This document shows, piece by piece, positions 1 to 64,000 of a DNA stretch of 64,000 nucleotides. A program made the translations under genes and the position numbers. The DNA is from Candidatus Poribacteria bacterium (lineage in GTDB: Bacteria > Poribacteria > WGA-4E > WGA-3G). The DNA lies in contig CBDBFU010000025.1 in assembly GCA_965205025.1 (NCBI GenBank), positions 25,574 to 89,573 on the forward strand, read 5' to 3'. The notes beneath the pieces were generated by a model that was not told where the DNA came from, did no database searches, and saw only the letters and a program-made list of their open reading frames with translations. How positions within the stretch are numbered: position 1 is the first letter of the stretch; every line of letters begins with the position of its first letter.

Positions 1-1024
1 TGTAGCCGTGTTTATTCTCAGGATTGACAACCCAAACGGTTGGTATATTTGATATTGGATTATAATGATTTTCTACTTTATCAACACTCTCAATAATTAC
101 ATCTGTAATATCGTTTGGATTTCCATTCAATGTCAATATCATTCCTTCATGATGTTGATTATGAGATAAATAGAATAGTTCTGAATAAGCAGATAGTCCT
201 CTATATTTAATTCCCCATCCATGAATACCTGGTGAATAAACAGAATGATTGAACATTCCATTTGAATCAGTTTCAATATTGAAATTCAATGGATATCCTT
301 GTGTCGTATCTTGAGTCAACCTTCCACCCTTGACTTCTAAAGATACATTTGCTAATGGTGTACCATCCAAAAATTGGATCTTACCGGACACATTGATAGG
401 TTTCTTTTCTTTTGTATTCATGATAATATCAATATCTTCAATATCTGAACCAGGTTTAATTGCGAATGTGACCGCTCCTGTAATAGAATTGGGAAGGAAT
501 TGGTATGGATAAAAGAATACTTTTCCATATCGAATTGCATTTATTTCTTGTGATGGTCTATAATCCTTGAGTTTTGGTTCGGCTATTTTCGAGTCTTCTT
601 CTTGTATAAGTTCAGATAATACCATTAATTGGACTGTACCAGATACAATTTTTCTAATTGTAAATTCTCCCTCTAAATTTGTCTTAGTCATTAGAAAAGG
701 TGGTTGGGGAAGCAATTGTTGTTCGTCTGGTATTACTTCTCCCAATTCATCATGAAAACTGGATGAACGCTGTCTTAAAAAAGGATATCGAGATCTGTCA
801 TATAATGTATCTAACTCACTAAATTCTCCAAACGTAACATAGAGAAGAACTACTGTTGTTGGCGCAACCGGTTCACCATAAGGAGTAATTACTCGTCCAG
901 TTAATGTTGCTGGTTTTTCCTCAGCTGCGAATGAAGAATTACCGAAAGTGAAAAATAAACTTAAAAAGGTCGAAATTGTAACACACTTTATTAGGTATTT
1001 ATTACTGTGGGATAGAATCATCAT
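1..1024 (-). CDS. Secreted carboxypeptidase-regulatory-like (Ig) domain + C-type lectin domain protein, runs off the window edge
   Basis: Not in the ORF track because it has no stop in the window. My partial translation from ATG 1024 gives MMILSHSNKYLIKCVTISTFLSLFFTFGNSSFAAEEKPATLTGRVITPYGEPV, and the window edge reads VWVVNPENKHGY, matching the three neighbouring paralogs. Confidence 0.8.
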   Translation of the reverse strand, partial: MMILSHSNKYLIKCVTISTFLSLFFTFGNSSFAAEEKPATLTGRVITPYGEPVAPTTVVLLYVTFGEFSELDTLYDRSRYPFLRQRSSSFHDELGEVIPDEQQLLPQPPFLMTKTNLEGEFTIRKIVSGTVQLMVLSELIQEEDSKIAEPKLKDYRPSQEINAIRYGKVFFYPYQFLPNSITGAVTFAIKPGSDIEDIDIIMNTKEKKPINVSGKIQFLDGTPLANVSLEVKGGRLTQDTTQGYPLNFNIETDSNGMFNHSVYSPGIHGWGIKYRGLSAYSELFYLSHNQHHEGMILTLNGNPNDITDVIIESVDKVENHYNPISNIPTVWVVNPENKHGY

Positions 1025-2213
1025 GCATGCCTTTTTCAATGATTGCATATTTTATGACACGACTTAGAATGTTACCGGGTTCAATTGCGACCCATTTCTT
1101 ATTTGAGAAATCCATAATAACTCCAATCGTCTTGTTTCCAGTAGTCGGATAATTTGGTCTCTTGCCGGTTCTCCAATTCTCATAAGTAAGTGGTTGTTTA
1201 TTATCCCAAATCCACTGTCCATCTTGCTTAGGTAAACTTAGACCTATCCAGAAACAGGTTTTCTCAGGAAATAGATTCTCAATCCATTTCTGTTCAACTT
1301 CATCATTGATAATAAGAAGATTGGCATTTTCGGCTTGTGCTATTGTTTTGGCATTCAGCAAACTATAACAATGAATCTTCTTATACAATCTTCCAGTAGA
1401 TGGGTTCTGTATCCATACTGTTTCAGGCTTTTTCTTTCTTTTATCATCTTTCACTACAAAAACAAGATCATCATATCGTTCTCCATCTTTAAGATTGATA
1501 TCATTAGATGTATGCGTAAAACCATTATAATTTATCGTCACGGTATATTTTGCAGGTTTGTCTTGCGAATATGTAACGAAATATCCTTCATTGTCAGTCA
1601 TAAAGGATCTTTTTAGACTTCCACCACTACTTCCTCTTCCTCCACCAGGTAGAATGTGTTCTCTAAAGGAATGAATTGAGAGTTCAATCTTCTCATTAAT
1701 CAAGGGTGTTCCATCTTCAAGAAGAACTTGTCCTCTAATTCTCATTCGGGGAGTCTTCACATTGACTGTTACATTCTCAAGGTGTTCACCCGGGGCAACA
1801 GAGAAGACAATTTTCCCAAATGATACTGGCATTGCTCTTCGAAAGGCGATGGAGTATATAATTACATCCCCAATTTCAACGGAGATAATTTCATGATCAG
1901 ATCCATGTTCAGGAAACAAAATGAATTGCGAGGAAACTGGTTCAATATTAGGTATAGAAAAACGTCCTTCCTTATCTGTAACATCTCTCAACCACGTCGG
2001 GAAAGGTGTACGTTGTTTCAAACCACCTCTCTCAACTTTACCAGGTTTTACGGCAATTACTATATTTGTAACCGGTTTACCATCAGCATCTATTACCTGT
2101 CCAGAAACACGTGACAAGTCTTGCTGTGCAAAACACACTGAGATAGAACTGAACATGCAGATAAATAGAATGTGAAGAAAAGCATACTTGGAATGTGTAT
2201 AAGTCATATTCAT
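1002..2213 (-). CDS. Secreted Ig-like (CarboxypepD_reg-type) x2 + C-type lectin domain protein
   Basis: Signal peptide ending CFA; SGQVIDADGKPV and IRGQVLLEDGTPL repeats; lectin motifs FWIGLS and WIWDNKQPLTYENW. Confidence 0.8.
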   Translation of the reverse strand: MNMTYTHSKYAFLHILFICMFSSISVCFAQQDLSRVSGQVIDADGKPVTNIVIAVKPGKVERGGLKQRTPFPTWLRDVTDKEGRFSIPNIEPVSSQFILFPEHGSDHEIISVEIGDVIIYSIAFRRAMPVSFGKIVFSVAPGEHLENVTVNVKTPRMRIRGQVLLEDGTPLINEKIELSIHSFREHILPGGGRGSSGGSLKRSFMTDNEGYFVTYSQDKPAKYTVTINYNGFTHTSNDINLKDGERYDDLVFVVKDDKRKKKPETVWIQNPSTGRLYKKIHCYSLLNAKTIAQAENANLLIINDEVEQKWIENLFPEKTCFWIGLSLPKQDGQWIWDNKQPLTYENWRTGKRPNYPTTGNKTIGVIMDFSNKKWVAIEPGNILSRVIKYAIIEKGMHDDSIPQ

Positions 2214-3442
2214 TCTATTTTTTTCTCCAAGATTGCCATTGATACCTGACCAACTCGACGTCCGCCAGTATTAATACCCTTCACCCATTTTCCACTTACA
2301 TCTCCCCATGTAGCATCACCAGACAAAATTGCATGATCATTCATTTCGTCTTCATGATGGGGTCTTCTATCCTCATTACCTAAGAAATTCAAAAAAGATA
2401 GAGGATGTTTTGTGAGTCGAAGCAGGTCTTTCTCAGGTACACCCCAATTGGTATAGGTTACAGGTTCGCCTGTCTCCCATTCCCATTTCCCTTCTATATT
2501 AGAATCCGTTAATCCAATCCAGTATGCTCTATGAGTAAAAACAGACTCAAGCCATATCTGTTCTTCCTCAGTTGTAATGGAAACAAGATGAGCGTTTTCT
2601 TTATTTGCAATGACTTTCGCATCAATCCAATCCTTACATTTAATCCATTTGTATGCATGACCATTTTCAGGGTTTACAATCCAAACCCCGGGTATATCTG
2701 GAACTCCATAATAGTCTCGGGAACTATTATCATTTGATAAGTCAGTCACAAGTTCATCCAGATCATTAGGACCACCATCTAATCTTAACACTATGGATTC
2801 ATGCTGTATATTTTCATCAATGAAGAAAGGTGTTGATTCGAACTTTAATCCACGATAGTTAATGGATAATACATATACGCCTTGTGAGTATACAATATTT
2901 TTGAAATTTCCTTTCGAATCGGTCTGTAAGGTCTTTTTAAACCTGGATCCACTATCAGACCCAGTTGATAATGTATCAAAGTTAATCTGTACAAAAGTAT
3001 CGGCGAGTGGCTTACCGTCCTTGAACACAATCTGGCCTTTGATCCTAAGTCGAGGTGATGCAATGACTTCAATGTTATCAATATTTGATCCTGGTTTTAA
3101 AGCATAATTGAGGGTATCAAGCCGATCCCATCCATGATAGTAGAATGCTATATTACCAAACTTGATTGCACGAACATTAATCTTGTCATAAATGTTAAAT
3201 TGGGTATGGCTTGAAGGTATATTCATGATAGTAAACCGTCCATTAGAATCAGTAGTTGATATTATAACTCCAATTCCAATAGCAATATCAGATATTGGTT
3301 CACCATTTGATGTAATGACTCGACCGGAAACCATTGCAGGTTGATTCTGTGCGTTAGCTTCTCCTGTAATTAGTAGAATTGGAACAAGAGTAATTATTGA
3401 CAATATGAATTTACAGATTCTATTGTTAATATATGACATCAT
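2210..3442 (-). CDS. Secreted Ig-like x2 + C-type lectin domain protein
   Basis: Signal peptide ending ANA; SGRVITSNGEPI; NPENGHAY and YWIGLTDSNIEGKWEWETGEPVTYTNW form a canonical C-type lectin core. Confidence 0.85.
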   Translation of the reverse strand: MMSYINNRICKFILSIITLVPILLITGEANAQNQPAMVSGRVITSNGEPISDIAIGIGVIISTTDSNGRFTIMNIPSSHTQFNIYDKINVRAIKFGNIAFYYHGWDRLDTLNYALKPGSNIDNIEVIASPRLRIKGQIVFKDGKPLADTFVQINFDTLSTGSDSGSRFKKTLQTDSKGNFKNIVYSQGVYVLSINYRGLKFESTPFFIDENIQHESIVLRLDGGPNDLDELVTDLSNDNSSRDYYGVPDIPGVWIVNPENGHAYKWIKCKDWIDAKVIANKENAHLVSITTEEEQIWLESVFTHRAYWIGLTDSNIEGKWEWETGEPVTYTNWGVPEKDLLRLTKHPLSFLNFLGNEDRRPHHEDEMNDHAILSGDATWGDVSGKWVKGINTGGRRVGQVSMAILEKKIE

Positions 3443-3551
3443 GGAAATCTCCTTTTACTGAGAAGAATTACTACTGATGGAGAATAGTTAATTGAATATA
3501 GGTATAAAATGTCCAATTATTGAATTATTTTAAACTCCTCAAACCTATAGA

Positions 3552-4778
3552 TTAAAATTTATCCTTTTCCAATATTGCATGCTTGACGAATTGGTAGAGA
3601 GGGTTGTTATCCTCTATTGGAATCCATTTCTTATTAGAAAAAAGAAGTGCTACCGATACATTCGATTTACCGTTGTATTCCTTTTGATATATATCGGTAT
3701 GCCAATTTGTATATTTGATAGGATTTCCGTTATTCCACATCCATGACTTATCTTTTTCAGGCGTCTGTAAACCAATCCAAAAGAATACTCTTTTCGTAAA
3801 TCTTGCCTCTATCCATTTCTGTTCTGCTTCATCTTCTATCGTAAGAAGATATGCATTTTCCGCTTTTGCTTTTATTAAGGCATCATTCCAACTACTACAT
3901 TCTATTTTTTTATATGCATGGTTGTTTTCAGGATTGACTGACCACATTTCCTTACGCATTTTCTCTCTATCTTCTTGTAGTTTAAGCTCTTTTTTAAGAC
4001 CTTTTAGTCGTAAAGTGAGATTATCTTTACGTTGTCCTTTTTTGAGTCGAAACCATCTCGTTTTAGCATATACCCCCTTGTACTTAACCGACACACAGTA
4101 TTCCTCATTATCATCAGGGGCATAGGAAACATAATATCCATGTGCATCTGTTGTGACAATTCTTCCTGAAGATCCTCCACTTCCACCAGAACTAAAGAAA
4201 AATAGGAATGTGTCCCGGTCTCTTCTGTGTACAGTTAAACTTATCTCTGTATTTGTAAGTGGTGTTCCATCATTGAAGAGTATTCTACCACTGACACGCA
4301 TTCTCGGTTCTTGTACATTTACAATTACATCTTCAACTGACTGTCCTGGATCAATTGCAAATGTTGGTTTTCCAAACCAAGTGGGGTGACTTTGACGAAA
4401 GGCTGTAGAATGAATGGAAATATCCCCAATCTCAATCGAGATTATCTCATAAGGTGACCCAAGTTCTGGTAGAATGACGAATCGTGATGGACCAGGTGAT
4501 ATGTTAGTTAGTCTAAATGAACCATCCTTATCTGTTGCGGTTTTAGACCAAGATGAAAACGGTTCACGCAATCCTTCTTCGGATCCTCTTTTCATTATAA
4601 CAGGTTTGATGGCAAGATCTATACCTGCAACCGGATCACCTTTTGAATCCACCACATGACCAGAGATGCTTGATTTATTATCCTGAGCACGAGTATGCCA
4701 ACAAACTGCGAAGGAAAGGATTAGAATTACAATGAAAATGTAGGAATGTCTATGATATAGGCTTTTCATTATCTTCAC
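3552..4778 (-). CDS. Secreted Ig-like x2 + C-type lectin domain protein
   Basis: Signal peptide ending TRA; SGHVVDSKGDPV; NPENNHAY, FWIGLQ, YTNW; paralog of 1002..2213. Confidence 0.8.
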   Translation of the reverse strand: MKIMKSLYHRHSYIFIVILILSFAVCWHTRAQDNKSSISGHVVDSKGDPVAGIDLAIKPVIMKRGSEEGLREPFSSWSKTATDKDGSFRLTNISPGPSRFVILPELGSPYEIISIEIGDISIHSTAFRQSHPTWFGKPTFAIDPGQSVEDVIVNVQEPRMRVSGRILFNDGTPLTNTEISLTVHRRDRDTFLFFFSSGGSGGSSGRIVTTDAHGYYVSYAPDDNEEYCVSVKYKGVYAKTRWFRLKKGQRKDNLTLRLKGLKKELKLQEDREKMRKEMWSVNPENNHAYKKIECSSWNDALIKAKAENAYLLTIEDEAEQKWIEARFTKRVFFWIGLQTPEKDKSWMWNNGNPIKYTNWHTDIYQKEYNGKSNVSVALLFSNKKWIPIEDNNPLYQFVKHAILEKDKF

Positions 4779-4824
4779 TCCTTATAGATTTAAATGAAAG
4801 TTAAACAAACTGTTTAGGGTTCTT

Positions 4825-4916
4825 GATTCGGAGATCGCTTCTACAGAAGAGCAAATATTAGACCTAATTAAACGCTAAATTGACACCCTTGGTGTGGTTA
4901 AGAAATCGTATCTACC
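4825..4916. repeat. Two GTAG-type REP-like remnants
   Basis: 4825-4851 reverse complement CTCTTCTGTAGAAGCGATCTCCGAATC resembles 33531-33551 and 33992-34022. 4892-4916 GTGTGGTTAAGAAATCGTATCTACC is a decayed copy of 27731-27755 GTGCGGTTAGGAAACCGCACCTACC. Confidence 0.65.
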
Positions 4917-4953
4917 AGAGATATTATTAATCAAAATGGTATAGGATAGCATC

Positions 4954-5352
4954 TTATAGAAATACCATTGGATTAACATCAAACTTGTTTGCTAAGGAAT
5001 GAATATGTCTTACAGTTAATTCCGTATCACCCGTTAGTATTGCTAATACAGTATTAGGAGGACCGAGTTCAGGAAAATCAGACGGTTCGAGATGAAGTTC
5101 TTCCATAAAATACTTTATGATCTCAATTCCACTACATTCTGGAATTGGATGGTATTTCTCTTCATAAGCATGTATGAGAGTTCCAAGTATATCAAGCAGT
5201 TCATAGAGTGGGTGCTCTTCATTTGTCCCTACTTCATCAACCAACTCATTTAAAGCTGCAACCGCTTTTTTGTATTCGACTTCATTTCGTATTGAAAAGA
5301 GTGGTTGAACTACCTGCCAATGAGTCTGTATATCTTTACCAATGATATTCAT
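4954..5352 (-). CDS. HigA-like antitoxin / HTH protein (orphan)
   Basis: IRNEVEYKKAV, LLDILGTLIHAYEEKY and LTVRHIHSLANKF resemble HigA (YgjM-type); no toxin ORF is adjacent. Confidence 0.75.
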   Translation of the reverse strand: MNIIGKDIQTHWQVVQPLFSIRNEVEYKKAVAALNELVDEVGTNEEHPLYELLDILGTLIHAYEEKYHPIPECSGIEIIKYFMEELHLEPSDFPELGPPNTVLAILTGDTELTVRHIHSLANKFDVNPMVFL

Positions 5353-5366
5353 TCTTCCGAAATAAA

Positions 5367-6755
5367 CTATTCCTCTGCAAATTGAGGCCTACCAAGTGCG
5401 TCCGTCCTACCCTGTCGTTTATAATGTGGAAGATGACCGTCTGCATCTGCTAAGATGCGTTCATGTGCAAGTGCAATTCGGTCTATTCCCTTTTCAGTAA
5501 TATCGTTTTGACATGTTGGATCAGCTTCAAGATCAAAGAGACGGGTCCCACTATTGAGATCCACGCTTGAGAAATACCAACTCTTAGCATCTTTATACCA
5601 TACTGAGTTGACATATCGGCATGTAAGATATTCCCGTGAATTGAAGCCACTCTTCCCTTCCACGAGTGGGAGGAGACTTTGACCGTGCAATTCACCTGCA
5701 GGTTCAACTTCACTTGCTGCCATTACGGTTGCAGGGACATCAACTGTATAAACGAATTCATCGCAGATAGTGCCAGCATTAATGCCATCAGGATGTCGTA
5801 CTAACAAGGGTATATCCATTGTTCCTGGATACATGAAATTAGCAGGTTTACCAGTTGCTTTATCTGGATTTTCTGCGAAATTGGTGCCGTGATCACTTAG
5901 GAAGATAATTAGAGTATTGTCCCGTAATCCAAGTCTGTCAATAGTGTCGACAAGTCTTCCGAACCATGTGTCTACAAGTGTAACTAACCCAGCATAGTTT
6001 GCTTTTACACTTGGGAGACGGTTCTCAAGTTCTTCATTATTTAACGAACCGTATGGTAGGTTAAGACAGATTGGTTCGCGGTCCTCTCTACTACCATATA
6101 GATCATAGTAATGGAGTGGTGCTTCCCATGTTTCATGGGGTGTGAAACCGTCTACATATAGGTAAAATGGCGTATTCTTATTGTTGTGTTCCACAAATTC
6201 TATAGCTGATCGGAACAATCTTGCTGTTGGCCAAGTTTCCTCGGGACGTTCAGGTTGAACATTCATAATATGGGAACGTATGCGTGGTTCATTTCCCCGA
6301 TATCTGGCAACTTGCTTAGGATCTACATTTGCGCCGCCTCGGTATCTATCTTCAGCTTGTCCGCGTACAAATTGCCATTGGCGGAATCCACGTGTGAAGT
6401 TCATTCCTGGAACAAAATAGTGTGGAACATCTGCAAAGAATCCTGTTTGATACCCGTTTTGTACCAATGATTCAGCAATCGCAGGTTCGTCTGATGACAT
6501 AGGTTGCCATCCGGGAGTATAGACATTATCCCAAGGCACAGGATTATATGTTTTAAATGGATAAATTCGTCTACCTGTATGTAGGGTGCGCCGCGTAGGT
6601 ATGGTCGGTAGAACTTCTGGATGTGCATTGGTAAACCTGACCCCCTGTTCTGCAAAACGTGCTAAATTTGGGGTATGTACCCAGTCATTACCATACGGAC
6701 TTAAATAGGCTGTACGGAGTGTATCTGAAACTACAACTACAATGTTCCAACTCAT
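5367..6755 (-). CDS. Sulfatase-like hydrolase (alkaline phosphatase superfamily)
   Basis: N-terminal NIVVVVSDTLR, xxPTR..LHTGR active-site region, PHETW, IIFLSDHG; no signal peptide. Confidence 0.85.
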   Translation of the reverse strand: MSWNIVVVVSDTLRTAYLSPYGNDWVHTPNLARFAEQGVRFTNAHPEVLPTIPTRRTLHTGRRIYPFKTYNPVPWDNVYTPGWQPMSSDEPAIAESLVQNGYQTGFFADVPHYFVPGMNFTRGFRQWQFVRGQAEDRYRGGANVDPKQVARYRGNEPRIRSHIMNVQPERPEETWPTARLFRSAIEFVEHNNKNTPFYLYVDGFTPHETWEAPLHYYDLYGSREDREPICLNLPYGSLNNEELENRLPSVKANYAGLVTLVDTWFGRLVDTIDRLGLRDNTLIIFLSDHGTNFAENPDKATGKPANFMYPGTMDIPLLVRHPDGINAGTICDEFVYTVDVPATVMAASEVEPAGELHGQSLLPLVEGKSGFNSREYLTCRYVNSVWYKDAKSWYFSSVDLNSGTRLFDLEADPTCQNDITEKGIDRIALAHERILADADGHLPHYKRQGRTDALGRPQFAEE

Positions 6756-6825
6756 GTATATCCTCCAAGAAAATATTAATTATGATAGGTGATATAAGGT
6801 TTTCGATGATATAATTCTGTGTATT

Positions 6826-7125
6826 TTACGCGGTATAATCAAATACCAATACATCGTCAACAAGTGGACGAATATGTTCACCTGCGACTTTTTTGTGATA
6901 AGGATGTGGTAGGTATGTATCTCTCGCTGCTTCATCTGTAAAACGCACAATAAAGCCAAATTCATATCCTTGACTCTTACCTTCAGGACTGTGGTTTGTT
7001 CCGAAAGTTATAGACTCTATTCCAGGAATTTCATCTGACATAGACATCAAGGCGTCTGACATAGTACTTAATTGTACATCATTAACATCTGACTTTAACT
7101 TAAGTAGAACGATATGTTCAACCAT
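6826..7125 (-). CDS. Dabb family stress-responsive alpha/beta barrel protein
   Basis: MVEHIVLLKLK, IPGI, YLPHPYH, VLVFDY. Start moved to ATG 7125 from the ORF-track start at 7200. Confidence 0.85.
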   Translation of the reverse strand: MVEHIVLLKLKSDVNDVQLSTMSDALMSMSDEIPGIESITFGTNHSPEGKSQGYEFGFIVRFTDEAARDTYLPHPYHKKVAGEHIRPLVDDVLVFDYTA

Positions 7126-7352
7126 TTCAATGCTCCGATCTGATTTGATTTTGTTGTTTTCATAATTATATAAGGAAGGTGAACATGGAACACGGATCAA
7201 TTATTCGCAGTCCGTTATACCTTCCACAAAAGATCAAGGACTTCGTATGAGACAAGATGTATGGTAAATTAATTGAATGATGGTATATACTATTAGTATC
7301 TCACATACACTCATTAACATCAAGATATTTGTCCTATAAGCACTTAATACAT

Positions 7353-7388
7353 ATTCTACTCTGGGATTGGGAAGATATTATTAAGTAA
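7353..7388 (+). pseudogene. Remnant 3' end of a WD40 array gene
   Basis: ATT CTA CTC TGG GAT TGG GAA GAT ATT ATT AAG TAA = ILLWDWEDIIK*, the conserved terminal motif of all downstream WD40 paralogs, with no upstream gene body. Confidence 0.7.
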
Positions 7389-7404
7389 AATAATAGGGAA
7401 AACT

Positions 7405-9444
7405 ATGAAGACACTTAACCTTATTTGTATCACACTGCTATTATTCACCACATACTTATCAGATAACCAAGCAGAAGAGTATGCACAAACAGGATTACCC
7501 GATGGTGCCTATGCACGGTTAGGTAAGGGAAATATCAATGTGATGCGTTTTACGCCAGATGGAACACACTTGGCTGTGGGAACAGATGCTGCTCTGTTGG
7601 TTTATAATATAAAAACTGGTGCTGAAACAATTCTCTCAGTTGGAGAGAAGATGAAAAATCAGATCCTTGCATTTACTCCTGAGGGGAAAATCCTTGCTTC
7701 TACGGGGGAAGGTGAGTCTGCAATCAAATTTTGGGATTGGAAAAATTCTAAGCAACTAAAGAATCTAACCATAACACATAAGTTTTTAGGAATTTCTGAC
7801 TTGTGCTTTGATGATGATAAAACCCTTATCATTCTCTCAAGTAATGGTCATATTAGAAAGTGGGACATTAACAGTTCTCAGGAAATTTCAAGAACACAAT
7901 TTAATAACACAAAGTCAGAAAAGGTAATTTCCCAAGATGGTAGTATTTATGTCAGTGGTGACCCAGTTCAAGGGAGAATAAGGATCTGGAGTATTTCGCA
8001 AGGTAAATTGGGTAATGAACTTATGGTCAAACAAGATGGTATAATTCAAAAGTCAGTCAAAAGTTTGTTTCAATCCAATGATAAGAATGGCAAAAATAAG
8101 AATGGAATACGTAGAATTGCGATTTCAACTGATAAGAAACAAATAGTAAGTTATCATAAGGATAACATTGTTCGATTATGGGATACTACATCAAAGAATC
8201 AAAGGATTTTATTTAGACTTCAATCCGGTCACGTGAATGCCATGACGTTTTCTTTTGACAATAGATTCCTTGCAATTGGAAAAACTGATAAGACAATACC
8301 GATGTGGGATTTAATCAATAAACGTCCCCATACTCTTCTCAAGGGGCATAAAAAGGGAATTCAGGCACTTGCCTTTTCTCCGAATGAAGATGGTCTCATT
8401 GCAAGTGGAAGTAGTGATGGAACTATCCGTTTATGGAATTCTATATCTGGTGTTGAACGTGGTATAATTGCAACAGGTTATTCTGATTCAATTGAAACCC
8501 TTGCTTTTACGATGGATAACAACACTCTTTATACTGCCACCGAAAGTGGACTTGTGCAACATTGGCATGCAAAAACAGGTAGAGAAATTGGGACTCCATT
8601 CTATAGTGAAGAAGATTGTTTTATTGGTGTTACATTCTCTCATGACATGAAATACTTTGTATATCAAGGTGGCAGAAAAGTTCCCTCAAAATCCAATGGT
8701 GGATATAATCTTGATCTTACTGGGAAAGGGATAAGGCTATGGTATATTCCTCCCTGGAAAGAAAATCTAACCCCTGCCTGGAAAGAAAAACTAACCATAC
8801 CGAGTACACCCTTATCCGTTACTTTTTCACCGGACAATCGATTCATAGGCACATCATCATATCCGGATGGAATAGTTCTATGGGATGTTAATACGGGTGA
8901 AAAATCCATTGTGTTTCATCCTGAGAAAGGGAGATTTAGAATACCTCTGTTTTCTCCAAATGGTGTATTACTTGTGCTGTATGGTAGTCGTGACCCAATT
9001 GAAGCCTGGAATCTTATCAACCAGGAAGCGGTACCAGTAGCCAACAATAATGATTTATACTCAATAACATTTTCACCTGACAGTAAGCTGCTTGCTGCAA
9101 AGGATTCCAATGGGATTGTACTTTTTGATGTCACACCAAATGAGATAACATACCGTACATCACTTACACCTAAGGATAATAGTGGATCTGGCAGGTTATT
9201 ATTATTTTCTCCAGACGCGAAAATACTCTTAGAATCACGTTCAAGTGGTCAAAATCACAACATCAGATTATGGGATGTGGAGTCTAAGACTGAAATTGGT
9301 TCAATCACAGGACATGTCAACTACATACAGACTATGACGTTTTCTCATGATGGTAAGATACTCGCAAGTAGTGCGTCTAATGGTGCAGTATTATTATGGG
9401 ACTGGGAAAAAATAGAAGAGTCTATGGGGTTAAACAAGGAATAA
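7405..9444 (+). CDS. Secreted WD40-repeat beta-propeller protein (array member 1)
   Basis: Signal peptide, LPDGAYARLGKG, repeated GH...FSP...SGS.DGTIRLW, terminal LLWDW. Confidence 0.9.
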   Translation: MKTLNLICITLLLFTTYLSDNQAEEYAQTGLPDGAYARLGKGNINVMRFTPDGTHLAVGTDAALLVYNIKTGAETILSVGEKMKNQILAFTPEGKILASTGEGESAIKFWDWKNSKQLKNLTITHKFLGISDLCFDDDKTLIILSSNGHIRKWDINSSQEISRTQFNNTKSEKVISQDGSIYVSGDPVQGRIRIWSISQGKLGNELMVKQDGIIQKSVKSLFQSNDKNGKNKNGIRRIAISTDKKQIVSYHKDNIVRLWDTTSKNQRILFRLQSGHVNAMTFSFDNRFLAIGKTDKTIPMWDLINKRPHTLLKGHKKGIQALAFSPNEDGLIASGSSDGTIRLWNSISGVERGIIATGYSDSIETLAFTMDNNTLYTATESGLVQHWHAKTGREIGTPFYSEEDCFIGVTFSHDMKYFVYQGGRKVPSKSNGGYNLDLTGKGIRLWYIPPWKENLTPAWKEKLTIPSTPLSVTFSPDNRFIGTSSYPDGIVLWDVNTGEKSIVFHPEKGRFRIPLFSPNGVLLVLYGSRDPIEAWNLINQEAVPVANNNDLYSITFSPDSKLLAAKDSNGIVLFDVTPNEITYRTSLTPKDNSGSGRLLLFSPDAKILLESRSSGQNHNIRLWDVESKTEIGSITGHVNYIQTMTFSHDGKILASSASNGAVLLWDWEKIEESMGLNKE

Positions 9445-9591
9445 ACAGAAATATCCATTTAAAAGAAGATTATTCACTTGCCATTTATACTTGATACTAT
9501 CCTATTCTACTTTCTTGTATCAATTTAACAATACAATTTAAACTTTGATACAATAATATACAAGGCAATCTGATTATTACAATAGGAACTT

Positions 9592-11580
9592 ATGATGATA
9601 CAAAAACGTCCGATTCTCTCTGTACTTCTACTCTTTTTAATATCAAGCTCAATCAGTTATGCTCAGGATAATACACAAACCGGATTGCCGGATGGTGCGA
9701 TAGCAAGATTGGGTAAAGGTGGGATAAATATCATGCGTTTTTCTCCTGACGGATCACGTTTGGCAGTGGGAACGGATGTAGGAGTATGGGTTTACGATGT
9801 CTCTGATGGTATCGGAAAAACTCTACCAAGCGAAAACTATGGTCAAGTAAGTACACTTGCGTTTTCACCTGATGGAAAAATTCTTGTCAGTGGTGGTTCG
9901 AATCCATATATAAATATTTGGGAATTAAATACAGGGAAGATCCTTACAACTCTTACTATAGATGGTAAACTTCCGACTGTAACAGATCTATTCTTTCACG
10001 ACTCATTTCTTTTCAGTGTAAAAGATCATTACGAAATCATGAAATGGGGTATTCATACAATTAAAGAGGAATTGAATTTAGAATTAGAGAATTCTAATAA
10101 AACTGTGTCATCCAGTAATCAGAAAATTACTGTCTCAGGAGATAGTTCTGGTAAAATCACAGTTCGAAATGCAATTACGGGAGATAGGGTAGCAACTCTA
10201 AATGGACATCAAGAATCAACTGAAAAAGATATAATTACACTTGGAATTACTGATGATAATAAAATATTGGTGAGTGCAGGTAGAGATAAGACGATTCAAT
10301 TATGGGATATACCGAACCAGACTCAATTAGCAAGCATCAAGAGACAAAAAGCTTGGGTGACGTCTATAGCATTCTCTGAAGATAGAAAAATACTTGCTAC
10401 TGGATATGCATCTGATGTGATTAAATTGTGGAATGTGAATACTCGACGTGAACTTAGAACACTTAAAGGACATAATAACACTATTAACGCTTTAACCTTC
10501 GCTCCTGAAAGCACGCCAAATTATGGGGCATGCCTTGCAAGTGGAAGTGCTGATGGTACAATACGATTTTGGGATCCAAAAACAGGAAAAGAACTGGTTA
10601 CATTCACCGATGGACACACTGAGTGGGTTAAAACTATTGCTTTCACTAATTCTGATTCACAAATCGTTAGTGCAGCCTATAACGGTGTGATTGAAAAATG
10701 GAATTTACAAACTAAACTGAGAGAGGCTATATTCCATACGTCTCAGTTTGATGACACAGAATCGGTTGTGTTGTCATCAGATGCTACTCACTATGCAGTG
10801 CTTGGAAAGAGAGGAACACAATTCGCATTTGAACAGGATAGTTGGGGATATAAATCCACAGGACTATTTCGTACAAGTTTCCAATTATGGGATCTCACAA
10901 CCGAGAAGAAAATCCCCGGTTCATGGCATAGTATTTTTGTCAAAATAGCAGGATCTGTATTCTCACCGGATGGCAAACTATTTGCTTATGATAACTCAAG
11001 TAAGATTATAATCGTTGATATCGATACAAAAACGGAATTATACCGTATAGAGGAAAGAAACTCCTTTGATAGGAAGTTAGCCATCTCTCCTGATGGAAAA
11101 TTACTTGTGTTTACAGATAAGTCGGGAAAAGCAAAAGTTTTAGTCTTGGAAACTCAACATGAGATCGCTCTTCCATTAAAAGATCGTACCAGTGTTTTCA
11201 CATTCTCTCCAGATGGTTCTACACTTGCAACTAAAGGAAAGAACATACATATATGGAAAATGGATTCAAACAAAAAGGGAGAGAACAAGACTTTGTCCAA
11301 CAGTTTTAATGCACTCAGAAGTGTCATGACATTCTCTCCAGATGGAAATATACTTGCCTGTTTTAATGTAGATACCCATGAGGATAGATGGAGATATGGG
11401 ATTAAATTGATTGATGTCAGAACAGATAAAGTGTTGGCTATACTATCGGGACACACTGAACCGATTGAGACATTAGTCTTTTCTCATACTGGAAAAATAC
11501 TTGCAAGTGGAAGTATGGATGGTACAATCCTTCTTTGGGATTGGGAAGAAATAATCTCACAACAAATAAAGGATGAATAG
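9592..11580 (+). CDS. Secreted WD40-repeat protein (member 2)
   Basis: Signal peptide ending SYA, LPDGAIARLGKG, WD repeats, terminal LLWDW. Confidence 0.9.
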   Translation: MMIQKRPILSVLLLFLISSSISYAQDNTQTGLPDGAIARLGKGGINIMRFSPDGSRLAVGTDVGVWVYDVSDGIGKTLPSENYGQVSTLAFSPDGKILVSGGSNPYINIWELNTGKILTTLTIDGKLPTVTDLFFHDSFLFSVKDHYEIMKWGIHTIKEELNLELENSNKTVSSSNQKITVSGDSSGKITVRNAITGDRVATLNGHQESTEKDIITLGITDDNKILVSAGRDKTIQLWDIPNQTQLASIKRQKAWVTSIAFSEDRKILATGYASDVIKLWNVNTRRELRTLKGHNNTINALTFAPESTPNYGACLASGSADGTIRFWDPKTGKELVTFTDGHTEWVKTIAFTNSDSQIVSAAYNGVIEKWNLQTKLREAIFHTSQFDDTESVVLSSDATHYAVLGKRGTQFAFEQDSWGYKSTGLFRTSFQLWDLTTEKKIPGSWHSIFVKIAGSVFSPDGKLFAYDNSSKIIIVDIDTKTELYRIEERNSFDRKLAISPDGKLLVFTDKSGKAKVLVLETQHEIALPLKDRTSVFTFSPDGSTLATKGKNIHIWKMDSNKKGENKTLSNSFNALRSVMTFSPDGNILACFNVDTHEDRWRYGIKLIDVRTDKVLAILSGHTEPIETLVFSHTGKILASGSMDGTILLWDWEEIISQQIKDE

Positions 11581-11583
11581 ACA

Positions 11584-13701
11584 ATGAAATATAGGATGAG
11601 TTTCTTATACTTATTATCATGTGTTTTGGTAATGACTATTTCCTCAATCAGTCATGCACAAGATGACAATTACTCTGAATTACCAGATGGTGCAATCGGA
11701 AGACTTGGAAAAGGAAGTATTATCGTCATGAAGTTTTCTCCTGATGGTAAACATTTGGCTGTTGGTACTACCATTGGGGGGTGGTTATATGATGTGGATA
11801 CACATGATGTTATTGGTTTGCATCCAAGTCAACCGAGACAGGTTAACAACACAGTTTTCAAATCAAAAAATAATAACGAAACATGGAACCCAAGTGATGT
11901 ATCTATAGTCAATCATTTAATATTTTCTTCTGACAATCGTATACTTGCTGCAAGTGAATCTTCAAATGGTATTATACAATTATGGGATGTTGATACAGGT
12001 CAACAACTTAAGACACTTCCCTTAACAATTAAACGTGATTCTGTTTCAGCAATTGCCTTTTCAGACGACAATAAAACACTCATTGCCCCAAATTATTTTG
12101 GCGAGATTATACATTGGGATATATCCACCGGTAATTTGATAGATCATATTGATAATTACAGACCTGATCTAACGCTGATAGAAGAAGATAATAAATCCGG
12201 CAACCATTCTGGTGATATAGTGGCATTTTCAAATGATAGTAAGACTTTTGTCAGTGGTGATCCAAAAGAGGGACAGATACGTCTATGGGATGCACTTACA
12301 GGACAACAACTTGGCAACTTTAAAGTCAAGACGAAATTTAAAGGGATATCCAAACGAGAGCCTGAACCCCTTAAAGGTGTTAATGTACTGGCATATTCAC
12401 CAAATGGAAAAGCTATTGCCTGTGGTCATGATGATAATACAATAAGATTATATGACATATTAACAAAAACAGAGATTGCTGTGCTTAAAGGCCATCAAGA
12501 ACGAATTAACACAATTACTTATTCACCTGATAGTTCAAAACTCGTTAGTGGGAGCGCAGATAACACAATACGTTTTTGGGATGTTAATAAGAAAAAAGAA
12601 CTATTCAAACTAACCGGTTATAAGAGTCAAATCGTTGAGTTAACTTTCTCTCCTGATGGGAAAATACTTGCAAGTAGTGGTTATGACGGATCTATTCGAT
12701 TCTTAGATCCAAATAGTGGCAGGGAATTGAAGATTTTTACTACTGGACATATTAGTTCAACAATTGGTTTAGCCTTTACTGAAGATAACAAAATGCTTTT
12801 CAGTGCAGCATCTAATGGTTCAGTTCATATATGGGACGTTAATAGTGGTACCACACTACCATCACCAAATGTCGAACATTATGATAGAACAGAAGCTTTT
12901 GCTTTTTCAGGGGATGCGACACTATATGCAAGTCATGGTGCGGATACTGTGGTGCGGTCAAGGGGAAGTAATACACGTACAAGTTGGTTACCACATTCTG
13001 ATACACATCTATGGTCACTTCCACATGGACAAAATATCATCTCACTTCCACAAGGTTATAGTGCATTAACTTTTTCTCCCAATAATCAGCTGCTTGCTGC
13101 CAGTAGTACTAAACAGACAGATTTATGGAATGTTCATACAGGAACAAAAACCTTCAGTCTTGATGTTAGGCAATTCTTCACTAATGTGGTAGTAAGATTC
13201 TCACCCGATGGAAATATACTGACTACAGGTGGCATCAATGGAGAAGTACATATATGGGATGTAAAATCTGGTGATAAAATCAGTACGTTGAGTTCTGGGT
13301 TACGCGAATTCTCAAGAGATTTGGCTTATTCCCCTGACAATTCTATTCTCGCCGTCAGTTATGTTAATGACTACTTAAAATTATGGAATTTAAAAACCAA
13401 GAAGGAAATGTATACACTCCTTACACACAAGGACAAGGTTTGGATAGAAAGGATACTGTTTTCTCCTGATGGTAAAACCCTATTGGTCACGACTCGTGAC
13501 TTCAAAATACTCAGAGAAATACGATTATTCGATGTAGAAACAAGGAAGGAATTACCTCCTATCCAAACAGGACATACAGTTGGTATTAATGCATTAGTAT
13601 TTTCACATGGCGGGAAAACCCTTGCCACTGGCGCAGCGGATGGCACAATCCTACTCTGGGATTGGGATAAAATCAATAAGAAAATATCTATTGGAAATTG
13701 A
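11584..13701 (+). CDS. Secreted WD40-repeat protein (member 3)
   Basis: Signal peptide ending SHA, LPDGAIGRLGKG, WD repeats, terminal LLWDW. Confidence 0.9.
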   Translation: MKYRMSFLYLLSCVLVMTISSISHAQDDNYSELPDGAIGRLGKGSIIVMKFSPDGKHLAVGTTIGGWLYDVDTHDVIGLHPSQPRQVNNTVFKSKNNNETWNPSDVSIVNHLIFSSDNRILAASESSNGIIQLWDVDTGQQLKTLPLTIKRDSVSAIAFSDDNKTLIAPNYFGEIIHWDISTGNLIDHIDNYRPDLTLIEEDNKSGNHSGDIVAFSNDSKTFVSGDPKEGQIRLWDALTGQQLGNFKVKTKFKGISKREPEPLKGVNVLAYSPNGKAIACGHDDNTIRLYDILTKTEIAVLKGHQERINTITYSPDSSKLVSGSADNTIRFWDVNKKKELFKLTGYKSQIVELTFSPDGKILASSGYDGSIRFLDPNSGRELKIFTTGHISSTIGLAFTEDNKMLFSAASNGSVHIWDVNSGTTLPSPNVEHYDRTEAFAFSGDATLYASHGADTVVRSRGSNTRTSWLPHSDTHLWSLPHGQNIISLPQGYSALTFSPNNQLLAASSTKQTDLWNVHTGTKTFSLDVRQFFTNVVVRFSPDGNILTTGGINGEVHIWDVKSGDKISTLSSGLREFSRDLAYSPDNSILAVSYVNDYLKLWNLKTKKEMYTLLTHKDKVWIERILFSPDGKTLLVTTRDFKILREIRLFDVETRKELPPIQTGHTVGINALVFSHGGKTLATGAADGTILLWDWDKINKKISIGN

Positions 13702-13704
13702 CAG

Positions 13705-15702
13705 ATGTTCCAAAAATTTATATCATATTCACTTTTCTTTCTTTTTTTGACTATTACTATAACCCTATACGCGCAAGATAATACGCAAGTAGGACTACCT
13801 GAAGGAGCAATCGCACGATTGGGTAAGGGTGGAATTAATACAATGCAGTTTTCACCTGATGGGTCTCTACTCGCTGTCGGTACTGATGTTGGAGTATGGT
13901 TTTATGACGCATCAAGTGGAAAAGAAACGGCTTTATTCACAGGATACACTGGACGCATAGATGCACTTGATTTCTCACATGATGGAAATATGTTAGCAAG
14001 TGGTGGATTTGCAAATCCAATTGTACAAATTTGGGATCCACGTAATGGCAATAAACTAAACACAATAGAGTTAATAGATAAGACTGATAGGCTTACAGGC
14101 TTGGGGTTTTCCAATGATGGTAAAACACTAACCAGTGTTGATCTTTGGGGTAGGATAAGCCATCATGACCTGGTTAACAAAACCCAAGATATTTTGGATG
14201 TTTCTTCGGGACCACCTGGTGGGTTGGCAGTATTTTCTCCTGATGGAAACACTATTGCCAGTACTTCGTTTGAGAATGAAGGGAAGATTTTCTTGTGGGA
14301 TAGTAAATCGGGGAAACAACAAGCAATATATAAAGGACATTCGAGTAGATTAAAAGGGGATAGTTTTATCAATTCTGTTATTTCTGATATTTTTAATACA
14401 CCCAGGTATGCTGATATAAACTCATTCGATTTCTCACCAGATGGGAAAATACTGGCAAGTGGAAGCATGGACGAAACTGTTCAGTTGTGGGATGTGATAA
14501 ACCACTCTAAGATTGCTACATTAAAAGGTCATAGAAATGTAATTACAACTGTTGCCTTTTCATCAGATGGTAAAACTATAGCGAGTGGGGATGGAGAGAA
14601 ATTAATAAAACTATGGGATATTAATACGAAACGTGAACGTTCTACACTATCTGGTCATACTCATGGAATTACTGCCTTGGTGTTCAGTCCAGATGGAAAA
14701 ACATTAGCAAGTGGGAGTAGGGATGGAACTATTCGGTTTTGGAATTCGCACACTGCCAAAGAAATTGGAATCTTTGCCACTGGTCATATAGACTCTGTGA
14801 ATTCAATAGCATTTAACAAGAATGGATCATCATTAGTCAGTGCATCTTCTTACGGTAGTGTAGATGTATGGAGTATCAAGACCGCACGGGAGTTGACTAC
14901 CATTACAGAAAGTCAGACGAATTCGATAAGTACTTCTGCTTTCTCACCTGATGGTACCCTATTCGCAAGTTATGGTAGAACATATATAGATCGTAGTACT
15001 GGTAAGATTCGTTTATTCAGAGTGGAATCAGGTGATGAATTGCTTGGTCCCTGGAATGAAATAAATGACTCTGTTGATGAATTACTGTTCACACATGATA
15101 ATAGGTTTTTATACGCGAATACCGGAAAGGGAATTCGTAGTTGGAATATACTCACGGGAAAGGAGTATTTTCCATTTGGAGCGGAACCAGCACGGGGGCG
15201 AGGGTTAGCGATTGCACCCAATGGAAAATATATTGCAATGGAGACATTTCGCGGTATACTCAGGGTATGGGATGTAGATGCTCAAAGTGATTTACATATT
15301 CCGATTACGAAAAATGTGTCAGGACTTGCTTTTTCTCCAGACAGTATGTACATTGTCCAAACCCATTTTAATGATGGTACAATCCTATGGGAATTAGCCG
15401 CAAAAGAGTTAGAGGAATATAATCTATATGAGGAGAAATTAAAAGGATTTAACCCTATATTGACATTCTCACCAGATGGATCTATGCTTGTCGCTTCTGT
15501 AAGTGATTTGTGGACTCATCATATAAAAATACTTAATGTTGACACTGGAACCCTCCACACAACCTTAACTGGACACACTGAAGATATTACTGCGTTGAAG
15601 TTCTCACAAGATGGGACAACACTTGCAAGTGCGAGTAAAGATGGTACTATATTACTTTGGGATTGGGATAAAATCAAAAAAAAGATATCTAAAGGAGATT
15701 GA
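13705..15702 (+). CDS. Secreted WD40-repeat protein (member 4)
   Basis: Signal peptide ending LYA, LPEGAIARLGKG, WD repeats, terminal LLWDW. Confidence 0.9.
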   Translation: MFQKFISYSLFFLFLTITITLYAQDNTQVGLPEGAIARLGKGGINTMQFSPDGSLLAVGTDVGVWFYDASSGKETALFTGYTGRIDALDFSHDGNMLASGGFANPIVQIWDPRNGNKLNTIELIDKTDRLTGLGFSNDGKTLTSVDLWGRISHHDLVNKTQDILDVSSGPPGGLAVFSPDGNTIASTSFENEGKIFLWDSKSGKQQAIYKGHSSRLKGDSFINSVISDIFNTPRYADINSFDFSPDGKILASGSMDETVQLWDVINHSKIATLKGHRNVITTVAFSSDGKTIASGDGEKLIKLWDINTKRERSTLSGHTHGITALVFSPDGKTLASGSRDGTIRFWNSHTAKEIGIFATGHIDSVNSIAFNKNGSSLVSASSYGSVDVWSIKTARELTTITESQTNSISTSAFSPDGTLFASYGRTYIDRSTGKIRLFRVESGDELLGPWNEINDSVDELLFTHDNRFLYANTGKGIRSWNILTGKEYFPFGAEPARGRGLAIAPNGKYIAMETFRGILRVWDVDAQSDLHIPITKNVSGLAFSPDSMYIVQTHFNDGTILWELAAKELEEYNLYEEKLKGFNPILTFSPDGSMLVASVSDLWTHHIKILNVDTGTLHTTLTGHTEDITALKFSQDGTTLASASKDGTILLWDWDKIKKKISKGD

Positions 15703-15705
15703 CAG

Positions 15706-18018
15706 ATGTTACGAAAAACTGTTTCAAATTCACTTTTCCTTCTGTTTCTTTCTATAACTATAACCCTCTATGCACAAGATAATACGCAGGTAGGACTACC
15801 TGAGGGTGCAATCGCACGTCTGGGGAAAGGAGGAATTAATATAATGCAATTTTCACCTAATGGAAAACATCTTGTCGTCGGAACAGATGTCTGTCTCTGG
15901 GTATATGATACAAAGACGGGTGATGATAAGGGTTTATTTACGGATAAACCTGGACATATTAACGCTATTGCATTTTCACCAGACGGGAAAAAGGTTGCAA
16001 GTGGTGGGTTTTCAAACCCAATAATTCAGATATGGGAATTGGAGTCCGGAAATAAACTCAATAATTTCAGATTTACCAGTGAAACAAATTCAATAAGTAG
16101 TTTAGCTTATTCTGAGGATGGTAGCACGCTCATAATTTTAGATAAATTTGGAGAACTGAAACATTGGGATATTGAGGCAAATCAAATAGTGGCTAATACC
16201 CACGGTGTAGATAGACATGAAGTGATAATTTATTCTGGTGTGCTTAATGCATTTGCAGCTGGTCAAGAGAATGGACGAATACACTTCTATGACGCAACTA
16301 CAGGAAAACAGCAAAAAGGTTTAATTGGACATTCAAGTCTTTTTAATAGAGATGATAAAAATATTTGGTCGTTGGCATTCTCAAACGACGGAACTTTGTT
16401 GGCAAGTGGGAGTATGGATAAGACTGTCCGTTTATGGGATACTGAGAATCGTAAGCACCTTGCGAAATTCTCTTTACATGAATCATGGATTACAGCCGTA
16501 GCGTTCTCCAACGATGGTAGTATTTTGGCGAGTGGGGATGCAAATAAGAAAATCATACTGTGGGATACTGAAACAAATGCAAAAAGGGAACTGGAAGGAC
16601 ACACAAGTGGTATTTGTGTGCTTGCATTTTCTCCTGATGGTACAACTTTAGCAAGTGGAAGCTATGATGGTACAATCCGCTTCTGGAATCCATCCACAGG
16701 TGAGGAAATATCAACATTCACAACAGGACATTCGAAATTTATTACATCATTGGCATTCTCGAATGAGGATACTATACTTACCTCTGTGGATTTTAATGGT
16801 ACTGTTGACCTATGGAATATGAGGACAAAACAGGGGCATTCATTCCTAAACACTGGACAAAATACAGTGGATAGCGCGACTTCCCTTTCTCATGATGCGA
16901 TGCTATATGCAGCAATGGGTAATAACTATACAACTGCATTTTATCCATTAGGTTTTGGATGGAGAGGAGGAGGTAGTGGTAGAAGAGAATCGAAGTTTCA
17001 AGTATGGAACCTATCCACAAGAGAGGAATTGCATGGACCTTGGACGCATCAGAATTATTATATTAATGCGGTAACTTTTTCTCCTGATAGCAAGATGCTT
17101 GTAGTCAGTGACAGAGGTAGAGGTATACTCTCATGGAACATTGATACTGGTGAAGAAACAGTCTTACTTAATCAAAGATCCCATTGGAAAAATAAACTAA
17201 TTTTCTCTCCAAATGGAAGAATGGTTGCATTTCAGGGAGGACATTCCACATCACATATATGGAATTATGAGACACAACAGGAGATCACCCCTGAGTATAT
17301 GAAACGTAATTCTTCAGCTATATCATTTTCTCCAGACAATATGATACTCGCGGTAGCATACCGAAATCAGATGGTATTATGGGATATTGTAGAGAATGAA
17401 TTTAATGAACGAGGTAGTATGAAGATAGGTATTATAGAAGAAATAACATTCTCTCCTGATGGAAAATTAATTATTAGTGCAAACGCACAAGGATGGAAAT
17501 ATTACATAAAAGTTTGGGATGTAGAAACAGGAAACGAATTACTATCATTAAACGGGCACACCGAAAAAATAAAAGTATTAAGGTTTTCTCATAATGGAAA
17601 AATACTTGCAACTGGAAGTATGGATGGAACAGTTCTTTTATGGGATTGGGAGCAGATCAAACAAAAACTCTTAATTGAACGTGTTGATAATCTTACAACT
17701 AATCTCATACCTCCTGTAATCCTGCCAGAATACGAAAGTAAAGAAGCGGAAGCTGAAGCAGTAAAATTATGGCTAAAAGAGAATGGATATACACTTGAAA
17801 TCACACCAAACCGTTTTTCGCTTAAGCATGCCGAATCAAGTAGTACTATCTCTGGCTTAGGTGGTGGCAGACTCTCCAGTGGTGATGTGGATATAGTAGT
17901 GAATAATCCCTTTTTCACTATAAAGGTATTTAAGATTGGTACGGGGACATTTATACATGAAAATGGTGAAATCAAATATCATGAAATAGAAGAGGTAGAG
18001 AATACAAAAGAGGAATAA
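15706..18018 (+). CDS. Secreted WD40-repeat protein with extra C-terminal domain (member 5)
   Basis: Same architecture plus about 120 aa after LLWDW that are absent from the other members. Confidence 0.9.
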   Translation: MLRKTVSNSLFLLFLSITITLYAQDNTQVGLPEGAIARLGKGGINIMQFSPNGKHLVVGTDVCLWVYDTKTGDDKGLFTDKPGHINAIAFSPDGKKVASGGFSNPIIQIWELESGNKLNNFRFTSETNSISSLAYSEDGSTLIILDKFGELKHWDIEANQIVANTHGVDRHEVIIYSGVLNAFAAGQENGRIHFYDATTGKQQKGLIGHSSLFNRDDKNIWSLAFSNDGTLLASGSMDKTVRLWDTENRKHLAKFSLHESWITAVAFSNDGSILASGDANKKIILWDTETNAKRELEGHTSGICVLAFSPDGTTLASGSYDGTIRFWNPSTGEEISTFTTGHSKFITSLAFSNEDTILTSVDFNGTVDLWNMRTKQGHSFLNTGQNTVDSATSLSHDAMLYAAMGNNYTTAFYPLGFGWRGGGSGRRESKFQVWNLSTREELHGPWTHQNYYINAVTFSPDSKMLVVSDRGRGILSWNIDTGEETVLLNQRSHWKNKLIFSPNGRMVAFQGGHSTSHIWNYETQQEITPEYMKRNSSAISFSPDNMILAVAYRNQMVLWDIVENEFNERGSMKIGIIEEITFSPDGKLIISANAQGWKYYIKVWDVETGNELLSLNGHTEKIKVLRFSHNGKILATGSMDGTVLLWDWEQIKQKLLIERVDNLTTNLIPPVILPEYESKEAEAEAVKLWLKENGYTLEITPNRFSLKHAESSSTISGLGGGRLSSGDVDIVVNNPFFTIKVFKIGTGTFIHENGEIKYHEIEEVENTKEE

Positions 18019-18021
18019 ACA

Positions 18022-19989
18022 ATGATTCATCATATTTTCAGACTTTTAGTTCTGTTGACAGTAACCTTTCATTTTAGTGTGTATGCTCAAGAATCAACAC
18101 AGAACGGTTTACCAGACGGGGCAATAGCACGACTCGGTAAGGGTGGGATAAATCTCATGCAGTACTCTCCTGATGGGAAATATCTTGTCGTAGGAACAGA
18201 TGTTGGTGTATGGGTATATGATACGAAGACTGGTGATGAGAAGGGATTACTTGCTGATAAACCTGGACAGATTAATGCACTTGCTTTTTCACCGGATAGT
18301 AAAACACTTGCCAGTGGAGGATTTGCAAACAAGATTATTCAATTGTGGAATTTGGATACTGGTAAAAAACTCAGGAATTTTATATTAACCAATGAAACAG
18401 ATTCAACCCACGGTTTAGCTTTTTCTGAGGATGGTGATCTACTCATTATTTTACAGAGATCTGGAGTAATGAAACATTGGGAAATTCAAACGAATCAAAT
18501 AGTGTCTAATGCCTATAAGGTGAAAGATCATGAAGCAATTGCATATTCTAAACAGCTCAATGTTTTTGCCACTGGACTGGATAATGGGAGAATCCACTTC
18601 TATGATGCTACAACAGGAAAACCGAAAAGAGGTTTAATTGGGCATGCCAGTCTTTTTAATAGCGACGATAAGACTATTTGGAATTTATCATTCTCAAACG
18701 ACGGAACTATGCTTGCCAGTGGAAGTATGGATAAGACTGTACGATTATGGGATACAGTCAAACGAAAAAGTCTTGGAAAATTCTCTGGACATGAAACATA
18801 TATCACTGCTGTGGCTCTATCTTACAATGGGAAAATCTTGGCGAGTGGTGATGCTAAAAAGAATATAATTCTTTGGGATACGAAAACCAAGCAAAAACTG
18901 GGAGAATTGGTAGGACATACAAATGGAATCTGTGCACTTGCGTTTTCACCTGATGGAACTACCTTAGCAAGTGGAAGTTATGATGGGACAATTCGTTTTT
19001 GGAATCCAATAAATGGAGAGGAGATATCAATTTTCACAACTGGTCATTCAAAATGGATTCAGTCATTGGCATTTACAAGAAACGATACTACACTAACTTC
19101 TACGGATTTTAATGGTACTATCGATCTATGGAATTTGAAAACAAAAAAGGGGCTCTCGTACTTCAATATTGGACAAGGTAAATCAGTAGGCACTGCAACT
19201 ATATCACAGGATGCAGTTCTATTTTCAGCAAAAAAACATACCTATACAACTGCTTTTCACCCATTAAGTTTTAGTAGTAGGGGTGGTGGCAGTAGAATGG
19301 GTGTAAGTCTTCAAGTATGGAATATTTCGACAGGTGAAGAAATTCATGGACCTTGGGAAAATCAGAAATTGGATATAAATGCAATGACATTCTCTCCAGA
19401 TAAGAAAAACTTAGTAGTAAGGGATAGACATAAAGGCGTTTATTCATGGAATATTGATACTGGAGAGGAAAGAATTATATTTAACAATCGGTCCCAATGG
19501 GAAAATAAATTAACCTTTTCACCAAACGGCAAATTTCTCGCGTTTAATGGTCGACATTCCTCCACACATATATGGGAGAGTGTAACATATCAAGATATAA
19601 CCCCTGAGGATATGATAGAAGCCTCGGCTATAGCATTTTCACCTGACAATACACTACTTGCAATGGAGCAGCGTGATATGCTTGTTTTATGGGATATCCA
19701 AGGTACAGAATTCACAGAACGAGGAAGTATTAAAGTAGGGAACATTGAGGGGCTGCTATTTACCCCTGATGGGAAATACGTCCTATCTGCTAACATAGAT
19801 AGATGGCAATATAATATAAGAATTTGGGATATCGAAACAGGAAATTATTTATTATCCTTACTCGGACACACAGAGAAAATTAAAGCAATGAGATTTTCTC
19901 ATAACGGACAAATACTCGCAACTGGGAGTCTGGATGGAACTATCCTTCTATGGGATTGGGAACAAATCAGTCATAGACTTAAAAAATAA
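18022..19989 (+). CDS. Secreted WD40-repeat protein (member 6)
   Basis: Body closely parallels member 5 (NGRIHFYDATTGK..GLIGH); terminal LLWDW. Confidence 0.9.
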   Translation: MIHHIFRLLVLLTVTFHFSVYAQESTQNGLPDGAIARLGKGGINLMQYSPDGKYLVVGTDVGVWVYDTKTGDEKGLLADKPGQINALAFSPDSKTLASGGFANKIIQLWNLDTGKKLRNFILTNETDSTHGLAFSEDGDLLIILQRSGVMKHWEIQTNQIVSNAYKVKDHEAIAYSKQLNVFATGLDNGRIHFYDATTGKPKRGLIGHASLFNSDDKTIWNLSFSNDGTMLASGSMDKTVRLWDTVKRKSLGKFSGHETYITAVALSYNGKILASGDAKKNIILWDTKTKQKLGELVGHTNGICALAFSPDGTTLASGSYDGTIRFWNPINGEEISIFTTGHSKWIQSLAFTRNDTTLTSTDFNGTIDLWNLKTKKGLSYFNIGQGKSVGTATISQDAVLFSAKKHTYTTAFHPLSFSSRGGGSRMGVSLQVWNISTGEEIHGPWENQKLDINAMTFSPDKKNLVVRDRHKGVYSWNIDTGEERIIFNNRSQWENKLTFSPNGKFLAFNGRHSSTHIWESVTYQDITPEDMIEASAIAFSPDNTLLAMEQRDMLVLWDIQGTEFTERGSIKVGNIEGLLFTPDGKYVLSANIDRWQYNIRIWDIETGNYLLSLLGHTEKIKAMRFSHNGQILATGSLDGTILLWDWEQISHRLKK

Positions 19990-20063
19990 ACGTGGTGAGA
20001 ATCTGATGTGAAATCAAATATCATTAAATAGAAGATACAGAGAATATAAAATAGGAGTAAAAA

Positions 20064-22035
20064 ATGATCCATCATATTTGCAGACTCTTAGTTCTGTTGA
20101 CATTAGTCTTTCACGTTATTGGGTATGCGGAAAACTCAGAACAAACCCATGTACCTGAAGGAGCTATCGCACGTTTTGGCAAGGGTGGGATAAATCTTAT
20201 TCGGTTTTCACCGGACGGTTCAAAACTGGCTGTTGGAACAGATATTGGACTTTGGGTGTATGATGTCAAGGATGGTGTATCCTCTGGTTTATTTACCCGA
20301 GATATAGGTCAAGTGAATGTCCTGGCATTTTCAAAGGATGGTGGTTTACTGGCAAGTGGTGGAGATGGGAATCCAATTCTTCAGGTTTGGAACATTCATT
20401 CCAACAAAGTCCATTCATCAGTGAATTTACATAAAGGTGAAATGGCATTACGAGCCTTAACATTTCACAACCGACTTATTTACACAATGAGCAGGTCTGC
20501 AGATATGGTCTCCTATAATCCTGATATTGGTGTAAAATTATCTGACAATCGTTTTTATTATAATTACGGTCTCTCGACCTTCTCGGATGATGGAGCTACA
20601 CTTGCAGGTGTAACTCATAATGGTGAGATCCACTTACGTGATGTCAAGACCGGAAAAAAAATTGCACAATTAATTGGCCCTGAAGACACGAAAAAAGAAG
20701 AAATTACTATTCTTTCATTTTCTTCAGATGGGAGGATTCTTGCAGGTGGGAGCGAGGATAAATCAGTACATTTATGGAATACTGTAAAGCATGAAAAGAT
20801 CACACAATTAAAGGGATATAAAGGGTTGATAACGGCAATTGCATTTTCAGATGACAGTAAGACAATTGCAAGTGCAGATGCAAGTAAGGAAATAACCGTG
20901 TGGAATATAGATACTGGTACAAAACAGTGTTCTATCAAAGGTCATAAGAATACCATTAACACCCTAACTTTTTCTCCTTCAACAACACCCGAATACGGAA
21001 TGTGTCTTGCCAGTGGTAGTGCGGATGGAACTATCCGTTTTTGGAATCCAACCGATGGAAATGAACTCACAGTATTCTCAACTGATTATACAGAAATAAT
21101 AAGGGCAGTTGCATTCTCAAACAACTCTACACTTGTTTCAGCATCGTATAATGGTGGTGTAAACATTTGGAATTTGAGCACCTATGACTTAGAGGAAAGT
21201 ATTAAGATAGGGGAAAATGATGCAGTTGGTTTATTAACAATTTCCTCAGATTGCACACTTATTGCAGCACAAGATTCAGAAGAATATCTAAGGTCGACAA
21301 CACACGGTTACGAGATTTCTCGAGAAGCAGATAGAAATAACAATATCGGGTTATGGTCGATTCCAGTTGGCGAAAAAATTGCCGTATTACAGAGAGAACT
21401 AAAACAAGGTGATATAGATATTGCAGAGTTTGCCCCCAACAGTAATATTATTGCCATACCACAATCTGATACTATTTTTGGCTATCATGTTCTCACAGGG
21501 ACTGAATTGTTTAGTTTGAAAACTGAAAGACCGAGTTTCGGTGGTAAATTAGTCTTCTCTCACGATGGAGATTGGATTGCTACGATAGGTCATCACACAC
21601 ATCCACATGTATGGAATTTAGAATCACTTGATGAACCCCCAAGAGTGTCTGAGAAAGTAGGACTTTCTTTAGTCTTCTCACCTGATAGTAACACCCTTGT
21701 TCTGGTTGGGTTTGATGGGATGTACCTATGGAAATTTAAAGCAAATTCCCAAGAGATGCAGACAATCACATTGCAGAAATTTGGTAGTTTAGATCAAACC
21801 ATAGAATTTTCACCTGACGGAACTAAGCTATTGGAGTCTGCGATGAGTTTTGATTACCGAATTAGAATATGGGACATACAAACAGGCAAGATTTTAGATA
21901 CCTTGTCTGTTCATACTGAGTCTGTTACAACCTTGGCTTTCTCACCAGATACAAAGTTATTGGCAAGTGGAAGTTATGATGGAACCGTCTTATTATGGGA
22001 TTGGGAGAAAAATCTCATCGAAACTGAATCAGTAA
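20064..22035 (+). CDS. Secreted WD40-repeat protein (member 7)
   Basis: The ORF track ends it at 22106. Removing one A from the run at 22008-22012 gives WDWEKISSKLNQ* ending at TAA 22033-22035, like the paralogs, and removes the overlap with member 8. Confidence 0.8.
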
Positions 22036-22050
22036 TATATGGATACATTA

Positions 22051-24038
22051 ATGAAAAGTGTATTATTTTCTATATTTCTACTCCTAATTGCGTTATACCA
22101 TCATAGTTATGCTGATTATAATTCTCATATCGGTATTCCTGAGGATGCAATTGCACGCCTTGGTAAGGGTGGAATCAATCTGATGCAGTTCTCACCAGAT
22201 GGCACAAAACTGGCTGTAGGTACAGATGTGGGGATGTGGATATACAATGTGGCAACCGGTCAAGAGACTCCTCTTTTTCCAGTCCACACTGGAGAAGTTA
22301 ATGCGCTTGCTTTTTCGTCAGATGGGAGTAGGCTTGCAAGTGGTGGACGGTATGACTCGGGCCTTCATATATGGAACACAAAATCAAATAAGCTTCTTTC
22401 AACCCATACAAATTGAACAAGCACCTAAATCTTCATCATTGACGATGGCATTTAATCAGAAAACACTTATCAATATAAATAGAAATGGGATAACCTATTG
22501 GGATCAGACAACAGATGATATTAGGTCAGAATTGCTACCCAAATTCACCCAGGAATAGAGTAATGTTATCTAATAACGGTGAAATGATCGCTGTTGTTGA
22601 TAAAGATAGAAAAGTCCATCTATATGATGTTAACACAAGAAAGCGTCTAACTGTTATTGAAGGACATAAAGCCGAGGATGAAACTAAAGTTTTAGCATTA
22701 GTATTTTCCCCTGATGGCAAGTACCTTGCCAGTGGAAGTGAAGATAATACTGTTATAATATATGATATACAGAATAGTATAAAACTTGCGACACTTATAG
22801 GACATTCAGCATGGGTTACCTGCCTTGCGTTCTCAAAGGATGGGAAGACATTAGCCAGTGGAGATGCAAAAAAGGTGATAAAACTCTGGGATATAGAAAA
22901 CATTTAAGGAGAGAGTGTCACTAATAGGACACAATAATACAATCTCTGCTTTGGTCTTCGCACCTATAGCATCAAAAAAATATGGAGGATGTCTGGCAAG
23001 TGGAAGTATAGATGGTACGATACGGTTTTGGAATCCAATTGATGGGAAGGAGATACAAACTTTTGCATCTGGACATATAGAATCAATTAAAGCGTTGGCA
23101 TTTTCTGACACAGACATGACAATATCAACTGGAGCAATTAATGGAACAGTAGACGTGTGGAGTTTACAAACGCACGACATCATAAACACTTTCACTAAGG
23201 GACAATGCGACGCAGTTAATCACATAGCATTCTCACCTACAGGTAAACATTATGTAAGACAGGGTTGGCAAGGATTACTGTGGTATGATTCAATCGGGTT
23301 TATTTATCAAGGAGAATTCTCTTGGAATACTAAAGTCCAATCATGGCATATTGCATCAGGTAAAGAAATACAGAATAATTGGGTAGACGATTTAAGTGGA
23401 TTTGATTATCTCATTTTTTCTCTCCTATCGACAATATTATAGCTGTTACCAATAACAAACACTTAAGAATACATCATCTAAACACAGGTCTTGAGCTTTA
23501 TGAAATTGAAATTAATTCTGATTCAGGGATAAGATCTCCGATTTTCTCACCCGATGGAAAATGGATTGCAACTCGTGGAAGGACTGGTACTGCATATATA
23601 TGGAATGTACAACATCCTAATAGACCGCCATTTGTATCAACAGAGAAAGGAATTTCTATAGTATTCTCACCTGATAGCTCTACACTTGCAATTGGGAGTA
23701 GATCAGGCATCTATTTTTGGAAATTCCGTGTTAAACAAGATTCTGAACCAACCTATATCTCAAATAAAATGAGTGGTGCTCGTAATTTGTTGGCATTTTC
23801 ACCTGACGGCACAATTATCTTAGTAACATCAGATAACTATTTCTCCGTAAAAACAATAAAACTATTGGATGTGGAAACGGGAAAAAGTTTAGGTGAATTA
23901 TCCGGACACACAGAATCTATTACCACTCTTGTGTATTCACATGATGGGAAGATATTAGCAAGTGGTAGTGATGATGGAACTGTTCTGTTATGGGATTGGG
24001 AGAAAATCGTTGGACGTATTAAAGTGGAGAAATTATAA
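22051..24038 (+). pseudogene. WD40-repeat protein (member 8), broken by about four frameshifts (probably sequence errors)
   Basis: Fragments 22039-22416, 22226-22558, 22515-22907, 22915-23442 and 23769-24038 join into one paralog, from MKSVLFS..IPEDAIARLGKG to LLWDWEKIVGRIKVEKL. Confidence 0.75.
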
Positions 24039-24052
24039 CCGAAGACTGTTAC

Positions 24053-24310
24053 CTAATAAATAATGCATGCCCCACCAGTACATACGCTTCCTGACTGTTG
24101 GGTTGCATCACCAGCATTAGATTTTGATTCACCTGCTTCAAATTCAGATATAAGTGATACAGTATTATCAGATGGTTTCGTTATGTTAAATTGAAGTGCA
24201 TCACTTGATGTAAATGCGACTGTACAACCTGAAAGCAATCCTACGAAGAAAAATCCACCTATAAACATTAGTACCATAATACTTCCTATCTTCACGAATC
24301 TATACCTCAA
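24053..24310 (-). CDS. Small lipoprotein with C-terminal CxxxxC tail
   Basis: Lipobox LLSGC after a hydrophobic stretch; ends SVCTGGACIIY; start overlaps the end of the DUF362 gene. Confidence 0.7.
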   Translation of the reverse strand: MRYRFVKIGSIMVLMFIGGFFFVGLLSGCTVAFTSSDALQFNITKPSDNTVSLISEFEAGESKSNAGDATQQSGSVCTGGACIIY

Positions 24311-25412
24311 TTTTAAGTAGATTTACCTGATCAAGTGAATTCATACCTAATTCTAAACTGGCGGCTGATGAAATATGGTTAGCGTATTTCGATATAGACC
24401 CTAATCCCATTTCCTCACGTTTTTGATTTACTGTTTGGAGAATTAATGTATCAAGGATGACTGGATCAGGACCAACAAACATAGATCCGTACTTCCATGT
24501 GCTTTCCTCGTGATATGTGGGACCACGGTCAAAGGATGCTACCAGTCCATCAACGATATTTAATACAACTTTATCCTTAATAATCTTATTCTCAAATATC
24601 TCACCGATAGCAGGATTACAATATAAGGGTTTACCATGGAATCTTCGAGTATTATCAACACTTCCAAAAGCCATGTTCTTTAGACACCCACTCACACCTG
24701 CCATATCGTGTTGCTTTAGAACAGGCACATTTATTACCACATCCACCAAATTAGTTAGAATACGCGAATATCTTGATCGGGTACTCTCATTTTCTCGTCT
24801 TGCAATACTATCTTTCTCTGTTTCATAGAAGACTTCATCATCATACCCAATATCATCTGTATCAGATGCGAAAGTACGTACATCCCCTTCCTCTTTCTTT
24901 ATTGGATAACCTGCATTTAGAAGATGTGCTTCAAACCGATCCCAGATGATAATCTGTTTCCTTAAAACACCTGCGGTAAATAAACTCTCAATGATTTTAT
25001 CGACAATTATGGAGTGTGTGCTTAGATTTGGTCCAGCGAGTGGGTTGATTTTTATTCCAACAATTGCATCAGGTAGAATAAAATCGCGCCATGCCTCTTT
25101 TGCAGTTTCACGTCCTGTCAGTTTCATCATAGCGTTGTCAATCATTTCACCGACAACATCTTCGTTAAGAATATCATCTTCCCAAACGGATTTACCTATG
25201 ACTTCTGCGACTGGGGGTAGAGTTTCCTTTTGCACGGGATCTCTTATCACCCTACCACCAATTTGTCCGAAGGCGGGGAGTGTTGTTAATGCTGCAGTAC
25301 TAAGTATACCCATCTGACCAAGGAATTGGCGACGGTTAAACTTATCTCGTTGTTCTACTGTTTCTTGGCAGTCAAGAAGAATATTATCTACAACTTTGTC
25401 GTTCTTATTCAT
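24300..25412 (-). CDS. DUF362 domain protein with Tat-like signal
   Basis: RRQFLG twin-arginine motif followed by a hydrophobic stretch; VGIKIN, IIIWDR, INVPVLKQH, SGCLKN, DPVILD motifs typical of DUF362. Confidence 0.8.
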   Translation of the reverse strand: MNKNDKVVDNILLDCQETVEQRDKFNRRQFLGQMGILSTAALTTLPAFGQIGGRVIRDPVQKETLPPVAEVIGKSVWEDDILNEDVVGEMIDNAMMKLTGRETAKEAWRDFILPDAIVGIKINPLAGPNLSTHSIIVDKIIESLFTAGVLRKQIIIWDRFEAHLLNAGYPIKKEEGDVRTFASDTDDIGYDDEVFYETEKDSIARRENESTRSRYSRILTNLVDVVINVPVLKQHDMAGVSGCLKNMAFGSVDNTRRFHGKPLYCNPAIGEIFENKIIKDKVVLNIVDGLVASFDRGPTYHEESTWKYGSMFVGPDPVILDTLILQTVNQKREEMGLGSISKYANHISSAASLELGMNSLDQVNLLKIEV

Positions 25413-26292
25413 TGAGTTTATTCAATTCTTCCAATGTCGTTGCGGTTGGCACTCTACCGAACTGTTTATCGAGAGATTTCCAAGCGATTGTTCCATCTGT
25501 ATCAATGATAAACGTTGCAGCTCGTGAAATCTGGTTCAGCGGTTGTTCAAAAATGTTGTATAATGTGGTGGCTACCTTTTTACCATCGGATAATATGATA
25601 TATGTCAGATTATTATTATCGGTTGTTCGTTTTGTTAATCCAATGCCCTCAACACTTATTGCGATTAACTCTGCTCCAGCTGCTTTAATCTCACCATAGT
25701 TTTGTTGCAACTCAACGAGTTGATTAATGCAAGCCCCTCAGCCACCAGTACGATAGAATACAAGAACTACTCTTTTTTCTTCACCGATATAATCAGAGAG
25801 GGAATATAGATCACCGTTCCCATCAGGTAATTCAAAATCTGGTGCTTTTGCGCCAATTTTTAAACCTTCACCTGGAGGTAATTCGGTTGATTGTGGAGGT
25901 AAGTCAAACTCTTCAATTTCAGGAAACTTTTGTTTTGTGAGAATTACTTTTTCTATTGAAACATTTGTTCCTTGAGCTACTACTACTTCCACTTCAAATT
26001 GTTCATACCCGTTAGCAACAAACATAATTTTGTAATTTCCAGCTTCAAGATCTGTGAATTTGAAACTACCTTCCGCAACAGTCTGTCTGATTATTTGACT
26101 ATCTAACAATAGGGTGGCTTGAATCGGAACACCATCAATCAACAGCACCTCTCCTTGAATTGTACCAGATGAAGTTTCAGTTCCAGGAACAACATCTAAT
26201 GAATTGTCTGTATTTCCACAACCTATGATTGTAGAGCAGATTGCAATGATTACAAAGAAGATATATGATTGATTCAATGTGTACCTCCTCAT
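25405..26292 (-). CDS. Probable selenoprotein: lipoprotein + Ig-like domain + AhpC/TSA (redoxin) domain with UGAC motif
   Basis: ORFs 25738..26292 and 25405..25710 are in one frame. TGA at 25738-25740 reads VFYRTGG-U-GACINQLVELQQNY, completing the redoxin fold begun by KAPDFELPDGNG. Lipobox IIGC. Confidence 0.85.
25705..25732 (-). promoter_or_regulatory. SECIS-like hairpin
   Basis: mRNA after UGA: ggggc UUGC auuaau CAACUC-GUU-GAGUUG caa. Apical loop starts with G, 21 nt after the UGA; lower stem UUGC/GCAA. Confidence 0.75.
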
Positions 26293-26334
26293 CTAATTTT
26301 ATTCTATCTGATTATCTCTATAATACATCAATTA

Positions 26335-26470
26335 ATTTATAACAAAGACAAGGTGTTATGGCTGTAGTGCTGTATTTAATAAAACAATGTACTACATAAA
26401 GTTAGAATCTACGTTAACGAGAATGATGCAAACTCACAATATGTAGTACAGTCAGGTTAATGTTATAAAT
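26335..26470. repeat. Nested inverted repeats (MITE-like)
   Basis: ATTTATAACA 26335-44 pairs with TGTTATAAAT 26461-70; TGTACTACATA 26388-98 pairs with TATGTAGTACA 26440-50. Confidence 0.5.
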
Positions 26471-26472
26471 AA

Positions 26473-27573
26473 CTATAGTTTCCCTAATTCTGTCAGGATC
26501 TGTGCGGTAGGTACACGATGGTTTGTTGTTCCAAGAGTTGTCCAAGCAACAGTTCCATCTAATTTAATGACAAAGCCAGATGGACGTGCGATCCTTTTAT
26601 TGTTTGGATCAATTACATTATATGCACCAATCGTTTCTCTTTCAGAATCAGAAAGAACTGGAAACTTTAACTTTCTATTTTCAACAGAATTTTTCGTGGC
26701 TGCTTGATTATCAGAACTAATAGCGATTAATTCTGCGCCTTCAGCTTTAATTTTGTCATAGTTTTGCTGCAACTCAACGAGTTGGTCTAAGCAGAATGGT
26801 CACCACCCACCTCTATAAAATATGACAACGACTTTCTTACTTCCGATAAGATCTTGAAGAGCCAACAAATCACCGTCACCATTGGGAAGTTCAAAAACGG
26901 GTGCTTCACTTCCAATGCTCAAACCTTGACCTGGATCTAATTCCTCAATTACAGGAATTGCTGTGAGGGCTACATCCAATCCATAGGTTTCATTTGCTGC
27001 TATAGGATCAATATTAACTATTCCGTCATTATATCCTTCAAGTGAGACCATTATTGTAAATGCTTGATCAACAGGGAGATTCTCAATTATAAATGTACCA
27101 TCAGCTGTGGTTAAAGTTTCATGCTTTTCACCAGACTTATCTGTTAATTGGACAAGTACACCTGATAATTTATCTCCGGTTTCGGCATCTGTTAGCATAC
27201 CTTTTATGTGTGATACAGGAACGGCTGATTTTACGAGTGAAATTCTATCTAAAGATTTTGTTTCCCCTGCAGTAACAGATGCATTTAATTCTGTCGATTC
27301 ATATCCTTGTGCAGACACTTGAACGGTATAACTACCTGCTTCAAGTTCTTTAAACTCATAACTACCATCTGCTTCAACTTGTGCAACAAGGATTCCATCC
27401 TTTAACAGTCTTACTTGAACTGTAACACCATCAATAGAATCCACTTCCCCCATGAGTGTACTCGGTTCAATTTCGACTTCTGGTGTGGGGTCGACTGGAT
27501 CTTCAGTAGATCCACAACCAAATAAGACCAATATCAAGATTGGTAATATGAGAAACAAATGTAAATGTTTCAT
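26473..27573 (-). CDS. Probable selenoprotein: lipoprotein + two Ig-like domains + AhpC/TSA domain with UPFC motif
   Basis: ORFs 26800..27573 and 26473..26772 are in one frame. TGA at 26800-26802 reads IFYRGGW-U-PFCLDQLVELQQNY, the familiar FYRGxWCPFC motif with U in place of the first C. Lipobox LFGC. Confidence 0.9.
26767..26794 (-). promoter_or_regulatory. SECIS-like hairpin
   Basis: mRNA after UGA: ccauu CUGC uuagac CAACUC-GUU-GAGUUG cag. Same upper stem-loop and spacing as the paralog; lower stem CUGC/GCAG. Confidence 0.75.
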
Positions 27574-27614
27574 GATTTTGTTCCTTTAAATCAATAATTC
27601 TTCATTAAATATAT

Positions 27615-27882
27615 CCCAAGTTGCTACTAACTGATTTTGATCGTTTCAACACAGTTTTTCAGACTCTTTCCTCACCCCAGATGAAGTTAAAGAATTTATT
27701 CGGGTAATTTCCAGTTTCTTGTAGAATCCTGTGCGGTTAGGAAACCGCACCTACCAGCTCTGGGTCCAAATTACCTATTTTATTTTTTTTAACTTCATGA
27801 GGGGTGATATGTCTATAGAAAGGTATATCAACGCCCTGCACTCCAGCGGAGTGCTATATAAGTAAATAGGTGGCAACTTGGG
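27615..27882. mobile_element. Nested MITE/REP-like composite
   Basis: Outer IR CCCAAGTTGC/GCAACTTGGG; inner IR ATGAAGTTAA..GGTAATTT / AAATTACC..TTAACTTCAT; central REP-like hairpin 27731-27755; hairpin GCACTCC-AGC-GGAGTGC 27838-27854. Confidence 0.6.
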
Positions 27883-27917
27883 TTAAATATAATTAATATG
27901 CTTCTGGATCATTATAT

Positions 27918-28706
27918 TTAATAGATAGATTTACTTTTTAAACTACCCCATGAGGTTGCAAGCTTACCTGCTGCCTCAACGGATGTAATTGTAGCTAATC
28001 CATCGTTCATAATGGCGTCTAAATCTGCTTCATCCAATGCAACATCATAGAGCACAACTTCATCAATAATTCCAGTGGTATATCGATCAAAATGTCGACC
28101 TATATGGAATACACCTTCACTATTACCATATCCACTATCGGTAGCATAATCAAGTTCTGCTTCCATTTTGCCATCAACCCATAGACTTGCTTTACCAGTA
28201 TCAGCATTCGCAACACCAGCAATAAAACGCCATGTATCATCGGCAATATCAGTTGTACTTTGTGGTCTATAGCTTGTCCCTGCACTATTTCGTAGGAAGA
28301 AGGTTATCTTCTTGTCTCCACCACCATTCCAGAACATATACCATGGAAGTGCTTGAGATTTGTCTTCATAGTTCTTACCTGCGAGTGAACCTCCGACACT
28401 TGTACCTTTGTAATATACTGTAAGAGAAAAGGATGTACCTGCTTCAAATCCTATGGCATCTGCATGTGGAACTTCGACCCAATTCCCTGCACCATCAAAT
28501 TGTAGTGCTTTTCCAAATTTTCCGTCTACCCATTGTGCTCCGTGAATTGTACCATCGTTTTCATTTTGAGATGAATCGGTTGCAACCTCTCCACTGCCTT
28601 CATCAAACAACCACATTCCTCTGATATTATCATAACCGAATTCTGCATAACTTGAAAGTTGTAGAATAGCAAATAACCCGATGATTGCTATAACTAACCC
28701 CAACAC
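27918..28706 (-). CDS. Secreted LamG/concanavalin A-like domain protein
   Basis: GMWLFDEGSG, GKFGKALQF, GIIDEV; tail KLATSWGSLK. The ATG with a good RBS at 28722 is out of frame by one base, so the true start may be there (indel). Confidence 0.85.
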   Translation of the reverse strand: MLGLVIAIIGLFAILQLSSYAEFGYDNIRGMWLFDEGSGEVATDSSQNENDGTIHGAQWVDGKFGKALQFDGAGNWVEVPHADAIGFEAGTSFSLTVYYKGTSVGGSLAGKNYEDKSQALPWYMFWNGGGDKKITFFLRNSAGTSYRPQSTTDIADDTWRFIAGVANADTGKASLWVDGKMEAELDYATDSGYGNSEGVFHIGRHFDRYTTGIIDEVVLYDVALDEADLDAIMNDGLATITSVEAAGKLATSWGSLKSKSIY

Positions 28707-28733
28707 CTATATATAATCTCATTAAAATCCCCT

Positions 28734-29528
28734 TTATTGAATCTTGACTTTTATTCTACCCCATGTGGTAGTTAATTTTTGTTTTGCGTCAACTGAAGCA
28801 GCCTCTTCAAGTCCGTTATCCATGATTGTATTCATAGCGTCTTCATCTAAAGCAGTATTGAAGAGTCCTACTTCATCAATAATCCCTGATGTATACCTAT
28901 TGTAATGGCGTCCAAAATGTAATACACTTTCAGTTGTCCCGTAGCCATCATTCTTATCGAAATCTACTTCTGCTTCTTGGTTGCCATCTATCCAGATACT
29001 GATTTTCCCGGCTTTTGCGTCTGCTCTTCCAACTACGAAGTGCCACTTATCGTCACCTATCTGACTTGTGCTATCTGCACGAAAACTCTGACTTGCGGAA
29101 TTTCGTAGATATAGTGTTACTTTGTTATCTGCACCACCATTCCATAGCAAAAACCATGGTAATACTTGTGATGTGTCTTCATAACCTTTACCAACAAGCG
29201 CCCCTCCAACTTTTGATCCCTTAAAATATACTGTAATTGTGAAGGAGATACCTTTCTTAAATCCGACTGTATCTGAATGATCAACTGAAACCCATCCATC
29301 TGTACCATTATATTCCAAGGCTTTGCCAAACTTTCCATCTACCCATTTGACACCACCCTCAATTTTTCCATCATTCCCGTTTGTCGAAGAATCTTTGACT
29401 GTATTTCCAGTGCCTTCATTAAAAAGCCACATACCCATGATGGTATCAGGTTCTATGGCTGCGTTCGTAGCGGTAATAAGAAGAAAACATAAACCTACTA
29501 CTAATATACTTATTCGCATTATATTCAT
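28734..29528 (-). CDS. Secreted LamG/concanavalin A-like domain protein
   Basis: Paralog of the neighbour; GMWLFNEGTG, GKFGKAL, GIIDEV; tail KLTTTWGRIK. Confidence 0.88.
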   Translation of the reverse strand: MNIMRISILVVGLCFLLITATNAAIEPDTIMGMWLFNEGTGNTVKDSSTNGNDGKIEGGVKWVDGKFGKALEYNGTDGWVSVDHSDTVGFKKGISFTITVYFKGSKVGGALVGKGYEDTSQVLPWFLLWNGGADNKVTLYLRNSASQSFRADSTSQIGDDKWHFVVGRADAKAGKISIWIDGNQEAEVDFDKNDGYGTTESVLHFGRHYNRYTSGIIDEVGLFNTALDEDAMNTIMDNGLEEAASVDAKQKLTTTWGRIKVKIQ

Positions 29529-29666
29529 AATTCTCTCACTTTTTATAAGATAATAAAGTTGTTTGAATTCGATTATTCGACCAATTAACAGTATATAATT
29601 ACCTAAGAAATTATATCACATATACCCTTATCGGTCAAGGTTTTAAGCCATTAGACCAGCATTATT

Positions 29667-29872
29667 TAGCTTTCGTGTTTTCTGCTATATTTTTCACATT
29701 TCTATATAAACTGCCTGTAGGTTAGGTTTCGTTCCTCAATTATGGGGTTGAGGAACGAAACCTATAAGTGTAAACTTAAGGACTGAAACCCGACATCTTT
29801 CGTTCCTGTTGGGTTTCGCAAACTCAATACAACCTGCAAGATAAACCCTAAGTAACACACATCAACGAAAGA
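29667..29872. repeat. REP/MITE-like element with 17 bp perfect inverted repeat
   Basis: TAGGTTTCGTTCCTCAA 29723-39 pairs with TTGAGGAACGAAACCTA 29748-64, preceded by GTAG; parts resemble 33040-33313. Confidence 0.6.
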
Positions 29873-30012
29873 TTCTTAAAACTAAATAACCCTGGGTCTG
29901 TGATGAATCAATCATCACAGACTATTTTAGTTATATGTATAAGATAGAGTATTACACAAATTTCATTGGAATACCTTATATAGAAAACAGGAAATATGAT
30001 CGATTTCTGAAA

Positions 30013-31216
30013 TTAGTCAATTTCACGAATATCTAAATTTCTCTCCTCTAATGTTCTTCTACGTCGCGGTAGGTCTCCAAATAAAGGTCTGAAATACCCC
30101 GCTCCTTCAGGAGACAAGTGGTATCGCTCAGAATCGTAAAAGCGAGGATCAAGACTCCTTCTGATAACATGACCAGACTCATCACGTTTTAATACCTGAT
30201 CTAATGGTAACATTATCGGTTCAATACCTACATCAGTTCTGGTGATAGTAGCAACTCCATTTACCATTCCATCAGAAAGAGACCGTACTGCTAACGCCCC
30301 TGCTTTTATGGCGGTATCTCTATCAAGTGGTATTGGACTACCACATCTTTGTAAATATCCAAGAATTAATGCTCTAAATAAAGAACTGTTAATTTCAGGT
30401 AATCGTTTTTTCATTGCTTCAACAATAATCTCTGAACATCCACCTGGTTTTGTATGGCCAAAGGCATCAAGTTCTGCCTGTGATGAAATCATTAATTCTC
30501 CTACATCATTTCGTATACCTTCTGAAACAACGACGATTACATTCCCTTGTTCTGTGTGCTTCTCACGGATTGCCTCAGCTAATTTTATCAGGTTGATATG
30601 GTACTTCAGGAACAACAATTAGATCTGCCAACCCGTATGCTGCTGATAATGTCAACCATCCTGCATCCCTTCCCATTGCCTCAACAACAATCACACGGTC
30701 ATGAGAGTATGTTGTTGTTCTTAGGTCACGTACCGCATCTATCACACGACTGGCTGCAGATGGAAATCCAGGACAAAAATAATTTACCATCTTCGAATAA
30801 TCTACCGAATCTCCTTCAGGAGGATTTATACCCACATCATTATCAATAGTTTTTGTCACAAAAACTGTGGTAAACTGTTCAGACAATGCTGTACCAACAG
30901 TTAACGTATCATCTCCCCCTATTGGAATAAGCCCACTGATATTTAGCCTCTTAAGATTATCAATTGCCTCACCTAATTTATCCGATGCAATTAGGTTCGT
31001 TCGGGAACTCTTTAAAATCGTACCTCCATGATTCTCATCAATAAGATCAGGTGTAAGAGTAAAGTATTTACCACCCTTTAAAACTCCTCTCCAACCCTCC
31101 ATAAATCCTATAAGCTCAAAACCGAGTTCCTCGGATTTTAGGGCAATACCTTTAAGGGTGGCATTGAGAGCACTTGTATCACCACCTCCTGTTAAAACAC
31201 CTATCTTTTTTCGCAT
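30013..31216 (-). CDS. pfkA: 6-phosphofructokinase family, probably PPi-dependent; one frameshift
   Basis: LTGGGD, GGTILKSSR, IGGDDT, KTIDND, EAMGRDAGW, LGYLQRCG. Removing one A in the run at 30583-30586 joins the two ORFs (PDKLAEAIR). Confidence 0.85.
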
Positions 31217-31316
31217 ATAAACTCCTAACTAAGAATAGAAATTTGAGGTTAATTTTATTCATCATATATTTGTAAACATAAAATATATTTTAAATTCAAG
31301 AATATAATCACTTTTT

Positions 31317-32888
31317 CTACATAGCTACATCAACTACTGTCGGTTTTCCAAGTGAGAGTGCTTTTTCAACTGTCGGTCTAAAGTCATCAATATTGTTAAC
31401 CCGTAGTCCAACTGCTCCAAAAGATTCAGCAAACTGAACAAAATCAGGGTTAACTAACTCTACACCAATCCTCTTGCCAAATCGACGTAACTGGCCTCTT
31501 TCAATCGAGGTATATTGACTATCATTCATAATAATTGTAACTACGGGCAGGTCATACATAACTGCTGTAGCCAGATCGGGACTTGTCATTAAAAAGCCAC
31601 CATCACCACTGAGAGCAACAACCTTCCTTTGTGGGTAAGCAACCTGCGCACCAATCGCTCCGGTCAGTCCAATCCCCATTGCCACTGATATCCCTGAAAA
31701 TATATAACTTCCTGGATAATATGTTGGAAAATGTGTTAATGCACCATATCCAGTTATATTTACATCAACAGAAAGTATGGCATCACGAGGCATTAAATCT
31801 CGAAGTTCTCTAAGTATTCTCGGTGGTTCACTTGACGTAAATTCTCGATTTAATTCTACCAATCTTTCTTCCCATTTAGAATAGAGTTTCTCTTCTTTGA
31901 GTATACTATTTAATTGTTTGAGTACTAATTTGGGATTAGCACCAATTCCAACTGTGGCGGGGTATTCCTTGTTTATCTCCTCTACATCAGCTTCAATGTG
32001 AATTAAGGGTTTAGATAATTTTAATGACCAATTCGCAGTATCACGATACGTAAATCTTGTTCCAATTGCAATTATTAGATCTGATTCCTTTAAAGCGGTT
32101 TGTGAATAACTATCTCTAAACATACCAATACAATAAGGAGAATCTTCGGGAACAGATCCTTTTCCCATCCCAGTCATAGATAGTGGGGAATCTAAATAGG
32201 AAGCAAACTCCAATAATTCATCGGAGGACCGTGTATGGTTTATACCACTACCAGATATAATTAAAGGTCTTTCAGCATCGTGAATTAGCTGAATGGCAGA
32301 ATCAATATCCTCTGGTAGTGCCATGGTTTGGATTCCATTAATTCTTCTTGGAACTTGTTGCTCTGTTTCCGCTTGTAATGCATCCGTAGCAAGTTCAATT
32401 AGTACTGGACCCGGACGACCTGAACGTAAAACACCGAAAGCTCGATTTACTGCATTTGGTATCTGATGAACATGATGAACTATTTCGATATGTTTTGTCA
32501 TGGATTCAAAAGCAGATTCTTGATCTAATCCATGAAAACTTTTCCTTGGATCTTTATGGGCAAGATAAGATGCATTTTGACCAGTAATCCAAAGAACAGG
32601 TGAGGATGCAGTAAATGCTTCGCATATTCCAATTGATGCATTATTTGAGCCAGGTCCTGGAACAGTCATACAAACACCAACTTCACCAGTTGCTCTCGCA
32701 TAACCATCCGCCATGAAAGCCGCACCACCTTCATGACGAGTTACATAATGCTTAATATCATCTTGGTTATAGTATAGTGCCTCGTATACAGTATCAAGAT
32801 GATTTCCAGGTAAACCGAATATCACATCAACACCTTGGGTTTTAAGGCACTCTACAAAAAGGTTCCCACCAGTTATAAATTTCATCAA
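31317..32888 (-). CDS. Thiamine pyrophosphate-binding enzyme (acetolactate synthase large subunit-like)
   Basis: IFGLPG, TRHEGGAAFMADGYAR, GRPGPV, GDGGF..ND TPP-binding motif. Confidence 0.9.
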   Translation of the reverse strand: MMKFITGGNLFVECLKTQGVDVIFGLPGNHLDTVYEALYYNQDDIKHYVTRHEGGAAFMADGYARATGEVGVCMTVPGPGSNNASIGICEAFTASSPVLWITGQNASYLAHKDPRKSFHGLDQESAFESMTKHIEIVHHVHQIPNAVNRAFGVLRSGRPGPVLIELATDALQAETEQQVPRRINGIQTMALPEDIDSAIQLIHDAERPLIISGSGINHTRSSDELLEFASYLDSPLSMTGMGKGSVPEDSPYCIGMFRDSYSQTALKESDLIIAIGTRFTYRDTANWSLKLSKPLIHIEADVEEINKEYPATVGIGANPKLVLKQLNSILKEEKLYSKWEERLVELNREFTSSEPPRILRELRDLMPRDAILSVDVNITGYGALTHFPTYYPGSYIFSGISVAMGIGLTGAIGAQVAYPQRKVVALSGDGGFLMTSPDLATAVMYDLPVVTIIMNDSQYTSIERGQLRRFGKRIGVELVNPDFVQFAESFGAVGLRVNNIDDFRPTVEKALSLGKPTVVDVAM

Positions 32889-33039
32889 ATTTTTATTTTT
32901 CTATTAGTATGATTAGCAGAATTTTAGACTATTATAGATCAAATATATCATTGAATATATCCTATAAGAATACTCAATTCCATCACTTCTGTCAAGTATT
33001 CAATCAATGTTACAGGGTTATTTAGTTTTAAGAATTCTC

Positions 33040-33313
33040 AGTTCCTGAGTGTTACTGAAAGTTTGTTTCGTAGGTTGGGTTGAACCGCAGGTGAAACCCA
33101 ACATTTCTTGTATGTCCAATGCTATTTCTATTTTCACACTTTTTCTATAAGACCTAAAATAATTTGAAGAATACATAAACTTCTAACATCTAACATACAT
33201 ATTCACAATAATATAAAATAAATTATAAATATTTGTCAAAATCAATATAAAATGGTGCGATACTATATCGTTCAATAATTGTAAACTAAAACTAACACAT
33301 GACACGAAAGCTA
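33040..33313. repeat. REP/MITE-like element related to 29667-29872
   Basis: GTAGGTTGGGTTGAACCGCAGGTGAAACCCAAC at 33070-33102; ACACGAAAGCTA 33302-13 is the reverse complement of TAGCTTTCGTGT 29667-78. Confidence 0.55.
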
Positions 33314-33338
33314 CAAGATTTCGTAGCTCTTATCAGAA

Positions 33339-33412
33339 TTCATACTTCAATAGAATACCAATCTGATAATTAAAGTTCATACTTCAATAGAATACCAATC
33401 TGATAATTAAAG
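33339..33412. repeat. 37 bp perfect tandem duplication
   Basis: TTCATACTTCAATAGAATACCAATCTGATAATTAAAG twice with no spacer. Confidence 0.9.
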
Positions 33413-33530
33413 TTAAATTCATCATCTGAAAATAGGATAATCCATGTTTGATTTACAACTAATGATACCAATTCTAATAAATAAAATGTCATTACACAAA
33501 TTTTATGGAATTGAATATGATTGGAAACTA

Positions 33531-33582
33531 TCTTCTGTAGGAGCGATCTCCTGGTCGCGACTTGGAGATTTGCCCTACAGAA
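33531..33582. repeat. Inverted REP pair (REPIN-like)
   Basis: TTCTGTAGGAGCGATCTCC ... GGAGATTTGCCCTACAGAA, an imperfect inverted pair with GTAG ends. Confidence 0.65.
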
Positions 33583-33833
33583 TCTCCACAATCAATACAA
33601 CAGTATTTTTTAGATATGGTATAATATCAAAAATGTCAACTTTTGTAGTTGATTTCCAAATCATGATTTCCGTAGTCTAAATAAACAGATAAAGAGGATA
33701 ATCAAATCGATTTACACACCATATTTTTTTAGTTTTTCAAATTTTAAAATTTTACACCGATTAATCAAATCCTTTGTTATCCCAACCCTCAACAGGGTTT
33801 TTGGCTCATCAAAATGTCATTTCTTAAAAAGCG

Positions 33834-33878
33834 ACTTGAAAAACTTGAAAAACTTGAAGAGTTTGAAAAACTTGAAAA
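33834..33878. repeat. 9 bp tandem repeat x5
   Basis: ACTTGAAAA ACTTGAAAA ACTTGAAGA GTTTGAAAA ACTTGAAAA. Confidence 0.85.
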
Positions 33879-33991
33879 TAGACCGACTTCAAACAAAACA
33901 GACTATCATACACATCAGAAAACAACAAAGTGTTGCTAAGAATAGGGTGTGTAAAGTTATTGTCACCATAGGTGTTAATTTACTCATTAGA

Positions 33992-34063
33992 CTCTTCTGT
34001 AGGAGAGAACCCCGATTCCCGATTCTTCTCTTCCCCTTCGTAGAAGCGGGGTTTCCCTGTCCG
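33992..34063 (+). repeat. Two GTAG REP-like remnants
   Basis: CTCTTCTGTAGGAGAGAACCCCGATTCCCGA and CGTAGAAGCGGGGTTTCCCTGTCCG. Confidence 0.5.
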
Positions 34064-34752
34064 TTGGTTCAATATATAGCAAATGATGAATTCAAAGAAT
34101 TCTACAAACAAACGATTTATAAGAGATGTTCTAATATCTTATCAAAATGGATGGTAAAAAATTTAACATAAAATATCCAAATCAATGGCTTATAAGGAAA
34201 GTAAAAGACACAAAAGTTATCATTCTTGCAAATTCTTGTAACTTTAAAAAAGTGGCTGTAAACCCAATGTAGTACTGACGGGACAGAGGTTTTACCAACG
34301 TTACACCATGTAACAAAAAGTGTAACTTTTAAAACATTGTAATACTAATAATATAACTAATGTGAATAATCTGATGATAACCAAAATGCATTTACACCTA
34401 CTTAAGTTATATAATAATTAACATATGTGATTCACGGAGAATTGATGCTTTTAAATTATAAACCCTTACAGGATAAGGGTTCGTAAAATTGCTCCGTGAA
34501 GGTTTCCGTGAAAGTACAATCATCTCAAACCACAAAATATTAACACTTTTTCCATTCACATTATCCATACATCTAACATAATTAGGTATTTTATCTACTT
34601 TGAAAGTATAAGGAGCGTTTGGAGTATCCAGATACAATAGCAGCGTAATGTTTAGGGACAAAAACTTTACGCAATCTCGGTATGTTGTCAGTATTGTCAT
34701 ATCATGATATACTTCTATATATTCTGATAATGATTATAGGAGAATATTACTA

Positions 34753-35529
34753 ATGTTGAATATAAAGACATATACTATGATGTCATGTATTTTGATATGC
34801 ATAGGAACGATTGTTTGTTATGGTGATGGTGGGTATGAATATATACCTGATGAGAATACTCTGGGTTTATGGCATTTCAATGATGGAAAGGTTACAGATG
34901 AATCTGATAATGGAGTGAAGGCTGACATTGAAGGGAAAGGGGCATGGGATAATAATCAGGATTGGAATAAGGAAAAAGTAGCAGGGAAATCCTTCAATTT
35001 TGATGGGAATACAGCAATTTCCCTTGGTAAAGCTGATGAGTTGATCCCCGATATTGCTATCACAGTTGAAGCATGGGTATATCCTGAAGATTTAACAGGT
35101 TGGCGACTTATATGTGCAAATTGGGACGGTCCTCCGGGTGCTTTTCACTTAGGTGTTTCAAATGGAGGAGCAAAATTTCACATAAATACCAGCAAAGGGA
35201 CTTCTTCTGCGGAAGCGGGTGGTGCACTTGAGCTTGAAAAGTGGCAACACATCGCTGGAACATTCGATTCCAAGACAATAAAACTCTATATAGATGGAAA
35301 AGAAGCTGCATCTACAAATCATAGTGGAAAATTACAAAAAGGGGATTACGATGTCGTAATAGGGAGTAAGAATACACGGCAATTTAAATGGAAAGGTTTG
35401 ATTGATGAAGTTCGAATCAGTGATATTGCTCGTGATTCCGATGTACTTAGTCCTAACCTTAAAGGCCCCCAATCTGTTAAGTTTACAAAATCAACTTTAC
35501 CTATTGTATGGGGTAGCCTAAAGCAATGA
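34753..35529 (+). CDS. Secreted LamG domain protein
   Basis: Signal peptide; LGLWHFNDG, ITVEAWVYP, WQHIAGTFD, GLIDEVRIS; tail TLPIVWGSLK. Confidence 0.88.
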   Translation: MLNIKTYTMMSCILICIGTIVCYGDGGYEYIPDENTLGLWHFNDGKVTDESDNGVKADIEGKGAWDNNQDWNKEKVAGKSFNFDGNTAISLGKADELIPDIAITVEAWVYPEDLTGWRLICANWDGPPGAFHLGVSNGGAKFHINTSKGTSSAEAGGALELEKWQHIAGTFDSKTIKLYIDGKEAASTNHSGKLQKGDYDVVIGSKNTRQFKWKGLIDEVRISDIARDSDVLSPNLKGPQSVKFTKSTLPIVWGSLKQ

Positions 35530-37241
35530 CCCAAGGTTCTATAACACAAGAGAAATCAATTACTAATGAGCATGTCCAATCAAAACTGATTCGTGCGATA
35601 GACGCATTATCTTTGATGCAGAAATCAGAAGGGAATTTTGAAGGAAAACTCTCCTCCAGCACATTTCCATCTTGTGCTTATGCATGGATTCAACTGATTC
35701 AAGGAGATATACCTGAAGAATCACTAATCAACTGGTTCATAGATAATCAGAGCGAAGATGGTGCATGGGGATTAGACACTGCTAATCAGACAAATCCAAA
35801 TTCTACATTGTTTGTACGTCTAATTTTGGAAGAAGTGTTTAACCAACAAACAGATCCCGATCTTGAAAAAACACTGTCCCATATCCCCGAGTATAAACAA
35901 AATCTTGGATTAGTAAAATTGGCATACGCTACCTTTGGACGGTTTAATTGGCAGGATTTGACAATTCCAAAGAATGCAATCCCTCTTATTAAACTTGTTA
36001 AATTCCTATCTCAATTCCCACCTTTAAGTAAATTGCTAAAGCCTCCAAGACATAAACTCCCACCTGTTGATATATTCAATACCTCTCTATTTGAAGAATT
36101 ATTCATTGCTGAACAACATACATTGGTTCCAGTTTTTATCCTGATTGAGTTAAATACCACGAATCGAACTGATGTTATTAACTCTCTTGTTGCATGGTTA
36201 AAATTAAAAGTATTAGGGGACGGTAGTTGGTTTCGTGTTAATTATATTACCGCGTTATCAGTGTTAGCTTTGATAGAAGTTGATAAGACAGACCATACTG
36301 ATCCTGAGATTCCACACTTTATTGAGAAAGGGATGAATTGGCTCAGATCAACTAAGAATCCTGATGGTGGCTATCGTGAAGCCATAAACCTGAATGTGTG
36401 GGATACAGCCCTCAGTATCATTGCTTTAACTGAGATTGATGAATTACCGTCTGGTAAAACTGATTTAATTCATACTGCTGCACAATGGATTGTAGATCAT
36501 CAGAATGAGGATGGTGGATGGGCATTTTCAGGAATGAAAGATAGTACACTTCCCAGTGATGCTGATGATACTGCCTTAGGAACACTGTCGTTAATTCGAT
36601 CTAAGTTATCCACGGATGAAGCGAGAAGTTCTATAGATAATGGTGTAAGGTGGCTACTTGATAATCAAGGTTCAGATGGCAGTTGGAGTACATACCAACC
36701 TGGAGAAGGTGATGTTGGATGTATTAGTATTACTGTTCATGCTATTGAGGCGTTGTTAGAGTATGGGGACAATCTTGAATCAATAAATCATGGTATTCGA
36801 TGGCTACAAAATTCAATTCATCCTGATGGGTATTGGGATGATTTGTGGTTAGCAAAGAGGACCTATGGGACTGCATGTGCAATTACAGCATTGGTAAAGA
36901 CAGGATTTGACGATGCTTCTGAGATTTCACAAGGTGTCCGCTGGTTGGAACAGAATCAGAATCCTGATGGTGGTTGGGGAGAAGATATGTTTGGAAACCC
37001 AACAAAAAGCACAGTTGAGCAAACCGCATGGTGTACTTATACGCTATTATTAACTGATTATGAAAATCCTTCTGCACGAAAAGGGATACAATATCTGATT
37101 GATACTCAAGATGAAAACGGAACATGGAAGGATAGTTGTGTTGGTATTTATTGGGAAATAATCGGGGGATATAGTGATCCAATTTATGCATCTGTTTTTC
37201 CTATATTGGCACTAAATCAGTATCTAAGAGTGAAAAAATAG
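35526..37241 (+). CDS. Squalene-hopene cyclase-like class II terpene cyclase
   Basis: QW repeats (QSEDGAW, QNEDGGW, QGSDGSW, QNPDGGW, QDENGTW), VWDTAL, catalytic DADDTA. Confidence 0.8.
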   Translation: MTQGSITQEKSITNEHVQSKLIRAIDALSLMQKSEGNFEGKLSSSTFPSCAYAWIQLIQGDIPEESLINWFIDNQSEDGAWGLDTANQTNPNSTLFVRLILEEVFNQQTDPDLEKTLSHIPEYKQNLGLVKLAYATFGRFNWQDLTIPKNAIPLIKLVKFLSQFPPLSKLLKPPRHKLPPVDIFNTSLFEELFIAEQHTLVPVFILIELNTTNRTDVINSLVAWLKLKVLGDGSWFRVNYITALSVLALIEVDKTDHTDPEIPHFIEKGMNWLRSTKNPDGGYREAINLNVWDTALSIIALTEIDELPSGKTDLIHTAAQWIVDHQNEDGGWAFSGMKDSTLPSDADDTALGTLSLIRSKLSTDEARSSIDNGVRWLLDNQGSDGSWSTYQPGEGDVGCISITVHAIEALLEYGDNLESINHGIRWLQNSIHPDGYWDDLWLAKRTYGTACAITALVKTGFDDASEISQGVRWLEQNQNPDGGWGEDMFGNPTKSTVEQTAWCTYTLLLTDYENPSARKGIQYLIDTQDENGTWKDSCVGIYWEIIGGYSDPIYASVFPILALNQYLRVKK

Positions 37242-37270
37242 GGAAATGCCAATAATTCTGACTACATAAG

Positions 37271-37942
37271 ATGATTTCAGTAATTATACCAGTCCTAAAT
37301 GAAGACAAGATTTTAGAAAAAACACTATATAGTTTACAACCTGAGTTGACAGGGCATGAACTTATAATTGTGGATGGTGGTAGTTCAGATACTTCGGTTG
37401 AAATTGCAAAAAAATATGGCACGGTCATCATTTCTGTAAAGGGACGGGGAAAACAACTAAATGCTGGTGCTGAACAAGCAAATGGTGAGATTTTTGTCTT
37501 TTTACACGCGGATGTGTGGTTAGAAGAAGGGGCAATTGCTGCTGTAGGGAGAGCAATTACCTGTGGATATGTGGGTGGAGGCTTTATTCAGAAAATAGAA
37601 GGGAAAAATATACTCTACCGAATTATTGAGAAGTGTGCAAACCTCCGTGGAAAATATCTGAAGATATTCTATGGTGACAGTGGGATTTTTATTACACGAG
37701 ACGGTTTTCAGCAAATTGGTGGTTTTCCTGATGTTCCTATAATGGAAGAGATGGAATTTTCAAAAGCATTACACAAACTTGGAGAAACAGTGATGATTAG
37801 CCCACGGATACACATATCAGCCCGTAGATGGGAAACAGGTGGAATTATTCGTACTACATTAATCAACTGGCTCATAACAATACTTTACATACTTGGATTC
37901 TCCACAGACAGACTGGCACAATTATATAAGAATATACGATAG
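37271..37942 (+). CDS. GT2 family glycosyltransferase (TIGR04283-like)
   Basis: ISVIIPVLNE, VDGGSSD, FLHAD, YGDSGIF, GGFPDVPIMEE, SARRW. Confidence 0.85.
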   Translation: MISVIIPVLNEDKILEKTLYSLQPELTGHELIIVDGGSSDTSVEIAKKYGTVIISVKGRGKQLNAGAEQANGEIFVFLHADVWLEEGAIAAVGRAITCGYVGGGFIQKIEGKNILYRIIEKCANLRGKYLKIFYGDSGIFITRDGFQQIGGFPDVPIMEEMEFSKALHKLGETVMISPRIHISARRWETGGIIRTTLINWLITILYILGFSTDRLAQLYKNIR

Positions 37943-37947
37943 AATAA

Positions 37948-37977
37948 AAACGGGACAGAATTAATTCTGTCCCGTTT
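37948..37977. terminator. Probable bidirectional terminator (perfect 30 bp palindrome)
   Basis: AAACGGGACAGAATT-AATTCTGTCCCGTTT between convergent genes. Confidence 0.7.
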
Positions 37978-38048
37978 CAACTTAGCTTTAGTGATTAGTT
38001 CCAATTCTGTTCACTTGGAATTATAACTATTTTCCATTATTTTAATGA

Positions 38049-41042
38049 TTACTCCACTTTTTCAAAACCATTTCTACCGTTCTGTTGCCAATTATCTGAT
38101 TTCTGTTTCAATTTTTCAATATCTAATGGATTCTGTATATCCACGATATGTGGAGTGATGATGAAGACAATCTCTGTATCTTGGACTTCAGTTTCTGTAC
38201 TCTTGAAAAGCCTACCAAGTAATGGAATATCTCCAAGAATAGGCACTTTATTCTCGACTTCCTTCTGTTTCTTACGGATAATACCTCCAACCACAAGTTG
38301 TTGTCCGTCTTCTACATCTATATAAACGCTCAGAGTATTATCATCTGTAATTGGGGCGTTAAAATCTGTAAACTCTATGAAATTACTTGCACTGATGTTA
38401 GTAATGTCTAAACCAATTGTCCTTTTACCATCTTCTCCTGCTTTTGATCTGGCAATATAGGGTGTAAGTTCTATATTTATCCCAACTGGTGGGTCAATAA
38501 AGTCATAATTGAAGAGCGGTTGTGTTGCCGTATCTCCCAGGATACTGTTTGTATCAACACTCTGTAAATATGGAATTCGTCTTCCACTACTCCATGTAGC
38601 TGGTCTACTATCCCGTGTCAGTAGTGAAGGTGTAGATAGTGTTTTGACCTTATTCTCACGCATTAGTGTGTGAAGTAGTGCCATATACTCTTTCGTAGCT
38701 AAACTATAATTAAAACCTGAGATTTCCTGATCAAGACCGAGTTCTGATTCAGCATCTCCAATAAGAGGATTCTTTGAATTGAGTTCTATTCCACCCAGAT
38801 TCCTTTCTTTTACTGTTGCTTCTATACCCAGTTTCGTTCTTTCATCAAGGGTAACCTCAAGAATCTTAATATCTATCCAAACTTGTCCTCGCACGAAATC
38901 AAGCTTCTTAATGAGTGCTTCAACTTGGCTCATATATCGTCTTCTTGTGGTAACAATTAGAGAATTTGTGTCTGTTTCTGCAAATACGGTAACCTTTCCG
39001 AATAAAGAATTAATATCTGTTGGTTCATCATCAAAGGAGTCTCGAAGGAATCTACTGAAGCTAAAACCATCTTCATCTTGTTGTTGCCGCCCCTGCCATA
39101 CCTGTGATAAAATCTGTGCTATTGCGTCTGCGGTAGCATATTCAAGACGAATTGTCTTTGTAATTTCCACCTGATTTGGTGGTGTAGGAACATCAATTTG
39201 TCCAATAAATTCCTCAACAAGGTCAAAATTCCGTTTAGTTCCAGTAGATACTATCACAGCATTCAAATTACTATAGGGTTGTGCAGTGACATTTCCCGCA
39301 AGTGACCCTTGTGTTTGTGCAGATGTTGCTGTTGTAGACTGTCGACTACGTATCCACCACCAATCATCATAGCGATTTCCAGTGTTACTTTGGTTTCCCC
39401 CGTAGTGTGAATTGAGTAGTTCAGCGACATTGTTGGCATCAGCATATTTTAAGTTGAATATTCGAGTTCCCCACTCTTGTTCTGGCATACTCACATCAAG
39501 CTTTTCGACTAATTCATCGATCATTGGAAAATTCTGTGCTGCAGTCGTAATAATTAGAGCATTTAGTCTTACATCAAAAACGATATGTACATCACCTTGT
39601 ACACCGAAACCACCCTCAGATGATTCGTCCCCTCTACCACGTTCCCACCAAGGACGATACCTATCATCGTCATCTCCACCACTACCTCCTTCAAATAATT
39701 CCTGTAAATTTGTGGACATATCTTCAGCATTTGAATGCTTCAGGAAATACATTTTGATTTCTTCCGAAGTCTTTTTCTGATCAAGTTCATTGATCAATTG
39801 TTCAATAATTGTAAAGTTACGTGGGTCGGAGGAAACAACTACAATGTTTAATCGATCATCGCGTGAGAGATTGACTAAACCTATAATCCCCTGAAATAAA
39901 TCACCTGTATTGACATCATCCCGCCGATATGTAAGCATTTCGAGGATGTCTTCTCTGTCAAAAGATCTTCTCCCGCCTTGAATATTATCTCCAGTGATAA
40001 TTTCTTCAAGTGTTGTTACTACAGCCTCTGCAGAAGCGTATTTTAAACGATATGTCCGAATTTCAGTCTGTAGAGTGGGGGCATTATCAAGATGGTTGAT
40101 AATCTCTTTTACAATTACAAGGTTATCTTCAGATGCCTTAAGGATAAGTGTGTTCGAGTTTGTATCTGCATAGACCCTAATCATCCCTTCAATCAGTTCT
40201 ACACCTAAACCTTGCTCAATCGCTTGTTTAATCTGTTCAGGATCAATCCCTGTATCTCCTCTGATGGGTTTTGTATCTTCTCTATTATCTTCAAAAACTC
40301 GATTGAGTGTTTGAGCAACCGCTTGAGCATCTGCAGAATTAAGTGGAATTACTGCGATTTTTAAGGGGAAACGTTCTCCAGCATCTGCAAATTGTAATAT
40401 GGATACGATTCTGTGGACACTGGATGAGACATCGGTAATAATAAGTGCATTCGTAGCTTTATCAGCAAATATATTTGCTTTACTATTCAATAAAGGTTTA
40501 AGTGCGTTAACTTGTTCTGATGCGGATGCGTTTTGAAGTTGTATTATGTAGGTCTGTATTTCATCAGTTAGTTCAACTTGATCAGGATCCGGTGTAATTC
40601 TTTTAACCGGACCTGTCATGATAATTGCTTTGTCAAATGTTGTGACAATGAGTGTGCTATTTCTTCTAACTAATGTAAGGTTATATTGTGCAAGTACAGT
40701 TTTGACTTCTTCAATAACTTCATCAACGGTTACATCAAACAGATTTATAAGTGAAAACCTTTTGTCCCGGATGTCGTCTTCAGTTGCAATAATGGTTAAA
40801 TCAGTTTCACGTGATAACCATTCCAAGACGTTTTTTATGTCCTGACTGGTAAAGTTGAAGTTTACCCGTGTGGCTCTGCCTGTTTCTTCATCTCTTTCAA
40901 CCACTTCCATCTGTCCGCGGTCTTGTGCAAATGTGTCTGTATGAATTAATCCAAGAAAGCATAGAGTAATTAGAACTCCTAAACATTGTATATGTTTTTG
41001 TTTCCATATTGGACAAATTACATTATTTAAAATATAGATCAT
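38049..41042 (-). CDS. gspD: Type II secretion secretin, copy 2
   Basis: Signal peptide, N0 and several N3-like repeats (LKYASA, LKHSNA, LKYADA), secretin core KVPILGDIPLLGRLFKS. Start set at ATG 41042 after an RBS. Confidence 0.9.
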   Translation of the reverse strand: MIYILNNVICPIWKQKHIQCLGVLITLCFLGLIHTDTFAQDRGQMEVVERDEETGRATRVNFNFTSQDIKNVLEWLSRETDLTIIATEDDIRDKRFSLINLFDVTVDEVIEEVKTVLAQYNLTLVRRNSTLIVTTFDKAIIMTGPVKRITPDPDQVELTDEIQTYIIQLQNASASEQVNALKPLLNSKANIFADKATNALIITDVSSSVHRIVSILQFADAGERFPLKIAVIPLNSADAQAVAQTLNRVFEDNREDTKPIRGDTGIDPEQIKQAIEQGLGVELIEGMIRVYADTNSNTLILKASEDNLVIVKEIINHLDNAPTLQTEIRTYRLKYASAEAVVTTLEEIITGDNIQGGRRSFDREDILEMLTYRRDDVNTGDLFQGIIGLVNLSRDDRLNIVVVSSDPRNFTIIEQLINELDQKKTSEEIKMYFLKHSNAEDMSTNLQELFEGGSGGDDDDRYRPWWERGRGDESSEGGFGVQGDVHIVFDVRLNALIITTAAQNFPMIDELVEKLDVSMPEQEWGTRIFNLKYADANNVAELLNSHYGGNQSNTGNRYDDWWWIRSRQSTTATSAQTQGSLAGNVTAQPYSNLNAVIVSTGTKRNFDLVEEFIGQIDVPTPPNQVEITKTIRLEYATADAIAQILSQVWQGRQQQDEDGFSFSRFLRDSFDDEPTDINSLFGKVTVFAETDTNSLIVTTRRRYMSQVEALIKKLDFVRGQVWIDIKILEVTLDERTKLGIEATVKERNLGGIELNSKNPLIGDAESELGLDQEISGFNYSLATKEYMALLHTLMRENKVKTLSTPSLLTRDSRPATWSSGRRIPYLQSVDTNSILGDTATQPLFNYDFIDPPVGINIELTPYIARSKAGEDGKRTIGLDITNISASNFIEFTDFNAPITDDNTLSVYIDVEDGQQLVVGGIIRKKQKEVENKVPILGDIPLLGRLFKSTETEVQDTEIVFIITPHIVDIQNPLDIEKLKQKSDNWQQNGRNGFEKVE

Positions 41043-41184
41043 TGATAAATCCTCACAATCCAAGAACACATTGAGTGGGTTTGTCTTCTTCTTATGATTG
41101 GTATAAAGTATGTATATTTCATTTTTTAGTATTTATTATATTCAACATTGGCAATAATGAAGTGTATTGAGTATTATGAAATCT

Positions 41185-44184
41185 TCACTTATCTGACTCC
41201 ATATCGTCAATTCTTTGAAACTCACCTTTACCGTTTTTTTGCCAGTTTTCTGCTTTCTGTTTCAATTTTTCAAGATCTTCAGGATTCTGTATATCTACGA
41301 TATGGGGAGTGATAATAAAAACGATCTCGGTATCCTGAACTTCATTCTCTGTACTCTTGAAAAGTCTTCCAAGTAAAGGAATATCTCCAAGTATTGGCAC
41401 CTTATTTTCAACTTGTTTTTGTTTTTTCCTTATAATACCACCGACAACAAGCTGCTGACCATCTTCGACGTCAATATAGACACTCAGTGAATTATCATCA
41501 GTAATTGGTGCATTAAAATCAGTAAACTCTATAAAATTACTGGCACTTATATTTGTAATATCTAAACCAATTGTCCTCTTACCATCTTCTCCTGCTTTTG
41601 ACCTTGCAATATATGGAATGAGACTAATATTTATTCCAACTGGCGGATCAATAAAGTCATAATTAAAGAGGGGTTGTGTTGCTGTATCACCAAGTATACT
41701 ATTTGTATCAACACTCTGTAAGTATGGAATCCGTCTTCCACTACTCCAAGTAGCAGCCCTACTGTCCCGTGTCAAAAGTGATGGTGTGGAAAGTGTTTTA
41801 ACTTTATTCTCACGCATTAGTGTATGTAATAGTGCCATATACTCTTTTGTGGCTAAACTATAATTAAAACCGGTTATTTCTTGAGTGAGACCAAGTTGTG
41901 TATTTGTATTCCCAACAAGCGGATTTCTTGAATTCAGTTCTATACCCCCCAAATTTCTTTCATTTGCTGCCACTTCTATACCAAGTTTTGTAGTTTCATC
42001 AAGAGTGACTTCAAGAATCCTAATATCTATCCATACTTGTCCTCGCACGAAATCAAGTTCTTTAATTAATTCTCTGACCTGTTCAAAATATCGTCTTCTT
42101 GTTGTTACTATTAAGGAGTTTGTGTCTGGATCAGCAAAAACAGTTACCTTACCATGTAATGAATTTATGTCAGTAGGTTCTTCGTTGGTATCATCTCTAA
42201 AAAATCGATTAAAACTAAAACTTACATCACTGTCTTGGTCCTCCCAGACTTGGGAAAGTACTTCTGCAATAGTTTCTGCTGTTGCATATTCAAGCCGGAT
42301 AGTGTCGGTAATTTCTACTTGTTCTTCAGGGGTGGGAACGTCGATCTGTTTAATAAAATCTTCGATCATTTCAAAATTTCTTTTAGTGCCAGTAGAAATA
42401 ATAATTGCATTCAGATTAACAAATGGTTGTGCGGAAACGTTACCAGCCAAGGATCCTTGTGTTTGAGTGGTTCTTGTGTTTGATTCACGAGAACGTCTCC
42501 ACCACCAATCATCATAAGGATCTCTACTACTTTGGTTTCCACCATAATGTGAATTGAGTAGTTCTGCGACTTTTTCAGCATCAGCATAGTTTAGATAGAA
42601 TATCCGTGTTCCCCACTCTTGGTCCGGCATACTAACATCCAGTTTACTAATAAGGTCATCTATCATAGGGAAATTCGCGGTAGCCGTTGATATGAGTAAA
42701 GCGTTTAGACGGACATCATGGACTATATGTACATTTCCTTGTACTCCAAAACCTCCACCATCTGTCGGTTCTCGGTCTATCCTTTCCCACCATGGACGAT
42801 CTCGATCTTGTCCAGCACTACCCCCTTCAAATAGATCCGTCAAATTAGCTGAAAGTGCTTCTGCATTGGAATGTTTAAGGAAATACATTTTCATTTCCGC
42901 TTCCGTTTTCTTCTGGTCAAGTTCAGTAATAATTTTCTCAAGAATTGAGAAGTTTCGCGGATCAGTTGAAATTACAACTATGTTTAAACGGGAGTTATAA
43001 GAAGTGTTTACTAAACCGACTATACCTTGAAAGAGATTCTCAGACATTCCACGTTCGCGCCGGTTGCGAAGTAATCGGAACATTTCATCCCTATCCAAGG
43101 TTCGGCGTCTGTTCCTACCTTGGATATTATTCCCAGTGATTATCTCTTGAAGTGTAGTAACAACATCTTCTGCTGATGCGTATTTCAGTCGATAGGTTCG
43201 GATTTCAGTCTGTAGTGTTGGTGCTTTATCAAGATGCAGTATGATTTCTTTAAGTATAACAAGGTTATCTTCAGAAGCTTTTAGGATGAGTGTATTAGAA
43301 TCTGCGTCAGCATATACCTTAATCATGCCAGCAATTAAATTGACTCCTAAACCTTGTTCTATAGCCTGCTTAACCTGTTCTGGATCAATACCAGCATTCC
43401 CAGCAAACTTCTCGTCGTTATCGTCATTATCCTCAAAAACTTTTGTTAGGGTTTGTGCGACTTCAGTAGCTACGGCAGCACTAAGCGGAATTACTGCAAT
43501 TTTTAATGGAAAACGTTCTCCTTCATCAGCAAATTGTAGGATAGAGACAATTCTTCGTACATTAGAGGACACGTCGGTTATGACAAGAGAATTAGTCGTA
43601 CTATCAGCAAATATATTTGCTCTATTATTTAATAAAGGTTTTAAGGCATTAGCTTGATCAGATGCAGAAGCATTTTGTAGGGGGATTATGTATGTTTGTA
43701 TTTCATCTGTAAGTTCAACCTGCTCTGGATCTGGTTCAATCTGTTTGACAGGTCCTGTCATAACAATTGCTTTTTCAAAAGTTGTGACGATAAGGGTACT
43801 ATTTCTTCTAACAAATGTAAGGTTATATTGTGCCAGTACGGTTTTGACTTCCTCAATGACCTGGTCAATGGTTACATCATACATGTTAATGAGCGAAAAT
43901 CGTTTGCCTTGGATATCATTTTCGGTAGCAATTATAGTTAGATCCGTTTCTCGTGATAACCATTCTAAGACACTCTTAATTTCTTCACTGGTAAAGTTGA
44001 AGTTGACTTTGGTTGCCCTTCCTGTTTCTTCATCTCTTTCAGCTACTTCCATTTGTCCGCGATCTTGTGCATAGACATCTGCATTTAAGAGTCCCATTAA
44101 GCAAAAACCGACTAACAAGCCAAAACATATTATCTGTTTATTTCCCTTAATTTGAGAAATAAACTTTGTTAAGAGAAATATCAT
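41185..44184 (-). CDS. gspD: Type II secretion secretin, copy 1
   Basis: Full-length paralog of the downstream copy; same secretin core; start overlaps the stop of the upstream gene. Confidence 0.9.
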   Translation of the reverse strand: MIFLLTKFISQIKGNKQIICFGLLVGFCLMGLLNADVYAQDRGQMEVAERDEETGRATKVNFNFTSEEIKSVLEWLSRETDLTIIATENDIQGKRFSLINMYDVTIDQVIEEVKTVLAQYNLTFVRRNSTLIVTTFEKAIVMTGPVKQIEPDPEQVELTDEIQTYIIPLQNASASDQANALKPLLNNRANIFADSTTNSLVITDVSSNVRRIVSILQFADEGERFPLKIAVIPLSAAVATEVAQTLTKVFEDNDDNDEKFAGNAGIDPEQVKQAIEQGLGVNLIAGMIKVYADADSNTLILKASEDNLVILKEIILHLDKAPTLQTEIRTYRLKYASAEDVVTTLQEIITGNNIQGRNRRRTLDRDEMFRLLRNRRERGMSENLFQGIVGLVNTSYNSRLNIVVISTDPRNFSILEKIITELDQKKTEAEMKMYFLKHSNAEALSANLTDLFEGGSAGQDRDRPWWERIDREPTDGGGFGVQGNVHIVHDVRLNALLISTATANFPMIDDLISKLDVSMPDQEWGTRIFYLNYADAEKVAELLNSHYGGNQSSRDPYDDWWWRRSRESNTRTTQTQGSLAGNVSAQPFVNLNAIIISTGTKRNFEMIEDFIKQIDVPTPEEQVEITDTIRLEYATAETIAEVLSQVWEDQDSDVSFSFNRFFRDDTNEEPTDINSLHGKVTVFADPDTNSLIVTTRRRYFEQVRELIKELDFVRGQVWIDIRILEVTLDETTKLGIEVAANERNLGGIELNSRNPLVGNTNTQLGLTQEITGFNYSLATKEYMALLHTLMRENKVKTLSTPSLLTRDSRAATWSSGRRIPYLQSVDTNSILGDTATQPLFNYDFIDPPVGINISLIPYIARSKAGEDGKRTIGLDITNISASNFIEFTDFNAPITDDNSLSVYIDVEDGQQLVVGGIIRKKQKQVENKVPILGDIPLLGRLFKSTENEVQDTEIVFIITPHIVDIQNPEDLEKLKQKAENWQKNGKGEFQRIDDMESDK

Positions 44185-45428
44185 TGATAGATCCTCGCAA
44201 TCAAGAACAACTCAACAGTTATTTTTTCTTGTTTATTATCTGTGGAGATTTTAAGATCTCTCACCATCAACCACTTGGATGAAGTTTCAATTATCCGATT
44301 GAGATTAACAAGTTTATCCAATTCAGCCTTAAACTTCATTTTTATTGAATAACTCTCAGGAGTATATGTTGAAGGAGCTAACCTCAACCCTTTTGTAAGT
44401 TCTTCAATTTGTGCCTGTATTTTCTCAAGATATTGAAGTAGAACTAAAGTAAGCTGCTTCTTATCTAATTCTTGTCCATAGTCATCAAGGAGAACATCAA
44501 AAGTATCTAATATTTGACTATTTGGGTTAAAACTAATTTCTGTGGTTGGTTTTTTTTCACCAATACCAAAGAAACCTGCTTTAGATTCTGATTGTATCTT
44601 ATAGAATTCCTTTTCAAATAGAGCACTCTCTGCACCTACGAGTTGTTGTTGAACCATAGAAATCAGAAGATTAATAAGTTCCACACGAATAGTAGTGGGT
44701 ATATCCTCAGGCAATGATGCGAATTCTTCCTCATCAGAATGACTCTGTTTGTTCTCTGTAACAGGAGTATCCTCATAGGAATCTTCATGTATTTCCTGTT
44801 TTTCATCATTCTTAGTTTCATCAGAATCCTTTTTCACTATTGAATCTTGACTTTTGGATTCGTCTTCATCCTCTGATTCATCTAACCAAGCATTCATTAG
44901 CAGATCCATCATTTCTTCTTCTGCCTGGACTTCAACATCTTCCTGTGCTTGGTTTTCAGCATCAATTTCAGACTGTAAGGTTTCTCTTTCTGTTTCAAGT
45001 TTTTTCTGGTAGAAAAAGTTAATTAAGTTTCGACGGGCTTGGGGAGAGATTCTTTCTGTCTTTTTTCCTGGAATCGGTTCCATGTTTAATTGGTAATTCT
45101 TTGGAATTTGAGCTTCTTTTACAATTGATGTTATTTTTGAGCGAATAACAGTTTCAGGGAAATTATCGTTGAAAATCGAAGCATTCTTACCTTCATCAGC
45201 AAGTCCAGTTTTCTGAAATAATCCAATTTCAATTGGTATCAGCATTCTTGAGGCGGCTACTAAATCTTTAGATGTTTGAAGAGTTTGTTTTTTAACAGCC
45301 ATATCTTCGTTTGATAACATTTTGTATAGAGCAGGTCCCCACTGTGTTACTAATGCTATGATTAATATTACCCCAAGAATACCGATAAGTATTTTGGTCT
45401 GTGTTGTAAGTTGAAGATCTAAATTCAC
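44181..45428 (-). CDS. GspM/PilO-like inner membrane protein with long acidic insert
   Basis: Single N-terminal TM helix; C-terminal YSIKMKFKA..LMVRDLKI ferredoxin-like pattern; position between the GspL-like gene and gspD. Confidence 0.55.
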   Translation of the reverse strand: MNLDLQLTTQTKILIGILGVILIIALVTQWGPALYKMLSNEDMAVKKQTLQTSKDLVAASRMLIPIEIGLFQKTGLADEGKNASIFNDNFPETVIRSKITSIVKEAQIPKNYQLNMEPIPGKKTERISPQARRNLINFFYQKKLETERETLQSEIDAENQAQEDVEVQAEEEMMDLLMNAWLDESEDEDESKSQDSIVKKDSDETKNDEKQEIHEDSYEDTPVTENKQSHSDEEEFASLPEDIPTTIRVELINLLISMVQQQLVGAESALFEKEFYKIQSESKAGFFGIGEKKPTTEISFNPNSQILDTFDVLLDDYGQELDKKQLTLVLLQYLEKIQAQIEELTKGLRLAPSTYTPESYSIKMKFKAELDKLVNLNRIIETSSKWLMVRDLKISTDNKQEKITVELFLIARIYQ

Positions 45429-45494
45429 TTTTTTATCCTTATCAATCCTTAGTAGATATGAAATGTATTAGAAAATATTTGCATATTATAATTG

Positions 45495-47222
45495 TTATTC
45501 TTTTTTGTACTCTTCATCATCTTCTTTCTCATCTTCATTTGATTCATCTGAGTGGTCAATTTCATTATCAGGTAGTGATATATCAATGTCTTCAGATGTA
45601 TCCTCTTTTGTTATTGGTAAAGGTTTAGGATACCGTTCTTGGGCAAACTTCTGGATAGCCTTTGATGTTAAACTACAATTGATTTTTACCTCGATCGTAG
45701 CTCTTCGTTCATCTCCAGTAGAAGTTCTCTCACCTTCCTGAATATTTGTGAACATATCAGATCGACTTAAGACACCTAACATAGAGTCAAGGGATTCGTG
45801 TGAATTTGATTGTAAACTGAATGTTATTCTTGTTTTTTTAAGGTCATCAAGATTGTTCACTTCAAATGTCTTCCATGCAACTTTAGTTCTATCCTTAAAA
45901 AGTGTGCTGAGTGCATGCAAAATATCTAATGGAGATACTTGGTGAGTTAGTTTGTCTGCTAATATTAGATTAAGGGATAGATGTTTATTTGCTTCTAATT
46001 GTAAAGTTTGATAATCAGCAATTTGTCCATCTAATAAAACTTCTTTTGCCTTTTGTGAACTACTCCATGTAATTCCACCAAGTGCAATCGTAAGTAGTGC
46101 TAAGCCACCTACACTTGCTGTAATAAGTTGTTGACGCTTCTTAGAGAATTCAGCACGTTTTACTCCAACTTCTTGTGGTAACAGGGAAATTGGTTCTTCA
46201 GATTCAAGAATATGTATGCCAACACCTAATGGTACTGCTAAGGTATCTCCATGTGTTTCAAGAATAGATGTTGATATTGCAGTGGTATCAACAGAACCAT
46301 CATATATTGGATTCCATAGTTTTGTAGTGATTTGTAGTTGATCTTCACAAGTCTCAGCTAATTCTGGAATTCTTGCACCCCCACCACATAACCAAATTTC
46401 TGAGATTTCAAATTCACTATTAGTAACTTCTCGATGTGCAGCGGAGATAGACCTTTCTAACTCTGCAATAAACTGTCTTGTCCATGTACGTGCTGATGCT
46501 TGAAATGCAGTGATTTGTTGTTTTTCTTGTGCAGCTTCTTCAGCTTCAATTTGCAATTCAGACATAAGATGGCGAGTGAGTTGATTCCCACTCACAGCGA
46601 ATCCTCGTGAAAACTCCATTTTATTCCCATTCATCAAACAGAAATCTGTCTGTCCACCACCAATATCCACAATAGCGACACGTTCGGTGTAGTTATCTAA
46701 TGAACTTCTCGCCACAGTTGCAATTGCGAACATGGATGGGATTACAGCAGAAGGAGAAATACCAATTTCTTTCATAGCATCAATATAACGAGAGACTGTA
46801 TCTCGTCTACTCGAAACTAGCTCTAAAGAAACAGCTTCTGGGGAACGATGCACATCATGATAGGTAAAAATTGCATCTTCTGATTGAAATGGAAGTTCAG
46901 TTTCAGCCGCCATTGCTACCATAGTTGGTAATTGGTCATCAGTTGTTGCTGGGGGTATATTAGGTAGACGTTTTGTAACAACAAACCTACGCGGTAATGC
47001 AATAGCCACTTCAAGTTTATGTTTGTTGAATATAGTCTGCTTTAATTTTAACTTATCCCACAATTGTTTAACTGCAGCAGAAATTTCTTCTGTATTATCC
47101 GGATCTGAATAAGCAATAGTTGCCACATCAACTAAATTTAACGTCCCTGACGATTTTTCTAAGTGAATAATTTTAGCCGATGAAGTTCCAATATCTATTG
47201 CTACTACCTGATTTTTTGCCAT
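45495..47222 (-). CDS. PilM-like actin-fold domain fused to TM + PilN/GspL-like periplasmic domain
   Basis: VAIDIGTSSAK, IVDIGGGQT, IWLCGGGAR (PilM/FtsA fold), then ISLLP, a TM helix and a periplasmic domain. Confidence 0.8.
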   Translation of the reverse strand: MAKNQVVAIDIGTSSAKIIHLEKSSGTLNLVDVATIAYSDPDNTEEISAAVKQLWDKLKLKQTIFNKHKLEVAIALPRRFVVTKRLPNIPPATTDDQLPTMVAMAAETELPFQSEDAIFTYHDVHRSPEAVSLELVSSRRDTVSRYIDAMKEIGISPSAVIPSMFAIATVARSSLDNYTERVAIVDIGGGQTDFCLMNGNKMEFSRGFAVSGNQLTRHLMSELQIEAEEAAQEKQQITAFQASARTWTRQFIAELERSISAAHREVTNSEFEISEIWLCGGGARIPELAETCEDQLQITTKLWNPIYDGSVDTTAISTSILETHGDTLAVPLGVGIHILESEEPISLLPQEVGVKRAEFSKKRQQLITASVGGLALLTIALGGITWSSSQKAKEVLLDGQIADYQTLQLEANKHLSLNLILADKLTHQVSPLDILHALSTLFKDRTKVAWKTFEVNNLDDLKKTRITFSLQSNSHESLDSMLGVLSRSDMFTNIQEGERTSTGDERRATIEVKINCSLTSKAIQKFAQERYPKPLPITKEDTSEDIDISLPDNEIDHSDESNEDEKEDDEEYKKE

Positions 47223-47274
47223 GTATTAACGCCTCTATTTGCGTAAAGATCTAAAAAATTGAATGAATTCAAAA

Positions 47275-48819
47275 TTAGTCAATACGCCAATACGGTATCT
47301 GTAATTGGTTTTCTGTACGAACAACGATCCCTTCACAAACAGCAGTGGTTTTCCCAGTAGGGTCAATTCCGGCTGATTGAATTCGGTAACCATGAGATCT
47401 GTATGTAATCCAATTGATGACTTCTCTGAATGTTTGATTGTCTATTTCTTCAATATCTAAAAGATCAGCAAGATTAGAAAATGGATTTCCTTTGACAGGA
47501 TTTTCAGAATCACTCTGTTCTTCTGGATTTTCGTTACGACGTGTTATGATAGCTTGCGCTTTCTGATGATCCATACCGGGTAATAATGCTAATATCTCTA
47601 CTGGAGCAGTATTAATATTAATTAATCCAGAGATAGTGTTATCATCGGTCGTTGTAATTTTATCAACAATTCTTGAGAATTCTTGTACAGTAGTTACGCG
47701 TACATTTTTAATTGCGTCTATATTCGCGAAATTTCCTTGTGAATCTCTGTGTGCTACAATTCGTTCAGCAATACCACCATCAATACCTTGTAATTCTTCA
47801 AGTTCTTCAGCATCAGCAGTATTGATATTCACACGGTTATCTCCATTATTGTTATTATTATTGTTATTATTGTTGTTATTGTTGTTGTTATTATTGTTGT
47901 TGTTATTCTGAATAGTAAGTCGGTCACGTATATTATTAAACACATTATCAGATACCGCTTGTACATCTAATAATCCTGATATTCCATCAAAGTCGCGTGC
48001 TTGAATGATCGCATTAGCTTCTGCTTGAGTGAAAACTGATTGATTGTTATTCCCTTGAATACCTTGTATCTGTTGGGCATTGGCTGTATTTATATTTGTT
48101 CTTTGTTGTCCACCTGAATCAGTATTACGATCCGTAGAATATATAGTGGCGTATGTTATTAGACCAGCGGATGTTTGCGGTGTTTGTTGTGTCTGTGATG
48201 CCTGTGTAGTATCTGTCGGTGGTGTGGATTGTGTTAATTCAGGTACAGAGGGTTCAACAATTGGTGATCCACTTGTGGCTACAATTTGTGGTTGAATTCC
48301 ATATAGTATTTGTTCTGTCATACCCTCAATTCGTGCTACATCACGTACAGATCTGAATGGACGACCTTGTACTATTCTTGTCGCCAGATCACCTGTTTCA
48401 TTTATCTCTGGTTGAACACCGAGAAAAGAAAGTAAATTTCGGATTGTGTCTTCTTGTGCGCTATTAAGGTTAATTCTTGAAGCCTCATCTGTAATGGAAA
48501 CCTGAAAAGCAAGTTGTTTACCCATTTGTATACGATCTTCAATCTGTTGTTGAATTGGTTCTGCCCAAACTTCACCAAGTGAATCAAAATTAGTTTCATC
48601 TGTACGCAATGCAATTAAACCAAGTTCAAAACCAGATTTTGCAGCATAGTGGTATTTAACTCTGTCAGCAAAGTTGTTACGAGCCTTGCTTTCTAATTCA
48701 AATGAATAGAGCAATTGCATAGCTAAAACAGAAAGAATTGTAATTATCCAGAGTGTAGAAACAAGTGATAAACCTACAGAATTACTACTCTTAGATAAGG
48801 TTGTGTGGGAATATCTCAT
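47275..48819 (-). CDS. gspK: Type II secretion minor pseudopilin K with repeated HhH modules and poly-Asn tract
   Basis: G|LSLVSTLWIITILS prepilin-like N-terminus, ITDEASRINLN, LININTAP..LPG, ITYRS; start set at ATG 48819. Confidence 0.85.
   Translation of the reverse strand: MRYSHTTLSKSSNSVGLSLVSTLWIITILSVLAMQLLYSFELESKARNNFADRVKYHYAAKSGFELGLIALRTDETNFDSLGEVWAEPIQQQIEDRIQMGKQLAFQVSITDEASRINLNSAQEDTIRNLLSFLGVQPEINETGDLATRIVQGRPFRSVRDVARIEGMTEQILYGIQPQIVATSGSPIVEPSVPELTQSTPPTDTTQASQTQQTPQTSAGLITYATIYSTDRNTDSGGQQRTNINTANAQQIQGIQGNNNQSVFTQAEANAIIQARDFDGISGLLDVQAVSDNVFNNIRDRLTIQNNNNNNNNNNNNNNNNNNNNNGDNRVNINTADAEELEELQGIDGGIAERIVAHRDSQGNFANIDAIKNVRVTTVQEFSRIVDKITTTDDNTISGLININTAPVEILALLPGMDHQKAQAIITRRNENPEEQSDSENPVKGNPFSNLADLLDIEEIDNQTFREVINWITYRSHGYRIQSAGIDPTGKTTAVCEGIVVRTENQLQIPYWRID
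47845..47907 (-). repeat. AAT/AAC triplet repeat encoding 21 Asn
   Basis: 63 nt of mixed AAT/AAC codons inside gspK. Confidence 0.95.
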
Positions 48820-48944
48820 TGTTCCTTTGTTTTTTTTAATTGTTAACATAATCGGATAATCTGTTCTAATATGCAAAAATCACTTTCATTTGATTGTAAA
48901 AGAAATGGGTTAGACAAAGGGAAGCCTTCATTATGCCAGTCAAT

Positions 48945-49832
48945 TTACTGGCCACCAGAGTTTGCGTTAACACTTGCAGGAATATATACCATAGTAGACT
49001 GAGTTAATGCCCCTGGTAGTGTAGGTATTTGAGAATCAGAAAAAGTATCTGATGTAGATGATGTGCTTTGTTGTCTATCCTCATCAGTTACTGTAATAAG
49101 TATTTGAACCGCAACAGGTGTAGCATCAGTCTGGTCCCAGGATTCATACATTGATTCTTCATCAATATACTTCAGATCAAAGTTTATGATTCCTTCGATT
49201 ACTGGAGTGACATCAAACCCAAAAACTGGAAGTCCACTTTCATCGACTGTTGGTATTACTCCTGTATCCATAATTGAACTGACAACTAATTCAGGATTTA
49301 ACGAAGTTGATACGACACGATATAATACCAACTCTTCAGTTATTGGCGTAGACGGTTCTGCTGTCTGCCCAACATTTGAAATTGGGGGTGGAATATTACC
49401 GTTTTGGATGTCCTGCGATGGAACTTTCGGTCCAACATAGTAGGTAACTCGTCTTACATCACTTAATGGTATAGTGATATTATCAGGATTTGTTGGTAAT
49501 TGGATAGAAAATGGATCAGGATCAGATTTTACAAATGTAACAAAACTTATAATATCTCTTTCTCCATCTACTGTAGGTCTATCCTCGGTAAAAAGAGTTA
49601 ACATCTCATCAGATGTATCAGCTTGCATCTGACTCAGATCAAGGAATAATTGTTCAAAAGCATATCTGGATCGTTGAGCTTGAATTACTTTAGACTGGGT
49701 ACGATGATAAACTTTTATAGCCATATTGAAAACGGCATAAGAAGTGCCGCTCATTATTACGATTACACTAACAGCAGTTAGCATTTCCACCAGTGTAAGA
49801 CCAAATTCGGATCTGTTATTGTTTTTTCTCAT
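48945..49832 (-). CDS. gspJ: Minor pseudopilin J-like
   Basis: G|LTLVEMLTAV prepilin motif; position between I-like and K genes; start at ATG 49832. Confidence 0.75.
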   Translation of the reverse strand: MRKNNNRSEFGLTLVEMLTAVSVIVIMSGTSYAVFNMAIKVYHRTQSKVIQAQRSRYAFEQLFLDLSQMQADTSDEMLTLFTEDRPTVDGERDIISFVTFVKSDPDPFSIQLPTNPDNITIPLSDVRRVTYYVGPKVPSQDIQNGNIPPPISNVGQTAEPSTPITEELVLYRVVSTSLNPELVVSSIMDTGVIPTVDESGLPVFGFDVTPVIEGIINFDLKYIDEESMYESWDQTDATPVAVQILITVTDEDRQQSTSSTSDTFSDSQIPTLPGALTQSTMVYIPASVNANSGGQ

Positions 49833-49955
49833 AACTATATGAATGTCGCATTTTGTGAACTGAGGATATCCACTCCAAAGGTATATATTCAAAGAAAGAT
49901 TCTATATAATTATATCTATTGATTTGTAAAATTCTGAGACTGGATCTTTTATATA

Positions 49956-50351
49956 TTACTGTAATTCTCTATTTGCCATATATGTGGAAGCACCTATTGA
50001 CTTTACCTGACCTAAATGTGACCAGGTAATTGTCACCTCTACTCTTAATAATCCTTCTAATTCTTCTGGATCTACTTCCGTAACAATAGACTCCCATTGG
50101 TATAGTGAATCTTCACCAAATTCACCACTATCCTGTCCAACATCCGGTAATCCATTTGCTTCAATTTCTGCCATTTGGGTTTTTAGTAAGTTAAGAGCAG
50201 TTAATCTGTTATCCATTAAAGCTTGACTACGAGAGATATCACTAAACACCTTTAATAGGGCAGGTAATACTGCTGCCATTATAGCGATGGTTACAAGTAT
50301 TTCTGCAAATGTAAATCCTCTTTCTCTGTTATATTGGATCGGGTTATTCAT
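49956..50351 (-). CDS. gspI: Minor pseudopilin I-like
   Basis: G|FTFAEILV; short; LRVEVTITW. Confidence 0.75.
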   Translation of the reverse strand: MNNPIQYNRERGFTFAEILVTIAIMAAVLPALLKVFSDISRSQALMDNRLTALNLLKTQMAEIEANGLPDVGQDSGEFGEDSLYQWESIVTEVDPEELEGLLRVEVTITWSHLGQVKSIGASTYMANRELQ

Positions 50352-51006
50352 TCACTAAATTTCCTTCAATACCAAGTGTCTCAATTTCTTCTCGCGTCAT
50401 CTGTTCCATATTAACTTTTCCAGTCGATGCTTCAACAGAAATTGAGATAGCATTCCCATTTGTGTTTTGAAGATATATTGTTATCTCAGATGACTTTGAA
50501 GTGGGAGTAAAATAGGCATAATCTGCCCCAGTGGTAATACGTTGATAAGTTCCATTGTGATTTGTAACTATAGATGCAAAAGATACACTTTTCTGTAGAA
50601 GCCGTGGGACACCCATTACACCGCCAGTACGCGAAACAAGCATTTGATTACCTTGTCCTGGAATTGTAGTGGGTGCTGGAGTAGGTGTAGATGCCCTACC
50701 TGCTGATGATAATGGATTCTGTATATCTAATGTGTCGCTTGATGCCAACCAGAATCTATTACCCGTTATATCAAATACTACTATATGGGTATTTCTTTCT
50801 GTGATTGCCATATCTCGTGCAAACGATAATGTATCAACGATTGCACGAGCGGACGTTTTTAATCTTCTGGAAGATGCAAACCCTTTCATGGCAGGCATTG
50901 TGATAGATGATATAACTGCAATGATAGCGAACACCAGCATGATTTCCATCAAGCTGAAACCATCTTCATTAGAATTAGTTATACTTATTCGGTTTCTTAT
51001 GGTCAT
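50344..51006 (-). CDS. gspH: Minor pseudopilin H-like
   Basis: G|FSLMEIML; ARDMAI pattern; start at ATG 51006. Confidence 0.75.
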   Translation of the reverse strand: MTIRNRISITNSNEDGFSLMEIMLVFAIIAVISSITMPAMKGFASSRRLKTSARAIVDTLSFARDMAITERNTHIVVFDITGNRFWLASSDTLDIQNPLSSAGRASTPTPAPTTIPGQGNQMLVSRTGGVMGVPRLLQKSVSFASIVTNHNGTYQRITTGADYAYFTPTSKSSEITIYLQNTNGNAISISVEASTGKVNMEQMTREEIETLGIEGNLVNE

Positions 51007-51032
51007 GTTTGTCCCTAAGAAATCATTAAGAA

Positions 51033-51488
51033 TTATTGACCTTGTGTAGTCTCTTCTATCCAATTGGTGATATCCTTATCAAGATCAGTTCCACCAAGTT
51101 TACCATCTCTACCGTACGACATTAGGTCATAGTCGTATCCATAATTGCTACCGGGGTTCCGATAGACATACGGATTACCCCATGGATCGTTTGTTAGTTG
51201 TTGATCAAGATACGGTCCTGCCCAACCCAATGGAGCTGGATTTGGTGCTCGCCATAACGCATCTAAGCCTTGTTCGGATGTAGGATATTCTCCTATCTCA
51301 GCCATATATAGTCCTAAGGCTGTTTTAAGATTACTAATTTCAATTTTTGCCTTAGATACTTTAGCCTTTTGGGGTGCATTCACTATTCTTGGAGCAATAA
51401 ATGCAGCTAAAATACCTAAAATTACAATAACTATAGTCAATTCAATTAGTGTTAAACCTGATTCATCTCTTTTCAGTTGTTTTATCAT
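51033..51488 (-). CDS. gspG: Major pseudopilin G
   Basis: G|LTLIEL, YPTSEQGLDAL, WAGPYL, DPWGNPYVY, SYGRDG. Confidence 0.95.
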   Translation of the reverse strand: MIKQLKRDESGLTLIELTIVIVILGILAAFIAPRIVNAPQKAKVSKAKIEISNLKTALGLYMAEIGEYPTSEQGLDALWRAPNPAPLGWAGPYLDQQLTNDPWGNPYVYRNPGSNYGYDYDLMSYGRDGKLGGTDLDKDITNWIEETTQGQ

Positions 51489-51605
51489 GATGTTTAACTC
51501 CTTATAATATTTTGATCTGAATGGTCTTGTTTTACTTCTATATCCGTGAACTTATGCCTAATTAGACAAATAACCATAGTGATAGTTTAGAAAAAATGAC
51601 CTAAC

Positions 51606-52832
51606 CTATCCACCACCTAAAGCTTGTTGTGCTTCGAAAATAGGTAGAATCATAGCAACTGCAATAAAACCGATGAGTAAACCCATAATTAGAATTACCA
51701 ATGGACTGATTGAACTTGTTAATCTTTCAAGATTCTTTCTGATTTCCATATCATAGTAATCCGAAAGTTTCTTTAACATTGTTACCGGTTCACCAGATTC
51801 TTCACCAACCGCAATCATGTGCGTTACAAGTGATGGAAAATCTTTGCTTTTCTCCAGTTCTCTTGAAAGGGTGGAACCTTGTTCTACTTCTTGTTCAGCT
51901 TCAGAAATAATATGACTGTAAACTTTATTCCCAATTGTGTCCTTCACAACTTTTAAGGCTTGAAGCATACGAACACCATTTTCCAATAGAGTAGCCATTG
52001 TACGAGTAAATCGTACGATCGCGAAAGTACTAAATACAGGACCGATCAGTGGAATTTTTATTTTTATTCGATCAAGTAGTAACTGACCATTTTCTGTCCG
52101 AAGATATTGTCTAAGAAAAGTGGCAATAATACTAATTCCAAGTAAACCAACCCACCAGAAACTTGCAAAACCGTTTGAGAAAGAAATCAGTATTTGTGTG
52201 GGGAGTGGGAGTTCACCACCAAATTCTTCAAACATAGCAGTAAATTTTGGGATAACGAGAACCATTAATACAATTATTGCCGTTACCATCAACCCAAATA
52301 GAATAGCGGGATAGAACAACGCTGAAATGACTTGGTTTTTTAGTAAGCGTTGTCTTTCAGCAAATTCAGCAAGTCGCTCCAACACTTCACCTAACACACC
52401 ACCTGTTTCTCCTGCTTTAACCATATTTACATATAGATCAGAGAAAATTTTGGGATGTTGTTGTAATGCTGCATTAAATGTTGCACCGTGTTCAACATCG
52501 TATTTTACCTGTGATATTATCCTATGTAATTCAGGATTTGCAATCTGATCTAAAGTTACCTCTATGGCACGGGGAAGTGCGACATGTGCATTAATTAAAG
52601 CTGCCAATTGGTAAGTAAAAAACTCAACATCCGCAGATTTTACCTTACGAGTACCAATATTTAGTATCCGTTTTGCTTTTGTTTCAAGAAGTTCACCTTC
52701 TTCAACAATCTTCGTTGGCCAATAACCCATTTGACGTAGTTGAGCAATCAAATCTGCCTTTGTTTCAGCTTCTAAAGTATTATTTACTGTTGCTCCAGTA
52801 TAGGTTATGGCTTCATATTGAAATCTCGGCAT
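51606..52832 (-). CDS. gspF: Type II secretion inner membrane platform protein F
   Basis: MVKAGETGGVL, ALFYP, MIAVGEESG, AMILPIF. Confidence 0.93.
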   Translation of the reverse strand: MPRFQYEAITYTGATVNNTLEAETKADLIAQLRQMGYWPTKIVEEGELLETKAKRILNIGTRKVKSADVEFFTYQLAALINAHVALPRAIEVTLDQIANPELHRIISQVKYDVEHGATFNAALQQHPKIFSDLYVNMVKAGETGGVLGEVLERLAEFAERQRLLKNQVISALFYPAILFGLMVTAIIVLMVLVIPKFTAMFEEFGGELPLPTQILISFSNGFASFWWVGLLGISIIATFLRQYLRTENGQLLLDRIKIKIPLIGPVFSTFAIVRFTRTMATLLENGVRMLQALKVVKDTIGNKVYSHIISEAEQEVEQGSTLSRELEKSKDFPSLVTHMIAVGEESGEPVTMLKKLSDYYDMEIRKNLERLTSSISPLVILIMGLLIGFIAVAMILPIFEAQQALGGG

Positions 52833-52980
52833 GGTTACCTCTATTACTGCGTTTTACTTAATAGAATTACAACTCATATTCGGATAGTTTGGGATATTAG
52901 ATGTGTGGTGTCTTTACATATTCGGATATATGTAAAAAAAGAAAAGAAATTACACAAAATACAATTACCGCAGAGTTAAT

Positions 52981-54849
52981 TTATTCAGATGTACCTTCGT
53001 CAAAATCGTAGGCATCTTCTTGAGTGAGTCTGAGAATTTCATCAACGGTTGTTAAACCTGCTGTCACCTTTTGCCATCCATCTTCTCGAAGACTTTTCAT
53101 ACCTAATCTAACTGCAAGCTTTCGTAATTCACTTGATGAAGCGTGTTGAAGTGCCATTGACTGAAGTTCTTCTGACATGAAGATAACTTCAAAGATACCA
53201 ATTCTTCCTCTATAGCCTCTGCCTCGACACTCTTTACACCCGCCGACTTTTGCACGGGGTATCTCAAGATTATCGTCTACATGTACACCATTATTAGTAA
53301 ATATTCCTGCAATTTCTTCTTCTGTTGGTGGAGCCATTTCACAGCATACATTACAAACCCTACGGGCTAAACGTTGCGCGATAATTCCTTCAACAGTGGA
53401 TGCCACTAAATATGGTTCAACTTTCATGTCAATTAGACGCGTGATAGCACTTGGAGCATCATTAGTGTGAAGTGTGCTAAACACAAGGTGTCCTGTTAAA
53501 GCAGTATGAATTGCCATTTCAGCCGTTTCGTAGTCCCGTATTTCTCCAACAAGTACTTTATCAGGGTCTTGTCTGAGGATATGCCGCAATCCATCTGCAA
53601 AGGTAAATTCTATATCAGGATTCACCTGGATTTGATTAATACCTTCTAATTCATATTCCACAGGATCTTCAAGTGTGATGATTTTCACATACGGTGTATT
53701 AATTTCCTTAAGGCATGCATAAAGAGTTGTGGTTTTACCACTCCCTGTAGGACCTGTAGCAAGGATAATACCATGAGGTTTGTGGATCATGCGTTGGAAA
53801 AGTTCATAATTTGTATCTGTTAATCCAAGCTCAGTTAATCCGAATTCAATTGACTGTCTATCAAGTATACGGAGTACAACACTCTCACTATGTTGTGTGG
53901 CAACAGTTGGAACTGTAGATACACGTAGATCAATCTGTCGGTTATTGACACTACTAATTTCTCTATTTATCTTTCCATCTTGAGGTCGACGACGTTCAGC
54001 AACATCCATACCAGCCATAATTTTAATACGTGAAGTAATAGCAGACTGTAAATATGCCGGGGGTTGGGGTTGATCTTCTAACACGCCATCAACACGAAAA
54101 CGTATTTTTAACTCTTCTGGATACGGTTCAATATGAATATCACTCGCACCAGCACGCACAGCATCAATTATCATTTGGTCGACAGCTTGAATAACGGTGG
54201 GATCTTGACTAAGGTCTTTTTCGTCAATACCAAAATCTTCTATCCTCTCACGCTCAACAGTAGCCGCTGCACCGACAGGACCTTTAATTCCAGCACTCAG
54301 AAGAGATGCAGCTGTCTGTCCATATAATCTAACAATAGCCTCAGAGATCTCTTCTTCGTCTGCAAGAAGTAAATTAATATCACATTCTGTAACAAACTGT
54401 ATCTCATCCATTAGAGTTATATCTTGAACATCTGCAACAGCAACGGTTAAGACGTTGTCTTCTAAATTTACAGGTACAATTGTATTTCGATATGCAAAAC
54501 TGGGTGGTACTTTATCAAGTGCTTCTTGTTCTGGATTTATTTCTTCTAATTGAATTATCGGTGTACTATATTGACGACCTTTTTTAGCAAGTTCAAGTGT
54601 TTTTGGAGATACATATTCTGATATAATAACTTCTTCAGATTCACCTGCTTTTTCTATTTCATCAAGTATTTGTCTATACTCAGGTGAAGCTGATTCATTA
54701 AATTCATCCATATTCTCTGGTCTATCAATTGGTTTATTAACCCAACCTTCAAGTATTCTTCCATGTATCTCTTGATATTGTTCATCAGAGATTAAATCCG
54801 CTTCTCTTAAGACATCAACAAGTGATTTTTTGATTGAGGCATTGTACAT
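52981..54849 (-). CDS. gspE: Type II secretion ATPase E
   Basis: ASDIHIEP, PQDG, Walker A GPTGSGKT, LRQDPD, TGHLVFSTLHTN, Cys-rich Zn motif. Confidence 0.93.
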   Translation of the reverse strand: MYNASIKKSLVDVLREADLISDEQYQEIHGRILEGWVNKPIDRPENMDEFNESASPEYRQILDEIEKAGESEEVIISEYVSPKTLELAKKGRQYSTPIIQLEEINPEQEALDKVPPSFAYRNTIVPVNLEDNVLTVAVADVQDITLMDEIQFVTECDINLLLADEEEISEAIVRLYGQTAASLLSAGIKGPVGAAATVERERIEDFGIDEKDLSQDPTVIQAVDQMIIDAVRAGASDIHIEPYPEELKIRFRVDGVLEDQPQPPAYLQSAITSRIKIMAGMDVAERRRPQDGKINREISSVNNRQIDLRVSTVPTVATQHSESVVLRILDRQSIEFGLTELGLTDTNYELFQRMIHKPHGIILATGPTGSGKTTTLYACLKEINTPYVKIITLEDPVEYELEGINQIQVNPDIEFTFADGLRHILRQDPDKVLVGEIRDYETAEMAIHTALTGHLVFSTLHTNDAPSAITRLIDMKVEPYLVASTVEGIIAQRLARRVCNVCCEMAPPTEEEIAGIFTNNGVHVDDNLEIPRAKVGGCKECRGRGYRGRIGIFEVIFMSEELQSMALQHASSSELRKLAVRLGMKSLREDGWQKVTAGLTTVDEILRLTQEDAYDFDEGTSE

Positions 54850-55213
54850 AATTTATAATAACTTCCTTATTTTGTTAACGAAAGATATGACGCAAAAAAA
54901 TATTTTTCGTTTAGAAGAAATAATTGAAGATTCTGATTGGAAATACCATATCTATACAATTATACTATTAATATTATGTGAGATTCCAAGAATTTTATAT
55001 TTCTCTGAGTATCACAAGTTTGGTGTATCCAATTATAAACGTCTATATTTTAACAGGGAAATTTCGTTTAATCCAGACATTCAAATCAGTTTCAGTATAT
55101 AGACATACCATTACTAAATTAGTTCGTATTCTTGTTAAGATCTCTGAAAACATAAAGATTTAGCGTCTTTTTCAAGAAATTACACGAATTTACAAGTTTT
55201 TTAAACTATTTGC

Positions 55214-55243
55214 TTGACAAAACGTTATAGTATAATGTATTAT
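55214..55243 (+). promoter_or_regulatory. Putative sigma-70 promoter of the sigma factor gene
   Basis: TTGACA at 55214-19 and TATTAT at 55238-43 (18 nt spacer). Confidence 0.4.
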
Positions 55244-55292
55244 ATATCTTCGGCAGATTTTTATGATTATCAAATATAAGGAGAGGAGACGA

Positions 55293-56264
55293 ATGGAAAC
55301 CGAGTTTTTCGGTGATACTGAAGAAATCGAAGGCGTAGATTCATATATTGATGAGACCACATATCCTTCGGAGGAAACAGAATATTCAAACGACTATAAG
55401 AGTAGTGATAGAAGTGCTTTAACGAGTTGGCTACGGAGTGTCGCAGGACATCGTTTATTGACTCGAGAAGAAGAAGTAGAATTAGCAAAACGAATTGAAG
55501 CTGGTGATACGAGTGCAAGGGATGAGTTAGTTCAGGCTAATTTACGCCTCGTGATTTCTATTGCAGTTAGGTATCAAGGTAACAAGGTCCCACTTGAAGA
55601 CCTTATTCAGGAAGGAAACATTGGCTTAATTAAAGCGGCTGGTAAATTCGATTATAGGAAAGGGTTCAAATTTAGTACCTATGCAATATGGTGGATTAAA
55701 CAATCCATTATGAGAACCCTTGATAACTTTGCTCGTTCTATTCGGTTGCCAGCATATATCGTTGCGAAAATGAATAAGTTTGATGCAACCTACGCATCAC
55801 TTTGCCAAGAATTACAAAGAGAACCGTCACGTGCGGAAATTGCTGAAGCACTTGACCTGACTGTACAACAGGTAGAAGAAATTCTGACTTTTAATGCTGA
55901 TACCATTTCAATGGATTTACCTCTTGGAGAAGAACGTTCAGCACGTTCGGCTGCAACATTGGGAGATTTAATTGAAGATCCGGCAACTGCCGCTGAAGAT
56001 GGACCAATTTCACAACTCATTAAACACGATTTGGTGGAACAATTCCTCAGTAAACTACCTGAACGGGAACAACAGGTATTGAAAATGCGGTTCGGACTTG
56101 ATGATGGAGAACGTAAAACACTCCGCGAAATTGGAGATGCACTTGACGTTACCAGAGAACGTATCAGACAATTAGAAATCTATGCAATTTCTCAACTCAA
56201 CACTCTTTACAATGAAATGGGTGAATTTCGGACAGAATATAAAATTGGTAAAACTGCAGCCTAA
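55293..56264 (+). CDS. RNA polymerase sigma-70 factor, RpoD/RpoS family (no region 1.1)
   Basis: LLTREEEVELA, ANLRLVISIA, DLIQEGNIGL, GFKFSTYAIWWI, VTRERIRQLE; RBS GAGGAG before ATG 55293. Confidence 0.92.
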   Translation: METEFFGDTEEIEGVDSYIDETTYPSEETEYSNDYKSSDRSALTSWLRSVAGHRLLTREEEVELAKRIEAGDTSARDELVQANLRLVISIAVRYQGNKVPLEDLIQEGNIGLIKAAGKFDYRKGFKFSTYAIWWIKQSIMRTLDNFARSIRLPAYIVAKMNKFDATYASLCQELQREPSRAEIAEALDLTVQQVEEILTFNADTISMDLPLGEERSARSAATLGDLIEDPATAAEDGPISQLIKHDLVEQFLSKLPEREQQVLKMRFGLDDGERKTLREIGDALDVTRERIRQLEIYAISQLNTLYNEMGEFRTEYKIGKTAA

Positions 56265-56285
56265 GTTTGATGAATAGAGGAACTT

Positions 56286-56900
56286 ATGAAGAATCTACTA
56301 AAAAAGATAGCGGGAAGTGAAGATGCTTTATTGCAAATTACACCGACCGCAGAAGAAAAAATTCAATCTGTAATTGAGTCAGAAGACGTAGAAGTTGAAG
56401 GACTTCGAATTTCTATTGAAGGTCGAAATGCAACCTCTTTCCAATATAGTCTTGGGTTAGCTACTGAAGCTGAAGAGGGTGATATCGTAATCGAGAAAAA
56501 TTCTTTTAAAGTACTTGTTGATTCAAAAAGTGCCTCTGATCTCAAAGGCGCAGTCATTGATTACGTCGAAGATCTTAATTCAAGTGGTTTCAAAATCGAA
56601 AACCCCAATACACCAACTTGGGATAATCCGAAAGCACAAAAAATTCAAGAGTTAATCGATGAACGTATTAATCCAGCAGTCGCAGCCCACGGTGGTCAGA
56701 TAGAGCTACTAAATGTTGAAGATGAAGCTATATATATACATATGGGGGGTGGTTGTCAAGGATGTGGAATGGCGAATGTTACCCTCAAGCACGGAATAGA
56801 GGCTATGATACAAGAAGTATTCCCAGAGATCAAACAAGTAATTGATACTACCGACCATGGTGCTGGTGATAATCCTTATTACTCACAAGGAAAAGGGTAG
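56286..56900 (+). CDS. nfuA: Fe-S biogenesis protein NfuA
   Basis: Degenerate A-type carrier domain followed by NifU-like domain INPAVAAHGG..GGCQGC. Confidence 0.9.
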   Translation: MKNLLKKIAGSEDALLQITPTAEEKIQSVIESEDVEVEGLRISIEGRNATSFQYSLGLATEAEEGDIVIEKNSFKVLVDSKSASDLKGAVIDYVEDLNSSGFKIENPNTPTWDNPKAQKIQELIDERINPAVAAHGGQIELLNVEDEAIYIHMGGGCQGCGMANVTLKHGIEAMIQEVFPEIKQVIDTTDHGAGDNPYYSQGKG

Positions 56901-56966
56901 TTATTATCTGAATTAAAGTAAATTGGTTCTTAAATTGAATTGTAAAGTTGACTGGGACAAATAATT

Positions 56967-57950
56967 TCAGTCAACTTTTTCTATTTTTACACCTTTGTTA
57001 TTTGCATAGGTTATGAAACATGTGCCACCATTCGGTAATGATGATAAGAAACTCTCTGTTTTTTGTTTTAAGTTATTGATATTATCACTTAACGCACAGA
57101 TGGCAGGTCCCCAACTGCTAACACCAGCACCTAATGCACCATTGCATTGTAAATATTCTAAGGTCTGTTGTAATTCTATTCCTTGTGCATCTATTTCTAC
57201 TTTTTTCCATCCGAAATTCTGAATACTATTCAATGCCTTTCCAAAACTATCAATATCATCCTCTAAAACTGCTGGCAATATCTTTAGAAGTAGTAAATGT
57301 GATATTTCCGGGGCTACTGATTCAGGTTGCGGACAGCGAGTTCGGAACAATTCTAATTCCGCTTCACCATATATTTTTTTACAATTTGGGATTACGATCA
57401 GTAATGGCCAGGAAGGAAATGAATAGCGAGCTAAAATTGGCGGCGGTGCTATATCTCCCACAGCTGCCGAGGGGAGAAATGATGCTTTCTGTTCAGGATA
57501 TCGGTGTCCTCCATCTACAATGAAACCACCAGTTTCAAATGCAGCAACACCAATCCCTGATGTGCCTCCTCGTCCAACTGTGTTGGCAAGTTGAAACAGA
57601 CTTACATCGAGATTATATAATTCATTTACAGCTGTAGCAATTGCCAGAGAAAGTTGTGTACCTGAACCGAAACCACTATGGTTGGGAATTTCATTAACAA
57701 TTCTTAGCTTAATGCCGGGAAAGGAATAAGAACTTTGTAACCTTGTTACGATTTCAATAGCACGTTCTTGGTAGGTATGTGATTCAATAAAAATATCTGA
57801 GGAAGATTCAGCAATAATCTGAAAATAAGGATTATTAATTGCTAACCCGAACCCACCATCAATTCGCCCCAGTTTTCCATTAAGATCTATCAATGAAAAA
57901 TGTAGGCGTGACGGAGTGGTAATTTGGATTCCGTTAGTTTCGTCTTTCAT
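56967..57950 (-). CDS. Beta-ribofuranosylaminobenzene 5'-phosphate synthase family (GHMP fold)
   Basis: [52 protein letters not shown]; start at ATG 57950. Confidence 0.85.
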
Positions 57951-58614
57951 CTCGCTCAATGAGACCATCTCGAATATGGAGTACACGTTCTGCATGCTCA
58001 GCAACTTCAGGTTCATGTGTTACCATAATTATGGTATTTCCTTCCTCATTAAGACGGTCAAAGATAGCAAGTATTTCTTTACCGGATCGGGTATCAAGGT
58101 TACCAGTTGGTTCATCAGCAAAGATCATTGATGGACTATTGACCAAGGCGCGAGCTATCGCAACACGTTGAACCTGTCCACCGGAGAGTTCGGTAGATTT
58201 ATGGTCAACACGGTCTGCTAAACCGACTGCTTCCAATGACTCAAAAGCTCTCCTTTTTCTTTCTTTTCTTCCTAATCCAGAATAGATCAATGGTAATTCT
58301 ACATTATGTAAGGCACTGGTCCGTGGAAGTAGGTTAAAAGATTGGAATACAAAACCAATTTTCTTATTTCTTATATCTGCAAGTCGGTTGTCAGACAATT
58401 TACCTACCTCTTCCCCTTCTAAAAGGTATTCTCCAGAAGTGGGGGTTGCAAGACAACCCAATATATCCATCATAGTTGACTTCCCAGAACCAGATGGACC
58501 CATTATAGCAATGAACTCACCAGAGTCAACGGTGAAGGTTACACCTCTTAACGCATGAACTTGGACATCACCCATCTCATAGACTTTAGTTAAATCGGTT
58601 ACATCTATTAACAT
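57934..58614 (-). CDS. ABC transporter ATP-binding protein (MacB/LolD-type)
   Basis: [41 protein letters not shown]. Confidence 0.93.
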
Positions 58615-58707
58615 TTCCCAGTTTTCCTCTTATTTGATTATCTTTTTCTTAAAGTATCAATTTCCAAACTAATGATGGAGTGAAAATCACAATCATATTA
58701 ACAATGA

Positions 58708-60667
58708 TTATTTATCACTCTTTTCTCCTTTAGTTAATTCCATCATTGATGGAACAAATACACGATCTCCTTCTTTCAATCCACTAGTGACTTCAAAGTG
58801 TGTCTTGTTTCTCCTACCGACTTTTATATGTGTTTTTACACCTTTTTCCTTTTCGCCTTTTTTGGTCGGTTCTCCTGTATCAAGTTTTACAAAATGCTGA
58901 CGTTCACTCTTAATATCAGCTTGAATGCCAGATAATCGATTATTATCAGAAATGACGAGTATAATTTCGGTTGGTCCAGTACGGAGTCCTTTTGGTGGTT
59001 CGTCAAGTAATACCTCAAGATTACTACGGGTTTCTGTTGGTGATATCTTACCTACTTGTCCTGCAAACTGTTTACCAATGAGATCTTGTACCTTTAGTTT
59101 TTGTCCTTGTTGAAACTGAGTCAATTGGTCTGGTTGTAGAGTTGCCTTAACCGTTACTACCTCAGGACTTAAGACAGCAGAAATAGGAATCTGTAGTATA
59201 TCAGACTTTTCAAATACAATAATATCTACATCTGCAGACATACCTGGGAAAAGCTTATATTCATCTTCAGGAATTTCTACAGATATTTCTACCTCAAAAG
59301 TGATTACAGAACCACCACTATTTGGACCTCGTGGAGTGGAACTGGGAGATATTTCACTTACTGACCCTTGGAATACTTTATTCCGGTAACTATCAACCCG
59401 AATCTCTACTCGTTGTCCAGGTTTGATTTTCCCAATCTCAACCTGGTTAATTTGGGTTCTAACAATCATTTGTGTTAAATCGGCAATCTTCATTATTGCT
59501 TCTCCACGAGAAAATGATGATCTGCCAGAGGTGATAATTTCACCTTCTTCAACGGAGACACGAGTAATTGTTCCTGCCATTGGAGCACGGACAGTGGTCC
59601 AATCGAACCTTTCCTCTTGAGATTTAAGCCTACTTTCAGCTTGTAGCAGGTTTGCTTGCGCACTTACTTTTGAATGTTTTGTTAGTGCTTTCTCCTCTTC
59701 AGTTGTTTCTTCAGTCTGTTGTAATCGTGTTCGAGCATTATCTAAATCTGCTTTAAGTTGTTTTTCTTGGGCATCTTGTGATTCCCTAACAGTATCAACA
59801 TTCTTTTTATTTAAAGCAAGTGTAGCTTCTCGACTTTGAATAGCTTCCTGCATTGCATTTATACTCTCTTCTTGAGACTTTATCGTCTCTTTTTGAGATT
59901 CGACTTCTTTTAGGGCTGTTTCATAATTAGAATTATTTAGTACAAGTTGTCTTTGAGATTCATCTAATGTTTGTTGTGATATTAATTCTTTCTTAAAAAG
60001 TTCTTCATTGCGTTTATGTTCAGCCTGTGTTGTTTCAAGAGTTATTTTAGCTGATTCAACATTTGCCTTCCGTCTATCAAGTGTTAATTCTGCTTGTGTT
60101 AATGATATTTCACCCTGTTTGAGTGTGATTTTATCCCGGTTTAATAAGTTCTGTGTTGTTGCGACAAGCGTTTCAGCTTCTGTAATACGTTGTTGTTTAT
60201 TAACCGCAAAAGATTGAAGGTTCGCTTCAGCTTTTGATACAGCATTTTTCGCTTGAAGTAGATCGCTTTCTTCACGTTTTTCTGCAATTTGTATCCGTAA
60301 ATCTGCTTGTTCAAGTTCTGCTTTTCGGGCATCTCTGTAAGCCTTCGGCTTGTTTTCTCTCTTCTTTTATTTGTTCCTCATCAATTTTGAGCAAAGGATC
60401 GTTCACTTCTACAACATCGCTTTCCTCAACAAAAATCTCTACGATCTCACCTTCAACATTAGATCTAACGTCTACTTCCAGCAGAGAACGCAAATTCCCT
60501 GTTTCCTGTATCTTTACCAAGAATTCACCACGACGGACTACCTCACGTTTATCTTCCTCTTCATTATTCTTCTTGCTAAAGTTGAAACGTGTTGCTCCTA
60601 CCACGCCACCAACAATCACAACTAAAGCAATTGAGGTAATGATAATCCATTTTTTGTTTTTTTTCAT
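58708..60667 (-). CDS. Efflux membrane fusion protein (MacA-like) with long coiled coil; frameshifted
   Basis: Fragments 60311-60667 (TM, EVDVRSNVEGEI), coiled-coil middle, and 58708-59853 (RAPMAGTI, PGMSADVDI, GLKEGDRV). Confidence 0.8.
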
Positions 60668-60669
60668 TT

Positions 60670-62007
60670 CTACTGTAACACTCCCATAGCATCTTGTAAT
60701 CGTGCATGTGCAATTTTATAATCATAAAATGCATTCACCTGGTTTGTTAGTGCTTGAGCATAACTTGTTTGTGCATCAAGTACTTCAAGGAGAATCGCTT
60801 TCCCCACTTTATAACGCCCCTCAATAACATCTAAACTAAGTTGTGCATTAATAACCTGGGTATTTGATATTTCAACTGCAGTCTCACTTCGTTTAAGATT
60901 AAGATAACTTTGTCGTACACCGAGAGCAACAGACCGTTCCAAATCAGATGCATTTTCTCTGGTCTGTTCTAATTGCATATTACGTTCTTTTACTTGATTA
61001 CCTAAAATACCTGCGTCAAATAAGGTGAAATTTAGTGAGGCACCAATTGACCAACTACGAAAATCAGAAAATGTGTCTCGTTCCCGAAGGTAATCATCAA
61101 GATTTACATTATAGTTGGCATTAGCACTTAATCGTGGCCAACGTTGTAGTTTTGAGAGTATTAAACTCCATTCTTGTTGCTTGAGTTGCGCTTCTGTCTC
61201 TTTAAATTCAGGTCTGTTCTCAAGGGGCGATTTGGATAGCTTCTTCAACAGTAATATCAATCTTTTCAATTGTACCACGTTCCAAGTATAATTGGTATGA
61301 TTCATCAACTGTCACAGTTATTAATACGCCAGGGTCTAATCCCATTAACCTTGGAAGTGTAGCCTTTGATATCTGCAATGAATTCTCATTATTTAGTAAT
61401 CCCAATTCAGAATTTGCTTCACGGACTCTCGCCGTGGCTACATCAGCTTTTATAAGAACACCTGCCTAGTCGGAGTGCTTCTGTTTGGGCAGTATTTTCC
61501 TCTCGAACGCGCTAATACTTCCTGACTTACCTTGACAAGTTCTGAGTCCTTTAAGACATTATAATATCCTTGAGTAATTTGAAGGATAAGATTCTGTTTG
61601 ATTCCTTCATTCCTGTTTATGGTTGCAGTTAACCCTTCTTTTGCCTGTGCACGATTTACTTCACGTTGTCCATTATCCCAGAGTGTATACCGACCAGTTA
61701 ATCCCAAATCATAGTTTTCTGGTTCAAAACCAAAATCGATCCGGTCATTGAAATCGTATCGACCTGAAGAGGTTACAGTTGGGAAATATCCTGCACGAGA
61801 ATTTTTCACTCTTAGTTCTTGAATAGCTAAACTTAATCGTGCATTTCGAATACTTGTTGCATTTTCCAAACCCATTTGGACACACTGTTCCAGTGTCAAA
61901 GGTTGGGATAAATCAACCTCTTGTGATTCTTGGGAAAAGATAAAAGAAGTAAATGTAAGTTGAAGGATTGTTAGAATCAGCAAAAACCTAAAATAACATC
62001 GAACCAT
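60670..62007 (-). CDS. TolC family outer membrane protein; frameshifted
   Basis: Fragments 61450-62013 (LTLEQCV, YFPTV), 61220-61405 and 60670-61308 (WPRLS, LEVLDAQ, LQDAMG). Confidence 0.8.
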
Positions 62008-62242
62008 TAGCATCTCCTTAAAACTATCTACTTTAATGCAGGTGTTTCTTATGAAAATATGTATATCTATTTGACAAGCGTTATGGGTGAAATGTTCTTT
62101 CTATAGAAATGGATAAAATTGGATTAATTATCTCGCAAATTTTGACGTATCGGTAGTATAAAAGTTTAGGTTATCTGGAAACGCAATAGTACTCAACACT
62201 ATACATAAATTATTGAAATTGCATATTTATTGTTTTGTATAT

Positions 62243-63159
62243 CTATAGTCGCCACCAAGGCTTTCTATCCTGATAAGATTCCAAAATGGTTGAGATTGTC
62301 TTATCTTTTTTATCTATCTGCAACAATGATTCACAGGCATTAATCACCTGTTGTTTATCAGTTTCATCTTTACTCACTTGATATCTGTTATGATAACTAT
62401 GTACTACAGCACTAAGATATTCAAGTTTATCTATTTCATCTGGTATAGTATCAGATAATTCCAGAATAAGTGAAATTGAGTGTTCCCATTCATTGAGATG
62501 AGAATAACAGATTACTTTGTTATACTTAGGTTCATCGTGAGAATTATCTAACCGATACGCTTGCTCAAACAACTTAATCCTTCCGAGTATGCAGAATTCT
62601 CTAAATGTAATTTACCAAGAGTAGTATAAAACTTGTATAAACCTTGGATGGATATACTATATAAATCTGCTCCACTATTCTCAAGCCAATTTCTTTCAAT
62701 TAAAAATTCAATAGCAGAATTTCGTTCTTCTTGTGTAATGCTTATGTCAGTGAGAAGGTGTTTTGCTACAGCTGCATTTGGATAGATTTTTGTTCTACTC
62801 TTTAATAATGGATATGCTTGGACAGATTTGTCCATTGATATTAATTTTATCCCGGTGGCAATTCGAAACAATGAGACAATCTGATCGCTATTTTGCCTGG
62901 ACATCTGATCAGCAACGAGTTCTCTGTTCTCAGAAAAATATTCATTTAAAGAATCAATCGCCCTACGTATTTCAGAATTATTACTATTTAATGAGTGTGC
63001 CTGAGATAGAAATCGTTGTGCAGCAAATAATTCATTCCATTCCCTATAGATAGCACCCAGACGATAGTTTACAAAAGCAAGTAATTCTGTTCCCGCGTCC
63101 GTCTTAAGTATTTCATCATACAATTGAATCGCCTCAGGAAATCTTTCCTCCGATTCCAT
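62243..63159 (-). CDS. Tetratricopeptide repeat protein; one frameshift
   Basis: Helical TPR-like patterns (EAIQLYDEIL, YRLGAIY, AYRLD..YNKVICY) across two overlapping ORFs. Confidence 0.65.
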
Positions 63160-63440
63160 TGTTTTTGCTTCCTAATGTTAAATCTGACATGATGGTTTAA
63201 ACTGCCACACGATAGAAGTCGTAAGTGTTTAGTATTATAATCAGGCGAAAAGCATCGAAATATTTAAAATATATCCAAAAATCCTATGTATTAGTATGCT
63301 TAGTTCTCACTATGTATTGTATATTGAATCAACAGGATATTCCGTCAATTTGAAGAACTGGTTCCATCCTGTAATAACTTTAGACACATTACCTCAAGAG
63401 GCTAATTTCTTTGTAACATTCGTATTAAGAAGTTCTTTTG

Positions 63441-64000
63441 TTATAAAACAGTCTTAATAGAATGCTGAAGTCGAATTCTCGAATATCTTGGTACGATGTT
63501 CTTTAGTTGTTCAATAGCTGTCGTATGGGTTAGAAGTTCGATAGGTGCATCCTGATGTATGAATAACAGATCTCTATACCACGAAATTAAATTATCTAAG
63601 CTTTCAAGATTCTCTTCAAATTCTTCTGCCAATCGAAACGCTGCTAATATATCTGTTTCAATAAGAATTTCTGGCACTGTCTCATTACTTGTTGAATCTT
63701 CTTCTATGAGTGATAATTGCATTTCCCACAACACCACCTGACAATATTGCTGCAGAAGAAGCAGTCTCTTCTTCAATAGAAAACCTATCCATTAAGGATA
63801 CTGTTAATTCTTGTTGCGGCATCGGATAAAATGGAAGAACCTGGCATCGAGATCGAATCGTAGGGAGTATGGATTCAATATTCTCAGTTAATAACACAAT
63901 AGTTGAGACTGACGGTGGCTCTTCGAGGGTTTTAAGAAGTGAATTTGCTGCCTCTTTGTTCATACGTTCAGTATTTACAAAGATATAAACTTTTCGGTCT
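63441..64000 (-). CDS. holB: DNA polymerase III delta' subunit, partial and frameshifted
   Basis: MNKEAANSLLKTLEEPP and ILPTIRSRCQ; later LISWYRDLL. Confidence 0.85.

What the first reader, a model, noticed from the sequence alone, without database searches (positions are those of the whole stretch)
24053..27573. Candidate undescribed extracytoplasmic selenium redox relay: two Sec-redoxin lipoproteins, a Tat DUF362 protein and a CxxxxC-tail lipoprotein
Seen: four co-oriented genes, all with export signals (lipoboxes LFGC, IIGC, LLSGC; Tat-like RRQFL), the last three overlapping. The first two carry a redoxin domain with an in-frame TGA at the catalytic position, placed after one or two Ig-like domains. 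The last ends in CTGGAC. Established: UxxC AhpC/TSA-like selenoproteins occur in bacteria and DUF362 is uncharacterised. Inference: membrane-tethered Sec redoxins on stalks of two lengths exchange electrons with a dithiol-tailed lipoprotein and a Tat-exported, possibly cofactor-loaded, DUF362 enzyme. Standard annotation would split the key genes and miss the cluster.
Basis: partly seen in the sequence, partly recalled or inferred. Interest (0 to 1): 0.85.

Follow-up and report, generated by a model that had tools for sequence, protein, structure and literature searches.

The report
Selenocysteine lipoprotein redoxin cluster in Poribacteria
A sponge-symbiont genome carries a conserved cluster of exported genes, two of which are real selenocysteine enzymes that public annotation cuts short, next to an unknown small two-cysteine lipoprotein and an exported enzyme shaped like lactate racemase.

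Summary
Four minus-strand genes lie at 24053-27573. Two are lipoproteins with beta-sandwich stalks and an AhpC/TSA redoxin domain, with in-frame TGA at a UxxC site. The third is a Tat-signal DUF362 protein. The fourth is an 85-aa lipoprotein ending CTGGACIIY.

The TGAs are selenocysteine codons:
- selA, selB, selD and tRNA-Sec are in the genome.
- In 80 Candidatus Poribacteria loci, 108 of 108 redoxin genes keep TGA. All 108 keep a fully paired 6-bp hairpin 15 nt downstream.
- 112 of 120 outside homologues carry FYRGGWCP[YF]C at that site.

Gene order is conserved: a Sec redoxin lies upstream of DUF362 in 78 of 80 loci, and the small gene lies downstream in 77 of 80. The tail motif CxxGxC-x-x-[YF] is invariant.

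The redoxin belongs to the known "Prx-like 1" UxxC selenoprotein family. The stalked lipoprotein architecture, the small lipoprotein family and the cluster appear undescribed.

DUF362 has a LarA (nickel-pincer enzyme) fold and keeps residues aligned to LarA's His/Lys/His.

The electron relay itself is inferred. DUF362 is separable: one family keeps redoxin-TlpA-small without it, and two genomes keep DUF362 alone. "Stalks of two lengths" is not conserved.

The parts
26473..27573 (-). redA: lipoprotein (LFGC) with two CarboxypepD_reg beta-sandwich domains and an AhpC/TSA redoxin domain carrying the U-P-F-C site; 366 aa with TGA read as Sec
   Evidence: orthologues in 78 of 80 Poribacteria loci
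26800..26802 (-). Sec codon (TGA) of redA, at the first position of the UxxC motif
   Evidence: aligned with Cys of FYRGGWCP[YF]C in 112 of 120 homologues
26770..26784 (-). SECIS-like hairpin of redA: CAACUC-GUU-GAGUUG, starting 15 nt after the UGA
25405..26292 (-). redB: lipoprotein (IIGC) with one CarboxypepD_reg-like domain (under the Pfam cut-off) and an AhpC/TSA redoxin domain carrying the U-G-A-C site; 295 aa
25738..25740 (-). Sec codon (TGA) of redB
25708..25722 (-). SECIS-like hairpin of redB, with the same 15 nt sequence as in redA
24300..25412 (-). Tat-signal DUF362 protein, 370 aa, with a LarA-like fold; the start overlaps the redB stop by 8 nt
25320..25334 (-). Twin-arginine motif RRQFL (residues 27-31); R27, R28 and F30 are invariant in 19 of 19 order-level orthologues
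24053..24310 (-). Small lipoprotein (LLSGC lipobox) of no known family; the likely true start is GTG 24295 (80 aa)
24056..24082 (-). C-terminal tail CTGGACIIY: the conserved C-x-x-G-x-C-x-x-[YF] motif at the very end of the protein

Best explanation
This is a Poribacteria-wide cell-envelope thiol/selenol-disulfide exchange module.

The selenocysteine UxxC redoxins are Prx-like/ResA-like thioredoxin-fold domains, held on lipid-anchored beta-sandwich stalks. I propose that they attack a disulfide in the flexible C-terminal CxxGxC tail of the small lipoprotein, form a selenenylsulfide intermediate and release the dithiol, or run the reverse reaction. The small lipoprotein would then act as a tethered dithiol carrier or client.

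In most families the pair is joined, partly by overlapping genes, to a Tat-exported DUF362 enzyme. This enzyme has the LarA fold and keeps residues aligned with LarA's catalytic His, cofactor-tethering Lys and Ni-ligand His. It is therefore probably exported already folded around a cofactor, and is served by, or feeds, the dithiol carrier.

Shown: Sec decoding, export signals, conserved gene order, the invariant tail motif and the LarA fold.
Inferred: who reduces whom, the cofactor, the substrate and the electron source. A DsbD-type membrane protein exists elsewhere in the genome.
For: Sec decoding:
- selB, selD (itself with 1 TGA), selA and tRNA-Sec (78.5 bits) are in the genome.
- 108 of 108 redoxin genes in 80 loci have TGA and a fully paired 6-bp hairpin 15 nt downstream. 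The loop varies: GGU 40, GGA 24, GUU 21, GGC 16, GUG 5, AGU 2.
- In a 20-gene set, 93.6% of cells are paired against 16-47% in slid controls. One C-G to U-A compensatory change falls in the core stem.
- Stem codons are fixed against codon usage. Leu CTC is 18 of 18 where the gene-wide frequency is 14%. TTG is 20 of 20 against 18%. GAG is 19 of 20 against 25%.
- Homologues carry Cys at the site in 112 of 120 cases.

Linkage:
- A Sec redoxin lies upstream of DUF362 in 78 of 80 loci. The small gene lies downstream in 77 of 80, and one of the three misses is a contig end.
- In family f4, Sec-redoxin, a TlpA-like CxxC lipoprotein and the small gene form their own tight cluster.
- Two 95%-complete genomes lack the small gene and also lack the adjacent redoxin.

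Small protein:
- Single copy; found in 159 of 176 phylum genomes at E<=0.01.
- Lipobox Cys, both tail Cys, one Gly and the terminal aromatic residue are conserved.

DUF362:
- RRxF is invariant in 19 of 19 orthologues.
- The model has pLDDT 91.9.
- The only PDB representatives with Z>=8 are five LarA-family chains (Z 14.4-15.9); the next best is 5.0. The Foldseek top 16 are all LarA-family.
- hhalign pairs H235, K245 and H259 with the LarA His, Lys and His. Their roles come from passages of PMC11770544.
- These residues are kept in 102, 94 and 97 of 120 family members.

A DsbD_TM protein is present in the genome.
Against: - No result shows contact or electron transfer between any two of the four proteins.
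- DUF362 is separable from the pair. Family f4 has it on another contig. G030 (96% complete) has redoxin, TlpA and small but no DUF362 hit. G093 and G025 keep DUF362 without the pair.
- In the deepest relatives (f8) the small gene sits beside an outer-membrane barrel gene, with no redoxin within 1.5 kb.
- In genus g3, two of three loci showed no redoxin hit within 6 kb.
- The hhalign match to LarA is weak overall (E 0.057). LarA's Arg75 position is not matched by an Arg.
- The genome has 6 DUF2088 hits, which by themselves explain the presence of larC and larE.
- Exported DUF362 domains fused to CBM9 and dockerin are reported (passages of PMC5742341), which hints at carbohydrate work.
Confidence: 0.45

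Rival explanations
1. There are two independent modules that merely share an operon in some families. In this reading the Sec-redoxin/small-lipoprotein pair belongs with TlpA-like proteins and an outer-membrane beta-barrel. DUF362 is an unrelated periplasmic LarA-like enzyme acting on a hydroxy acid or sugar.
For: DUF362 and the pair occur apart in family f4, G030, G093 and G025. The small gene and the barrel gene are adjacent in f8, f4/g4 and f3. Tat-type DUF362 is widespread well beyond this phylum: 540 clusters at E<=1e-30, and 112 of the top 150 have an RRxFL-like motif. CBM9-DUF362 fusions are reported in PMC5742341.
Against: The genes are adjacent in 77-78 of 80 loci, with overlapping or nearly abutting reading frames, across three families whose DUF362 identity falls to about 55%.
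Confidence: 0.3
2. The small lipoprotein is a metal chaperone, for example for Cu(I). Its CxxGxC site would be kept reduced by the Sec-redoxin and TlpA-like lipoproteins, in the way TlpA keeps ScoI reduced.
For: A TlpA-like CxxC lipoprotein sits in the same cluster in f3 and f4. Two closely spaced Cys residues with Gly between them lie at a flexible terminus.
Against: No metal-enzyme or transporter gene was seen in the clusters examined. No known metal-binding family matches the small protein.
Confidence: 0.12
3. The redoxins are envelope peroxidases, that is, selenium peroxiredoxins that destroy peroxides. The small lipoprotein would be their resolving or reducing thiol.
For: The best solved sequence match is a BCP thiol peroxidase (2cx3, 2.1e-16). 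There is an AhpC/TSA Pfam match.
Against: In the alignment, the peroxidatic Cys of BCP falls on the second Cys of the motif. Sec occupies the place of the conserved Ser/Thr three residues before it. This is the CxxC arrangement of ResA, which matches nearly as well (3e-15). All NCBIfam peroxiredoxin equivalogs score far under their cut-offs.
Confidence: 0.08
4. The TGAs are true stops. The genes would then encode stalk-only lipoproteins followed by separate or dead redoxin ORFs.
For: Public gene calls end at the TGA, giving 257-aa entries.
Against: TGA is retained in 108 of 108 genes with the frame kept open through it and on through a conserved downstream redoxin half. A conserved hairpin follows, the Sec machinery is complete, and homologues carry Cys at the site.
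Confidence: 0.02

Closest known systems
Prx-like 1 selenoprotein family (pfam00578, UxxC) of marine metagenome surveys (PMC2398784, passages read)
   Same: AhpC/TSA domain with Sec at the first position of UxxC, and many Cys homologues (FYRGGWCPxC).
   Different: Here the domain is the C-terminal part of a lipoprotein with 0-2 CarboxypepD_reg beta-sandwich domains. Among the 112 hits that carry the Cys motif, the precomputed Pfam column lists no CarboxypepD_reg. The gene also sits in a fixed cluster.
ResA/TlpA extracytoplasmic thiol-disulfide oxidoreductases
   Same: Membrane-tethered thioredoxin-fold reductases with the redox motif at the same place. Sequence matches to ResA structures reach 3e-15. 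A Cys-type TlpA-like lipoprotein shares the cluster in f3 and f4.
   Different: Sec replaces the attacking Cys. The NCBIfam ResA score is 62 against a cut-off of 170. No cytochrome c maturation genes were seen nearby.
LarA lactate racemase superfamily (nickel-pincer nucleotide enzymes, DUF2088)
   Same: Same fold (Z 14.4-15.9 over about 210 residues). Same Pfam clan CL0471 (PMC11770544). The His-x9-Lys ... His-Gly pattern aligns.
   Different: The protein matches DUF362, not Lar_N. It lacks the LarA C-terminal domain region (aligned range 70-334 only). It carries a Tat signal. No cofactor is known for DUF362.
DsrC/TusE-type carriers with redox-active Cys on a flexible C-terminal arm (recalled, not tested)
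   Same: A small protein whose conserved Cys pair sits at the extreme C-terminus, suited to reaching into a partner's active site.
   Different: No sequence relation was found. This protein is a lipoprotein outside the cytoplasm, with 4-residue Cys spacing.

Membership tests
Bacterial selenoprotein (Sec decoded at UGA) | In-frame UGA aligned with Cys in homologues | tested here: met
   112 of 120 homologues have FYRGGWCP[YF]C at the site
Bacterial selenoprotein (Sec decoded at UGA) | Stem-loop (SECIS) shortly downstream of the UGA | tested here: met
   A 6-bp hairpin 15 nt after the UGA is fully paired in 108 of 108 genes. Stem codons are fixed while the loop varies. The fold on its own is weak, -5 kcal/mol. 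SelB binding is not testable here.
Bacterial selenoprotein (Sec decoded at UGA) | selA, selB, selD and tRNA-Sec in the same genome | tested here: met
   All four score over their curated cut-offs
Prx-like 1 (pfam00578, UxxC) | PF00578 match plus a UxxC motif | tested here: met
   104.4 and 98.2 bits against a cut-off of 26; motifs UPFC and UGAC
Peroxiredoxin proper (BCP/PrxQ, AhpC) | Peroxidatic Cys preceded by the conserved Thr/Ser (TxxC), and a family-level HMM score | tested here: not met
   Sec sits where the Ser of 2cx3 lies. NCBIfam BCP scores 51 against 140, PrxQ 34 against 260 and AhpC 39 against 272.
ResA/TlpA | Family-level HMM score | tested here: not met
   62.4 and 47.6 bits against a cut-off of 170; the fold and motif position are shared
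DUF362 (PF04015) | Pfam match over the gathering score | tested here: met
   67.8 bits against 24, covering profile positions 1-198 of 200
LarA / NPN-dependent racemases | Lar_N (PF09861) sequence membership | tested here: not met
   Only DUF362 is reported by Pfam. The profile search of PDB sequences found 0 hits at E<=1.
LarA / NPN-dependent racemases | LarA fold | tested here: met
   Z 14.4-15.9 to 4nar, 7s91, 9eia, 9q3j and 5huq; the next best is 5.0. Foldseek E down to 1.5e-6.
LarA / NPN-dependent racemases | Cofactor residues Lys184 and His200, catalytic His174 and His108, and Arg75 | tested here: inconclusive
   H235, K245 and H259 align with the own-genome LarA homologue's His, Lys and His at the positions of LarA1 His174, Lys184 and His200. 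The hhalign match is weak (E 0.057). Arg75 and His108 are not clearly matched.
LarA / NPN-dependent racemases | Bound nickel-pincer nucleotide | not testable with these tools
   larC, larE and six DUF2088 hits are in the genome, so their presence does not discriminate
Tat-exported protein | Twin-arginine motif followed by a hydrophobic stretch and an AxA-type site | tested here: met
   NRRQFLGQMGILSTAALTTLPAFGQ. RR and F are invariant in 19 of 19 orthologues, and relatives have AFAQ. This rests on motif reading only; no predictor was run.
Bacterial lipoprotein | Signal peptide ending in a lipobox with an invariant Cys | tested here: met
   LFGC, IIGC and LSGC. G23 and C24 are invariant in 12 of 12 small-protein sequences. 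This rests on motif reading only.
Slam-dependent surface lipoprotein system | Adjacent Slam (SlipAM) outer-membrane barrel | tested here: inconclusive
   The barrel gene next to the small gene in f3, f4 and f8 has no Pfam family at E<=0.01. BBP2_2 scores E 0.024, under its cut-off. Atlas feature hits are a BBP2_2 cluster at 0.97 and a SlipAM cluster at 0.96. In this genome the barrel is unlinked.

The most novel reading that the evidence does not exclude
The Tat-exported DUF362 protein is the first extracytoplasmic user of a nickel-pincer-type (LarA-like, Lys-tethered) cofactor. It would be loaded in the cytoplasm and exported folded. The selenocysteine lipoprotein redoxins and the dithiol-tailed lipoprotein would form its dedicated envelope electron or thiol relay. 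This would give DUF362 a function and define a new selenium-dependent redox chain outside the cytoplasm.
Probability: 0.15. Interest if true: 0.85.

Novelty: new variant of a known kind. Interest (0 to 1): 0.58.

Why it matters
1. It adds one to three real selenoproteins per genome across an entire sponge-symbiont phylum. Public records truncate these at the Sec codon, so Poribacteria selenoproteomes and envelope redox capacity are underestimated.
2. It defines a new small lipoprotein family with an invariant terminal CxxGxC motif, tied to Sec and Cys oxidoreductases. This gives a concrete client-enzyme pair to test.
3. It gives the large, uncharacterised Tat-type DUF362 family a testable lead: a LarA fold with the His/Lys/His cofactor residues retained. 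Genomes that make the nickel-pincer cofactor but lack LarA are a puzzle I recall from the literature, not checked here. Among the 14 control genomes, two have larC and DUF362 but no Lar_N.

Tried and rejected
- Complex prediction of DUF362 (residues 50-370) with the small protein (residues 24-80): no answer, score 0.02 against a mark of 0.32. This is neither support nor evidence against.
- The first DUF362 model, from 19 close sequences, was poor (pLDDT 62). It was replaced by a 120-sequence model.
- The DUF362 profile against PDB sequences gave 0 hits.
- The protein Atlas on the small protein gave only generic small-lipoprotein look-alikes under 0.9.
- Rfam at E<=1 over 20000-32000 gave no match.
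- The promoter/terminator scan gave counts at shuffle level and no terminator between the genes on the minus strand.
- The search for related loci with a cross-phylum DUF362 alignment (A7) was not run, because the alignment had no conserved stretch. Neighbourhoods of Tat-DUF362 genes in other phyla therefore remain unexamined.
- The look-up of sequencing runs failed five times because the machine was busy. It then listed 2 holders from one study and no RNA holder. Read laying was not used, so co-transcription is untested.
Only the motif search was run.
- A RiPP-precursor reading of the small protein was considered and set aside. Its N-terminus is a lipoprotein signal, and no peptidase or transporter gene lies in the clusters.
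Full report
**What is there**

Four co-oriented minus-strand genes occupy 27573-24053.
- redA (366 aa) and redB (295 aa) begin with lipoprotein signals (LFGC, IIGC).
- They continue with CarboxypepD_reg-type beta-sandwich domains. redA has two. redB has one, which scores under the Pfam cut-off.
- Both end in an AhpC/TSA redoxin domain (E 5.3e-30 and 4.2e-28).
- In each gene a TGA sits at the first position of a UxxC motif (FYRGGW-U-PFC, FYRTGG-U-GAC). The reading frame stays open and homologous beyond it.

The third gene encodes a 370-aa DUF362 protein (67.8 bits, cut-off 24) with an NRRQFLG twin-arginine signal. Its start overlaps the redB stop by 8 nt.

The fourth gene encodes a small lipoprotein (LLSGC) ending SVCTGGACIIY, with no Pfam or NCBIfam family. 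Its likely start is GTG 24295, 4 nt after the DUF362 stop, judged from the alignment with relatives.

**The TGAs encode selenocysteine**

The genome holds selB with tRNA-Sec directly beside it, selA, and a selD that itself contains one TGA. All score over their curated cut-offs.

Fifteen nucleotides after each TGA lies the hairpin CAACUC-GNN-GAGUUG.
- The single-sequence fold is weak, -5 kcal/mol, no better than shuffles.
- In 80 Poribacteria loci I found 108 redoxin genes. All 108 have TGA at the site, never a Cys codon.
- All 108 have the six stem pairs intact: 103 CAACUC/GAGUUG and 5 CAGCUC/GAGUUG with a G-U pair. The loop varies among six triplets.
- In a 20-gene alignment, 93.6% of cells pair against 16-47% in slid controls. 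One core pair shows a compensatory C-G to U-A change. 11 of 500 shuffles reach the observed values.
- Stem codons are frozen against codon usage. Leu CTC is 18 of 18 where the gene-wide share is 14%. Leu TTG is 20 of 20 against 18%. Glu GAG is 19 of 20 against 25%. The loop codon's third base is free.
- The TGA-plus-hairpin pattern occurs only twice in the 5.66-Mb genome, at these two genes.

Outside the phylum, 112 of the 120 best database hits carry FYRGGWCP[YF]C at the site. The other 8 comprise seven 257-aa Poribacteria ORFs cut at the TGA and one 224-aa hit without the motif. Two of the 257-aa ORFs are named 'hypothetical protein' or 'carboxypeptidase regulatory-like domain-containing protein'.

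**Who and how widely**

Record titles name the relatives Candidatus Poribacteria.

Among the 80 loci centred on the DUF362 orthologue:
- A Sec redoxin lies directly upstream in 78.
- The small gene lies directly downstream in 77.
- The misses are one contig end (L168) and two genomes that lack both (L175 and L181).
- Copy number of the redoxin varies: 52 loci have one, 22 have two and 4 have three.
- Some copies have no stalk domain (200 aa). The 'two stalk lengths' are therefore a feature of this genus, not of the system.

Across the 176 phylum genomes held:
- The small protein profile hits 159 at E<=0.01, as a single copy.
- The DUF362 profile hits 170 at E<=1e-20.

The tail motif C-x-x-G-x-C-x-x-[YF] holds in every sequence seen. 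This includes the divergent forms CANGVCTIY in family f4 and CAGGVC[TA]IF in family f8.

**The parts are not equally tied**

- In family f4 (three genera), a Sec redoxin, a TlpA-like CxxC lipoprotein (AhpC-TSA 1.6e-27 for the f3 example) and the small gene form a tight cluster. DUF362 lies on another contig.
- G030 (96% complete) has that cluster but no DUF362 hit.
- Conversely, G093 and G025 (both 95% complete) keep the DUF362 orthologue but have no small gene and no adjacent redoxin. G093 has a stalk-less Sec redoxin elsewhere.
- In f3 the order is TlpA-like, Sec redoxin, DUF362, small, then a ~410-aa putative outer-membrane barrel.
- In the class-level relatives f8, the small gene sits beside that barrel gene with no redoxin within 1.5 kb.

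The redoxin-small tie is therefore the more persistent redox link. The small-barrel tie may be the oldest. DUF362 is a frequent but dispensable neighbour.

On the barrel protein:
- It has no Pfam family at E<=0.01.
- BBP2_2 scores E 0.024, under its cut-off.
- Its nearest named Atlas clusters are a BBP2_2 porin cluster (0.97) and a SlipAM-bearing cluster (0.96). This is only a lead that the lipoproteins may be surface-displayed.
- In this genome the barrel gene lies elsewhere, next to a thiG-like gene as read by eye.

**DUF362**

A model built on 120 family members is confident (pLDDT 91.9, pTM 0.83).
- Against one representative per PDB cluster, the only chains with Z>=8 are five LarA-family enzymes (Z 14.4-15.9, 206-225 residues aligned). 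The next best is 5.0.
- The Foldseek top 16 are all LarA-family entries.
- Pfam places DUF362 and the LarA N-terminal family in one clan (passages of PMC11770544).
- A profile-profile alignment with three LarA homologues of this same genome is weak overall (E 0.057).
- That alignment pairs DUF362 H235, K245 and H259 with the homologues' His, Lys and His, in the motif PH..AG.SGG.K ... HG.
- By position these correspond to LarA1's catalytic His174, cofactor-tethering Lys184 and nickel ligand His200. The roles come from passages of PMC11770544.
- The three residues are kept in 102, 94 and 97 of 120 family members.
- LarA's Arg75 and His108 are not clearly matched.
- The genome has larC, larE and six DUF2088 hits, so cofactor synthesis is available but not diagnostic.

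The Tat-type subfamily is large: 2857 cluster representatives at E<=0.001 and 540 at E<=1e-30. Of the top 150, 112 have an RRxFL-like motif.

**Mechanism**

The redoxin domain is intermediate between BCP peroxidases and ResA (2cx3 at 2.1e-16, 3c71 at 3e-15).
- The peroxidatic Cys of BCP aligns with the second Cys of the motif.
- Sec takes the place of the attacking Cys of a CxxC reductase.

I therefore read these proteins as disulfide reductases or isomerases rather than peroxidases. The small lipoprotein's terminal Cys pair is the most likely client or shuttle. DUF362 would be a cofactor-bearing enzyme linked to that shuttle in most lineages. A DsbD-type membrane protein elsewhere in the genome could supply electrons. 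All of these links are inferred.

**Known and new**

The UxxC AhpC/TSA selenoprotein family is known as 'Prx-like 1' (pfam00578, 225 Sec and 2,740 Cys sequences in the GOS survey). This comes from passages of PMC2398784.

Poribacteria are listed among the phyla with Sec-containing group 4 hydrogenases (passage of PMC13582414).

In the library searched:
- 'DUF362' occurs in 14 papers.
- I read passages of three of these, and none of the three assigns a function. The other 11 I saw only as listing entries.
- 'Poribacteria' together with 'selenoprotein' occurs in one paper, the hydrogenase paper.
- I found no description of this cluster, of the small lipoprotein or of stalked Sec lipoprotein redoxins.

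Limits on the literature check:
- Supplementary tables of the selenoproteome surveys were not open to me and could list these genes.
- Three further papers (PMC13188914, PMC9312934, PMC1794560) I saw only as search listings.

**Limits**

There is no expression evidence. No RNA holder was listed and no reads were laid. There is no support for or against binding from co-folding. Neighbourhoods of Tat-DUF362 genes outside Poribacteria were not examined.

Noticed in passing
window 7405-24038 (+): Seven tandem ORFs of 655-770 aa (7405-22106) lie here. The one I read (20064-22106) has repeated '...FSPDG..LASGS.DGT..LW...' units, which look like WD40 repeats by eye. The other six were seen only as coordinates. 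They are followed by an eighth similar copy broken into at least four ORFs (22039-24038). This eighth copy runs convergently into the small lipoprotein gene.
   Followed up: no
window 27918-29528 (-): Two adjacent, clearly paralogous ORFs of 262 and 264 aa with N-terminal hydrophobic signals lie directly upstream of redA. No family search was run.
   Followed up: no
G000:C4:104148-105074 (L009): The genome's selD matches the family model end to end with one in-frame TGA, so SelD is probably itself a selenoprotein.
   Followed up: no
control genomes: Among 14 named control genomes, Synechococcus elongatus and Haloferax volcanii have both DUF362 and LarC (Ni_insertion) but no Lar_N. Four of the 5 DUF362-positive controls have LarC. 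This is compatible with DUF362 using the nickel-pincer cofactor, but the sample is tiny.
   Followed up: partly
P0020 (1384 aa) and P0025 (1071 aa): Among the best family hits are long proteins with 4 and 3 DUF362-like stretches and a Tat-like N-terminus. These are multi-domain exported forms.
   Followed up: no
G000:C25:12635-13906 (L093:1483-2754), about 12 kb before the window start on the same contig: A full-length LarA homologue (423 aa) matches the broad-spectrum lactate racemase structure 9eid at 4.2e-129. It is one of six DUF2088 hits in the genome.
   Followed up: partly
L085:6143-7375, L180:7991-9277, L194:1548-2870; own genome L182:1336-2556: A ~406-440-aa protein ending in an aromatic residue, probably an outer-membrane barrel, lies next to the small lipoprotein gene in families f3, f4 and f8. 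In this genome it is unlinked, next to a thiG-like gene read by eye. Atlas look-alikes include BBP2_2 porin and SlipAM (Slam) clusters.
   Followed up: partly
L037:4685-5482 (-): In genus g6 a 265-aa opposite-strand ORF lies in the ~1.4-kb gap between the Sec redoxin gene and the DUF362 gene. It is possibly a mobile-element gene. No family search was run.
   Followed up: no
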